A model generated the notes under the pieces. The model was given only the letters and a program-made list of their open reading frames with translations, was not told the origin of the DNA and ran no database searches. The position numbers were made by a program, and so were the translations under genes. A stretch of DNA of 36,357 bases, taken from a virus. Where the stretch lies: UHGV virus genome UHGV-1353415. One strand, 5' to 3'. Below are positions 1 through 36,357 of this stretch, piece by piece; the first letter of the stretch is position 1, and each line of letters starts with the position of its first letter.

Positions 1-1
1 G

Positions 2-544
2 CCGCAGGGCGTTAATCTCAACATCAACCTGTCCCCGCAGCAACCACTACCGGACAAAGCACCAGAGATGGGTGGAGGTCCAACCGGCGACAGTGATGAT
101 GACCTCAAAACATTACTGAAAGCCCTGCTGGCTAAGCTGGAAGGAAATGCGACGGGCGATAACGACAATAAGCCTGACGATAATCCGACCGGTGACGGCG
201 AGGACGATGAAGAGGAAACCACGATTACTGGTGACTCAGCCTGGCGTGCCGAAGTTATCGTTCCGGGTATCGATCTGAGCCGTAAGATGAAACCGACCGC
301 GTTCAAACGCGAGGTTCTGGCTTCCGCAGATAAAACGCTGGTTCGCCAGATAGTCGGTGATGCGGATATCCGCAAATTGCCGAAACAATCGGTCGACATG
401 GCGTTTAATGCCGTGTCTGAGATTGCCAAAGGGCGAAACACCCGCGCCACCACCGGCGATGCACAGCGCCCAAACATGGGCATGACCAGTATCGCTTCCC
501 TGAACAAACAAAACGCTGAATTCTGGGCAAACCGTAAAGGGTAA
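2..544 (+). CDS. head scaffolding / prohead-protease-like protein, 5'-truncated by window edge
   Basis: Frame of the 68..544 ORF stays open to position 2; very acidic segment (DDDLK..GEDDEEE); lies directly upstream of head genes. Confidence 0.4.
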   Translation, partial: PQGVNLNINLSPQQPLPDKAPEMGGGPTGDSDDDLKTLLKALLAKLEGNATGDNDNKPDDNPTGDGEDDEEETTITGDSAWRAEVIVPGIDLSRKMKPTAFKREVLASADKTLVRQIVGDADIRKLPKQSVDMAFNAVSEIAKGRNTRATTGDAQRPNMGMTSIASLNKQNAEFWANRKG

Positions 545-547
545 AAA

Positions 548-1054
548 ATGAATAATGTATTTCTGTACCGGATGCCTGTTGGCATTGCCGGGGCTGTCTC
601 TCGCCCGCAGGACTTAACCGTCGAACCGGTGGTCCTTAAATCCGATAACGCCTTCGCTGCCTATGGGCTGGCTGGTAAATACGATGATGACGGTTTTTTC
701 GTGCCGCTGGCAGATGGTGATACCGCAGACAAGGTGAAGGGGATCTATGTGCGCCCTTATCCGACCACATCGCAGCCGGACATGGTTCGCCAGGTGGGGA
801 GTGGCAAGAACTTCCCGGGCGACGCAATGAAGCGTGGCTACGTGACCGTTAATCTCGGTTCTGATTTTGATGCCAGCACCATCAAAAAAGGCGACCCGGT
901 ATACGTTGTCGTCTCCACTGATGGATCCATCAAAGTGCCGCTGGGTGGATTCATGGCCACGTCAGTCAGTGGCAAAAACGTGGTGCTGACCAACGCTGAA
1001 TTCACAGGTGCCGGTGATGCTAACGGCAATGCAGAAATTTCCTGGAAGATTTAA
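548..1054 (+). CDS. head protein (DUF2190-like, possible decoration/scaffold)
   Basis: 168-aa ORF between the scaffold-like gene and the major capsid gene; tight spacing; family assignment from recalled sequence pattern. Confidence 0.45.
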   Translation: MNNVFLYRMPVGIAGAVSRPQDLTVEPVVLKSDNAFAAYGLAGKYDDDGFFVPLADGDTADKVKGIYVRPYPTTSQPDMVRQVGSGKNFPGDAMKRGYVTVNLGSDFDASTIKKGDPVYVVVSTDGSIKVPLGGFMATSVSGKNVVLTNAEFTGAGDANGNAEISWKI

Positions 1055-1065
1055 GGAACAGACGA

Positions 1066-2007
1066 ATGATTACTTTTGATCAGGCAACCGTTGACAGCTC
1101 TGGTGCCTTTCTCATCGGAGAGCTGGAGCGACTCGACCAGACTCTGAACCTGCCACTGGTGGGGTACACATGGACCCGCGATATTCAGTTGCGTGAAGAT
1201 GTCTCTATCGCAGATGACATTTCCAGCTGGACGAATACCAGCTTCGCCGCTGCGGGTACTGGCGCAAATCCGAATGGCAAAAACTGGGTAGGCAAAGACT
1301 CAACCGCTATTGCTGGCGTAAACGTGGATATCGGCAAATCCGGTAACCCGCTGAACCTGTGGGGGATGGAACTTGGCTGGACGGTCATAGAATTGCAGGC
1401 TGCTCAGCAGGTCGGACGCCCGATTGATACGCAGAAGTATGACGGGATGCAACTGAAATGGCAGATGGATAACGATGAACAGGTGTATGTTGGCGATTCC
1501 GCATTAAACCTGAAAGGCCTTGTTACCCTGGACGGCGTGCCTGTCAACAACGCTGCCAAAACGTGGGCAACCTCAACACCGGACGAAATCCGCGCAAGCA
1601 TTAACCAGGTGCTGTCTGATGCGTGGGCCGCTTCCGGTTACTCTGTGGTTCCGCGTGATTTGCTGATCCCGCCTGAGCAGTTTGCTCTGTTGTCCAGCAT
1701 CATCGTTTCATCTGCGGGTAACCAGTCCCTGTTGACGTACCTTCAGACCAACACCATCAGCTATCACCAGAACGGTGTTCCGCTGAATATCCGCGCGGTT
1801 AAATGGCTGAAAGGCCGTGGTGTGGGGAATAAGGATCGCATGGTTGCGTACACCAACGATAAAAAATACGTCCGCTACCCGCTGGTTCCGCTTCAGAGCG
1901 TGCCGGTGCAGTATCGCGGTCTGTATCAGATCGTCACTTACTACGGCAAGCTGGGTGCAGTCGAGCCAGTGTATAAAGAAACTCTGTCCTATGTGGACGG
2001 TATCTGA
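1066..2007 (+). CDS. major capsid protein
   Basis: 313-aa ORF with RBS (AAGGAACAGACGA ATG), in the conserved position downstream of scaffold/decoration-like genes. Confidence 0.6.
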   Translation: MITFDQATVDSSGAFLIGELERLDQTLNLPLVGYTWTRDIQLREDVSIADDISSWTNTSFAAAGTGANPNGKNWVGKDSTAIAGVNVDIGKSGNPLNLWGMELGWTVIELQAAQQVGRPIDTQKYDGMQLKWQMDNDEQVYVGDSALNLKGLVTLDGVPVNNAAKTWATSTPDEIRASINQVLSDAWAASGYSVVPRDLLIPPEQFALLSSIIVSSAGNQSLLTYLQTNTISYHQNGVPLNIRAVKWLKGRGVGNKDRMVAYTNDKKYVRYPLVPLQSVPVQYRGLYQIVTYYGKLGAVEPVYKETLSYVDGI

Positions 2008-2047
2008 TAACCAGAATGGCCCCGAAAGGGGCCTGAAGGAAACTGAA

Positions 2048-2416
2048 ATGGCGAAAGAAAAGCTGGTTACCATCCATGTTCACACCCCGTTTACGCTGAC
2101 GCTCGGCGATCAGTCAAAACAGGAGTTTGGCCGGGGACGGCATAACGTACCGGAAGAGGTCGCGTCGCACTGGTTCACCCAGGCGCACTCTGAGCTTTCC
2201 GAAAGCGTGATTAGCGACACCGATGATCTGCAACCCATTATCGACGGCCTGCAAGCGCAGATTGCCGACAAAGATAAGCTGATTGCCGATCTGAAAGATG
2301 CATTGCTCAAACTGCAGGAGCAGAACGACAGCCTGCAGGCGCAGATTACTGCCGCCCGGACTGGCGGTAATGGGGCTAAAGATGCCAAAGAATCAAAGTC
2401 TGCCAGCGGTAAGTGA
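2048..2416 (+). CDS. hypothetical head-associated protein, coiled-coil C-terminus
   Basis: ATG at 2048 preceded by AAGGAAACTGAA; the track's longer 1817 start would overlap the capsid gene. Heptad-like [33 protein letters not shown]. Confidence 0.45.
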
Positions 2417-2789
2417 TTTTCGCCGCGACTTCCCGCAGTTTGCTGACCCGGCAAAATATCCCGACGCCCAAATCGGGTTCCGTCTGAATCTGGCCGATGA
2501 ACTGCTGAGTGAAAACGTCACCGGCAAAAAGTTGTTTCCGTACTTTGCCGGATTGTTCGTTGCGCACTACATGACGCTCTGGGCGGCAGACAGCAGAGCG
2601 ATGCTGGCTGGTGGTCCGGGCGGTTCAACCAATGGTGTTCAGTCCTCAAAGTCCGTGGATAAGGTAAGCGTCAGCTATGACACCAGCGCGACGCTGAATC
2701 CTGATGCAGGTTTCTGGAATAACACCCGATATGGCGCTGAATTTTATCAGTTGATCACGATGTTCGGTGCAGGCGGTCGCCAGCTATGA
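2382..2789 (+). CDS. head-tail connector/adaptor-like protein (start uncertain)
   Basis: ORF in the head-to-tail joining region; internal ATG at 2382 chosen to limit overlap with the upstream gene. Confidence 0.4.
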
Positions 2790-3340
2790 GTTTCAAAAGC
2801 GGTGTAACAACGAGGGTGGATAACGCTAAGGCCATTCTGGATGCGCTCAGGTCGTTAACCAAAAAAGATGTGCTGGTCGGCATCCCTTCGGAAGACAGCG
2901 GGCGGGATGATGTTCCGTTTGGTAATGCGGGCATCGGTTACCTCAACGAATACGGCTCACCAGAGCAGAACATCCCGCCACGACCTCACCTGGTCCCCGG
3001 CGTTAAATCGGTAGAAGAACAGACGTTGCCGCAGCTCAAAACAGCGGCGCAGGCTGCGCTTGATGGAAATGCGGCGGGGGCGGAAAGAGCACTCAACCGC
3101 GCCGGAACGCTGGCCGCTAATGGCGTCAGGCGTTACATGACTATTACCGGCTTTACGCCGCTTGCTGACAGCACTGTTGAAGCCCGCGCACGTCGAGGGC
3201 GCAAAGGGGCGAAAGCTGAGCTTGCCCGACGCGCTGCTGGCGAGTCACCCGGAACCGATCTGGTGAAACCGCTAATTGACACCGGACAGTACCGCAGAGC
3301 TATTACCCATGTAGTGAGGGATAAAGATGCCGACTCTTGA
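2786..3340 (+). CDS. neck/head-completion protein (hypothetical)
   Basis: 184-aa ORF, 4-nt overlap with upstream gene (translational coupling), structural operon context. Confidence 0.4.
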
Positions 3341-3716
3341 TGTAACAGACGTGCTTTTTGACCCCGATTTTTGCGACTTCAACCTGTGGGTAACGCGTCG
3401 CGTGCAAACGGTGGACGATGACGGGATCGGCAGTGACAGCGAAGTTAAAACGCAGTTTGCCGGAGTCGTAACTGTTGATCGCTCTCTGGAAAACCGCCGT
3501 ATGCAGGCAGGGCAGGTAATCAGCGGTGCAATTCTGATTGTGACGACTGAGCGACTGACGCAGGGACAGACTGGGCGTGATGCCGATATCGTGACGTATC
3601 AGGGCCGTGATTATCGTGTGACCTTCGTCGACCCGTATACAGCTTATGGGGCCGGATTCGTTCAGGCGCATTGTGAGTTGATGCCGTTTGATGGGGGAAC
3701 TCCGGTTGAGCAATAA
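3327..3716 (+). CDS. neck/tail-completion protein (hypothetical)
   Basis: 129-aa ORF overlapping neighbours within the structural operon. Confidence 0.4.
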   Translation: MPTLDVTDVLFDPDFCDFNLWVTRRVQTVDDDGIGSDSEVKTQFAGVVTVDRSLENRRMQAGQVISGAILIVTTERLTQGQTGRDADIVTYQGRDYRVTFVDPYTAYGAGFVQAHCELMPFDGGTPVEQ

Positions 3717-4254
3717 CACCAGTACAGAGCGCGGATGGTTAATACCAACCAGTGGCGATCCGGATTATGACGAAGCGCTCGACAGGCTGTTAAGCCAGTG
3801 GATGCGTAACGTTTCCGGTCTGTCTGCCGGGATGGTTCGTCCGCGCTGGCAGAAAGAGCAACCGCCACTGCTACCGGCTGAAACGAACTGGTGTGCGTTT
3901 GGGGTTATCGGATGGTCAGGTGATGACAGTCCGGCATTCACCAGACAGACCGATGATGGCTCTCAGCTCTGGCGGCATGAAACGATTGAGTGTATGGCTT
4001 CGTTTTATGGTCCGGCGGGGATGGTGTATGCGTCCCGGTTTCGTGACGGTATATCTGTACCGCAGAACAATGCAGCACTGAATGCGCTGGGGCTGTCTCT
4101 TGGCGATTACACAGGTCTGACTCCCTTCCCTGAACTTATTAATCAGCAATGGGTCCGCCGCTACGATATGACGGTGCGTCTGCGCCGGAAGGTTGTGCGC
4201 GAGTACGGTATTAAATCGCTGGTGGAAGCACCAGTCATCTTTTTCGGAGATTAA
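3688..4254 (+). CDS. tail completion / sheath-terminator-like protein (start uncertain)
   Basis: 188-aa ORF immediately upstream of the sheath gene. Confidence 0.35.
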   Translation: MMGELRLSNNTSTERGWLIPTSGDPDYDEALDRLLSQWMRNVSGLSAGMVRPRWQKEQPPLLPAETNWCAFGVIGWSGDDSPAFTRQTDDGSQLWRHETIECMASFYGPAGMVYASRFRDGISVPQNNAALNALGLSLGDYTGLTPFPELINQQWVRRYDMTVRLRRKVVREYGIKSLVEAPVIFFGD

Positions 4255-4257
4255 GCT

Positions 4258-5403
4258 ATGGCACAGGGCTTGCCTGTATCAAACGTTGTTAATGTTGATG
4301 TGATCATGTCGCCGCGTGCAGCATCAGGGCGAAATTTTGGTGCATTACTCATTCTCGGCCCGTCCACAATCATTCCGGTAAGTGAGCGCATTCGCCGTTA
4401 TTCTGCCGCGGAAGATATTGGAAAAGATTTTGGCGTGGAATCACCAGAATATAAAGCTGCGCAGGTGTTTTTCTCACAATCACCGAAACCTCAGGAGGTT
4501 TTTGTTGGTCGTTGGGTGAAAACGAAGGGAGACAGCGAACAGGCCACGCCTGAGACGCTGGAGCAGGCTGTGAATGCCATGCTTGATTATACTTCATGGT
4601 ATGGGCTGGGGATTGCAGACGATGCAGATATTCCGGATGCAGACTGGCTGAAAGTGGCTGCGGCGATCGAATCCTCTTCTGTAAGCCGTATTCTGGCGAT
4701 TACGACAAGCGATGAGAAATGCCTGCAGACTGCATCCAGCGATGATTTGGCATCAAAACTGAAAACCGCCGGATATTCACGCAGTTTTATTCAATATTCA
4801 TCGGGTAATAAATACGCTGCGTTATCTGCATTTGGCCGGGCATTCACGGTTAATTTCAATGGCAGTAATACCGCGATTACGCTCAAGTTTAAGCAGGAGC
4901 CGGGTGTCGGGTATGAAACACTGACAGTCAGCCAGGCATCGGCACTTGATGCAAAAAACTGCAATGTGTTCGTGTACTACCAGAATGATACAGCTATCCT
5001 CCAGCAGGGAGTGATGGCTAACGGCGATTTCTTTGATGAACGCCACGGCCTGGACTGGTTACAGAATTATGTGCAGACCAACCTCTATAACCTGCTTTAT
5101 ACCAGCACCACGAAAGTTCCCCAGACTGAAGCCGGTATTACCCGACTGTTATCAAATGTTGAAAAATCACTGGATCAGGCCGTTCAGAATGGACTGATTG
5201 CTCCGGGCGTATGGAACGGGGGCGACCTTGGCCAGTTGTCATCAGGTGACACGCTGCCCAAAGGTTATTACGTATACGCCCAGCCGCTGGATGAACAGGC
5301 ACAATCAGAACGTGAAGCCCGTAAGGCTCCGGTGATTCAGGCTGCAATAAAACTTGCAGGCGCGGTTCATTACGCTGACGTACAGATTAACGTTGTTCGC
5401 TAA
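4258..5403 (+). CDS. tail sheath protein (DUF3383-like)
   Basis: 381-aa ORF followed by tube-size ORF, chaperone with frameshift and tape measure: the contractile-tail gene order. Confidence 0.55.
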
Positions 5404-5413
5404 GGGGAAGTGA

Positions 5414-5854
5414 ATGTCTACCTATTCTTTTATGGATGTCACTGCGACGCTGACCGGGCCGACCGGTTCGATTGACCTCGGGTACGGTTCTGCAAGTTCT
5501 GAAGAGGGGATTGTGGTTGCGATGGGCGGTCCTAAAAACACCATGACCATCGGTTCTGATGGCGAAGTGATGCACAGTCTCCATGCAGATAAAAGCGGGA
5601 CGATTACCGTTAACCTTCTGAAGACATCACCGACAAATAAAAAATTGTCGCTGGCGTATAACGCACAGAGCCAGTCTTCTGCCACATGGGGGAATAACGT
5701 TATTGTGATCCGAAACAAGGTCAGCGGCGACATCATCACGGCACGTAGTGTTGCGTTCCAGAAACAACCGGATAATGCCAACGCTAAAACCGGTAATACG
5801 ATGCCGTGGGTGTTTGACTGCGGCAAGATTGACCAGGTTCTCGGGGAATTTTAA
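5414..5854 (+). CDS. tail tube protein
   Basis: 146-aa ORF directly after the sheath gene, RBS GGGGAAGTGA before ATG. Confidence 0.55.
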   Translation: MSTYSFMDVTATLTGPTGSIDLGYGSASSEEGIVVAMGGPKNTMTIGSDGEVMHSLHADKSGTITVNLLKTSPTNKKLSLAYNAQSQSSATWGNNVIVIRNKVSGDIITARSVAFQKQPDNANAKTGNTMPWVFDCGKIDQVLGEF

Positions 5855-5857
5855 TAC

Positions 5858-6310
5858 ATGGAATTCGAAATCAAAGGCGTGAAATATCGCGCGGCAAAAC
5901 TCAGCGTTTTTGATCAGCTGAAAGTGACCCGCAAACTTCTGCCGGTGCTGGCAGGAATGATGTCAGATTTCGGGAGCATTCGCTCCCGTTTGCCTGCTGA
6001 TGGCAAAATCGACACCGTGAAATTCGAGCAGTTAAAACCGGTGTTTGAAACCATGCTCCCGCGTATCGCTGAGGAACTGTCTTCCCTGACCGAAGATGAC
6101 ACCAGTGCGATTATTCATCCCTGTCTTGCGGTGGTATCGCGGCGTCATATGGACGGATGGGTTCCGGTATTTACCCAGGGCGAACTGATGTTTGATGATA
6201 TTGACTTGCTGGTCATGCTGCATCTGGTGGCGCGGGTGGTCGCCGATTCGCTGGGAAATTTTTTGCCTACACCCCTTACCAGCACGACGCAGAGCCTGCA
6301 ACAGGGCTGA
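5858..6310 (+). CDS. tail assembly chaperone (G-like)
   Basis: 150-aa ORF immediately before the tape measure gene; an overlapping -1 frame ORF continues downstream. Confidence 0.55.
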   Translation: MEFEIKGVKYRAAKLSVFDQLKVTRKLLPVLAGMMSDFGSIRSRLPADGKIDTVKFEQLKPVFETMLPRIAEELSSLTEDDTSAIIHPCLAVVSRRHMDGWVPVFTQGELMFDDIDLLVMLHLVARVVADSLGNFLPTPLTSTTQSLQQG

Positions 6311-6498
6311 CGTTTAACAGCCTGCCGGACGGGCTGTCCTACCTTCTCAATCCGGTTGACGCCGGGTTAATTCCTTATACAGCACTTAAAGATGGCTCTG
6401 TCGATTTGTACGACATTGCTCTCTTGAATGACCACCTGGCGGTAAAAGCGGATAACCAGCGGCGCATTGAGAAATGGAGAGAGGATAATGAACGCTGA
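6205..6498 (+). CDS. -1 frame extension of tail assembly chaperone (GT-like frameshift product, C-terminal part)
   Basis: -1 frame is open from 6205 to a TGA at 6496..6498; slippery heptamer A AAT TTT at 6256..6262 lies in the chaperone frame; extension ends inside the tape measure start region. Confidence 0.45.
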   Translation, partial: LAGHAASGGAGGRRFAGKFFAYTPYQHDAEPATGLTFNSLPDGLSYLLNPVDAGLIPYTALKDGSVDLYDIALLNDHLAVKADNQRRIEKWREDNER

Positions 6499-8476
6499 AA
6501 CTATTAAAGATTTCCTCGTCTCGCTTGGCTTCAGTGTGGATGATGCAGGAGCGAAAAAGTTCGGTTCTGTCCTCGCCGGTACAACTGCAAATGTCATCAA
6601 AATGGGGCTGGCTGTTGAAGGATCTGCGCTGTCCGTGGTGGCCTTCACGGCTAAGATCGCCTCCGGCCTGGATAATCTTTACTGGGCGTCACAGCGCACC
6701 GGCGCGACAGTCCAGGGAATTCAGTCTATTGGCTATGCGGTTTCGCAGGTTGGCGGCAGCGTGGACGCGGCGCGAACCTCTCTGGAAAGCCTCTCCCGGT
6801 TTGTTCGTAACAATCCCGGCGCGGAAGGCTTCCTGAATCGCCTGGGCGTACAGACCCGTGATGCCAGCGGCAACATGCGCGACATGGCCGCTATCTTTAC
6901 GGGTGTCGGACAGAAGCTCAGCAGCATGCCGTATTACCGGGCTAACCAGTATGCGCAGATGCTTGGCATTGACGAAAATACCCTCATGGCGATGCGCCGG
7001 GGTGTGGGTGATTTCTCCGGGCAGTACAGCGCAATGGCGAAAGCTATCGGCTTCAATGCTGACGAGGCGGCCAGAAGCTCCAACAAATTTATGACCTCCC
7101 TGCGTGAGTTTGGCGCGATGGCAGGCATGGCCCGTGACAAAATCGGCTCTAATCTTGCGGGTGGGCTTGCGGGTTCGCTGGACACTCTGCGCCGCCATAT
7201 CCTGGACAACTTCCCGCGCATCGAGCAGACCCTGACGAAAGCCATAAAAGGCATTCTGGCGCTCGGGGATATTATCGGGCGGCTGTTCTTCAGACTGATT
7301 GAAGGAACATCAGGCCTCATCACCTGGTGGCAATCGCTGGATAAGCAAACGCGGGAGCTCATCTCGCTGTTTGGCGCGCTGACGATTGCGCTGCGCATTC
7401 TGAACAGTACGTTCTGGATGTCGCCGATTGGCCTCATTACCGCGCTGGCGGCGGGGATTGCCCTTCTGTGGGAGGACTATCAGACCTGGAAGGAAGGCGG
7501 CGACAGCCTGATTGACTGGGGCAAGTGGAAGCCGGAGGTCGATGCCGCGCTGAAGATGGTTCGTGACCTGAAAGGGTCTGTTAATGAACTGGCGAAAGCG
7601 CTGGCGAAACTGCTCAATATTGACCCCAAATCATGGTCCCTGAAGTGGGATTTCAGCAACTTCATCGACCAGATGGGCGAATTCAGCAAAATGCTGAACA
7701 TGATCGCCGACCTGCTCAACGCTATCAAAGATGGCCGCTGGGCTGATGCCGTCAGCATCGGCAAACAGATACTTAATCAGGGCAGCGAAAATCCGTCAGC
7801 GATGCCGATGGTTACAGACAGCGCTAACAGTACTGCCGACTGGATTAAAGAGCACTGGGGATTCGATCCCCGCAGTGTGGGCCGGACGGTACGCGGCTGG
7901 TTTGGTGATGATGAGCCGGAACAATATGCACAGGCTACGAAACGAGGAGAACGGAATAACAATCCGGGAAACCTTAATTTTGCTGGTCAGGCAGGGGCTT
8001 CTCTTGAACGCCCGGGCGGGCGATTTGCCAGATTTGAAACTGCTTTTGATGGATTACGGGCTCTTGCTCGTCAGTTAATGCTGTACGCCGGACGGGGAAT
8101 AAACAGTGTGGAGAAAATTATCTCTACCTGGGCACCTGCGTCTGATAATAACAACACAACTGCGTATATCAGGGCTGTATCGCAACGACTGGGAGTGGAT
8201 CCCCGGGCTGCCCTGAATATGAGCGATCCGCAAACCATGTCAGCATTGATGAGCAGCATTATCCAGCATGAAAATGGAAGAAATATCTATTCTCGAGAGC
8301 TGATTAATAAGGCTGCCGTGGCGGGAATTAGTGGCAAAATGACAGAGGTTAACCAGCAAAATACTTACCACATTTACGGTGGCGGAGATCCGCACGCTGT
8401 CGGTAATGAGGTTGCACGTCGGCAACAGTCTGCAAATGCTCAGGTCATGCGAAGTAATCAGGTGAGGGTGGGTTAG
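6488..8476 (+). CDS. tail tape measure protein
   Basis: Long ORF after the chaperone pair; ATG at 6488 preceded by GGAGAGAGGATA (track start 6467 also possible); hydrophobic central segment; Ala/Gly-rich helical N-terminal part. Confidence 0.65.
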   Translation: MNAETIKDFLVSLGFSVDDAGAKKFGSVLAGTTANVIKMGLAVEGSALSVVAFTAKIASGLDNLYWASQRTGATVQGIQSIGYAVSQVGGSVDAARTSLESLSRFVRNNPGAEGFLNRLGVQTRDASGNMRDMAAIFTGVGQKLSSMPYYRANQYAQMLGIDENTLMAMRRGVGDFSGQYSAMAKAIGFNADEAARSSNKFMTSLREFGAMAGMARDKIGSNLAGGLAGSLDTLRRHILDNFPRIEQTLTKAIKGILALGDIIGRLFFRLIEGTSGLITWWQSLDKQTRELISLFGALTIALRILNSTFWMSPIGLITALAAGIALLWEDYQTWKEGGDSLIDWGKWKPEVDAALKMVRDLKGSVNELAKALAKLLNIDPKSWSLKWDFSNFIDQMGEFSKMLNMIADLLNAIKDGRWADAVSIGKQILNQGSENPSAMPMVTDSANSTADWIKEHWGFDPRSVGRTVRGWFGDDEPEQYAQATKRGERNNNPGNLNFAGQAGASLERPGGRFARFETAFDGLRALARQLMLYAGRGINSVEKIISTWAPASDNNNTTAYIRAVSQRLGVDPRAALNMSDPQTMSALMSSIIQHENGRNIYSRELINKAAVAGISGKMTEVNQQNTYHIYGGGDPHAVGNEVARRQQSANAQVMRSNQVRVG

Positions 8477-9063
8477 TGGATATTCTCTCTACACTTTTTC
8501 ATCAGCAGAGCAGAAAAATAGGAATGATTGTTCCCAGTGTTGTTATTTCAGAGAAGCATACAGATATGCTTGAAATAACAGAGCATCCGGTAGAGGTTGG
8601 GGCCGCTGTCGCTGATCATGCCTATAAAAAACCGTCAGAAGTGGTGATGGAGGTTGGTTTCGCCGGTGGCGGCGCATTGCTGGATTTTGCCAGTAATCTG
8701 ACGGCTACCAGCCTGCTCGGCCTGAGTCCTCAGCAGACGTATCAGGAGCTACTGGATCTGCAGGAAAGCCGTATCCCCTTCGATGTGGTAACCGGTAAAC
8801 GACTGTACAGCAACATGTTGATCCGGGCGCTGGAAGTGACGACGGACAAGACAACCGAAAACGTCCTGTCCGCCGTCCTCACCCTGAGGGAGGTCCTTAT
8901 CTCCCGGACACAGCAGATCACCGTCGCGGATAAAACCAACATGAAGGAAGGGGCCAGCACGTCGGCGCTACAGAACAGCGGCAACAAAACCACAAAGCCT
9001 CCAGATACTTCACTGCTGAAAAGCATCACTGGTAACGTGGCGTCATTACTGGGAGGCGGCTAA
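8476..9063 (+). CDS. tail/baseplate protein (hypothetical)
   Basis: 195-aa ORF, GTG start overlapping the tape measure stop. Confidence 0.4.
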   Translation: MDILSTLFHQQSRKIGMIVPSVVISEKHTDMLEITEHPVEVGAAVADHAYKKPSEVVMEVGFAGGGALLDFASNLTATSLLGLSPQQTYQELLDLQESRIPFDVVTGKRLYSNMLIRALEVTTDKTTENVLSAVLTLREVLISRTQQITVADKTNMKEGASTSALQNSGNKTTKPPDTSLLKSITGNVASLLGGG

Positions 9064-9365
9064 TGACTATTCAGGAAATTCCGCTGACAGCGGACAACCA
9101 GCAGTTCAGCATCGTCCTGGGTGGTGTCACTTGGCAGATTAGCATCATATGGCGCGATCCTTACTGGATTATGGACCTGCAGAACGACAGAGGGGAGCCG
9201 GTAATCTCCGGTATTCCTCTCGTCACTGGCGCTGATCTGCTGGCGCAGTACGCCTGTATGGGGCTTGGTTTTAAGCTGGTGGTGGTCTGCGATGACAACA
9301 CACAGGATTATCCCTCGAAAACTGATCTGGGTGGCCGCAGTCATTTACTGGTATCAACGGAGTAA
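9063..9365 (+). CDS. tail/baseplate protein (hypothetical)
   Basis: 100-aa ORF overlapping the upstream stop (ATGA). Confidence 0.4.
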   Translation: MTIQEIPLTADNQQFSIVLGGVTWQISIIWRDPYWIMDLQNDRGEPVISGIPLVTGADLLAQYACMGLGFKLVVVCDDNTQDYPSKTDLGGRSHLLVSTE

Positions 9366-9367
9366 GC

Positions 9368-10432
9368 ATGTCACAGAACTGGATGAGACATTTCGAGCTG
9401 CAGCTTGTGGACGGGAACGGTCAGGGAATTGAGCTAAGTGATTTCAAAGTCACCTTTACGATCGACTGGTTCAACATCAGCAGCGCGTCCCGGGTAGGGA
9501 CTATCAAAATTTATAACCTCTTGGCAGATACTGTGAACCGAATCACCGGGAAGGAATTTTCGAAAGTGCGGCTGATTGCCGGTTACGACGGTATCGCGCC
9601 GGAGGTGGCGGCAAGCGACGTCGGGACCGTGCGCGAAGTCGACGCGGCAGATGTGGGCCAGAGTGATGGCCGCAACTACGGGCTGATTTTCAGCGGAGAA
9701 ATTCGCTACTCGGTCACAGGAAAAGACAGCCCTATTGATTCCTATGTCCTGATTCAGGCAGCAGATACGGATCTGGCATTTGCCACCAGTATAACCTCAC
9801 AGACGCTGGCTGCCGGTTACACGGTCGCTGATGTGAACCGTGCGCTGATGAAAGACTTCGAAGCCAAAGGCGCGACCGAAGGCCTGACGCCTGAAATGCC
9901 TGCTACTGTATTCCCCCGGGGGCGGGTGCTCTTTGGCATGACGCGGCATCTTATGGATAACGTAGCCGGGCAATGTGGCGCAACATGGCAATTCGTGGAC
10001 GGTCAACGCCAGATGGTGGCGAATAACGAATATGTTCATGAAGCGATTGTGCTCAACAGCGCCACCGGGCTTATCGGCATGCCGCAGCAGACTATCGGCA
10101 ACGGCGTAAACGTCCGCGCGCTTATTAATCCGAACATCCGGGTTAATGGGCTCATTCAACTGGATCAGGCTTCCGTATATCGCACCGCGTTGTCGAACAA
10201 CGATATTGCGATGGCTGGTGGGCAGATCACCGACCAGAACACGGACGGAAATATCACGCTAAGCGGCACCACAGCACAACCTGCCAGCATCGCAACGGAT
10301 GGCGTTTATATTGTGCGCGGGATTATGTACACTGGCGATACAAGGGGCCAGGCGTGGTACATGGATATGATGTGCGAAGCGCGTGGCGCGGCGGATCTTG
10401 TTTCCTCATCAGCGAGGGAAAGAGGGCTTTAA
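9368..10432 (+). CDS. baseplate hub-like protein
   Basis: 354-aa ORF between tape measure and spike-like gene; size and position fit a hub protein. Confidence 0.45.
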   Translation: MSQNWMRHFELQLVDGNGQGIELSDFKVTFTIDWFNISSASRVGTIKIYNLLADTVNRITGKEFSKVRLIAGYDGIAPEVAASDVGTVREVDAADVGQSDGRNYGLIFSGEIRYSVTGKDSPIDSYVLIQAADTDLAFATSITSQTLAAGYTVADVNRALMKDFEAKGATEGLTPEMPATVFPRGRVLFGMTRHLMDNVAGQCGATWQFVDGQRQMVANNEYVHEAIVLNSATGLIGMPQQTIGNGVNVRALINPNIRVNGLIQLDQASVYRTALSNNDIAMAGGQITDQNTDGNITLSGTTAQPASIATDGVYIVRGIMYTGDTRGQAWYMDMMCEARGAADLVSSSARERGL

Positions 10433-10764
10433 TGAAACGGTTATGTTTGGCGTTAGTTATGATGGTTACTGCTCCGGCGATGGCTGCAATTCAGTGCGGC
10501 AACTACACGATGACCGGTGACGGAATGACTGTTATTAACGGTGAAACTGTCACATCACAGAAGATAAAATTTCTGGGAAAAGATGGTGACTATTCAAACA
10601 TAAAAATGGACATGGGCCTGATGCCTTCCCGTGATGGTAACAATTACGGCTTTGAGTTTGTGAAACGTAACGGAAAAGCTTTCCTGAATGTCCAACTGCT
10701 GCAGAACAGCATGGATGCGCCGAAAATCATCGGCTCCTTCCCGTGTAAAAAGGTTGATGGTTAA
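10432..10764 (+). CDS. small secreted protein with N-terminal signal peptide (accessory)
   Basis: ATG overlaps the hub stop (TAATG); MKRLCLALVMMVTAPAMA then AIQC looks like a Sec signal peptide with AXA site; about 110 aa. Confidence 0.5.
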   Translation: MKRLCLALVMMVTAPAMAAIQCGNYTMTGDGMTVINGETVTSQKIKFLGKDGDYSNIKMDMGLMPSRDGNNYGFEFVKRNGKAFLNVQLLQNSMDAPKIIGSFPCKKVDG

Positions 10765-10932
10765 CCAAAAGTTACATTTCTGCATAGTGTTGAGTTTGTT
10801 CACATTCACTAAATAATGATTTTTTATCGCTTGCTAGGTGGTTGCATGATCACTAAACTTTGCGAACTTTTAGCGCTCAGCTAACTTTGAATAAGTGGTG
10901 TATAGTCGTTTAAAACGACAGAGGGATTGGGT
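10765..10932 (+). promoter_or_regulatory. AT-rich intergenic region with TATAGT -10-like element (10901..10906) and 15-bp perfect palindrome GTCGTTTAAAACGAC (10905..10919); putative autoregulated promoter/operator
   Basis: Palindrome and -10-like hexamer read directly; only non-coding gap over 100 bp inside the tail gene block; -35 element not confidently placed. Confidence 0.35.
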
Positions 10933-11505
10933 ATGGCGATTAGCTACGCATTTGCGCTGGCAACAATTACACAACAAATGAATCAGGTTCAGGAAGCTGT
11001 TAACGGTGCTTTCAAACCCCTGATCTCTAATGCTTGTGAACTGCCACAACGATTAGATGCTGAAGAGGTATTTCGTCGTTGTACCGCGATTGCTGCACGC
11101 GCTCAAGAAATCGAAAATACCGCGAAGGAAGGCATGTCTCATCTCGAAGCTTTTCGAAATGGGAGAATCATTGTTGATGAGCTTCCGGAAGAGTTTTTAT
11201 CCCATCTCGAAGGTCTTGCCAAGGCATGCCGAAATGCTAAAGGACATTTAGTGGATATGTTCTCTGAAGCGGAAAGGTCCCCTATGTGGCAAGGCCATCT
11301 GCAAATGTTGCGCCCATTAAAACGCAAATATGTTCGTGCGTTGACCGCCGTCGAGAACACTGCAACTCAGTTGGCCGCTGAAGTTAGGCAATCGCAGCCT
11401 TTCCAGGCTGAACTCTTGTCAGATAATGTTACCCGTGAAGAGGCTATTGAACTGATCTCAACATCGCATAAGATGCTGGGAGCCAACGCCCCTAAATGGA
11501 TGTGA
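10933..11505 (+). CDS. hypothetical protein, putative antitoxin/partner of the downstream YafO-like gene
   Basis: ATG at 10933 with SD GAGGGA 6 nt upstream (track start 10927 is TTG); about 190 aa, no recognised motif; stop 1 nt before the next gene's ATG. Confidence 0.55.
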   Translation: MAISYAFALATITQQMNQVQEAVNGAFKPLISNACELPQRLDAEEVFRRCTAIAARAQEIENTAKEGMSHLEAFRNGRIIVDELPEEFLSHLEGLAKACRNAKGHLVDMFSEAERSPMWQGHLQMLRPLKRKYVRALTAVENTATQLAAEVRQSQPFQAELLSDNVTREEAIELISTSHKMLGANAPKWM

Positions 11506-11506
11506 C

Positions 11507-11923
11507 ATGGCAAAAGTCAGTATCACGGGAGAATTGCGTCATTTAGCTGCAGCACATAAGTATGCTCAAATGCTTGCCGATTATATTTCAAAGGGTTCCC
11601 AGTTCTGGTGTTTTGGTTCGTTAGGCGGTTTTGAACGTAACTATGATGCGATGGCTGCCAACATCAGGAAAATTCACTTAAAGCTACCTGGCGATAAACC
11701 CTGGCCTCCAGAAGCATCTCTGAGTGAACGGACATGTGATAATTTTTTGGTATATGCTCAGCATCTTTATATCGATGAACACTATCAGATATTGGCAATC
11801 ATCAGCCCAAACGCTCATCAGCAAGCTGATTCGATGCTTCCCCGGCTGATAAAATTAGCAGAGGAAACCTTCATAGAACTTCCTCCTGATGAACTCGAAA
11901 AATTGAAAACCTACGATTCATAA
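11507..11923 (+). CDS. YafO-family toxin-like protein (putative ribosome-dependent mRNA interferase)
   Basis: 138 aa; blocks IHLKLPGDKPWPPE, SERTCDNFLVYAQ, QILAIISPNAH and LAEETF match the pattern I recall for E. coli YafO (IHLANENNPFPPQ, SRTNDEAHLVYCQ, LLIAILKPEPH, MAEAF). Confidence 0.5.
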   Translation: MAKVSITGELRHLAAAHKYAQMLADYISKGSQFWCFGSLGGFERNYDAMAANIRKIHLKLPGDKPWPPEASLSERTCDNFLVYAQHLYIDEHYQILAIISPNAHQQADSMLPRLIKLAEETFIELPPDELEKLKTYDS

Positions 11924-11924
11924 A

Positions 11925-11948
11925 CCCGCCACCCGGCGGGTTTTTTGC
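11925..11948 (+). terminator. Rho-independent terminator after the two-gene cassette
   Basis: CCCGCC-ACCC-GGCGGG hairpin followed by TTTTTT. Confidence 0.6.
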
Positions 11949-11965
11949 TTTCTGGAGCCTACTAA

Positions 11966-12721
11966 ATGGCAGTATCTGACCAGACCCGCAGCGGCGACCT
12001 TGCCGAAACATTCAAATCTGAACGGGAAACAACAAAGAACCAGATCCGTGTCGCCTTGCCTGGCATTGTTCAGTCATTCGATCCCGACGCGGTGACGGCG
12101 GTTGTGCAGCCAGCTATCCGTTCGGTTGAAAAGGATAACGACGGTAACCGCATTACCAAAAATTACCCGTTGCTGGTGGATGTGCCAGTGGTATTTCCGC
12201 GCGGTGGAGGCTGTACGTTGACTTTTCCGGTTAAAGCCGGGGATGAATGCCTGGTGATTTTCGCCGACCGCTGCATCGATTTCTGGTGGCAGAACGGCGG
12301 GGTGCAGGAGCCTGTCGACGACCGGGTGCATGATTTATCGGATGCTTTCTGTATCGTCGGGCCGCAGTCTCAGGCGCAGAAAATAAGCGGAATAAGCACC
12401 AGTGGCGCGCAGCTGCGTACTGATGATGGCGCTGCGTTTGTGGAAGTGGCCGCAGGCCATAATATCACGGTTAAAACTCCCGGCGCGTTGACGGCGACAG
12501 CAGAAGGAGGAACCACGATCACATCACCCACCATCACGCTAAACGGCAACGTGACAATAAACGGGAATCTCTCTCAGGGGATGGGCGAAAGCGGCGGCAC
12601 CGCGACGATGCTTGGCCCTGTCACGGTGACTAACGATGTAAAAGCTGGTGGTAAGAGCCTGATGACGCACACGCACGGCGGAGTACAGACCGGCGGCGGT
12701 AACACAGGAGCGCCTAACTGA
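11966..12721 (+). CDS. baseplate central spike protein (gpV/gp45-like)
   Basis: 251 aa with Gly/Thr-rich C-terminus and HTHGGVQTGGGNT-type motif; RBS CTGGAGCC..AAATGG. Confidence 0.5.
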   Translation: MAVSDQTRSGDLAETFKSERETTKNQIRVALPGIVQSFDPDAVTAVVQPAIRSVEKDNDGNRITKNYPLLVDVPVVFPRGGGCTLTFPVKAGDECLVIFADRCIDFWWQNGGVQEPVDDRVHDLSDAFCIVGPQSQAQKISGISTSGAQLRTDDGAAFVEVAAGHNITVKTPGALTATAEGGTTITSPTITLNGNVTINGNLSQGMGESGGTATMLGPVTVTNDVKAGGKSLMTHTHGGVQTGGGNTGAPN

Positions 12722-13074
12722 TGCGATACAGACGTGAAGACGCCGATGGCGATTATACCTTTGGCAGCGGTGATGACACCTGGCTGATTAACTCACCGGA
12801 GGCCGTGGCGCAGGCGGTAAAAACGCGATTCGAATTGTGGTATGGGCAATGGTTTCTCGATACCACCGAAGGGACTCCGTGGATCCAGTCCGTACTCGGT
12901 AAGCAGAAGCCGGAAACCTACAACCTGGCGATCCGTAAGCGCATCCTCGAAACGCGGGGCGTTAAATCAATCCTCTCTTTCAATACGACGGTGGATACCA
13001 CGACCCGACGTGTCATGTTTTCCGCTGAAATCGACACTCTTTATGGAATAACGACTGTTACATCGGAGGCGTAA
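12721..13074 (+). CDS. baseplate protein (gp25/W-like position)
   Basis: 117-aa ORF with ATGA overlap, between spike and J-like genes. Confidence 0.4.
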   Translation: MRYRREDADGDYTFGSGDDTWLINSPEAVAQAVKTRFELWYGQWFLDTTEGTPWIQSVLGKQKPETYNLAIRKRILETRGVKSILSFNTTVDTTTRRVMFSAEIDTLYGITTVTSEA

Positions 13075-14273
13075 TGGCTCTGAACCTTGATTCTCTTGGT
13101 TTATCTGCAAAGGTAACCGCAGAGGGGATCAGTGCGCCTGATTATCAGACGATACTCAGCACCCTGATTAGCTATTTTCAGCAGATTTATGGCAGTGATG
13201 CCTACCTCGAACCGGACAGCAAAGACGGCCAGATGGTGGCTTTGATGGCGCTGGCGATTCATGATGCCAATAATATGGCGATAACTGTCTACAACTGTTT
13301 TTCACCGGCAACCGGCTATGGGGCTGCACTGACCAGCAACGTGAAAATAAATGGTATTTCACGTAAAGGCGCGACGAACTCTACGGTTGATTTGCTTCTT
13401 ACAGGAACTGCCGGAACAACCATCATTAATGGCAGCGTGAAAGACAGTAATAATGTGATATGGCGTTTGCCTGCTTCAGTGGTGGTCGGCGTGGATGGTA
13501 CAGTGATGGCGACCGCAAAATGTTCCGTCAGTGGTGCAGTGGCGGCGCTGGCTGGAACTATCACTGAAATTAATACGCCAACCCGTGGCTGGGTTTCGGT
13601 AACTAATCCTGCTGCGGCTACTGTTGGCTCTCCGGCAGAAACTGATGCTGAGTTACGTATCCGCCAGTCGCAAAGTGTTGCGTTGCCATCAATAACCCCA
13701 TTTGAAGCACTGGATGGTGCTGTTTCTAATGTTACCGGTGTAACCCGCCACAAACTCTATGAAAACGATACTGGTTCGGAGGACGGTAACGGGTTACCGC
13801 CACACTCTGTTGCTGTAATTGTGGATGGCGGTGATGTGACGGATATTGCTCAGGCTATCAGAGGGAATAAAGGCCAGGGGACAGCCACTCACGGTACAAC
13901 ATCCGTTACGGTTCCGGATAAATACGGCAATCCCCATGTAATCAAATTCTCGCGTTCCAGTGATGTACCTGTTTATGCCCGGATTAAATTAAAAGTTTTT
14001 ACGGGTTATACCTCACAGATAGGGCAGCAGATCCAGCAGGCTATTTCCGACTATATCAATAGTCTGACGATTGGTGATTCGGTCCTTTTGAGTCGCATTT
14101 ACTCACCGGCGAATCTTGGCGTGGTGAGTGGCGGGAATGCACGCTATTACGATATTCAGGAACTGACGATTGGGAAATCCCCGGGGGCTTTGTCGTCATC
14201 AAACATTGATATCAGATACAACGAATCTGCGTCCTGTACCCCGGAAAATATCGTTATAACGGTGGAGTCATGA
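13074..14273 (+). CDS. baseplate J-like protein
   Basis: 399-aa ORF in conserved position after the spike and small baseplate protein. Confidence 0.5.
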   Translation: MALNLDSLGLSAKVTAEGISAPDYQTILSTLISYFQQIYGSDAYLEPDSKDGQMVALMALAIHDANNMAITVYNCFSPATGYGAALTSNVKINGISRKGATNSTVDLLLTGTAGTTIINGSVKDSNNVIWRLPASVVVGVDGTVMATAKCSVSGAVAALAGTITEINTPTRGWVSVTNPAAATVGSPAETDAELRIRQSQSVALPSITPFEALDGAVSNVTGVTRHKLYENDTGSEDGNGLPPHSVAVIVDGGDVTDIAQAIRGNKGQGTATHGTTSVTVPDKYGNPHVIKFSRSSDVPVYARIKLKVFTGYTSQIGQQIQQAISDYINSLTIGDSVLLSRIYSPANLGVVSGGNARYYDIQELTIGKSPGALSSSNIDIRYNESASCTPENIVITVES

Positions 14274-14950
14274 GCAAATACACCGAACTAATCACGAACT
14301 ACCACGCCACCAAACCTAAATTTCTTGCGCATGTTGATCTGATGACCCGGCCGCTTATTGATGTTGCGGCTGCCACCAGAGGGCTGATTACTGCATTTGA
14401 TATTGACTCTGCGGTTGGTGTGCAACTTGACATTCTTGGATTGTGGATCGGACGTAGCCGTGTTGTCAGCCAGCCTATCTCAGGTGTCTATTTCAGCTGG
14501 GATACCGACGGGCTTGGATATGATCAGGGTGTATGGCAGGGGCCATACGATCCTGATTCCGGATACATGTACCTCAGCGATGAAACTTATCGTGTCATCC
14601 TTAAAGCGAAGATTGCGATTAATAACTGGGATGGACGGAATGATTCGCTTCCGGCAATTCTTGACGCGGCGACAGCAGGATCCGGACTGCGAATGCAGAT
14701 AGTCGATAACCAGGACATGACGATATCGGTCTGGGTCTTTCCTGATACTGATATTTCAGATGTATCGCGTGAGTTAATTGCTGCAATTAAACAGGGATAT
14801 CTCACAGTAAAAGCCGCCGGTGTGTGGGCGGGTGGCATTGAAACACCTTCGGTGGAAACCCCATCGGAAGGTTCAAAATTTTTTGGTTTTGATATGGATA
14901 ACGAATTCATCAGTGGTTTTGATGTAGGGGCATGGGGAGTATTACTCTGA
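14270..14950 (+). CDS. baseplate/tail protein (gpI / Mu gp48-like position)
   Basis: 226-aa ORF, 4-nt overlap with the J-like gene. Confidence 0.45.
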
Positions 14951-15645
14951 TGGCGAAAAATGACTTTAAAGCGTTTGCAACGGATCGAAATGCCAATGTT
15001 ATGTCGCAGGAGGAATGGGAAGCGTTGCCTGCGCTTTTATCCGGATTTACAGCAGGGAAAGCCTCCAGTGCGCAAGTCAATAAGGTTATTCGGCAGGCCA
15101 GCTTTATTGCTGCAGCTCTGGCCCAGTTTGTAAGTGATAAAACGCAACGGGATGTGCTTGATAATGGTGATCTGCCCGGTTTTGTTGAATTGCTGGGATC
15201 GGGGTTTGCTGTTGAATACCTGAGTCGCAAAAATCCATTTGGCGATATCAAATCGGATGGCACTGTGCAAACGGCTCTCGAAAACCTTGGTTTGGGAGAA
15301 GCGGCTAAAAGAAATGTAGGGACCGGCACCAATCAAATTCCTGACATGTCTAGCTTTACAAGTGGAAATGGCTGGTGTCGTTACCCTGATGGAACTATCT
15401 TTCAACGTGGTGTTTCAGTGGCAGGAGCGATTGGATCTCCCACTTTTATAAATTTCCCCATTGCATTTACCGACTACTCAACCGTGCAAATTGTTGTGTC
15501 GTATGATAATGCGGGATCTGCAGTAAATTCAATTCCTTCTTTTGCGGCTACACCCGTTAGTACCGGTCTTGGTTTTAGCTTAATGGGTTCCCAGCCATCA
15601 GGTAGCAATACAACTTATTGTCGATGGATAGCTATAGGTAAATAA
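14950..15645 (+). CDS. tail fibre protein
   Basis: ATG at 14950 overlapping the upstream stop; N-terminal region typical of enterobacterial phage tail fibres (..[16 protein letters not shown]..), followed by an assembly chaperone gene. Confidence 0.5.
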
Positions 15646-15646
15646 A

Positions 15647-16078
15647 ATGAAAAAATATGTGTACAGTGCAATAAATAACGCTTTCTATCCAACATCAATG
15701 AAAGAAGATTATATTTCTGGAAATTGCTGGCCTACTGATGGTGTTGAATGTGACGAAGATATATTTACAGAATATACAAAGGAACCGCCAACTGGGAAGG
15801 TCCGCATCGCTGGAAAAGATGGTTATCCGGAATGGGGTGAACTACCAGCACTAACTCATGATGAGCAGGTAGCAGCAGCAGAACGCAAGAGGCAGATTCT
15901 TATTGAACAGGCCAACTCTAACATGAACAGCAAGCAATGGCCTGGAAAAGCGGCTATGGGTCGGCTCCGTAATGATGAAAAATATCAGTATGGTGCATGG
16001 CTGGATTATCTTGATGAATTGGAAGCTATTAATGTTACCAAGGCTCCCGACATAGAATGGCCTATTAAGCCAGCTTAA
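15647..16078 (+). CDS. tail fibre assembly protein (Tfa)
   Basis: 143 aa starting MKKYVYSAINNAFYP.., the characteristic Tfa N-terminus; directly after the fibre gene. Confidence 0.6.
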   Translation: MKKYVYSAINNAFYPTSMKEDYISGNCWPTDGVECDEDIFTEYTKEPPTGKVRIAGKDGYPEWGELPALTHDEQVAAAERKRQILIEQANSNMNSKQWPGKAAMGRLRNDEKYQYGAWLDYLDELEAINVTKAPDIEWPIKPA

Positions 16079-16082
16079 CTTC

Positions 16083-16114
16083 ATTGGTCACTCAGCATTT
16101 GCTGAGTGACCAAT
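16083..16114 (+). terminator. 15-bp perfect inverted repeat hairpin terminating the tail operon
   Basis: ATTGGTCACTCAGCA tt TGCTGAGTGACCAAT followed by ATTTTA; lies between the convergent Tfa and acyltransferase genes. Confidence 0.55.
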
Positions 16115-16474
16115 ATTTTAACTAATTGTTTTTAAACTGTTTTTTTCATTGCGGGTTTTTCAATGTATAAGTAAGTTAAGCAACTTATCATTGCACAAAT
16201 TGATAAAGATATTGCTGCAAACGCAGTATAGTTTAATGAGCTTGAAATGAAATTAAAGGTCATTACCATGCTTAAGCCATGCATCAAATAAATGCTGTAA
16301 CTTACAGAACCCGCCACCTTGAAGAACTTGGTGTTTATAATTTGAAAAGCTTTGGAGCCAGTACACGCACTTAAAAAAAACAAAAATAGCGGAATCACTA
16401 TGTAAACATTGTAAATGTTAAAGTCCTGCCAGTATGCAACAGCAATAAGCGATAAAAGGGGTAATGACTCCAAC

Positions 16475-16978
16475 TTACTGATAGTGTTTTATGTTCAGAT
16501 AATGCCCGATGACCTTGTCATGCAGCTCCACCGATTTTGAGAACGACAGTGACTTCCGTCCCAGCCTTGCCAGATGTTGTCTCAGATTCAGGTTATGCCG
16601 CTCAATTCGCTGAGTGTAACGCTTGCTGATTACGTGCAGCTTTCCCTTCAGGCGGGATTCATACAGCGGCCAGCCATCCGTCATCCATACCACGACCTCA
16701 AAGGCCGACAGCAGGCTTAGAAGACGCTCCAGTGTGGCCAGAGTGCGTTCACCGAATACGTGCGCAACAACCGTCTTCCGGAGCCTGTCATACGCGTAAA
16801 ACAGCCAGCGCTGGCGCGATTTAGCCCCGACGTATCCCCACTGTTCGTCCATTTCCGCGCAGACGATGACGTCACTGCCCGGCTGTATGCGCGAGGTTAC
16901 CGACTGCGGCCTGAGTTTTTTAAATGGCGGAAAATCGTGTTGAGGCCAACGCCCATAATGCGGGCGGTTGCCCGGCAT
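16475..16978 (-). CDS. insB: IS1 InsB (transposase frame, expressed as InsAB' by frameshift)
   Basis: 167-aa product ..[44 protein letters not shown].. matches IS1 InsB. Confidence 0.85.
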
Positions 16979-17172
16979 CCAACGCCATTCATGGCCATAT
17001 CAATGATTTTCTGGTGCGTACCGGGTTGAGAAGCGGTGTAAGTGAACTGCAGTTGCCATGTTTTACGGCAGTGAGAGCAGAGATAGCGCTGATGTCCGGC
17101 GGTGCTTTTGCCGTTACGCACCACCCCGTCAGTAGCTGAACAGGAGGGACAGCTGATAGAAACAGAAGCCAC
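16897..17172 (-). CDS. insA: IS1 InsA
   Basis: 91-aa product [43 protein letters not shown].. matches IS1 InsA. Confidence 0.9.
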
Positions 17173-18327
17173 TGGAGCACCTCAAAAACACCATCATACA
17201 CTAAATCAGTAAGTTGGCAGCATCACCATAAAAGGTACACAATTGTCATCATTACGCTATTGGCTTGTTTGATAGCGTTGTTCTTTAGGTAACCAGAAGC
17301 TAGCGCTGCAACAAAGCCACCAATAAAGCAAAAGAGAAGAGTGGCAAACATTTCACTGATAAGCCCTTGGCGGTAAGCAATTAATACCGAGAAAAGCATA
17401 ATTATTACCGAAAAACATGCATCTCTTATTGATTTTACGAACATAGAGATATATGGTAAAATTATATAAAAACCCCACTCATATGCAAGAGTCCAGATAA
17501 CCCCGCCAACGATTAAAGATCCATGAATAGAAGGTGTAAGGCCATTAGGGTCAATTATACCAAACGTAAAATATCGGCCAACTTCAACAATAATGTTGTG
17601 AATCCCAATGCTATCGTTGGGTCGAATTAATTCAGAAACACAAACAACGCAAAGCACCATGAATGCATACATTGGAATTAGTCTCTTAACTCGCGCCGAC
17701 AAAAATATTGCAGCATTGTTTATTGGTTTATTTATTATTTTTCTAAAGAAGAGAAACCCTGTAATCATAAAGAATATCATGACTGGAATGGAGCCAAAAT
17801 ATGCAATAGCCAATAAACTATTGTTGCTTGACTTCGCCGTAAATCCATCATTCAAAAATATACTCCATTTATCATGATAAAGATAATTGAACATATATAC
17901 TGAATGGTGAAGGGCGACCATGACAGCCGCCAACCCCCTGAGGCAAGATAAATTGTCATCACCTCGCAACCCAAAAGAAGAGTCTGCAACTAATTCATTC
18001 TTAAACCTTCCGGCAATCCAAAAAACAAAAAATACAGGGATGGAAGATAAAATAAAGATAATAAACGTCAAGTCAAACATAAAAACGCTCACGACCATTA
18101 GGGATTATATAATATCCTGATGTTAAATCATTTAAAGCTATACTTCATTACATTTATATAAAAACGGTAATGGAAAAGATGGTATGAAAATTTCCGCTTT
18201 AAAAACAATTGGATATAATTCTTTCTGTTCTCGTGTTAATCCTATCAAAAAAATGGGATGGGTGCATCATCAACGATGCGCGTGCAGGTTAGTTTGATGA
18301 CTACCCGCTGAAGTGAAAATTGTGTTG

Positions 18328-18621
18328 TGTACCAAATTGCGTACCAAACTAAAATCACAAATCATGAAACCCTTGTTCATGGCGGTTCTCAGGGGTGTTG
18401 CGCGTAATCGTGAAAGAGGAAGGTAGGTTGTTTATCTGTGCCTGTCATTGTCTAGCATTGTCCACTGTAGTTAATTAACTGTCTGTTATAACTCGAAAAA
18501 CAACCCTTTTTTAACCTGAGTATGTCTACGAACGTCAAATATAGTTGTTTACTGTGCGCTGTTGTCCATGTGATATTGTGTACCAGATGTGTACCAAACC
18601 ATTATTTTTGAGCGTACCAAA
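18328..18621 (+). repeat. attP-like region with five GTACCA(A/G)A direct repeats (putative integrase arm-type sites)
   Basis: Copies at about 18329, 18341, 18580, 18591 and 18614, flanking roughly 220 bp of non-coding AT-rich DNA immediately upstream of int. Confidence 0.4.
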
Positions 18622-18629
18622 TATTATTT

Positions 18630-19808
18630 ATGGCTATAAGCGACACAAAACTGCGTACTATTTATGGTAAACCATATTCGGGCCCACAAGAAGTGGCTGA
18701 TGCCGATGGCCTCAGCGTACGAATTTCACCGAAGGGGGTCATCCAGTTCCAGTACCGCTATCGCTGGCATGGCAAGCCTAATCGACTTGGGCTTGGTCGA
18801 TACCCATCCCTGTCTTTGAAGGATGCCAGACAGATCACTGCTGACTTGCGAAAGCTCTATTTCTCAGGAACGGATCCACGCACTTATTTTGAAGAGAAGG
18901 TGGAGAACTCCATGACGGTCGCCCAGTGTCTCGACTACTGGTTCGACAACTACGTCTCTACAACTCTCAGAGAAAAGACCCAGGCACTTTACCGATCAAC
19001 GGTTATGAAGCGCATGTATGACGCCTTCCCTAATCGTCCGGCATCTTCTATCACGGTTAAGCAATGGGTTGACCTGCTTACCGAAGAAGAAAGAGATAAT
19101 CCACGCCGAGCAAGGCAGGTGCTAAGTCAACTAAGATCAGCAATAAGTTGGTGCATGCGGCGTCAGTTGATAGATAGTTGCGCAATTATGAGCATCCAAC
19201 CAAGGGACTTCGGCTCCCGCGCTGAGGTAGGGGAGCGGGTACTGTCGTATCACGAACTGGCTAAGATTTGGCTTGCTATTGAAAGAAGCCGTGCGTCTAC
19301 GTCAAATAAGCTCCTTCATCAGATGCTTATGCTGTGGGGGTCGAGGCTCTCAGAGCTTAGGCTGGCAACAAAGACAGAATTTGACCTGCTGGACAACGTA
19401 TGGACCGTACCGAAAGAGCATAGCAAGATGGGTAATGTTATCCGCCGTCCAATCTTCGAACAAATTAAGCCTTTTCTCGAAAAGGCCATGACAACGTACA
19501 ATGATGTTCTTTTCCCTGGAGAAGACATAAACAAACCGATCAGCATCGCTGCAGCCAACCGATTCGTAAATAGAATAAGGGGAGGGATGGACATAGGTTA
19601 CTGGCGAACACATGATTTCAGAAGAACGCTTGTTACACGGCTGTCCGAGATGAATGTCGAGCCCCATGTTACTGAGCGAATGCTCGGTCATGAACTTGGC
19701 GGGATAATGTCCGTGTACAATAAACACGACTGGATAGAGGCTCAGCGCAAAGCGTATGAGCTTCACGCTGATAAATTGTTCTGGCACATCAGGAACATTT
19801 CTGGTTAA
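18630..19808 (+). CDS. int: tyrosine integrase (P4-type, with N-terminal arm-binding domain)
   Basis: 392 aa; catalytic-type motifs ..HDFRRT.. and ..LGHELGGIMSVYNKHD.. near the C-terminus; N-terminal ..LSVRISPKGVIQFQYRYRW.. arm-binding fold signature. Confidence 0.85.
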   Translation: MAISDTKLRTIYGKPYSGPQEVADADGLSVRISPKGVIQFQYRYRWHGKPNRLGLGRYPSLSLKDARQITADLRKLYFSGTDPRTYFEEKVENSMTVAQCLDYWFDNYVSTTLREKTQALYRSTVMKRMYDAFPNRPASSITVKQWVDLLTEEERDNPRRARQVLSQLRSAISWCMRRQLIDSCAIMSIQPRDFGSRAEVGERVLSYHELAKIWLAIERSRASTSNKLLHQMLMLWGSRLSELRLATKTEFDLLDNVWTVPKEHSKMGNVIRRPIFEQIKPFLEKAMTTYNDVLFPGEDINKPISIAAANRFVNRIRGGMDIGYWRTHDFRRTLVTRLSEMNVEPHVTERMLGHELGGIMSVYNKHDWIEAQRKAYELHADKLFWHIRNISG

Positions 19809-19980
19809 CGCCACCGTTAAGAATCCACCCTTCAACAGCTTCACGAAGGTATGATTTGGGGTGGGTTCTGACTGGCTTCGGAAATCCGTGCCGTTTGGTA
19901 TAGTTCCAGATTGTCTGACGTGATGAAACACCGAGCTTGTTCATCACTTCTTTCTCAGGAATCAGGCTGGTATCGGTCAT
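19789..19980 (-). CDS. AlpA-family excisionase / transcriptional regulator
   Basis: 63 aa; ..LGVSSRQTIWNYTKRHGFPKPVR.. winged-HTH pattern; convergent with int, 3' ends overlap by 20 nt. Confidence 0.6.
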   Translation of the reverse strand: MTDTSLIPEKEVMNKLGVSSRQTIWNYTKRHGFPKPVRTHPKSYLREAVEGWILNGGVNQKCS

Positions 19981-20057
19981 CTTAATTCTCCAGGCAAAAA
20001 GAAACCGCCATATAGCGGCTCTATCAGATATGTACAGGCCTCATCGAGTGTGAGGCG

Positions 20058-20402
20058 TTAGTCCTTGCGTAGCTCGCTGATTCTTCTGTAAGTCTCTGGT
20101 GCTTTGTTTCCGTGTATCTTCATTTCAGACTTCAACAGAGCAACGAGAGAATCCCATTCGTTGAGGATGCCTTTGAATGCCGGAACGCGCTTTGCAACCT
20201 TGTCGAATGAATCTCTGATTTCTGGAATCTGCTCAACAAGTGCAACGCATCGTCTGAAATCGGCTGCGTCATGTGGAGCACCGAAGCCATGACCATAGAT
20301 ATTCTTTTTCAGTCCACATGCGATTGAGGCAAGAGTTGCGCTACTGATGCCAACATCGCCAGTCGATTGCCATTTCAAAACTTTCATAGCCAAATCTGAC
20401 AT
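20058..20402 (-). CDS. hypothetical protein
   Basis: 114-aa ORF with SD GGAG 8 nt upstream; directly downstream of two hairpin terminators. Confidence 0.5.
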   Translation of the reverse strand: MSDLAMKVLKWQSTGDVGISSATLASIACGLKKNIYGHGFGAPHDAADFRRCVALVEQIPEIRDSFDKVAKRVPAFKGILNEWDSLVALLKSEMKIHGNKAPETYRRISELRKD

Positions 20403-20410
20403 TTCTTGTC

Positions 20411-20470
20411 TCCATAAAACAAAACTCGCCGTAGCGAGTTCAGATAAAAGAAAACCCGCACTCGGCGGGT
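20411..20470 (-). terminator. two tandem Rho-independent terminators (minus strand)
   Basis: Minus-strand hairpins ACCCGCCGAGTGCGGGT + TTTTCTTTT and ACTCGCTACGGCGAGT + TTTTGTTTT. Confidence 0.5.
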
Positions 20471-20750
20471 TCGCATTCGTTCAAATTGCGTTTACTTCTT
20501 GGCGTTCTGTTCATCCATATCGATATACCATGGGTTGCTTCCCTTGGGCATGTTTAACGACTGCTCGCGATAGTATCTGATGCGCTCCATGAAATACTCG
20601 CGTGAGTGCTCAGGTTGCTCTCATGATACCTGCTCAGTGATAACAGGCATGTTAAGGCGCTCTCTGTACTCCATGCCTGATGCTGCAAGGTCAACGTTTA
20701 CCTTGTTCTGTTTTTCTTTCGATTTCTCGGCGATGTTATGCCTGACATTG

Positions 20751-20993
20751 TCAACCCGCCTCCTTCTGAACATAACGGTTATAAATCAGTCCCTGAGGGC
20801 CATAAGGAAGCGGGATGTGCAACTCCTCTGGTTCAGAAACTATCCATTCCCCGGCCATCTCCGCTGGAGAGGTAATGATAAGTTGTTTGCTAATAAAAGG
20901 ACCACTCCTCTCAACAACAAGCTTACCATCTTCATTAATAAAAGCTTGGATGTCAGGTGTGCTTCCACACTTGGTGATGCAGCGTTTGAACAT
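20751..20993 (-). CDS. hypothetical 80-aa protein (accessory gene with own promoter)
   Basis: ORF MFKRCITKCG..; extended -10 promoter upstream and terminators downstream on the same strand. Confidence 0.5.
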   Translation of the reverse strand: MFKRCITKCGSTPDIQAFINEDGKLVVERSGPFISKQLIITSPAEMAGEWIVSEPEELHIPLPYGPQGLIYNRYVQKEAG

Positions 20994-21000
20994 TTTGTGT

Positions 21001-21008
21001 CCCCCCCC
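21001..21008 (-). repeat. G8 homopolymer (C8 on + strand) in the 5' leader / SD region
   Basis: Minus-strand ATGGGGGGGGACACAAA ATG; tract sits where the ribosome-binding site should be. Confidence 0.7.
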
Positions 21009-21025
21009 ATTTTATGTACGGGGTA

Positions 21026-21060
21026 ATTATAACACATTGAAATATAGTAATATTTGACGT
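21026..21060 (-). promoter_or_regulatory. extended -10 promoter (TGTTATAAT on minus strand) for the 80-aa gene
   Basis: Minus-strand TGnTATAAT at 21026..21034, about 33 nt upstream of the ATG; -35 weak. Confidence 0.4.
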
Positions 21061-21121
21061 AGATTTCTTTTGATCTATAAGCGGTTTTTTAATGCTTTTA
21101 AGTTATAAATACTTGTTTTCA

Positions 21122-21793
21122 TCACCCATCTTGCTGCGGTGCTACTATTGAAAAGTACTCACACCCTTTAGCCCAAATAGTTTTGATAGTTGTCCAACTG
21201 ACTGGAACCTTGATTTCGATTCTCCCGCTGCCGTCACAAGTTTCGCAATCATCATCACCAAAGCATTCCGGGCAGCTTATAAACGTAGTTTCTGAAAATT
21301 CACCGGATAGCACACCCTTAGCGCCGTTCTCAGCGGTTAGTTTCTTCGGCACTATAACCCAACCATCCGGAGTTACCGGAGAGTTGCCGGGTTCTTTAAT
21401 GTGCAAACGAGGCTCACCATCTTTTGGTTCAGGCCACTGACGTTCCATGTTGATCTTCAATTTATTTTCCATAGCAGCGGTAATTTCAGCATCACTGATA
21501 CCGGCACGGCGCTGTGCATCCCACAACAGGAACTGCATATCAGCCCACTCGCTGAGATCGTCAGGTTCGGCTGCGGCTTCCAGAGCCTCTTTTGAGAGGT
21601 GTTTCAGTGGACCAATGGGGCCAACGCAGCCAAATGTGGAGTCAGACCATTTGGCATGCTCGTGGCGAATCTGTTCGCGTTCCAGTGATGCCAGTGCAAT
21701 TCGTGCCAGTTCCATTTGTTCGCCACGAGTAAGCCCGTTTTCAAGCGGATTTTTAATGAATAATTCGATACGTTCTTTGGTAATAGTGGTCAT
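21122..21793 (-). CDS. MazG-like nucleotide pyrophosphohydrolase-domain protein with C-terminal Cys-rich (zinc-ribbon-like) region
   Basis: 223 aa; N-terminal ..EWADMQFLLWDAQRRAGISDAEITAAMENKL.. MazG-like pattern; C-terminal CPECFGDDDCETCDGSG. Confidence 0.45.
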   Translation of the reverse strand: MTTITKERIELFIKNPLENGLTRGEQMELARIALASLEREQIRHEHAKWSDSTFGCVGPIGPLKHLSKEALEAAAEPDDLSEWADMQFLLWDAQRRAGISDAEITAAMENKLKINMERQWPEPKDGEPRLHIKEPGNSPVTPDGWVIVPKKLTAENGAKGVLSGEFSETTFISCPECFGDDDCETCDGSGRIEIKVPVSWTTIKTIWAKGCEYFSIVAPQQDG

Positions 21794-21795
21794 AG

Positions 21796-21987
21796 CTATT
21801 TCACCTTAATCTCAACATTTCGCAGCTTTAGCTCTACTGGCAGGTCTGACTTTCCTGTTAATGCTAATGCGAGATTTTCTGGGGTAATGAGAGCAGTTAT
21901 TGCTTTCCCCATTGCCAGACGAATAATTATTCGTATTTCGCGATCGTCACATGCTCCTGGTCGAACGATTGATATTTGTCCGTCCAT
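21796..21987 (-). CDS. hypothetical protein
   Basis: 63-aa ORF tightly packed between neighbours. Confidence 0.35.
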   Translation of the reverse strand: MDGQISIVRPGACDDREIRIIIRLAMGKAITALITPENLALALTGKSDLPVELKLRNVEIKVK

Positions 21988-21988
21988 C

Positions 21989-22549
21989 TCACTCTCCTTT
22001 GATGCGAATGCCAGCGGAGCGGATTGCAGCGATGACTTCAGAAACTTTGTATGCCATTACCGTTTGGTAATCCTCGTGGAAATCTGTTCGATGAAGCATG
22101 CTGCTACGTTCCGGGAGCAGTATTTCCCGCGCTTCCAGTTCTGCAATGCGCTTCTCTGCGGCTTCCAGCTCAACACGCAGCTTCCCTACCGTTAGCGCAA
22201 TATCCTCGTTCTCCTGGTCGCGGCGTTTGATGTATTGCTGGTTTCTTTCCCGTTCATCCAGAAGCGCCAGCACGGTAGCTGGACTGGCTGCGGCGATGAA
22301 TTCAGCGTTGGCCTGCTGTTCCATTTGGAAATCTTCATCGAAACCGCTTTCTGGATGCGCTCCTTCAATTCTGCAAATGGGAAGATATCCAACAACTTCA
22401 CGATGAATTAGTGCATCACCAGCATCAAATCTCTCCTCTCCATATTCGAGCGACCACACACCACACGTTGCTTTTTCTGCCTTAGCACGCAGTGCCTGAT
22501 AGTCAATCTTGCTCACTGGTTGCCTCCTTTGCGAAGCTGCTCCGCACAA
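21989..22549 (-). CDS. Ea22/Ead-like protein (start uncertain)
   Basis: Coiled-coil-rich ORF; one of three adjacent paralogue-like genes. Confidence 0.45.
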   Translation of the reverse strand: MCGAASQRRQPVSKIDYQALRAKAEKATCGVWSLEYGEERFDAGDALIHREVVGYLPICRIEGAHPESGFDEDFQMEQQANAEFIAAASPATVLALLDERERNQQYIKRRDQENEDIALTVGKLRVELEAAEKRIAELEAREILLPERSSMLHRTDFHEDYQTVMAYKVSEVIAAIRSAGIRIKGE

Positions 22550-23157
22550 TGCAGCAGGGCGTCCGTCGCTTCTTTCACCGTAACGATGTCGCCATCGTCC
22601 AGCCCGGCAACCGTCGCGTCCTTAACGAACACCGAGCAAAGGTCATTAAACGCCTGCGCACGTACTTCAGCCAGGAGAGCGTCGGTGACCGGAGTTTCAG
22701 GAATCCGTCTCCTCATCCGTTCTATTGCATGATTGAACCCGAAATCTTCAGCAAGAGATACGTCATCCATATTGTCATTGTCGTCCTCAATATCCAGTGG
22801 TTCTGGAATTGCAGACTTTATTACCGCATTCTCCGCTGCCAGCGCCGCACACTTGGCCTCAAGAGCGGCAACCACTTCCTGATGGTCTTTGTACTTAACG
22901 TATGAGCCGGAGATGTCATCACCTTCGGTGTTTAGCCATGCGTCATTGCAATTCACTGCGTAGGTTCTGATGCTCATGCTGATGCTCTCCCGCCCCTGAC
23001 AGACGCCAGGCCAGTCAATAAAGTATCCGCAATGCCTACCCTCAGACGTGCGCGCAGGATAAATGCCGTTATGACCCGGCAAAATATATGCTACCCATTC
23101 ATCTTGCGTTGCCTGTTTCGCCGCCTCGCGCAGTTCTTTATAGTTAATTTCGCTCAC
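22513..23157 (-). CDS. Ea22/Ead-like protein
   Basis: 214 aa; C-terminus ..[25 protein letters not shown] shared with the next paralogue. Confidence 0.5.
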   Translation of the reverse strand: MSEINYKELREAAKQATQDEWVAYILPGHNGIYPARTSEGRHCGYFIDWPGVCQGRESISMSIRTYAVNCNDAWLNTEGDDISGSYVKYKDHQEVVAALEAKCAALAAENAVIKSAIPEPLDIEDDNDNMDDVSLAEDFGFNHAIERMRRRIPETPVTDALLAEVRAQAFNDLCSVFVKDATVAGLDDGDIVTVKEATDALLHCAEQLRKGGNQ

Positions 23158-23648
23158 TGGTTGCCTCCTTTACGAAGCTGGGCAGCAATACTTACGCATA
23201 TCTCTGCGCCTCTAATCAGCCCCGGAACGTTCTTGTTTGGCCCAACTTCACCATCAAAAAAATCAATCATCGCGTTGCGAGCCATATCCACGCCCTGCGC
23301 TCGAACTTCAGCTAGGAAAGCGTCGGTGGCTGGGGTTTCAGTAACATCATCTTCCCATTCGCTAAACTCCTCACGACAAAAGTCATTAAATTCCTTCTCA
23401 GATTGCTTAAGTGAGGTATTTTCAGCAGCCATCTTCGCGCATTTAGCCTCAAGGTTATCAATCGTGATTCCAGCAGAACGACACTCCCGCAACGCCGTTT
23501 CCAGTTTTGATTCAAGTTCACCGAACTTACGGACAAGATATTCAGCGTTTGTTTCGTTAACCTTTAAATCACTTGGGATGCATTTACCTTTCAGAAATCC
23601 ATCCATCTCAATTAGTGTCATTTGTTTCATTTCTTCCCACTCCGCCAC
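23154..23648 (-). CDS. Ea22/Ead-like protein
   Basis: 164 aa; C-terminus ..[25 protein letters not shown]. Confidence 0.5.
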
Positions 23649-23807
23649 ATTGCATTCAGATATTTGTTTTGATTTACTGATGGAAAAGAATTTCTCTTAA
23701 GCAATTCCTCTCTTGATGGCATTGGCTTTACGCGTTGGCGAATAATCATTTCTGCCGGAAGAATGCCGGGATTGTATGCAAGTCCTCTCATGGTAAATTC
23801 CTCTTTG

Positions 23808-24134
23808 TTAATTTATTCGTATGCCTGCTCTTTCTTCATCGAGTTTTTTTAGCTTGTATCGCATAGCTCTTACTGAATAAATTGAGCGGCAGGTTGCAAT
23901 TGCTATTTCTTCTGCGGAGAACTTACCGAAAAGTGATACTTCGGCTCTTGTCCATCGTCTTCCACGAAGTCGGCTAACAATGTCAGCGCCAATCCTTGTT
24001 GCTTTCGCCATTACTGCTTTTTCAGTCCTTTCCAGTTTTTCAGCGATAACTTCAACTGGCATTGTCGCCGCTACTTCGCGCAAGAAATCGACTTCCCATT
24101 TCTCCCATGGAGTCTTTTTCATAGGCGATACCAT
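23808..24134 (-). CDS. hypothetical protein
   Basis: 108-aa ORF in the early-left operon. Confidence 0.4.
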
Positions 24135-24622
24135 TATTTGATAAGAAGTGAAGGTTTCCCAACTTTGAGTTGAGCGCCGGGGATATTTATTCCTGCTTTT
24201 AGTTGGTGTTTGATTGCCAGTTTGTCGGCTTTAATTGTCGTTTCAAACTCAACGTATTCAGGAGGAAGGGCGCTTGAGTCGATGATTTCTACAGTTTCTG
24301 ATGGTTTGCGGATTGTTACCTGGTGAATACCTGCTCGAATCTTTTTCTTGCCAACCATTTCAAGCGATGACGCTATATACGCCATAATGCTGTCAATCTT
24401 ATTTTGAATTACTGCGGCTCGCTCATTCAGTGACTTTGCCTCGTCCTTGAGGCGTTCAGCATAACCAGATTCATTTTTAATAATGGCAAGAAGTTGCTCT
24501 ATTTTATCGGTAAATTCTCCTTCCATGCCTTCTATTGTGTCAGCAATCATCTCTGGCTCTAAATCTGAATCCATCAATTTTGCGTATTCATTGGCAATTT
24601 CATACAGTTTGCTCACTGGCAA
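24134..24622 (-). CDS. Gp157-family protein (Sipho_Gp157-like)
   Basis: 162 aa, helical, immediately downstream of the recombinase as in Gp157/recombinase pairs. Confidence 0.5.
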   Translation of the reverse strand: MPVSKLYEIANEYAKLMDSDLEPEMIADTIEGMEGEFTDKIEQLLAIIKNESGYAERLKDEAKSLNERAAVIQNKIDSIMAYIASSLEMVGKKKIRAGIHQVTIRKPSETVEIIDSSALPPEYVEFETTIKADKLAIKHQLKAGINIPGAQLKVGKPSLLIK

Positions 24623-25502
24623 CCTCCAGTTTCGCTTTGCATTCTGCGTAAATGGCTTGTACGTTCTGCTGCAATTTCATTCCAGCTGTCAGGCGATATG
24701 CTTCTGCAAAATATCGCTTCAAATCATCCATGTTTTCTGCCTGAGCCATTTCATCGCAAAGAAGTTGTGCTTTATCCATTATTTCCTGCTGGCGTTTCCG
24801 TTCATCTTCGCGGATATCTTCCTCTGATTTGTGCGGCATAACTGGTTCCTGATGCATACCTTCATCTTCGTTAAGCAGGTGAATGGCATTATCCAGTCGC
24901 TGGGCTTTAGGCCAGTATTTGCTGGCGCGTTTAACTATTGTTTTACGCGCCATCTCTTCCCAGAATGTTTTCCACGGTCCATTCTTTGCCTTGCTCGTTG
25001 CTTCCACAGCTTTAATTTCTGCCAGACTCATTTCTTCAGTCAGGTAGTCACCATCTGCTGTTTTAACCGTGCAATAACCTCCAACAATAGAGCCTCGCTC
25101 ACCAAATGCGTTGTATTTGTGGGTTGGTGCTGAATCAAGGCCATTTGATTCATAGGTGTCGTTTGAGTACACCAGTTTGCATTGCCCCCACTTAATTGAT
25201 CCTGTCGATTGCGCAAGATGAAGTAATCCCATGTAACTGATATCAAGGCACACCATGCCGTCGCGAGGAACCAGATAAGCCAGTTTGCTGGCCGGGTTTA
25301 AGGTGATGCCGATCGCCGCAACATTGATGATGGCGTTCTGTGCGCTGGTTGGATTTGCCAGTGCTGTTTTAGCCAGGTAATCGTTTTTCTGGAAATACTG
25401 AATTGCAAACTGGCTTTCCTTAGCCCATGTCACCGTCTGTTCAGTCAATGCTCCGCAGAATAACTGCTCCTGCTGTTTAACGAATTCAACGATATTGCTC
25501 AT
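24600..25502 (-). CDS. recT: RecT-family single-strand annealing recombinase
   Basis: 300 aa; ..NGPWKTFWEEMARKTIVKRASKYWP.. matches the RecT signature (GPWVTHWEEMAKKTAIRRLFKYLP in E. coli RecT). Confidence 0.75.
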   Translation of the reverse strand: MSNIVEFVKQQEQLFCGALTEQTVTWAKESQFAIQYFQKNDYLAKTALANPTSAQNAIINVAAIGITLNPASKLAYLVPRDGMVCLDISYMGLLHLAQSTGSIKWGQCKLVYSNDTYESNGLDSAPTHKYNAFGERGSIVGGYCTVKTADGDYLTEEMSLAEIKAVEATSKAKNGPWKTFWEEMARKTIVKRASKYWPKAQRLDNAIHLLNEDEGMHQEPVMPHKSEEDIREDERKRQQEIMDKAQLLCDEMAQAENMDDLKRYFAEAYRLTAGMKLQQNVQAIYAECKAKLEVASEQTV

Positions 25503-25810
25503 GCAGCTTCTCCAAAAATGTGTCTGCGTTTGAATATTGCGAAGGCATATTCAGCCTTAACTCTTTCGGTTATTGCATCCCAGAACCATTCAGCGGCTTT
25601 TTCCTGATAGTTACAGTCATCATCTTCCAGCCAGTCGATAGCGTCCTTAGTGTGTTCATCTGGTTTATATGAGCGAAGCATTTCGCTTATTGGGTCGCAA
25701 CGTTTGCAGAGGCGATCAACTTCACTGTTGATTCGCTCGTAATCTTCATCAGTAAAACTTGCGATTATTTGCGATATTTCACGCTTATCATTCAGAGTCA
25801 GAATCATCAT
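25499..25810 (-). CDS. hypothetical early protein
   Basis: 103-aa ORF overlapping the recT start (ATGA). Confidence 0.45.
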   Translation of the reverse strand: MMILTLNDKREISQIIASFTDEDYERINSEVDRLCKRCDPISEMLRSYKPDEHTKDAIDWLEDDDCNYQEKAAEWFWDAITERVKAEYAFAIFKRRHIFGEAA

Positions 25811-25891
25811 CTTTCTCCTGTTCTTTGTGCTGATTGAGCATTTTGTTCATCTGACGAATGAATTCTTCGTCTGACCAGTTATCTGTAAAAC

Positions 25892-26062
25892 TCATGGACG
25901 GCCTTGTTGTTTCAAAATATCCCAAAGCTTTTCGAGCAAACTTTTCATTCTTGGTTGTTTAAAGTCTGCTCCGGTTAAAATGTTTTTTCGTGAATGCTGT
26001 ACCGATAAAATCGGGTTGAAAGGGCGAACCGATGCCGCCCCTGCAATAGCGAACTGTTGCAT
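25892..26062 (-). CDS. cIII: CIII-like FtsH-inhibitor protein
   Basis: 56 aa from ATG at 26062 with SD GAAGGAG; MQQFAIAG.. and ..SLLEKLWDILKQQG resemble lambda CIII (MQYAIAGWP.. ..WKRLIDILNQPG). The track's 91-aa version has an implausible upstream extension. Confidence 0.55.
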   Translation of the reverse strand: MQQFAIAGAASVRPFNPILSVQHSRKNILTGADFKQPRMKSLLEKLWDILKQQGRP

Positions 26063-26127
26063 AGGATGCTCCTTCTGTTTGATTGCATAACGAAAACGCC
26101 TCGAGTGAAGCGTTATTGGTATGCATA

Positions 26128-26151
26128 TAAAAAAGCCCTCACATTGGAGGG
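26128..26151 (-). terminator. Rho-independent terminator (tL-like) upstream of cIII
   Basis: Minus-strand CCCTC-CAATGT-GAGGG followed by CTTTTTTAT. Confidence 0.5.
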
Positions 26152-26247
26152 CAAAGAAGATTTCCAATAATCAGAACAAGTCGGCTCCTGTTTAGTTACG
26201 AGCGACATTGCTCCGTGTATTCACTCGTTGGAATGAATACACAGTGC

Positions 26248-26451
26248 TTATTCGCGAGCTTTGAGCATTGCGTCTGCAAACTTATATGCAGCGCTTGCTG
26301 CATAATTAACAGCTCCATCAGAATCATTATCGATAATCGATGGATTGCTAATCATTGCTTGCATAGCCTTTGCCGCGAAGTAATCACGTAATGTCGCATC
26401 ACTTGCCATTTCTGGGCGTTTGATATCTGCTTCATAAAACTCGCACATCAC
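26248..26451 (-). CDS. hypothetical protein
   Basis: 67-aa ORF, ATGA overlap with the upstream gene. Confidence 0.4.
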   Translation of the reverse strand: MMCEFYEADIKRPEMASDATLRDYFAAKAMQAMISNPSIIDNDSDGAVNYAASAAYKFADAMLKARE

Positions 26452-26744
26452 TCACCTACCAGAGCCTTGCTGATTGCTGCAAGACCTTTATTAACAGCTC
26501 CATACCATTCTGGATATGTTGTCGTTGTTCTATTTTTGGATTGCTTAAGTAATAACTGAAGTGCTTCGAGAAGGTCAGGTGCTGCCGCTATTAGATTGGC
26601 ATCTTCAATGCATTGAACTTCCTCACAGATTGCAATATACGAACGCCAGCCTGCGCCATTTTCAAGAGAGTCTGCCTGGATGATTTTAATATCATCGCCA
26701 TCCATCATTATTTCCCACTTACCTTCAGTACCTTTAAATCCCAT
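26448..26744 (-). CDS. hypothetical protein
   Basis: 98-aa ORF in the early-left operon. Confidence 0.4.
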   Translation of the reverse strand: MGFKGTEGKWEIMMDGDDIKIIQADSLENGAGWRSYIAICEEVQCIEDANLIAAAPDLLEALQLLLKQSKNRTTTTYPEWYGAVNKGLAAISKALVGE

Positions 26745-26783
26745 GTTAGCCTCTGTTGTTTATGCCAAAAATAAAGGCCACCA

Positions 26784-26984
26784 TCAGGCAGCCTTGTTGT
26801 TCTGTTTACCAATTTCTCTGGCAATCATTGCCGTCGTTCGTATTGCCCATTTATCGACATATTTCCCATCTTCCATCACAGGAAACATTTCTTCAGGCTT
26901 AACCATGCATTCCGATTGCAGCTTGCATCCATTGCATCGTTTGAATTGTCCACACCATTGATTCTTATCAATAGTCGTAGTCAT
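26784..26984 (-). CDS. ral: Ral-like restriction-alleviation protein
   Basis: 66 aa, MTTTIDKNQWCGQFKRCNGCKLQSECMV.. closely matches my recollection of lambda Ral; first gene downstream of N. Confidence 0.5.
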   Translation of the reverse strand: MTTTIDKNQWCGQFKRCNGCKLQSECMVKPEEMFPVMEDGKYVDKWAIRTTAMIAREIGKQNNKAA

Positions 26985-27062
26985 ACGGATAGTCCTGGTA
27001 TTGTTCCATCACATCCTGCGGATGCTCTTCGAACTCTTCAAATTCTTCTTCCATATATCACC

Positions 27063-27362
27063 TCAAATAAGTGGTTTGCTGCCTAATTTCATTTTCTGGC
27101 GACCAACACAAGTCACACCCATTTCACTGCGTGGCTTGCGGTAGTAAATACGATTCTGTTTACTCTCGACTTCTTCTGCCTTCTTGCAGCGAAGGCTTCC
27201 GAGTGATGCCGCTTTGTCTGCTCTGACGCAACCAGAGAGCTTTAGCGCAATTTTTCGCGCCAGTGCTTCATTACTGCGTCGCTCGGCAATAAGTTCTGCT
27301 CTGCGAGCTTTGTAGCGGCTTTTTGCCGTACCTTTGGATTCTTTCCAGACAATGGTTACCAT
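27063..27362 (-). CDS. N: N-like transcription antiterminator
   Basis: ATG at 27362; Arg-rich N-terminal motif (AKSRYKARRAELIAERR); C-terminus ..NRIYYRKPRSEMGVTCVGRQKMKLGSKPLI aligns with lambda N ..QRTWYSKPGERGITCSGRQKIKGKSIPLI. Confidence 0.7.
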   Translation of the reverse strand: MVTIVWKESKGTAKSRYKARRAELIAERRSNEALARKIALKLSGCVRADKAASLGSLRCKKAEEVESKQNRIYYRKPRSEMGVTCVGRQKMKLGSKPLI

Positions 27363-27555
27363 GATGGTCTCCTTTAAGTGGCTTTGGCGCATGACGCGTC
27401 GAGGTGCTTATCTTCTCGATCGCTGTCTTGCAGCTGCAATTCGCGCCATCCCCAAAACCACTCAAGTTCTGGCCTCAACGGTTAGGTTGAGAGTCCGTCG
27501 ATGTTAAAGAGCCTGCCAATCTGTTCCGTTTGGCTTCCAGCGTCCTGCTGGTGGC

Positions 27556-27586
27556 TTAAATTTAAGACTTCTTAATTTATTGGTCA
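27556..27586 (-). promoter_or_regulatory. pL-like promoter with overlapping repressor operator(s)
   Basis: Minus strand TTGACC, 17 nt, TAAATT; overlapping AATTTAAGACTTCTTAATT operator-like imperfect palindrome. Confidence 0.5.
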
Positions 27587-27652
27587 AGTGCATTTTTGAA
27601 GAAAACTTAATTTTATGGGCGTGAATTTAGTTTGTCTTTGATTTTTAACGGG

Positions 27653-27678
27653 AAATAAAAAAGGGGCGAAAGCCCCTT
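27653..27678 (-). terminator. terminator at the end of the repressor gene
   Basis: GGGGC-GAAA-GCCCC hairpin with T-run on the minus strand, overlapping the c2 stop. Confidence 0.5.
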
Positions 27679-28327
27679 AAGGAAGGTTTGCTAGCTTGGC
27701 ATCAACGACAACGCCAATGATTTTACAGTTCCCATTGATTTCAATCATTGGGTATTGTGGATTGAGTGGTTTCAGGAATTTTCTACCGGCATCAATAACT
27801 AACTTTTTGAATGTCGCCTCGTTTTCCCCTTCAAGTTTGGCGACTACCAGCTTTCCATTACGTGGTTCGACTTCTGGGTCGACGAGAATAATCATCCCCT
27901 CAGGAATACTCAGTCCTGCCGGGGCAGTCATTGAATCGCCTTTAACGTCGAGCCAAAAAGAGTCTTCAGAACAATCTACCGTTGTGTCGTACCAGTTATC
28001 TATTGCACGCCTATGATATGGCTCTACAGCTTCCATCCAACATCCTGCGCTTACCCAACTAATTAGAGGATACGAACCTCTTGGATCATGCCTGCTGTGA
28101 TAGGCAATGTTTGAAAGACTATCCTCTCCTTTCAACAGGTAATCAGGGGAGCACTGCAAAGCCTTGGCTAAGGCCAATAGGTTTTCGCCATTGGGCTCAG
28201 TTTCAGATCGCTCCCATTGGGAAATAGCAACATTAGACACGCCAACCATCTTGCCAAGGGCAGCCTGCCTAATCTTGAGTTCTTTTCTGCGAGCGCGAAT
28301 ACGCTCACCCATCAGTTGTGTATTCAT
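27677..28327 (-). CDS. c2: phage repressor, P22 C2-type (HTH plus LexA-like S24 autocleavage domain)
   Basis: 216 aa, MNTQLMGERIRARRKELKIRQAALGKMVGVSNVAISQWERSE.. closely matches my recollection of P22 c2; C-terminal ..GDSMTAPAGLSIPEGMIILVDPE.. S24 motif. Confidence 0.9.
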   Translation of the reverse strand: MNTQLMGERIRARRKELKIRQAALGKMVGVSNVAISQWERSETEPNGENLLALAKALQCSPDYLLKGEDSLSNIAYHSRHDPRGSYPLISWVSAGCWMEAVEPYHRRAIDNWYDTTVDCSEDSFWLDVKGDSMTAPAGLSIPEGMIILVDPEVEPRNGKLVVAKLEGENEATFKKLVIDAGRKFLKPLNPQYPMIEINGNCKIIGVVVDAKLANLP

Positions 28328-28328
28328 A

Positions 28329-28393
28329 GTTAAGACATCTTAAATAAACTTGACTTAAGATTCCTTTGGTGGATAATTTAAGTATTCTTTAAT
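28329..28393 (+). promoter_or_regulatory. oR/pR region: three operator-like imperfect palindromes overlapping the pR and divergent pRM promoters
   Basis: AGTTAAGACATCTTAAAT, ACTTAAGATTC.. and ATTTAAGTATTCTTTAAT; pR reads TTGACT (28350..28355), 17 nt, ATAATT. Confidence 0.6.
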
Positions 28394-28407
28394 TTCGGAG
28401 CGAGTCT

Positions 28408-28593
28408 ATGTACAAAAAAGATGTTATTGACCACTTCGGAACCCAGCGTGCTGTTGCTAAAGCACTAGGCATTAGCGATGCAGCAGTCTCTCAGTGGAAA
28501 GAAGTTATCCCAGAGAAAGACGCCTATCGATTGGAAATCGTTACAGCTGGCGCCCTGAAGTATCAAGAAAGTGCTTACCGCCAAGCGGCATAA
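28408..28593 (+). CDS. cro: Cro repressor (P22-type)
   Basis: 61 aa, MYKKDVIDHFGTQRAVAKALGISDAAVSQW..; divergent from c2 across the operators. Confidence 0.8.
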   Translation: MYKKDVIDHFGTQRAVAKALGISDAAVSQWKEVIPEKDAYRLEIVTAGALKYQESAYRQAA

Positions 28594-28599
28594 GCAAAT

Positions 28600-28690
28600 T
28601 GCTCTTTAACAGTTCTGGCCTTTCACCTCTAACCGGGTGAGCAAACATCAGCGGCAAATCCATTGGGTGTGCCGCTATAACTCAATATCA
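28600..28690 (+). promoter_or_regulatory. nutR-like region (boxA-like GCTCTTTAAC plus downstream hairpins)
   Basis: GCTCTTTAAC at about 28606..28615; stem AGCGGCA...TGCCGCT downstream; position between cro and the cII-like gene. Confidence 0.3.
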
Positions 28691-28708
28691 ATATAGGAAA
28701 ATTAACAA

Positions 28709-29005
28709 ATGGCACAAGCAAGCTACAGCAAGCCAACACAGCGAGAAATTGATCGCGCTGAAACTGATTTACTCATCAACCTGTCAACGCTTACCCAGCG
28801 CGGTCTGGCAAAGATGATTGGCTGTCATGAATCGAAGATAAGCAGAACGGACTGGAGATTTATTGCTTCGGTCTTGTGTGCTTTCGGAATGGCATCAGAC
28901 ATCAGTCCGATTAGCAGGGCTTTTAAGTATGCGCTTGATGAAATCACAAAGAAAAAATCCCCGGCCGCCACCGAGGATTTTAAGCAAATTGATATGCAAT
29001 TCTGA
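28709..29005 (+). CDS. c1: CII-like transcriptional activator (P22 C1 analogue)
   Basis: 98-aa HTH protein in the cII position after cro. Confidence 0.6.
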   Translation: MAQASYSKPTQREIDRAETDLLINLSTLTQRGLAKMIGCHESKISRTDWRFIASVLCAFGMASDISPISRAFKYALDEITKKKSPAATEDFKQIDMQF

Positions 29006-29037
29006 GGGAATTACTGGATCAATCCACGGGAGTAATT

Positions 29038-29199
29038 ATGACAAAACGTCGTAAGAAATACCAGGAAAAAGAAGAGATTCGACACCCTGATTCACCTGAG
29101 GGATTAGTGGTAGCCGCAGCAAATAACAGGGCGTTCGCAGAGCGCCTTGTTGGTGTTTACAGACTAGCCAAAGCAGGAGTGAAACATGGGCGTCGTTAA
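29038..29199 (+). CDS. small basic ORF (53 aa), hypothetical
   Basis: ATG with SD GGGAG upstream; MTKRRKKYQEKEEIRHPDSPEG..; overlaps the replication gene start; below the track's length cut-off. Confidence 0.25.
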   Translation: MTKRRKKYQEKEEIRHPDSPEGLVVAAANNRAFAERLVGVYRLAKAGVKHGRR

Positions 29200-30007
29200 G
29201 TTAGCTGATTACAGGCCTCAACTGGAGGTCGTGGAGCATCGCGTGGCAGATACCGAAGATGGTTTCATGCGCGTTGCTAACGAGATTACCGACAGTCTGC
29301 TGATGGCTGATTTAACCGTCCGGCAGATGAAGGTGATGCTCGCTATCATGCGCAAGACATACGGATTCAATAAGCCGATGGATCGACTCACAAACACGCA
29401 GATAGCAGCCATGACAGGTATTCATCACACTCATGTTTGCGCTGCCAAGCGCCAGCTTATCGAGCGTAAATTCCTCATTGCTGATGGCGTGAAAATCGGA
29501 GTGAACAAGGTGGTTTCTCAGTGGATTAGCCAGGACAGCTTAACATTAGCTAAAACAGCTAATAAAACATTAGCCAAGTCGGCTAATGGGTATAAGCCAA
29601 GTCAGCTAAACACAAAAGACAATATACAAAAGACAATAAATACAAATACCCCCTTACCCCCTAACGGGGGCGGCGATGGGCAGGTTAAACCTGAACGTCG
29701 CAAGGCAGAACGAATCGACTACGAATCCTTCCTGAACGCCTACAACACCGAAGTCGGTGACAGACTTCCACATGCTGTTGCGGTCAACGAGAAACGCAAA
29801 CGCCGCCTGAAGAAAATCATCCCGCAACTGAAAACGCCAAACGTGGACGGTTTCAGAGCGTATGTCAGGGCGTTTGTGCATCAGGCCAAGCCGTTTTACT
29901 TCGGAGACAACGACACGGGCTGGACGGCAGATTTTGATTACCTGCTGAGGGAAGACTCGTTAACGGGAGTTCGGGAAGGGAAGTTTGCAGACAGGGGGAT
30001 TGCATGA
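29186..30007 (+). CDS. replication initiation protein (O-like)
   Basis: 273 aa; N-terminal HTH-like region; central direct repeats at DNA level (TTAGCTAAAACAGCTAATAAAACATTAGCCAAGTCGGCTAATGGGTATAAGCCAAGTCAGCTAAA) look like iteron-type origin repeats inside the gene. Confidence 0.65.
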
Positions 30008-31380
30008 GACAGGATATCGAAGCGAGCGTTATCGGTGGCCTGCTGATTGGTGGATTAACTCCAACCGCCAGTGACGTTCTGGCAACGCTTGAGCCGGAAG
30101 CGTTTTCAATTCCGCTCTACAGGAAAGCCTTCGAAGTTATCCGTAAGCAGGCGAGAAACAGAAACCTAATCGACGCGCTGATGGTTGCCGAGGCGTGCGG
30201 AGAGGAGCATTTCACCTCAATCCTGATGACCAGCAAAAACTGCCCGAGCGCCGCAAACCTGAAGGGATATGCCGGAATGGTCGCGGATAACTATCACCGC
30301 CGTCTGGTGCTGGAAATCATGGATGAAATGCGTGAACCAATTCAGAGCGGAACCATCGACGCATCGAGTCAGGCGATGGATGAACTTGTAAAGCGTCTTT
30401 CAGCCATCAGAAAGCCCCGTGACGAGGTTAAACCTGTACGGTTAGGGGAAATCATCACTGACTACACCGACACGCTTGACAGGCGTCTGAGGAACGGAGA
30501 AGAGTCAGATACCCTGAAGACCGGAATCGAAGAACTTGACGCCATCACCGGAGGGATGAACGCAGAAGACCTTGTGATAATCGCTGCTCGTCCTGGTATG
30601 GGGAAAACCGAACTGGCGCTGAAGATTGCCGAAGGCGTTGCAAGCCGCGTTATTCCTGGTTCTGACGTCAGGCGCGGGGTATTGATTTTCTCAATGGAAA
30701 TGAGCGCATTGCAGATTGCAGAGCGAAGCATTGCCAACGCCGGGAGGATGTCGGTTAGCGTGCTGCGAAATCCTGCATCGATGGATGACGAAGGCTGGGC
30801 GCGCGTTGCTAACGGCATGAGTCAGCTTGCAGATTTGGATGTATGGGTAGTCGATGCCTCGCGGTTATCGGTCGAAGAAATACGCTCAATCGCAGAACGG
30901 CACAAACAGGAAAATCCAAACCTGTCACTCATCATGGCGGATTATCTTGGCCTGATTGAGAAGCCGAAAGCAGACCGCAACGACCTCGCAATTGCTCACA
31001 TCTCCGGAAGCCTGAAGGCGATGGCGAAAGGCCTGAAAACACCGGTTATTTCCCTGAGTCAGCTTTCACGCGATGTTGAGAAGCGACCAAACAAACGCCC
31101 GACAAACGCAGATTTGCGTGATTCAGGAAGCATTGAACAGGACGCAGACTCAATCATCATGCTCTATCGGGAAGCGGTATATGACGAGAGCAGTAGCGCC
31201 GCGCCATTTGCTGAAATCATCGTGACGAAAAACCGTTTTGGCTCGCTTGGTACGGTTTACCAGCGGTTCTGTAACGGACACTTTGTTGCATGTGACCAGG
31301 ATGAAGCCAGACAGATTTGCACAGCATCAAATGCACCTGCTGCGCGTGGCAGACGATATGCACAAGGGGCTGACGTATGA
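30004..31380 (+). CDS. DnaB-family replicative DNA helicase
   Basis: 458 aa with Walker A ARPGMGKT and DnaB-like C-terminal motifs; ATGA overlap with the O-like gene. Confidence 0.85.
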
Positions 31381-31405
31381 CCATCTACATCACTGAGCTA
31401 ATAAC

Positions 31406-31436
31406 AGGCCTGCTGGTAATCGCAGGCCTTTTTATT
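31406..31436 (+). terminator. Rho-independent terminator after the replication genes (tR2-like)
   Basis: AGGCCTG-(loop)-CAGGCCT followed by TTTTTATTT. Confidence 0.5.
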
Positions 31437-31453
31437 TGGGGGAGAGGGAAGTC

Positions 31454-31636
31454 ATGAATCTGGACGAGCAAGATGCACAAACTATTAGCTCATACATAAG
31501 GGCATCAAGACCAGATTACAAAGGTCCGGTGTTCGTAGATTTATCTCGCCTTGAAGAGATTTACATGTGGGAAGCAAGGCTACTTACGCATCTTTTTATT
31601 CGCAAGATGACTAGCAACATTACAAAACCAATGTAA
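31454..31636 (+). CDS. hypothetical small protein (nin region)
   Basis: ATG at 31454 with SD GGGAGAGGGAAG (track start 31436 is TTG); 60 aa. Confidence 0.4.
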   Translation: MNLDEQDAQTISSYIRASRPDYKGPVFVDLSRLEEIYMWEARLLTHLFIRKMTSNITKPM

Positions 31637-31650
31637 CTGGAGAGGTGAAT

Positions 31651-31866
31651 GTGAGCACACTCGCAGACCTTATTCATGCCGATATGGCGGAAGATGGAGC
31701 AAGGCGTAATAGGTACTGGAAATCATCAAGCCTTCCAGTTTGTGAAAGATTCAACCACAGGCCAAAACCAAAACGTAGCCGACGAGACAAGGTGTTGAAA
31801 AAACTCATGCAAATAAACATGGCTGGTTTTGTCAGATTCGTGAGTGAAACGATTAACGGTGATTGA
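31651..31866 (+). CDS. hypothetical small basic protein (start uncertain)
   Basis: ORF with GTG starts at 31645/31651 after GGAGAGG; Lys/Arg-rich. Confidence 0.3.
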   Translation: MSTLADLIHADMAEDGARRNRYWKSSSLPVCERFNHRPKPKRSRRDKVLKKLMQINMAGFVRFVSETINGD

Positions 31867-31867
31867 T

Positions 31868-32056
31868 ATGGACGATAACTTAGAGAGATTTGAAGATTGG
31901 TGCGCTGATGAACTTGGTGTCTCCGCTTGCTTCATTCGACAAATGAGAAGCAAGAATATTTTGGGCGTGATTGTGTATAAACGAGTTGAAATAAACAAGA
32001 GATACAGGGCTTGGATGGCCGCAGTTCGCACCGCCGGAGTCAAAGTGAAGGAGTAA
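31868..32056 (+). CDS. hypothetical small protein (start uncertain)
   Basis: ATG at 31868 (track GTG start 31844); ends just before ninB. Confidence 0.3.
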   Translation: MDDNLERFEDWCADELGVSACFIRQMRSKNILGVIVYKRVEINKRYRAWMAAVRTAGVKVKE

Positions 32057-32058
32057 CG

Positions 32059-32469
32059 ATGAAGCAAACAATCTTCCTCCGAACTAAGCAACAACAGCAA
32101 GCCGCAATCAACGCCATCCTCGCAACACCACTCGATAAAGACAAGCCAGTCACCATCCGCATTACTGACTACAAGCGCAACCTTGACCAGAACGCAAAAT
32201 TTCACGCGATGCTGGCGGATATCGCTAGGCAAGTTCAGTGGCGCGATAAATGGTTAAAACCAGAACAATGGAAGGTTTTGTTGATCAGCGGTCATGCAGT
32301 GGCAACAAAGCAGGAAGCTGATGTTTTGCCCGGGCTTGAAGGCGAATACGTCAACATTCGCGAAAGCAGCGCGCAGATGAGTGTGAAGCGTATGGCAAGT
32401 CTGATTGAGTACACAACAGCCTGGGCTATTGGTCAGGGTGTCAGATTTACCGACAGGAGGTACGAATGA
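32059..32469 (+). CDS. ninB: NinB recombination protein
   Basis: MKQTIFLRT.. with ..[33 protein letters not shown].. resembling lambda NinB (..RSLDQNRKLWACLGDVSRQVEWHGRWLDAESWK..). Confidence 0.7.
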
Positions 32470-32642
32470 GGCGACAGCGACGAAGTTTCACCGACATCAT
32501 CTGCGAAAACTGCAAATACCTTCCAACGAAACGCTCCAGAAATAAACGCAAGCCAATCCCAAAAGAATCTGACGTAAAAACCTTCAACTACACGGCTCAC
32601 CTGTGGGATATCCGGTGGCTAAGACATCGTGCGAGGAAATGA
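32466..32642 (+). CDS. ninD: NinD-like small protein
   Basis: 58-aa [30 protein letters not shown].. with ATGA overlaps on both sides; not in the ORF track (below length cut-off). Confidence 0.45.
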
Positions 32643-33028
32643 CAATGGATTATTCACAGTTAAGTGATTTTGAAATTAACGTGGCGGTATTCGAAGCCAT
32701 TCATAACGGATCACCGGATTACAAAGAAGGTGAGAATGGCGCGATGGTGTTTATCTCATTTGAGGGAGACATTGTAAACGGAGACGCAGTTGAAGTAGAG
32801 GTTGAGCGCGGATCCTTTAACCCATGCGCAAACCCAGCAGACGCATGGCCGATTATCACTGAAAACAACATCAGCATAATTTTAGACAATCCCTCAATGC
32901 CGTGCGCTACAGACAACGCAAGGGACTTATTTGATGATGCCGGACCGAATGTTGGTGTCGCATATGACAATCCACTCCGTGCCGCCATGATTGTCTTTCT
33001 CATGATGCAGGACGCCAATAATGCTTAG
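32639..33028 (+). CDS. hypothetical nin-region protein
   Basis: ATG overlapping the upstream stop (track start 32603); acidic 129-aa product. Confidence 0.45.
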
Positions 33029-33197
33029 CCCATCCCAATCCCTTCAATACCAGAAAGAAAGCGTCGAGCGGGCTTTAACGTGCGCTAACTGCGGTCAGAA
33101 GCTGCATGTGCTGGAAGTTCACATGTGTGAGCACTGCTGCGCAGAACTGATGAGCGATCCGAATAGCTCGATGCACGAGGAAGAAGACGATGGCTAA
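33021..33197 (+). CDS. ninF: NinF-like protein
   Basis: 58 aa [40 protein letters not shown].. matches my recollection of lambda NinF; not in the ORF track. Confidence 0.6.
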
Positions 33198-33801
33198 ACC
33201 AGCGCGAAGACGATGTAAAAACGATGAATGTCGGGAATGGTTTCACCCTGCATTCGCTAATCAGTGGTGGTGCTCTCCAGAGTGTGGAACCAAGATAGCA
33301 CTCGAACGACGAAGCAAAGAACGCGAAAAAGCGGAAAAGGCAGCAGAGAAGAAACGACGACGAGAGGAGCAGAAACAGAAAGATAAACTTAAGATTCGAA
33401 AACTCGCCTTAAAGCCCCGCAGTTACTGGATTAAACAAGCCCAACAAGCCGTAAACGCCTTCATCAGAGAAAGAGACCGCGACTTACCATGTATCTCGTG
33501 CGGAACGCTCACGTCTGCTCAGTGGGATGCCGGGCATTACCGGACAACTGCTGCGGCACCTCAACTCCGATTTGATGAACGCAATATTCACAAGCAATGC
33601 GTGGTGTGCAACCAGCACAAAAGCGGAAATCTCGTTCCGTATCGCGTCGAACTGATTAGCCGCATCGGGCAGGAAGCAGTAGACGAAATCGAATCAAACC
33701 ATAACCGCCATCGCTGGACTATCGAAGAGTGCAAGGCGATCAAGGCAGAGTACCAACAGAAACTCAAAGACCTACGAAATAGCAGAAGTGAGGCCGCATG
33801 A
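33190..33801 (+). CDS. ninG: NinG / Rap recombination endonuclease
   Basis: 203 aa with Cys clusters ([24 protein letters not shown]) as in lambda NinG. Confidence 0.8.
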
Positions 33802-34004
33802 CGTTCTCAGTAAAAACCATTCCAGACATGCTCGTTGAAGCATACGGAAACCAGACAGAAGTAGCACGCAGACTGAAATGTAGTCGCGGTACGGTCAGAA
33901 AATACGTTGATGATAAAGACGGGAAAATGCACGCCATCGTCAACGACGTTCTCATGGTTCATCGCGGATGGAGTGAAAGAGATGCGCTATTACGAAAAAA
34001 TTGA
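33798..34004 (+). CDS. ninH: NinH
   Basis: 68 aa [37 protein letters not shown].. HTH protein, lambda NinH-like. Confidence 0.7.
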
Positions 34005-34647
34005 TGGCAGCAAATACCGAAATATTTTGGTAGTTGGCGATCTGCACGGATGCTACACGAACCTGATGAAAAAACTGGAGACGATAGGATTCGACACCAA
34101 AAAAGACCTGCTTATCTCAGTGGGCGATTTGGTTGATCGCGGTACAGAGAACGTCGAATGCCTGGAATTAATCACATTCCCCTGGTTCAGAGCTGTACGT
34201 GGAAACCATGAGCAAATGATGATTGATGGCTTATCAGAGCGTGGAAACGTTAATCACTGGCTGCTTAATGGCGGTGGCTGGTTCTTTAATCTCGATTACG
34301 ACAAAGAAATTCTGGCTAAAGCTCTTGCCCATAAAGCAGATGAACTTCCGTTAATCATCGAACTGGTGAGCAAAGATAAAAAATATGTCATTTGCCACGC
34401 CGATTATCCTTGTGACGAATACGAGTTTGGAAAGCCAGTTGATCATCAGCAGGCAATCTGGAACCGCGAACGAATCAGCAACTCACAAGACGGGATCGTG
34501 AAAGAAATCAAAGGCGCGGACACGTTCATCTTTGGTCATACGCCAGCAGTGAAACCACTCAAGTTTGCCAACCAGATGTATATCGATACCGGCGCAGTGT
34601 TCTGCGGAAACCTCACATTGATTCAGGTACAGGGAGAAGGCGCATGA
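33982..34647 (+). CDS. serine/threonine protein phosphatase (lambda PPase-like, NinI)
   Basis: [23 protein letters not shown]...GDLVDRG...GNHE calcineurin-like metallophosphatase motifs; start at internal ATG 33982. Confidence 0.85.
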
Positions 34648-35267
34648 GACTCGAAAGCGTAGCTAAATTTCATTCGCCAAAAAGCCCGATGATGAGCGAC
34701 TCACCACGGGCCACGGCTTCTGACTCTCTTTCCGGTACTGATGTGATGGCTGCTATGGGGATGGCGCAATCACAAGCCGGATTCGGTATGACTGCATTCT
34801 GCGGTAAGCACGAACTCAGCCAGAACGACAAACAAAAGGCTATCAACTATCTGATGCAATTTGCACACAAGGTATCGGGGAAATACCGTGGCGTTGCAAA
34901 GCTTGAAGGAAATACTAAGGCAAAGGTATTGCAAGTGCTCGCAACATTCGCTTATGCGGATTATTGCCGTAGTGCCGCGACGCCGGGCGCAAGATGCAGA
35001 GATTGCCACGGTACAGGTCGTGCGGTTGATATAGCAAAAACAGAGCAGTGGGGGAGAGTTGTTGAGAAAGAGTGCGGAAGATGCAAAGGCGTCGGCTATT
35101 CAAGAATGCCAGCAAGCGCCGCATATCGCGCTGTAACGATGCTAATCCCAAACCTTACCCAACCCACCTGGTCACGCACTGTTAAGCCGCTGTATGACGC
35201 TCTGGTGGTGCAATGCCACAAGGAAGAGTCAATCGCAGACAATATTTTGAATGCGGTCACACGTTAG
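34644..35267 (+). CDS. Q: late-gene antiterminator Q
   Basis: 207 aa [27 protein letters not shown].. with [14 protein letters not shown] zinc motif; closely matches my recollection of lambda Q. Confidence 0.85.
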
Positions 35268-35309
35268 CAGCATGATTGCCACGGATGGCAACATATTAAC
35301 GGCATGATA

Positions 35310-35338
35310 TTGACTTTTTGAATAAAGTTGGGTAAATT
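35310..35338 (+). promoter_or_regulatory. pR' late promoter (with qut region downstream)
   Basis: TTGACT, 17 nt, TAAATT; context TTGACTTTTTGAATAAAGTTGGGTAAATTTGACCCAACGATGGG matches the lambda pR' region as I recall it. Confidence 0.6.
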
Positions 35339-35478
35339 TGACCCAACGATGGGTTAATTCGCTCGTTGTGGTAGTGAGATAAAAAGAGGCGGCGCTTACT
35401 ACCGATTCCGCCTAGTTGGTCACTTCGACGTATCGTCTGGAACTCCAACCATCGCAGGCTGAGAGGTCTGCAAATGCA

Positions 35479-35537
35479 ATCCCGAAACAGTTCGCAGGTA
35501 ATAGTTAGAGCCTGCATAACGGTTTCGGGATTTTTTA
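35479..35537 (+). terminator. tR' terminator (end of the short 6S-type late leader transcript)
   Basis: Long hairpin ATCCCGAAAC...GTTTCGGGAT followed by TTTTTTAT. Confidence 0.6.
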
Positions 35538-35540
35538 TTT

Positions 35541-35615
35541 GGGTCAGTCGTATAAAGGTCATTACGGAAGGCTGTTAACCTTCTTATCGTGGTTCGAGTC
35601 CACGCTGTCCCGCCA
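35541..35615 (+). tRNA. tRNA-like gene, anticodon GUU (Asn-like), imperfect acceptor and D stems
   Basis: Hand-folded cloverleaf: anticodon arm GAAGG-CTGTTAA-CCTTC, T arm CGTGG-TTCGAGT-CCACG, 3' CCA present; one acceptor mismatch. Confidence 0.45.
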
Positions 35616-35620
35616 AACAT

Positions 35621-35696
35621 GCTGGTTTAGCTCTAATGGTAGAGCAGTCGCCTTGTAAGCGAATGGGTAGCGGTTCAAGTCCGTTAACCAGCACCA
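35621..35696 (+). tRNA. tRNA, anticodon UGU (Thr-like)
   Basis: Hand-folded: acceptor GCTGGTT/AACCAGC, D arm GCTC-TAATGGTA-GAGC, anticodon loop CTTGTAA, T arm AGCGG-TTCAAGT-CCGTT, discriminator A, CCA. Confidence 0.6.
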
Positions 35697-35940
35697 TAAC
35701 TGAGCCGTAGCCACTGGCTATATCCTGAATTCATCAGTGATAGTTACGCTGCGGCCTTCTACACATGATCTTCGTGAAAGCGGGTGGCAGGAGGTCGCGC
35801 TAACAACCTCCTGCTGTTTTGCCCGTGCATATCGGTCACGAACAAATCTGATTACTAAACACAGTAGCCTGGATTTGTTCTATCAGTAATCGACCTTATT
35901 CCTAATTAAATAGAGCAAATCCCCTTATTGGGGGTAAGAC

Positions 35941-36264
35941 ATGAAGATGCCAGAAAAACATGACCTGTTAGCCGCCATTCTCGCGGCAAAGGAACAAGGC
36001 ATCGGGGCAATCCTTGCGTTTGCAATGGCGTACCTTCGCGGAAGATATAATGGCGGTGCGTTTACAAAAACAGTAATCGACGCAACGATGTGCGCCATTA
36101 TCGCCTGGTTCATTCGTGACCTTCTCGACTTCGCCGGATTAAGTAGCAATCTCGCTTATATAACGAGCGTGTTCATCGGCTACATCGGTACTGACTCGAT
36201 TGGTTCGCTTATCAAACGCTTCGCTACTAAAAAAGCCGGAGTAGAAGATGGTGGAAATCAATAA
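35941..36264 (+). CDS. S: holin S (class I, dual-start)
   Basis: 107 aa [20 protein letters not shown].. closely matches my recollection of lambda S; Met1-Lys2-Met3 dual start. Confidence 0.85.
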
Positions 36265-36357
36265 TCAACGTAAGGCGTTCCTCGATATGCTGGCGTGGTC
36301 AGAGGGAACTGATAACGGACGTCAGAAAACCAGAAATCATGGTTATGACGTCATTGT
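36248..36357 (+). CDS. R: endolysin R (lytic transglycosylase), 3'-truncated by window edge
   Basis: [36 protein letters not shown].. matches the lambda R N-terminus; start overlaps the end of S. Confidence 0.8.

Follow-up and report, generated by a model that had tools for sequence, protein, structure and literature searches.

Between the helicase gene and ninB, this E. coli prophage carries a tR2-like hairpin followed by three tightly packed forward ORFs. The question raised by this locus is whether these ORFs take the place of lambda ren, as the first-pass annotation had proposed, or belong to another part of the early operon. The window analyzed was the whole 36,357-nt stretch of UHGV virus genome UHGV-1353415, in which the terminator and all three short ORFs were confirmed between the two flanking genes. 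For the structural and genomic part, the reading we favor, at a probability of roughly 70%, is that ORF1, ORF2 and ORF3 are real genes which form post-tR2 cargo of the nin segment and take part in mosaic exchange. The features of the locus were as follows.

30004..31380, plus strand: DnaB-type replicative helicase gene (like P22 gp12), the upstream flank
31377..31457, plus strand: orf26/ninA mini-ORF, 26 aa, a conserved boundary cassette with tR2 inside
31406..31439, plus strand: predicted intrinsic terminator, lambda tR2 equivalent (stem 31406-31429, then T-run)
31440..31453, plus strand: Shine-Dalgarno region GGGAGAGGGAAG, used together with the ATG at 31454 by ORF1 in this phage and by ninB in lambda
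31454..31636, plus strand: ORF1, 60 aa, ATG start, phrog_21123
31651..31866, plus strand: ORF2, 71 aa, GTG start, DUF7301 (PF23975) / phrog_1785
31868..32056, plus strand: ORF3, 62 aa, ATG start, short relative of phiTE_015/phrog_343
32059..32469, plus strand: ninB (Orf recombination mediator; Pfam NinB E 1e-53 and PGAP), conserved, bounding the variable slot downstream

The predicted tR2 terminator and the position of ren

The terminator hairpin has an 8-bp stem with six G-C pairs and a loop of 8 nt, is followed by TTTTTATTT, and was calculated to fold with -16.8 kcal/mol in a 50-nt context. A terminator pattern scan returned one site against 1.5 expected in shuffled sequences, which by itself is no better than chance. 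Nevertheless the call is credible, because the 78 nt from 31381 to 31458 are 100% identical to the DNA preceding ninB in phages 21, 434, HK106 and others, the phage 21 record labels the matching stretch 'terminator', and the stretch also aligns with the ren-ninB intergenic region of lambda. Over the terminator itself (31406-31439), the identity to the phage 21 terminator and to this lambda region is 100%. From the phage 21 record and the alignment with lambda, the hairpin can be predicted to be the equivalent of lambda tR2.

This G+C-rich hairpin and its T-run are embedded in the conserved 26-codon frame of orf26, directly behind the last gene of the replication region. The orf26 product was 100% identical over 24 aa to NinA of phage L and 96% identical to NinA of PhiR12_5, and matched phrog_5907 with an E-value of 1.6e-19; the cassette was also aligned at the DNA level with lambda, L and PhiR12_5. 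The orf26 ATG overlaps the helicase stop codon, and its TGA overlaps the ATG of ORF1, both as ATGA. A recombination junction is located at ATGAA (31454-31458), and the identity to ninB-upstream sequences of many phages stops at 31458. Downstream of it the genes follow each other closely: a 14-nt gap with a GGAGAGG Shine-Dalgarno separates ORF1 from ORF2, a 1-nt gap ORF2 from ORF3, and a 2-nt gap ORF3 from ninB. The nin genes have been described as dispensable and closely packed, with overlaps of the ATGA type (PMC8022706).

The proposed 'ren position' was not borne out by this layout. In lambda, 21, PhiR12_5 and BP-4795, ren lies upstream of orf26/ninA and tR2, whereas ORF1-3 lie downstream of tR2, where lambda has nothing before ninB. 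The ren slot is in fact empty here, because the helicase stop codon overlaps the orf26 start, and the ren gene is absent from this phage. Profiles of the three ORF families searched against all six-frame ORFs of lambda gave best E-values of 0.36-1.1 and thus no relation, and no Ren-type match was obtained in a Pfam scan of ORF1-3.

ORF1-3 could in principle replace ren functionally as exclusion or anti-exclusion genes, for example against Rex-type exclusion. In line with this, the phage itself lacks ren, the wider P-to-ninB junction does hold exclusion cargo (ren in lambda, 21 and PhiR12_5), and Lar-family genes occur in the post-tR2 slot of other phages. However, ren and a DUF7301 gene, the family of ORF2, are both present in PhiR12_5 and BP-4795 and are therefore not alternatives to each other, and many phages with a P22-type helicase carry no ren at all. 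Scans of ORF1-3 with E up to 1 gave no match in NCBIfam, Lar (TIGR03655) included, and no defence-protein match in PADLOC-DB. Lambda ren resembles ORF1-3 in being a small non-essential gene between the replication genes and ninB, but differs in its place upstream of tR2/orf26, in the lack of sequence similarity and in its coexistence with DUF7301. A replacement of ren was considered very unlikely, and ORF1-3 are no ren analogues, either in position or in sequence.

Coding evidence for ORF1 and ORF2

ORF1, ORF2 and ORF3 are real genes, since each shows its lowest pN/pS in the annotated frame and each has relatives at the protein level. The values were 0.31 for ORF1 (0.59 and 1.14 in the other frames), 0.14 for ORF2 from 29 alleles (1.71 and 0.79) and 0.42 for ORF3 from few alleles (0.84 and 0.97), with ninB as a control at 0.09 (2.37 and 2.53). 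An Rfam scan of 31000-32500 with E up to 1 gave no RNA match, so that a reading as RNA genes is unsupported. A 168-aa minus-strand ORF (31726-32232), which runs antisense across ORF2, ORF3 and ninB, was rejected: the selection signal sits in the plus-strand frames, and this ORF cannot be conserved because ORF2, ORF3 and ninB assort independently in relatives. The earlier statement that the three ORFs belong to no recognisable family needs to be amended, as ORF1 falls into phrog_21123, ORF2 into DUF7301 and ORF3, as a short form, is distantly related to phiTE_015/phrog_343; it holds insofar as all of these families are without an assigned function.

ORF1 matched phrog_21123 over its full length (E 5.9e-42, residues 1-60 on profile positions 1-60 of 60), and annotated homologues of 61 aa were found in a Serratia phage (Eta_0038, 39% identity over 59 aa) and a Klebsiella phage (RSU-F4K5 ORF_64, 51% identity over 47 aa). 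The selection on this gene has two parts. Codons 1-34 are strongly constrained (pN 0.005, pS 0.097), whereas codons 35-60 are relaxed (pN 0.060, pS 0.090, pN/pS about 0.67). Ten of the 53 copies, from the O157 Stx-phage lineage, have a TAG stop at codon 35; this allele keeps exactly the 34 constrained N-terminal codons. The start codon is lost in one copy, and the gene was never annotated by PGAP.

Stops, a lost start codon, the omission by PGAP and a relaxed C-terminal half could also indicate that some of the ORFs have decayed, ORF1 being a pseudogene or spurious, and ORF3 the remnant of a once full-length phiTE_015 gene after a deletion, serving only to keep translation coupled into ninB. 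As far as ORF1 is concerned, this is opposed by the first 34 codons, where free variation at synonymous sites contrasts with a fixed protein sequence, by the annotated homologues in Serratia and Klebsiella phages, and by the TAG allele sparing exactly the constrained part.

ORF2 scored 106.6 bits with Pfam DUF7301 (PF23975), for which the cutoff is 27 (E 7e-31; residues 3-66 aligned to positions 1-64 of 65), and the PGAP label for this gene is 'DUF7301 family protein'. Two in-frame starts are available, GTG at 31645 giving 73 aa and GTG at 31651 giving 71 aa. Because relatives carry ATG at the position of 31651 (49 of 52 copies), the start was assigned to 31651, and the upstream GTG is unlikely to be used. 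ORF2 is a homologue of ST64T/L orf69, with 64% identity to orf69 of phage L and 43-46% to the homologues in SPN9CC and Klebsiella RCIP0034; a further homologue occurs in BTP1. No confirmed DUF7301 locus was obtained in a profile scan of one genome per species. In BP-4795, the 'Lar-like' label over a DUF7301 paralog was traced to an over-long ORF call, the C-terminal part of which is the neighboring zinc-ribbon gene.

The ORF2 protein is basic, at a pI of 10.35, and has two helices joined by a linker rich in lysine and arginine (RPKPKRSRRDK). Its AF2 model, built from a shallow DUF7301 alignment, had a pLDDT of 83 and a pTM of 0.44, and predicts a helical hairpin with helices at 4-25, 30-35 and 44-69. 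A Foldseek search of this model against PDB gave a best E-value above 6.

These properties bear on the idea that ORF1-3 are auxiliary replication or recombination factors like NinB, NinG and NinH, with ORF2, for example, as a small basic DNA-binding protein working with the helicase or NinB. Such a role would fit with genes placed between helicase and ninB, with the high pI and basic linker of ORF2, with the pI of 9.1 of ORF3, and with the constant place of DUF7301 just ahead of ninB in phages of E. coli, Salmonella and Klebsiella. However, DUF7301 is not bound to one replication system, because it is found with lambda O/P and P22-type 18/12 modules alike. Lambda (by profile search) and P22 manage without it (PMC8022706), and no DNA-binding fold was matched. 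This role was therefore regarded as doubtful.

The variable slot before ninB and the phiTE_015 family

The first-pass description of the P-to-nin junction as variable was well supported. Among 53 loci with near-identical ORF2, the third position before ninB was occupied by 32 different proteins in 16 clusters, the flanks on either side being at least 95% identical. A Lar-family restriction alleviation gene (TIGR03655, E 4e-17) is found in the same slot in PhiR12_5, and also in BP-4795 and Citrobacter, and an HNH endonuclease adjoins the slot in Stx phages. ORF1 and ORF2 form one 0.4-kb block present in 95 of 5,426 E. coli genomes, whereas ORF3 is present in only 5 of the 5,426 and is missing in more than 90% of otherwise near-identical relatives. 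Disruption or absence of the ORFs in close relatives had been named beforehand as evidence against the proposal, and it was found in part, as the ORF1 stop in the O157 Stx lineage and the usual lack of ORF3.

The identity to Stx-phage copies stops 8 nt into ORF3, and the identity to other third-slot alleles returns over its last 32 nt. Both ends of the slot are conserved within coding sequence, the 5' end as ATGGACGA and the 3' end as the last 30 nt or so, which encode ...AGVKVKE and include the ninB Shine-Dalgarno. These conserved ends suggest that the third-slot cassettes are exchanged by homologous recombination at the linkers. At least 16 cassettes alternate in this hypervariable slot ahead of ninB, ORF3 being one of them, and the comparison with relatives marks ORF1-3 as exchangeable and presumably non-essential cargo. 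The finding is largely an ordinary one, because the region after tR2 and before ninB is already known for frequent swaps among lambda-like phages.

The family of ORF3 was more difficult to recognize. A direct match to phrog_343 reached only E 0.23 over the C-terminal tail, a DNA search for ORF3 in a phage collection gave no match, and the sole tblastn match (34%) was to the N-terminus of a Providencia phage protein that ends in a motif resembling DUF551. PF26207 matched nothing scanned with the Pfam copy used and is known here from precomputed annotation of the homologue P0040 and of a neighbor at locus L065. However, hhalign of the ORF3 alignment against the slot-family alignment gave 93% probability (E 3e-7, residues 1-56), and an exhaustive HMMER search with the ORF3 profile retrieved the homologues P0040-P0052. 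P0040 shares 50% identity with ORF3, hits the ORF3 profile with an E-value of 8e-15, and is matched along its whole length by phrog_343 (E 4.6e-15); PF26207 matches it too. In P0040 and P0052 the ORF3-type module is joined to a variable domain and a G-I-T-V tail, in P0041, P0045 and P0046 to DUF551, and in P0042-44, P0047 and P0049-51 it stands alone in proteins of 56-71 aa.

ORF3 resembles the PF26207/phrog_343 family in its N-terminal module (M-D-x-x-x-x-x-F-E-x-W ... R-A-W-x-A) and in its A-G-V-K-V-K-E tail; it also occupies the same genomic slot, with the same contexts around start and stop codon. In the alignments ORF3 jumps from R-A-W-M-A-A-V-R directly to this tail, and so differs from the family in lacking both the WQASRAAIE-(I/L)-x-LP core (W-Q-A-S-R-A-A-I-E-I-E-L-P) and the variable C-terminal domain. 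Its N-terminal module is only about 18% identical to those of the local E. coli phiTE_015-family alleles, and ORF3 can also stand in tandem with a full-length member. From these alignments, ORF3 is best described as a rare stand-alone form of the alpha/beta module that is constant at the N-terminus of the mosaic phiTE_015 proteins, fused to the C-terminal tail of the same family. A similar arrangement has been reported for the mosaic Ea22-like (ead) proteins of lambda and Stx phages, in which a constant N-terminal segment is combined with swappable, portable C-terminal domains, DUF551 among them (PMC10834534). However, Ea22 is a member of another family, comes from a different operon (pL, exo-xis region) and contains a central coiled coil; no homology was found, and the likeness is an analogy.

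The loss of the core and the variable domain, the shortest length among the 32 slot proteins and a pN/pS of 0.42 drawn from few alleles would also agree with the remnant reading of ORF3 mentioned above. On the other hand, ORF3 was intact in 8 of 8 copies, its protein forms 12 clusters among 5.8 billion proteins down to 77% identity, Citrobacter included, and in Citrobacter an ORF3-type gene stands beside a full-length phiTE_015 gene. The existence of stand-alone homologues of 56-71 aa and a confident, compact AF2 model (pLDDT 83) also argue for a maintained protein. Decay of some of the ORFs is thus improbable for ORF1 and ORF3 taken together. The Foldseek search of ORF3 against BFVD returned uncharacterised proteins only, with E above 0.1, and a candidate assignment as an excisionase/AlpA-type winged helix was unsupported by Pfam and fold searches.

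The closest known arrangement is that of Salmonella ST64T/L, where the same slot and order are seen: helicase, ninA with the terminator, a small ORF, DUF7301 (orf69), the phiTE_015-family gene orf86, orf98 and ninB. The first small ORF there differs, orf90, apparently a membrane protein, standing in place of ORF1; orf86 is a full-length protein of 82 aa, against 62 aa for ORF3; and phage L carries the extra orf98 before ninB, unlike the present locus. The recurrent order might indicate that DUF7301 (ORF2) works together with the phiTE_015-family gene (ORF3 and its alleles) as a two-gene system for defence, counter-defence or exclusion, composed of a conserved part and a hypervariable specificity part. 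This order was found in 52 of 53 E. coli prophage and Stx phage loci, as well as in SPN9CC and in ST64T/L (orf69-orf86), and in reverse or duplicated form in BP-4795 and some Stx loci; the difference between the conserved DUF7301 (pN/pS 0.14) and its hypervariable partner also fits. However, PhiR12_5 has DUF7301 followed by a Lar-like gene and no phiTE_015 gene, the Citrobacter locus has the ORF3 type and phiTE_015 without DUF7301, and the P0040 locus has phiTE_015 and no called DUF7301. The co-occurrence is largely the inheritance of a single DNA block, and PADLOC gave no match. Such a system is just as improbable as decay.

Expression, possible role and significance

In the preferred reading, ORF1-3 would be the first cargo genes of the nin segment in the rightward early (pR) operon, and would be transcribed only when an N-type antiterminator carries RNA polymerase through tR2. 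Such N-dependent readthrough would make them delayed-early genes of lytic growth rather than morons expressed in the lysogen. A probable N gene was located at 27063-27362 on the minus strand, in the canonical place beside cI and ral, with an E-value of 2.6e-4 that falls under the Pfam cutoff. A consensus scan, which is blind to weak or atypical promoters, found no sigma-70-like site in 31000-32500. In place of the own promoter and own downstream terminator of a moron, only the upstream tR2 hairpin was found, and the ORFs abut ninB. ORF1-3 are most likely non-essential delayed-early accessory proteins.

Their molecular role can be described only tentatively. Profile searches of PDB sequences found nothing, and no fold, defence-system or literature match assigned a function to ORF1-3. 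Literature searches for DUF7301, phiTE_015 and ST64T orf69 found no papers, and the slot between tR2 and ninB is not among the content of an accessory-gene screening paper (PMC12373910). The products may be small non-enzymatic binding proteins that modulate functions of the host or of competitors, in host takeover or counter-defence, which we hold to be possible though not probable. A basic helical hairpin such as ORF2 might contact nucleic acid or a protein of the host, and ORF3 could act as a partner-binding module without an effector domain. Lar proteins are likewise small accessory proteins in the post-tR2/pre-ninB slot (933V-type phages, BP-4795, PhiR12_5), but they are CxxC zinc-ribbons, and both this motif and a match to the TIGR03655 model are absent in ORF1-3. 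More speculatively, the post-tR2 slot could be a dedicated arms-race locus that encodes a module for counter-defence or inter-phage exclusion. DUF7301 would then be its conserved adaptor and the neighboring phiTE_015-family gene its rapidly shuffled specificity subunit, and ORF3 would bind the common partner as a minimal or dominant-negative form lacking an effector domain. This reading was given little credence.

The main value of the analysis is a corrected annotation: ORF1-3 are real genes, and their slot is the one following tR2 (ninA), not that of ren. The start of ORF2 is mis-called in the source genome, and ORF1 is systematically overlooked by PGAP. The interval between DUF7301 and ninB emerges as a sharply bounded hypervariable cassette site in lambdoid phages of E. 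coli and Salmonella, Stx phages included, and the 62-aa ORF3, formerly unclassified, proves to be the constant module of mosaic phiTE_015 proteins in free-standing form. In ORF1, selection acts differently on two parts of the gene, and a natural nonsense allele of it retains the constrained half alone. Should counter-defence or host takeover turn out to be the task of these small proteins, further factors of this type could conveniently be sought in the slot.

Position of the three genes relative to the tR2 cassette

The window sequence matched a segment of the E. coli 2016C04-116 chromosome (NZ_CP131685.1) with full identity. Roughly half of it (~18.4 kb) is bacterial chromosome and the remainder is a lambdoid prophage, which was integrated next to sbcB, since its integrase gene begins ~180 bp beyond that gene. 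The rightward early operon contains cro, cII, a 53-aa ORF, a P22-type replication protein gene and a DnaB-type helicase gene (30004-31380), then three small forward ORFs (ORF1-3), followed by ninB, ninE, ninX, ninF, ninG, ninH, a Ser/Thr phosphatase gene, Q, two tRNA genes and a holin gene. The first-pass annotation had described a terminator hairpin and three short ORFs between the helicase gene and ninB, and both description and coordinates were correct.

Features of the window
1-18448: chromosomal part with O-antigen wbb genes, gnd, ugd, wzzB, his operon, yefM-yoeB and sbcB
18630-19808: integrase gene, beginning of the prophage
26784-26984 (-): Ral antirestriction gene, leftward operon (Pfam Ral, E 7e-48)
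27063-27362 (-): probable N gene (Pfam N_peptide, E 2.6e-4, sub-threshold; canonical site beside cI and ral)
31377-31457 (+): orf26/ninA mini-ORF, 26 codons, hydrophobic, spanning the tR2 hairpin (phrog_5907)
31406-31429 (+): hairpin stem, 8 bp with 6 G-C, then TTTTTATTT
31454-31636 (+): ORF1, 60 aa, ATG start
31645 or 31651 to 31866 (+): ORF2, 73 or 71 aa, GTG start
31868-32056 (+): ORF3, 62 aa, ATG start
from 32059 (+): ninB

The spacers are 14 nt (ORF1/ORF2), 1 nt (ORF2/ORF3) and 2 nt (ORF3/ninB). No Rfam family was matched in the region, and a pattern scan found no sigma-70-like promoter site there. Elsewhere in the prophage, the tRNA-Asn(GTT) and tRNA-Thr(TGT) genes (35541-35696, +) lie between the Q antiterminator and holin genes, in the late-promoter region where Stx phages likewise carry tRNAs, and a DNA polymerase III theta homolog (20492-20773, -) carries an internal stop and is annotated as a pseudogene.

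Positions 31381-31458 were 100% identical to the sequence directly 5' of ninB in phages 21, 434, HK106, mEp234 and many others, and identity to these ninB-type phages stops at ATGAA. In the curated record of phage 21 the same stretch is annotated as a terminator within a small 'Orf26'-like CDS after ren. Alignment of lambda (ren, intergenic region, ninB), phage L (gene 12, ninA) and PhiR12_5 (ren, NinA) gave one conserved cassette of ~80 nt, consisting of an ATGA junction, a 26-codon frame with the embedded hairpin, the Shine-Dalgarno sequence GGGAGAGGGAAG and an ATG. The mini-ORF has an ATGA overlap at each end and is near-perfectly conserved in lambda, 21, L, SPN9CC and PhiR12_5; its hairpin corresponds to lambda tR2. 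The final ATG opens ninB in lambda and ORF1 in the window. Therefore ren, where present, lies upstream of the cassette and ORF1-3 lie downstream, so their earlier placement at the ren position was wrong by one slot, on the other side of the terminator. The ren slot itself is empty in this phage, because the helicase stop overlaps the orf26 start. In O157 Stx2a phages (L001 1893-2504, NC_049945 and relatives), the lineage that also carries a TAG-truncated ORF1, an HNH endonuclease gene lies between the helicase gene and the cassette, i.e. in the would-be ren slot.

A ren-like anti-exclusion role for ORF1-3 is thus very unlikely: they are on the other side of tR2 from ren, and a DUF7301 gene (the family of ORF2) occurs together with ren in both PhiR12_5 (ren, NinA, DUF7301, Lar-like, NinB) and BP-4795. 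Furthermore, a search of all 1,096 ORFs in the six frames of lambda gave no match to the ORF1-3 family profiles (best E 0.36 to 1.1). By analogy with lambda, expression of ORF1-3 would likely require the N-type protein of this phage to act as antiterminator at tR2.

Coding status and families of ORF1 and ORF2

Copies of ORF1 (53), ORF2 (52), ORF3 (8) and ninB (31) were gathered from IMG/VR contigs, E. coli genomes and phage records, and pN/pS was calculated by the Nei-Gojobori method in all three frames.

pN/pS values (annotated frame; other frames)
ORF1: 0.31; 0.59, 1.14
ORF2: 0.14; 1.71, 0.79
ORF3 (6 alleles only): 0.42; 0.84, 0.97
ninB (control): 0.09; 2.37, 2.53

These values show ORF2 to be clearly coding; for ORF3 the data are thin and coding is probable. 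ORF3 was uninterrupted in all copies as well as in the 12 clusters that represent it in a set of 5.8 billion proteins, down to 77% identity and with one cluster from Citrobacter. ORF1 is coding and has two distinct parts, with pN 0.005 against pS 0.097 in codons 1-34 and pN 0.060 against pS 0.090 in codons 35-60. Synonymous variation was equal in both halves, so it is the protein that is constrained, not the DNA or RNA. Codon 35 is TAG in 10 of the 53 copies, all of the O157:H7 Stx-phage lineage (e.g. NC_049945, SH2026Stx1, phage 1717), and this allele retains precisely the constrained part. ORF1 matched phrog_21123 over its full length (E 6e-42). Annotated homologs of 61 aa occur in two phages, where the genomic surroundings are unrelated: Eta of Serratia (39% identity across 59 aa) and RSU-F4K5 of Klebsiella (51% across 47 aa). 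No match was obtained in Pfam, NCBIfam or PADLOC, and PGAP never annotated ORF1 in the genomes examined. Partial pseudogenisation of ORF1 or ORF3 is improbable, as the selection patterns and the distant homologs both contradict it.

ORF2 belongs to Pfam DUF7301, scoring 106.6 bits where the cutoff is 27, and also to phrog_1785. Its start was settled at 31651 because relatives carry ATG where the window has GTG; a Shine-Dalgarno sequence, GGAGAGG, lies five bases upstream. In the source genome PGAP makes the gene too short (31684-31866, +; internal ATG, 60 aa), probably owing to this GTG; relatives are annotated at 71 aa. The Salmonella phages L and ST64T encode a homolog, orf69, with 64% identity, and the homologs in SPN9CC and Klebsiella phage RCIP0034 share 43-46%. 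A second DUF7301 paralog (MSTIAELVRANF...), ~43% identical to ORF2, is common in Stx1 and Stx2 phages. ORF2 and these homologs all lie in the nin region, shortly upstream of ninB. The paralog follows a phiTE_015-family gene in many Stx phages, so some loci hold two DUF7301 genes; it lies ~470-680 nt after ORF2 in Stx contigs L015, L016, L021, L023, L027 and L030, and was also seen at L058 2001-2216 and L059 about 1801-2013. In PhiR12_5 and BP-4795 a Lar-family zinc-ribbon gene comes after it; the 'Lar-like' label in BP-4795 was an over-long ORF call merging the two genes.

ORF2 is basic (pI 10.35), and its AlphaFold model is a helical hairpin with a Lys/Arg-rich linker (pLDDT 83, pTM 0.44, shallow alignment); structural and sequence searches of the PDB gave no match. 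The basic protein, encoded between the helicase gene and ninB, would suit an auxiliary replication or recombination factor. Such a role for ORF1-3 is rather unlikely, as the ORF2 type is found alongside different replication modules.

ORF3 and the variable slot before ninB

ORF1 and ORF2 form one block of 95-100% identity, which 95 of 5,426 E. coli genomes carry, in each case with the two genes together; Stx2a and Stx1 phages have it too. Upstream of more divergent DUF7301 genes lie different small genes, apparently encoding membrane proteins (orf90 in L, SPN9CC_0027), so the two genes are linked by common inheritance of a DNA block, which does not demonstrate functional pairing.

The gene 1 nt after ORF2 differed almost every time across 53 loci with ORF2 at >=90% identity. 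In this third slot 32 different proteins, 62-152 aa long, fell into 16 clusters, which bears out the earlier view of the junction as variable. Among the 32, the N-terminus M-[DG]-[ED]-S-R-K and the C-terminus G-[IV]-K-[VEL]-K each occurred in 28; they match phrog_343 (E 1e-29) and are named phiTE_015 (PF26207) by PGAP and Pfam. A DUF7301 gene is often followed by a phiTE_015 gene (E. coli, L/ST64T, SPN9CC), which could suggest a two-gene system; that is unlikely, since PhiR12_5 and Citrobacter do not keep the pairing. Other occupants of the slot are Lar-family restriction alleviation genes (TIGR03655, E 4e-17), a CxxC zinc-ribbon ORF and membrane-protein-like small ORFs. A 68-aa CxxC...CxxC protein (MCVYHLKQCYGCGMP...), distinct from the Lar-family zinc ribbon and without a match in Pfam or NCBIfam, is encoded just 5' of ninB at L004 about 3181-3387, L040, L051 and L062 2726-2932. 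With Ral, the window phage already has one restriction-alleviation function.

Few genomes carry ORF3: it was found in 5 of the 5,426 complete E. coli genomes. It had no match in Pfam, PHROG, NCBIfam or PADLOC, nor in a DNA search of the phage collection. Its product starts with MDDNLERFEDW and ends with AGVKVKE. DNA identity to Stx-phage copies extends 8 nt into the gene, and identity to other third-slot alleles returns across its last 32 nt. The ORF3 profile, in an exhaustive HMMER search, recovered 56-145-aa proteins sharing residues 1-55. In two of them (P0040, P0052) this module is followed by a variable domain and a G-I-T-V tail, and in three (P0041, P0045, P0046) by a DUF551 domain (E 3e-8 to 2e-6); others are stand-alone. 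P0040 matched phrog_343 over its full length (E 4.6e-15) and is annotated as PF26207, and profile-profile comparison joined the ORF3 and slot families at the N-terminal module (93% probability, E 3e-7). Judged by these shared ends, relatives and profiles, ORF3 is the constant N-terminal module of the phiTE_015 family fused straight to the family's C-terminal tail, lacking the WQASRAAIE-LP core and the variable domain of full members. The Citrobacter farmeri locus has no DUF7301 gene; there an ORF3-type gene stands in tandem, 5' of a complete phiTE_015 gene and one that is Lar-like. This marks ORF3 as a short paralog in its own right, more than just a decayed allele.

The architecture of a constant module with portable domains parallels that of Ea22 variants (PMC10834534). 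Two adjacent ead/Ea22-like genes, another mosaic family of constant-N/variable-C design, lie in the leftward operon of the window (22139-23157, -), one being a partial internal fragment.

Proposed role of the three genes

The nin region is reported to be non-essential and tightly packed (PMC8022706), and the behaviour of the locus is classic lambdoid mosaicism. The best supported reading is that ORF1-3 would be non-essential, delayed-early cargo genes of the pR operon: transcription would pass tR2 under antitermination, the genes would be translated from closely spaced starts, and phages would swap them by recombination at conserved boundary sequences. The products are small (7-8 kDa) and probably non-enzymatic binding proteins. 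Given the slot companions and the hypervariability of the third gene, host takeover or counter-defence is the most plausible guess for their role, with a probability of about one in three.

The region has long been known as mosaic. The earlier statement that the three ORFs have no recognisable family failed for ORF1 (phrog_21123) and ORF2 (DUF7301); it held for direct matches of ORF3, which has distant phiTE_015 kin. All three thus belong, closely or distantly, to already catalogued, uncharacterised families. What is worth keeping is the corrected slot assignment and ORF2 start, a real and systematically unannotated ORF1 with a naturally truncated allele, and in ORF3 a free-standing phiTE_015 constant module in a sharply bounded, hypervariable cassette site.

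Follow-up and report, generated by a model that had tools for sequence, protein, structure and literature searches.

The window, as we call the whole stretch of 36,357 nucleotides analysed here (UHGV virus genome UHGV-1353415), is a temperate phage of mosaic make-up, with its genes in virion order: contractile-tail genes, an O-acetyltransferase, a '2851-type' int/attP, Mu Gam-like and RecT proteins, a lambda-like nin region, Q, and S. In whole-phage matches, coverage by any single phage record did not exceed 51% for either part. The O-acetyltransferase-like gene (17223-18098, minus strand; PHROG 3333) separates the tail genes from attP, which is the usual position of the serotype-conversion gene in SfI/SfV-like phages. 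An endolysin at both window ends, with the sequence wrapping around, was ruled out because the ORF at 68-544 hits PHROG 1961, a family of unknown function, and precedes the head genes; it is thus not R.

ARAGORN identified two tRNA genes and no others in the 36 kb window, both on the plus strand of the late leader (Table 1). Both were also recovered with the Rfam model RF00005, which they cover from position 1 to 71, with scores well above its gathering score of 29 bits: 55.3 bits for tRNA-Asn (E = 1.9e-9) and 63.2 bits for tRNA-Thr (E = 1.3e-11). The initial annotation had folded two tRNA-like genes by hand, Asn-like GUU and Thr-like UGU with CCA ends, and had placed them between tR' and S of a lambda-like late region. 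Neither was rejected by the prediction software, and their coordinates, anticodons, ends, and location are confirmed.

Table 1. Features of the late leader and of the Oad2 homologue in the window.
Feature	Coordinates	Strand	Description	Evidence
Q late antiterminator gene, lambda-type	34644-35267	+	207 aa	PHROG 127, anti-termination protein Q-like, E = 1.4e-82
pR' late promoter	35310-35338	+	TTGACT-17-TAAATT	aligns with lambda pR' and the annotated HK446 pR'
tR' terminator	35481-35538	+	long hairpin CCCGAAAC...GTTTCGGG and T-run, at the end of a ~192-nt 6S-like leader	RNA fold; lambda-identical to 35538
Cassette segment	35539-35697	+	replaces lambda 44782-44944	alignment and anchor search
tRNA-Asn(GUU)	35541-35615	+	75 nt, discriminator G73, CCA encoded	ARAGORN, Rfam
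Spacer AACAT	35616-35620	+	5 nt, between tRNA-Asn and tRNA-Thr; same in phage 21	
tRNA-Thr(UGU)	35621-35696	+	76 nt, G1-C72, C2-G71, A73, CCA encoded	ARAGORN, Rfam
Linker TAACTGAGCCGTAGCC...GGCCTTCT	35697-35771	+	~75 nt	common to lambda, phage 21, and the window
S holin/antiholin gene, lambda-type	35941-36264	+	first late protein gene downstream	PHROG 126, holin/anti-holin, E = 1.5e-40
Oad2 homologue ORF	23154-23648	-	164 aa	56% identity over the full length to HK446 gp27 (Oad2), E = 2e-49

In E. coli, the asparaginyl-tRNA synthetase recognises G34, U35, U36, and G73, and the threonyl-tRNA synthetase recognises G1-C72, C2-G71, G35, and U36. Judging from their sequences, the window tRNAs have all these aminoacylation identity elements. 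The stems are not perfect: tRNA-Asn has mismatches U4.U69 in the acceptor stem and U13.U22 in the D stem, and tRNA-Thr has a single one, G27.A43. The latter is in the anticodon arm, which reads GUCGC/CUUGUAA/GCGAA (G27 U28 C29 G30 C31 before the loop, G39 C40 G41 A42 A43 after it).

To assess the conservation of these genes, we scanned IMG/VR with a 16-mer from the tRNA-Asn D-arm and obtained 80 loci. Around 14 of them were chance matches with unrelated flanks and were left out; the others comprise 56 Asn-Thr arrays, two Asn-Phe-Thr-Arg arrays, a few loci with tRNA-Asn alone, and three Stx-type stubs. The exact tRNA-Asn sequence of the window occurs in 45 IMG/VR loci. Among the 10 distinct variants of this gene, three pairs show changes in both partners (6:66, 7:65, and 28:42), and 90.5% of the cells are paired. 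The distinct variants of tRNA-Thr show five compensatory pairs and 94.7% of paired cells, whereas slid controls gave only 23-54%. The mismatches of tRNA-Asn are unchanged in 10/10 distinct variants (13:22 and 4:68 in gene numbering, the latter being canonical 4:69), and G27.A43 of tRNA-Thr is retained in 16/17. The initial annotation was thus right about stem mismatches in the first copy. Its suggestion that this copy may be degenerate does not hold: the gene is 100% identical to that of phage 21 and common in IMG/VR, its stems show compensatory changes, and its mismatches are invariant. Since the mismatches are conserved and covariation supports both cloverleaves, neither copy is degenerate. 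Covariance score, full cloverleaf, covariation, and identity elements all indicate that the two genes encode bacterial-type elongator tRNAs.

The regions flanking the pair match lambda closely, as had been proposed: 266 of 272 positions are identical between the Q stop codon and tR' (98%), and 234 of 243 between AACTGAGCC and the start of S (96%). Between these conserved flanks, 159 nt of the window (35539-35697) take the place of 163 nt in lambda (44782-44944). The two segments are 48% identical, which is the level expected by chance, and ARAGORN found no tRNA gene anywhere in the lambda genome. The pair is therefore absent from lambda, as the initial annotation stated. However, it was not inserted into the lambda leader as this annotation described, but exchanged for unrelated DNA. 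The same figures rule out a tRNA remnant in the 163 nt that were replaced in lambda. Downstream of tRNA-Thr, phage 21 matches the linker over ~75 nt and then diverges into its own lysis genes, and lambda has the linker without the tRNAs. This linker thus persists with or without tRNAs and whichever lysis module is found downstream. It may mark a boundary at which modules are exchanged. Further towards S, a G+C-rich hairpin followed by TGTTTTG (GGCAGGAGGTCGCGCTAACAACCTCCTGC TGTTTTG, window 35786-35825) is conserved in lambda, HK446, and Sf6; it was not flagged by the terminator scan.

The position of the tRNA genes has consequences for their expression. The tRNA-Asn gene starts 2-3 nt past the T-run of tR', and RNA folding shows an intact hairpin directly before it. 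(A simple terminator scan missed tR' because its loop limit was 8 nt.) The only sigma-70-like site found by a promoter scan of 35150-36000 is pR', which rules out a separate promoter for the tRNAs in this interval. With no promoter of their own and a place just past tR', the genes should be transcribed from pR' and only after Q read-through. From this anatomy, we expect that pR' transcripts antiterminated by Q past tR' would carry both tRNAs, which host RNase P and 3' trimming enzymes would then excise from the late transcript.

The pair belongs to a known family. Its tRNA-Asn is identical to CPT_21_64 of phage 21 over 75/75 positions, its tRNA-Thr is identical to that phage's tRNA-Thr over 75/76, and the pair as a whole over 155/156. 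In phage 21 (CPT_21_64 and CPT_21_65, OL657228 39591-39746), the genes have the same order, the same 5-nt spacer, and the same place directly after tR'. Identity, order, spacer, and position thus all indicate a phage-21-type Asn-Thr late-leader cassette. Many lambdoid, P22-like, and SfI-like temperate phages have this cassette where their late operon begins. Asn(GUU) and Thr(UGU) genes in tandem after Q were described in SfI, Sf6, ST64T, PS3, and phage 21 (PMC3636060), and the papers on phage L and epsilon34 describe the same tandem pair for P22-like phages. Annotations of the pair exist for phage 21, Sf6 ('similar to phage 21'), SfI, Kapi1, mEp506, BTP1, and SPN9CC; HK446 and several other phages have it without annotation. 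We found it in 369 of 5,426 complete E. coli genomes, in which PGAP annotates the tRNAs.

The cassette itself is therefore not new: it has been known from the time phage 21 and Sf6 were sequenced, automatic pipelines annotate it, and an anti-Old function was given to its tRNA-Thr in 2025-2026. The window is of value for the context, because it shows the module on another backbone, behind a lambda-type Q in a myovirus of the SfI type whose att site is not tRNA-derived. It also highlights the tRNA-Asn that is always linked to the better-known tRNA-Thr and whose role is putative. The backbone, that of a contractile-tailed SfI/SfV-like phage, is unlike phage 21. The window cassette is behind a lambda-type Q/pR'/tR', like that of HK446, whereas that of phage 21 is behind elements of its own type. 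More generally, the junction between TTTTTTATTT and GGGTCAG is found in 59 IMG/VR loci, behind a phage-21-type tR' in 48 and a lambda-type tR' in 11. The closest relative of the window at the locus is HK446 (98.5% identity), whose tRNA-Thr has the sequence of the phage 21 gene.

The one position at which the window tRNA-Thr departs from that of phage 21 is in the D-loop: position 14 (window 35634) is U instead of C. The U14 allele is present in three of the ~62 IMG/VR copies, and nearly all others have C14. In host thrU and in the tRNA-Thr of P7 the base is A, which is near-universal at position 14 of tRNAs. A second, identical U14 copy is found in a P22-like prophage of E. coli EC187792, in which an HNH endonuclease ORF separates Q from the tRNA pair in the normally short late leader (locus L014, 19317-19808). 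The spacer also varies in IMG/VR, where both AACAT and AATAT occur.

What the pair does is best understood for tRNA-Thr. The Old protein of P2 is a Toprim tRNase that kills P2 lysogens infected by lambda, making two cuts in the anticodon stem of the host tRNA-ThrU(UGU), at paired CNG motifs (PMC12445682). The tRNA-Thr21 of phage 21, which we equate with the gene of the phage 21 genome record by the paper's description (C28U/G42A and a shorter stem), protects cells from Old toxicity; it remains uncleaved by virtue of these two substitutions and of the shorter anticodon stem (PMC12445682). Similarly, HK97, HK542, and Bas34, which are sensitive to Old, form plaques again when the tRNA-Thr(UGU) of HK446 is supplied (bioRxiv 10.64898/2026.07.10.737580).

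The window tRNA-Thr has the same hallmarks of an Old-resistant tRNA-Thr(UGU), namely a UGU anticodon, C28U/G42A, and a shortened anticodon stem. Compared with thrU, it is identical in 7/7 positions of the anticodon loop and 23/32 of the other stems, but in only 2/10 positions of the anticodon stem (p = 0.008). The pair U28-A42 replaces C28-G42, the G27.A43 mismatch leaves a 4-bp stem, and there is no CNG motif on either strand. The phage tRNA keeps the 7-nt loop and the threonyl-tRNA synthetase identity elements of the host and differs in the stem. Among the Old-countering tRNAs (tRNA-Thr21, tRNA-Thr6, and those of HK446, T4, and Bas32), its anticodon arm is the same as in tRNA-Thr21 and HK446. 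Since U14 is the sole difference from these two molecules, the arm is identical to the one tested experimentally, and rescue and resistance to cleavage would be expected to carry over to the U14 allele. T4 and T5 encode large tRNA arrays, whereas the temperate phage of the window has just one Thr/Asn pair.

Taken together, these data lead us to consider it fairly probable that the genes encode functional elongator tRNAs forming a Q-dependent module of the late operon. Its tRNA-Thr(UGU) would act as a nuclease-resistant stand-in for the host tRNA-ThrU cut by Old, a proposal based on others' evidence on a molecule with an identical anticodon arm. Its tRNA-Asn(GUU) would likewise stand in for a host tRNA that Old and the AriB of PARIS attack as a secondary target, and the two tRNAs would also add capacity to decode ACA and AAY codons late in infection. 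This reading must accommodate several published observations. All the rescue experiments used expression from plasmids (PMC12445682; bioRxiv 10.64898/2026.07.10.737580), tRNA-Thr alone rescued neither lambda nor the toxicity in recB-deficient cells, and HK446's own escape from Old was mapped to the protein Oad2, a reported inhibitor of Old (bioRxiv 10.64898/2026.07.10.737580). The window encodes a homologue of the latter (Table 1), so the tRNA may be redundant. The phage may thus have two putative layers of anti-Old function. We found neither a lambda-type Gam nor Abc2, which trigger Old, in the window, only the Mu Gam-like protein and RecT. Next to the Oad2 homologue, an ORF of 214 aa (22513-23157, minus strand) is its partial paralogue (34% identity).

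The AriB nuclease of PARIS cleaves Lys(UUU), then Thr(UGU), and then Asn(GUU), between positions 40 and 41 beside U36-A-A-U39; cleavage is abolished by U39A, and a resistant tRNA-Lys(UUU) is required for escape (PMC12409363). The window carries two of these three isoacceptors, with changes at positions 39 and 41 flanking the cut: U39 to G and A41 to G in tRNA-Thr relative to thrU, U39 to C and C41 to U in tRNA-Asn relative to asnT. The prime target, tRNA-Lys(UUU), is not among the only two tRNAs that ARAGORN identifies in the window. Complete escape from PARIS is therefore not expected, and the resistance of the other two is a prediction from these substitutions.

We put forward, with some hesitation, the possibility that the Asn-Thr pair is a minimal counter-defence module, with a tRNA-Asn that is also resistant to cleavage, matched to the targets of Old and AriB, timed by its place past tR', and traded as a unit. 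The nucleases concerned would be the ABC-ATPase/Toprim tRNases of rival P2 prophages and P4 satellites. The position past tR' would time expression so as to rescue late protein synthesis, and the unit would be exchanged among lambdoid phages between the terminator T-run and the conserved 75-nt linker. The case for counter-defence is weaker for tRNA-Asn than for tRNA-Thr. The divergence of tRNA-Asn from asnT is spread over the molecule and not focused in the anticodon stem (p = 0.47), and the copy in Klebsiella phage Mulock has paired CNG motifs. It is a slow substrate of Old in one study (PMC12445682) and is not among the Old targets of another (bioRxiv 10.64898/2026.07.10.737580).

Could the pair serve only to supply codons? 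The tRNAs would then raise the pool reading ACA and AAC/AAU in the burst of late proteins, and their resistance to nucleases would be incidental. We think this unlikely. In its favour, host thrU is a single gene, and ACA accounts for 13.5 of every 1000 codons (19% of Thr) in the window late genes. The corresponding values are 8.1 for lambda late genes, 8.6 for ordinary K-12 genes, and 2.9 for K-12 ribosomal and elongation factor genes. The P22-like prophage with the identical cassette reaches 16.0 per 1000. Yet, P22, which lacks the cassette, is equally rich in ACA (13.1 per 1000) and has more Asn codons (53.4 per 1000). E. coli has four gene copies of tRNA-Asn. The same cassette occurs in phages with unrelated late genes, such as a myovirus (the window), a podovirus, and a siphovirus, and codon supply leaves unexplained why the divergence of tRNA-Thr is focused in the anticodon stem. 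The idea was put forward in the papers on SfI (PMC3636060) and phage L, but SfI shows no bias in Asn codons (PMC3636060). The comparison with P22 makes codon supply a possible contribution, not the determinant.

It is much less probable that the tRNAs are non-functional passengers, i.e., decaying relics or mere recombination linkers and RNA-processing sites in the late leader. The stem mismatches could be taken this way, as could the odd derivatives in phage L and JLK-2012 and a truncated tRNA-Asn in Stx2a phages that reveals recombination inside the gene. However, near-identity has been kept over decades and across hosts, phage 21 having been isolated from Paris sewage in the 1950s. Moreover, compensatory substitutions have kept the stems paired, the aminoacylation identity elements are intact, and the Thr member is biologically active once expressed.

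The least credible explanation is that the phage supplies a tRNA whose host gene was damaged when the prophage integrated, as suggested for HK446 in a discussion (bioRxiv 10.64898/2026.07.10.737580). HK446 and SfI do integrate in thrW, a tRNA-Thr gene; but the HK446 attP has 63 nt similar to thrW, and the equivalent attP of phage L rebuilds an intact thrW on integration. In the window, the attP region (18262-18640) is ~98% identical to the 'type 2851' attP of HK544 and has nothing tRNA-like, which rules out such compensation here. The tRNAs are ~17 kb from int, and the terminator before them is closed in lysogens. Several different att modules accompany the cassette, and the idea leaves tRNA-Asn unexplained. 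That the cassette coexists with a non-tRNA att site in the window also argues against the idea for HK446.

Several variants of the cassette deserve mention. In phage L (locus L009, 381-452), and likewise in ST64T, the second gene is 72 nt long. It resembles tRNA-Thr21 in its acceptor, D, and T arms, but its anticodon arm is entirely different and allows only a 4- or 6-nt loop. ARAGORN rejects this gene, which was named Leu(UAA) in the phage L genome paper. A chimeric 'tRNA-Thr' in JLK-2012 (locus L011, 481-556; also IMG/VR loci L024 and L055) is of the phage 21 type over positions 1-26 and thrU-like over 27-76. Its 3' anticodon-stem strand is UCAUC, allowing only 3 bp, and ARAGORN rejects it too; it is directly followed by a tRNA-Gly(UCC), another reported target of Old. 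In a single IMG/VR contig (L029), the tRNA-Asn scaffold has the anticodon GAT (U35 to A) and two other substitutions, and ARAGORN classes it as Ile. A switch of anticodon, decay, or an error in sequencing may explain it.

The initial annotation had compared the locus with the slot in which Stx phages carry tRNAs and toxins, and this equivalence stands: the ileZ-argN-argO array upstream of stx2A is in the same place, between tR' and the lysis genes. Its tRNAs differ from those of the window, and it has toxin genes where the window has none, in agreement with the earlier claim: in the 244 nt between tRNA-Thr and S (35697 to 35941), there is no plus-strand ORF of at least 60 aa that could encode a toxin or other cargo. 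In Stx2a phages with a phage-21-type Q, the 24-nt 5' stub of tRNA-Asn (GGGTCAATCGTATAAAGGTCATTA) directly follows the T-run of a phage-21-type tR' (locus L012, 703-726, in AP012538, Stx2a phage WGPS4; also IMG/VR loci of the L026 type); then come unrelated DNA and ileZ-argN-argO-stx2A. The stub looks like the scar of Stx cargo that would have displaced the Asn-Thr cassette by recombination inside the tRNA gene.

Other phages combine the same isoacceptors. In Klebsiella phage Mulock (locus L010, 301-620), the lambdoid cassette is extended to Asn-Phe(GAA)-Thr-Arg(UCU). P1-like phages have an unrelated-looking Asn(GUU)-Thr(UGU) pair (P7/P1; locus L013, 425-578), adjacent and in the same order as in the window, but only 45/76 and 64/76 identical to it and in a different genomic context. 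Unlike that of the window, the P7 tRNA-Thr has a 5-bp anticodon stem with paired CNG motifs. The pairing of Asn with Thr(UGU) thus recurs across phage groups.
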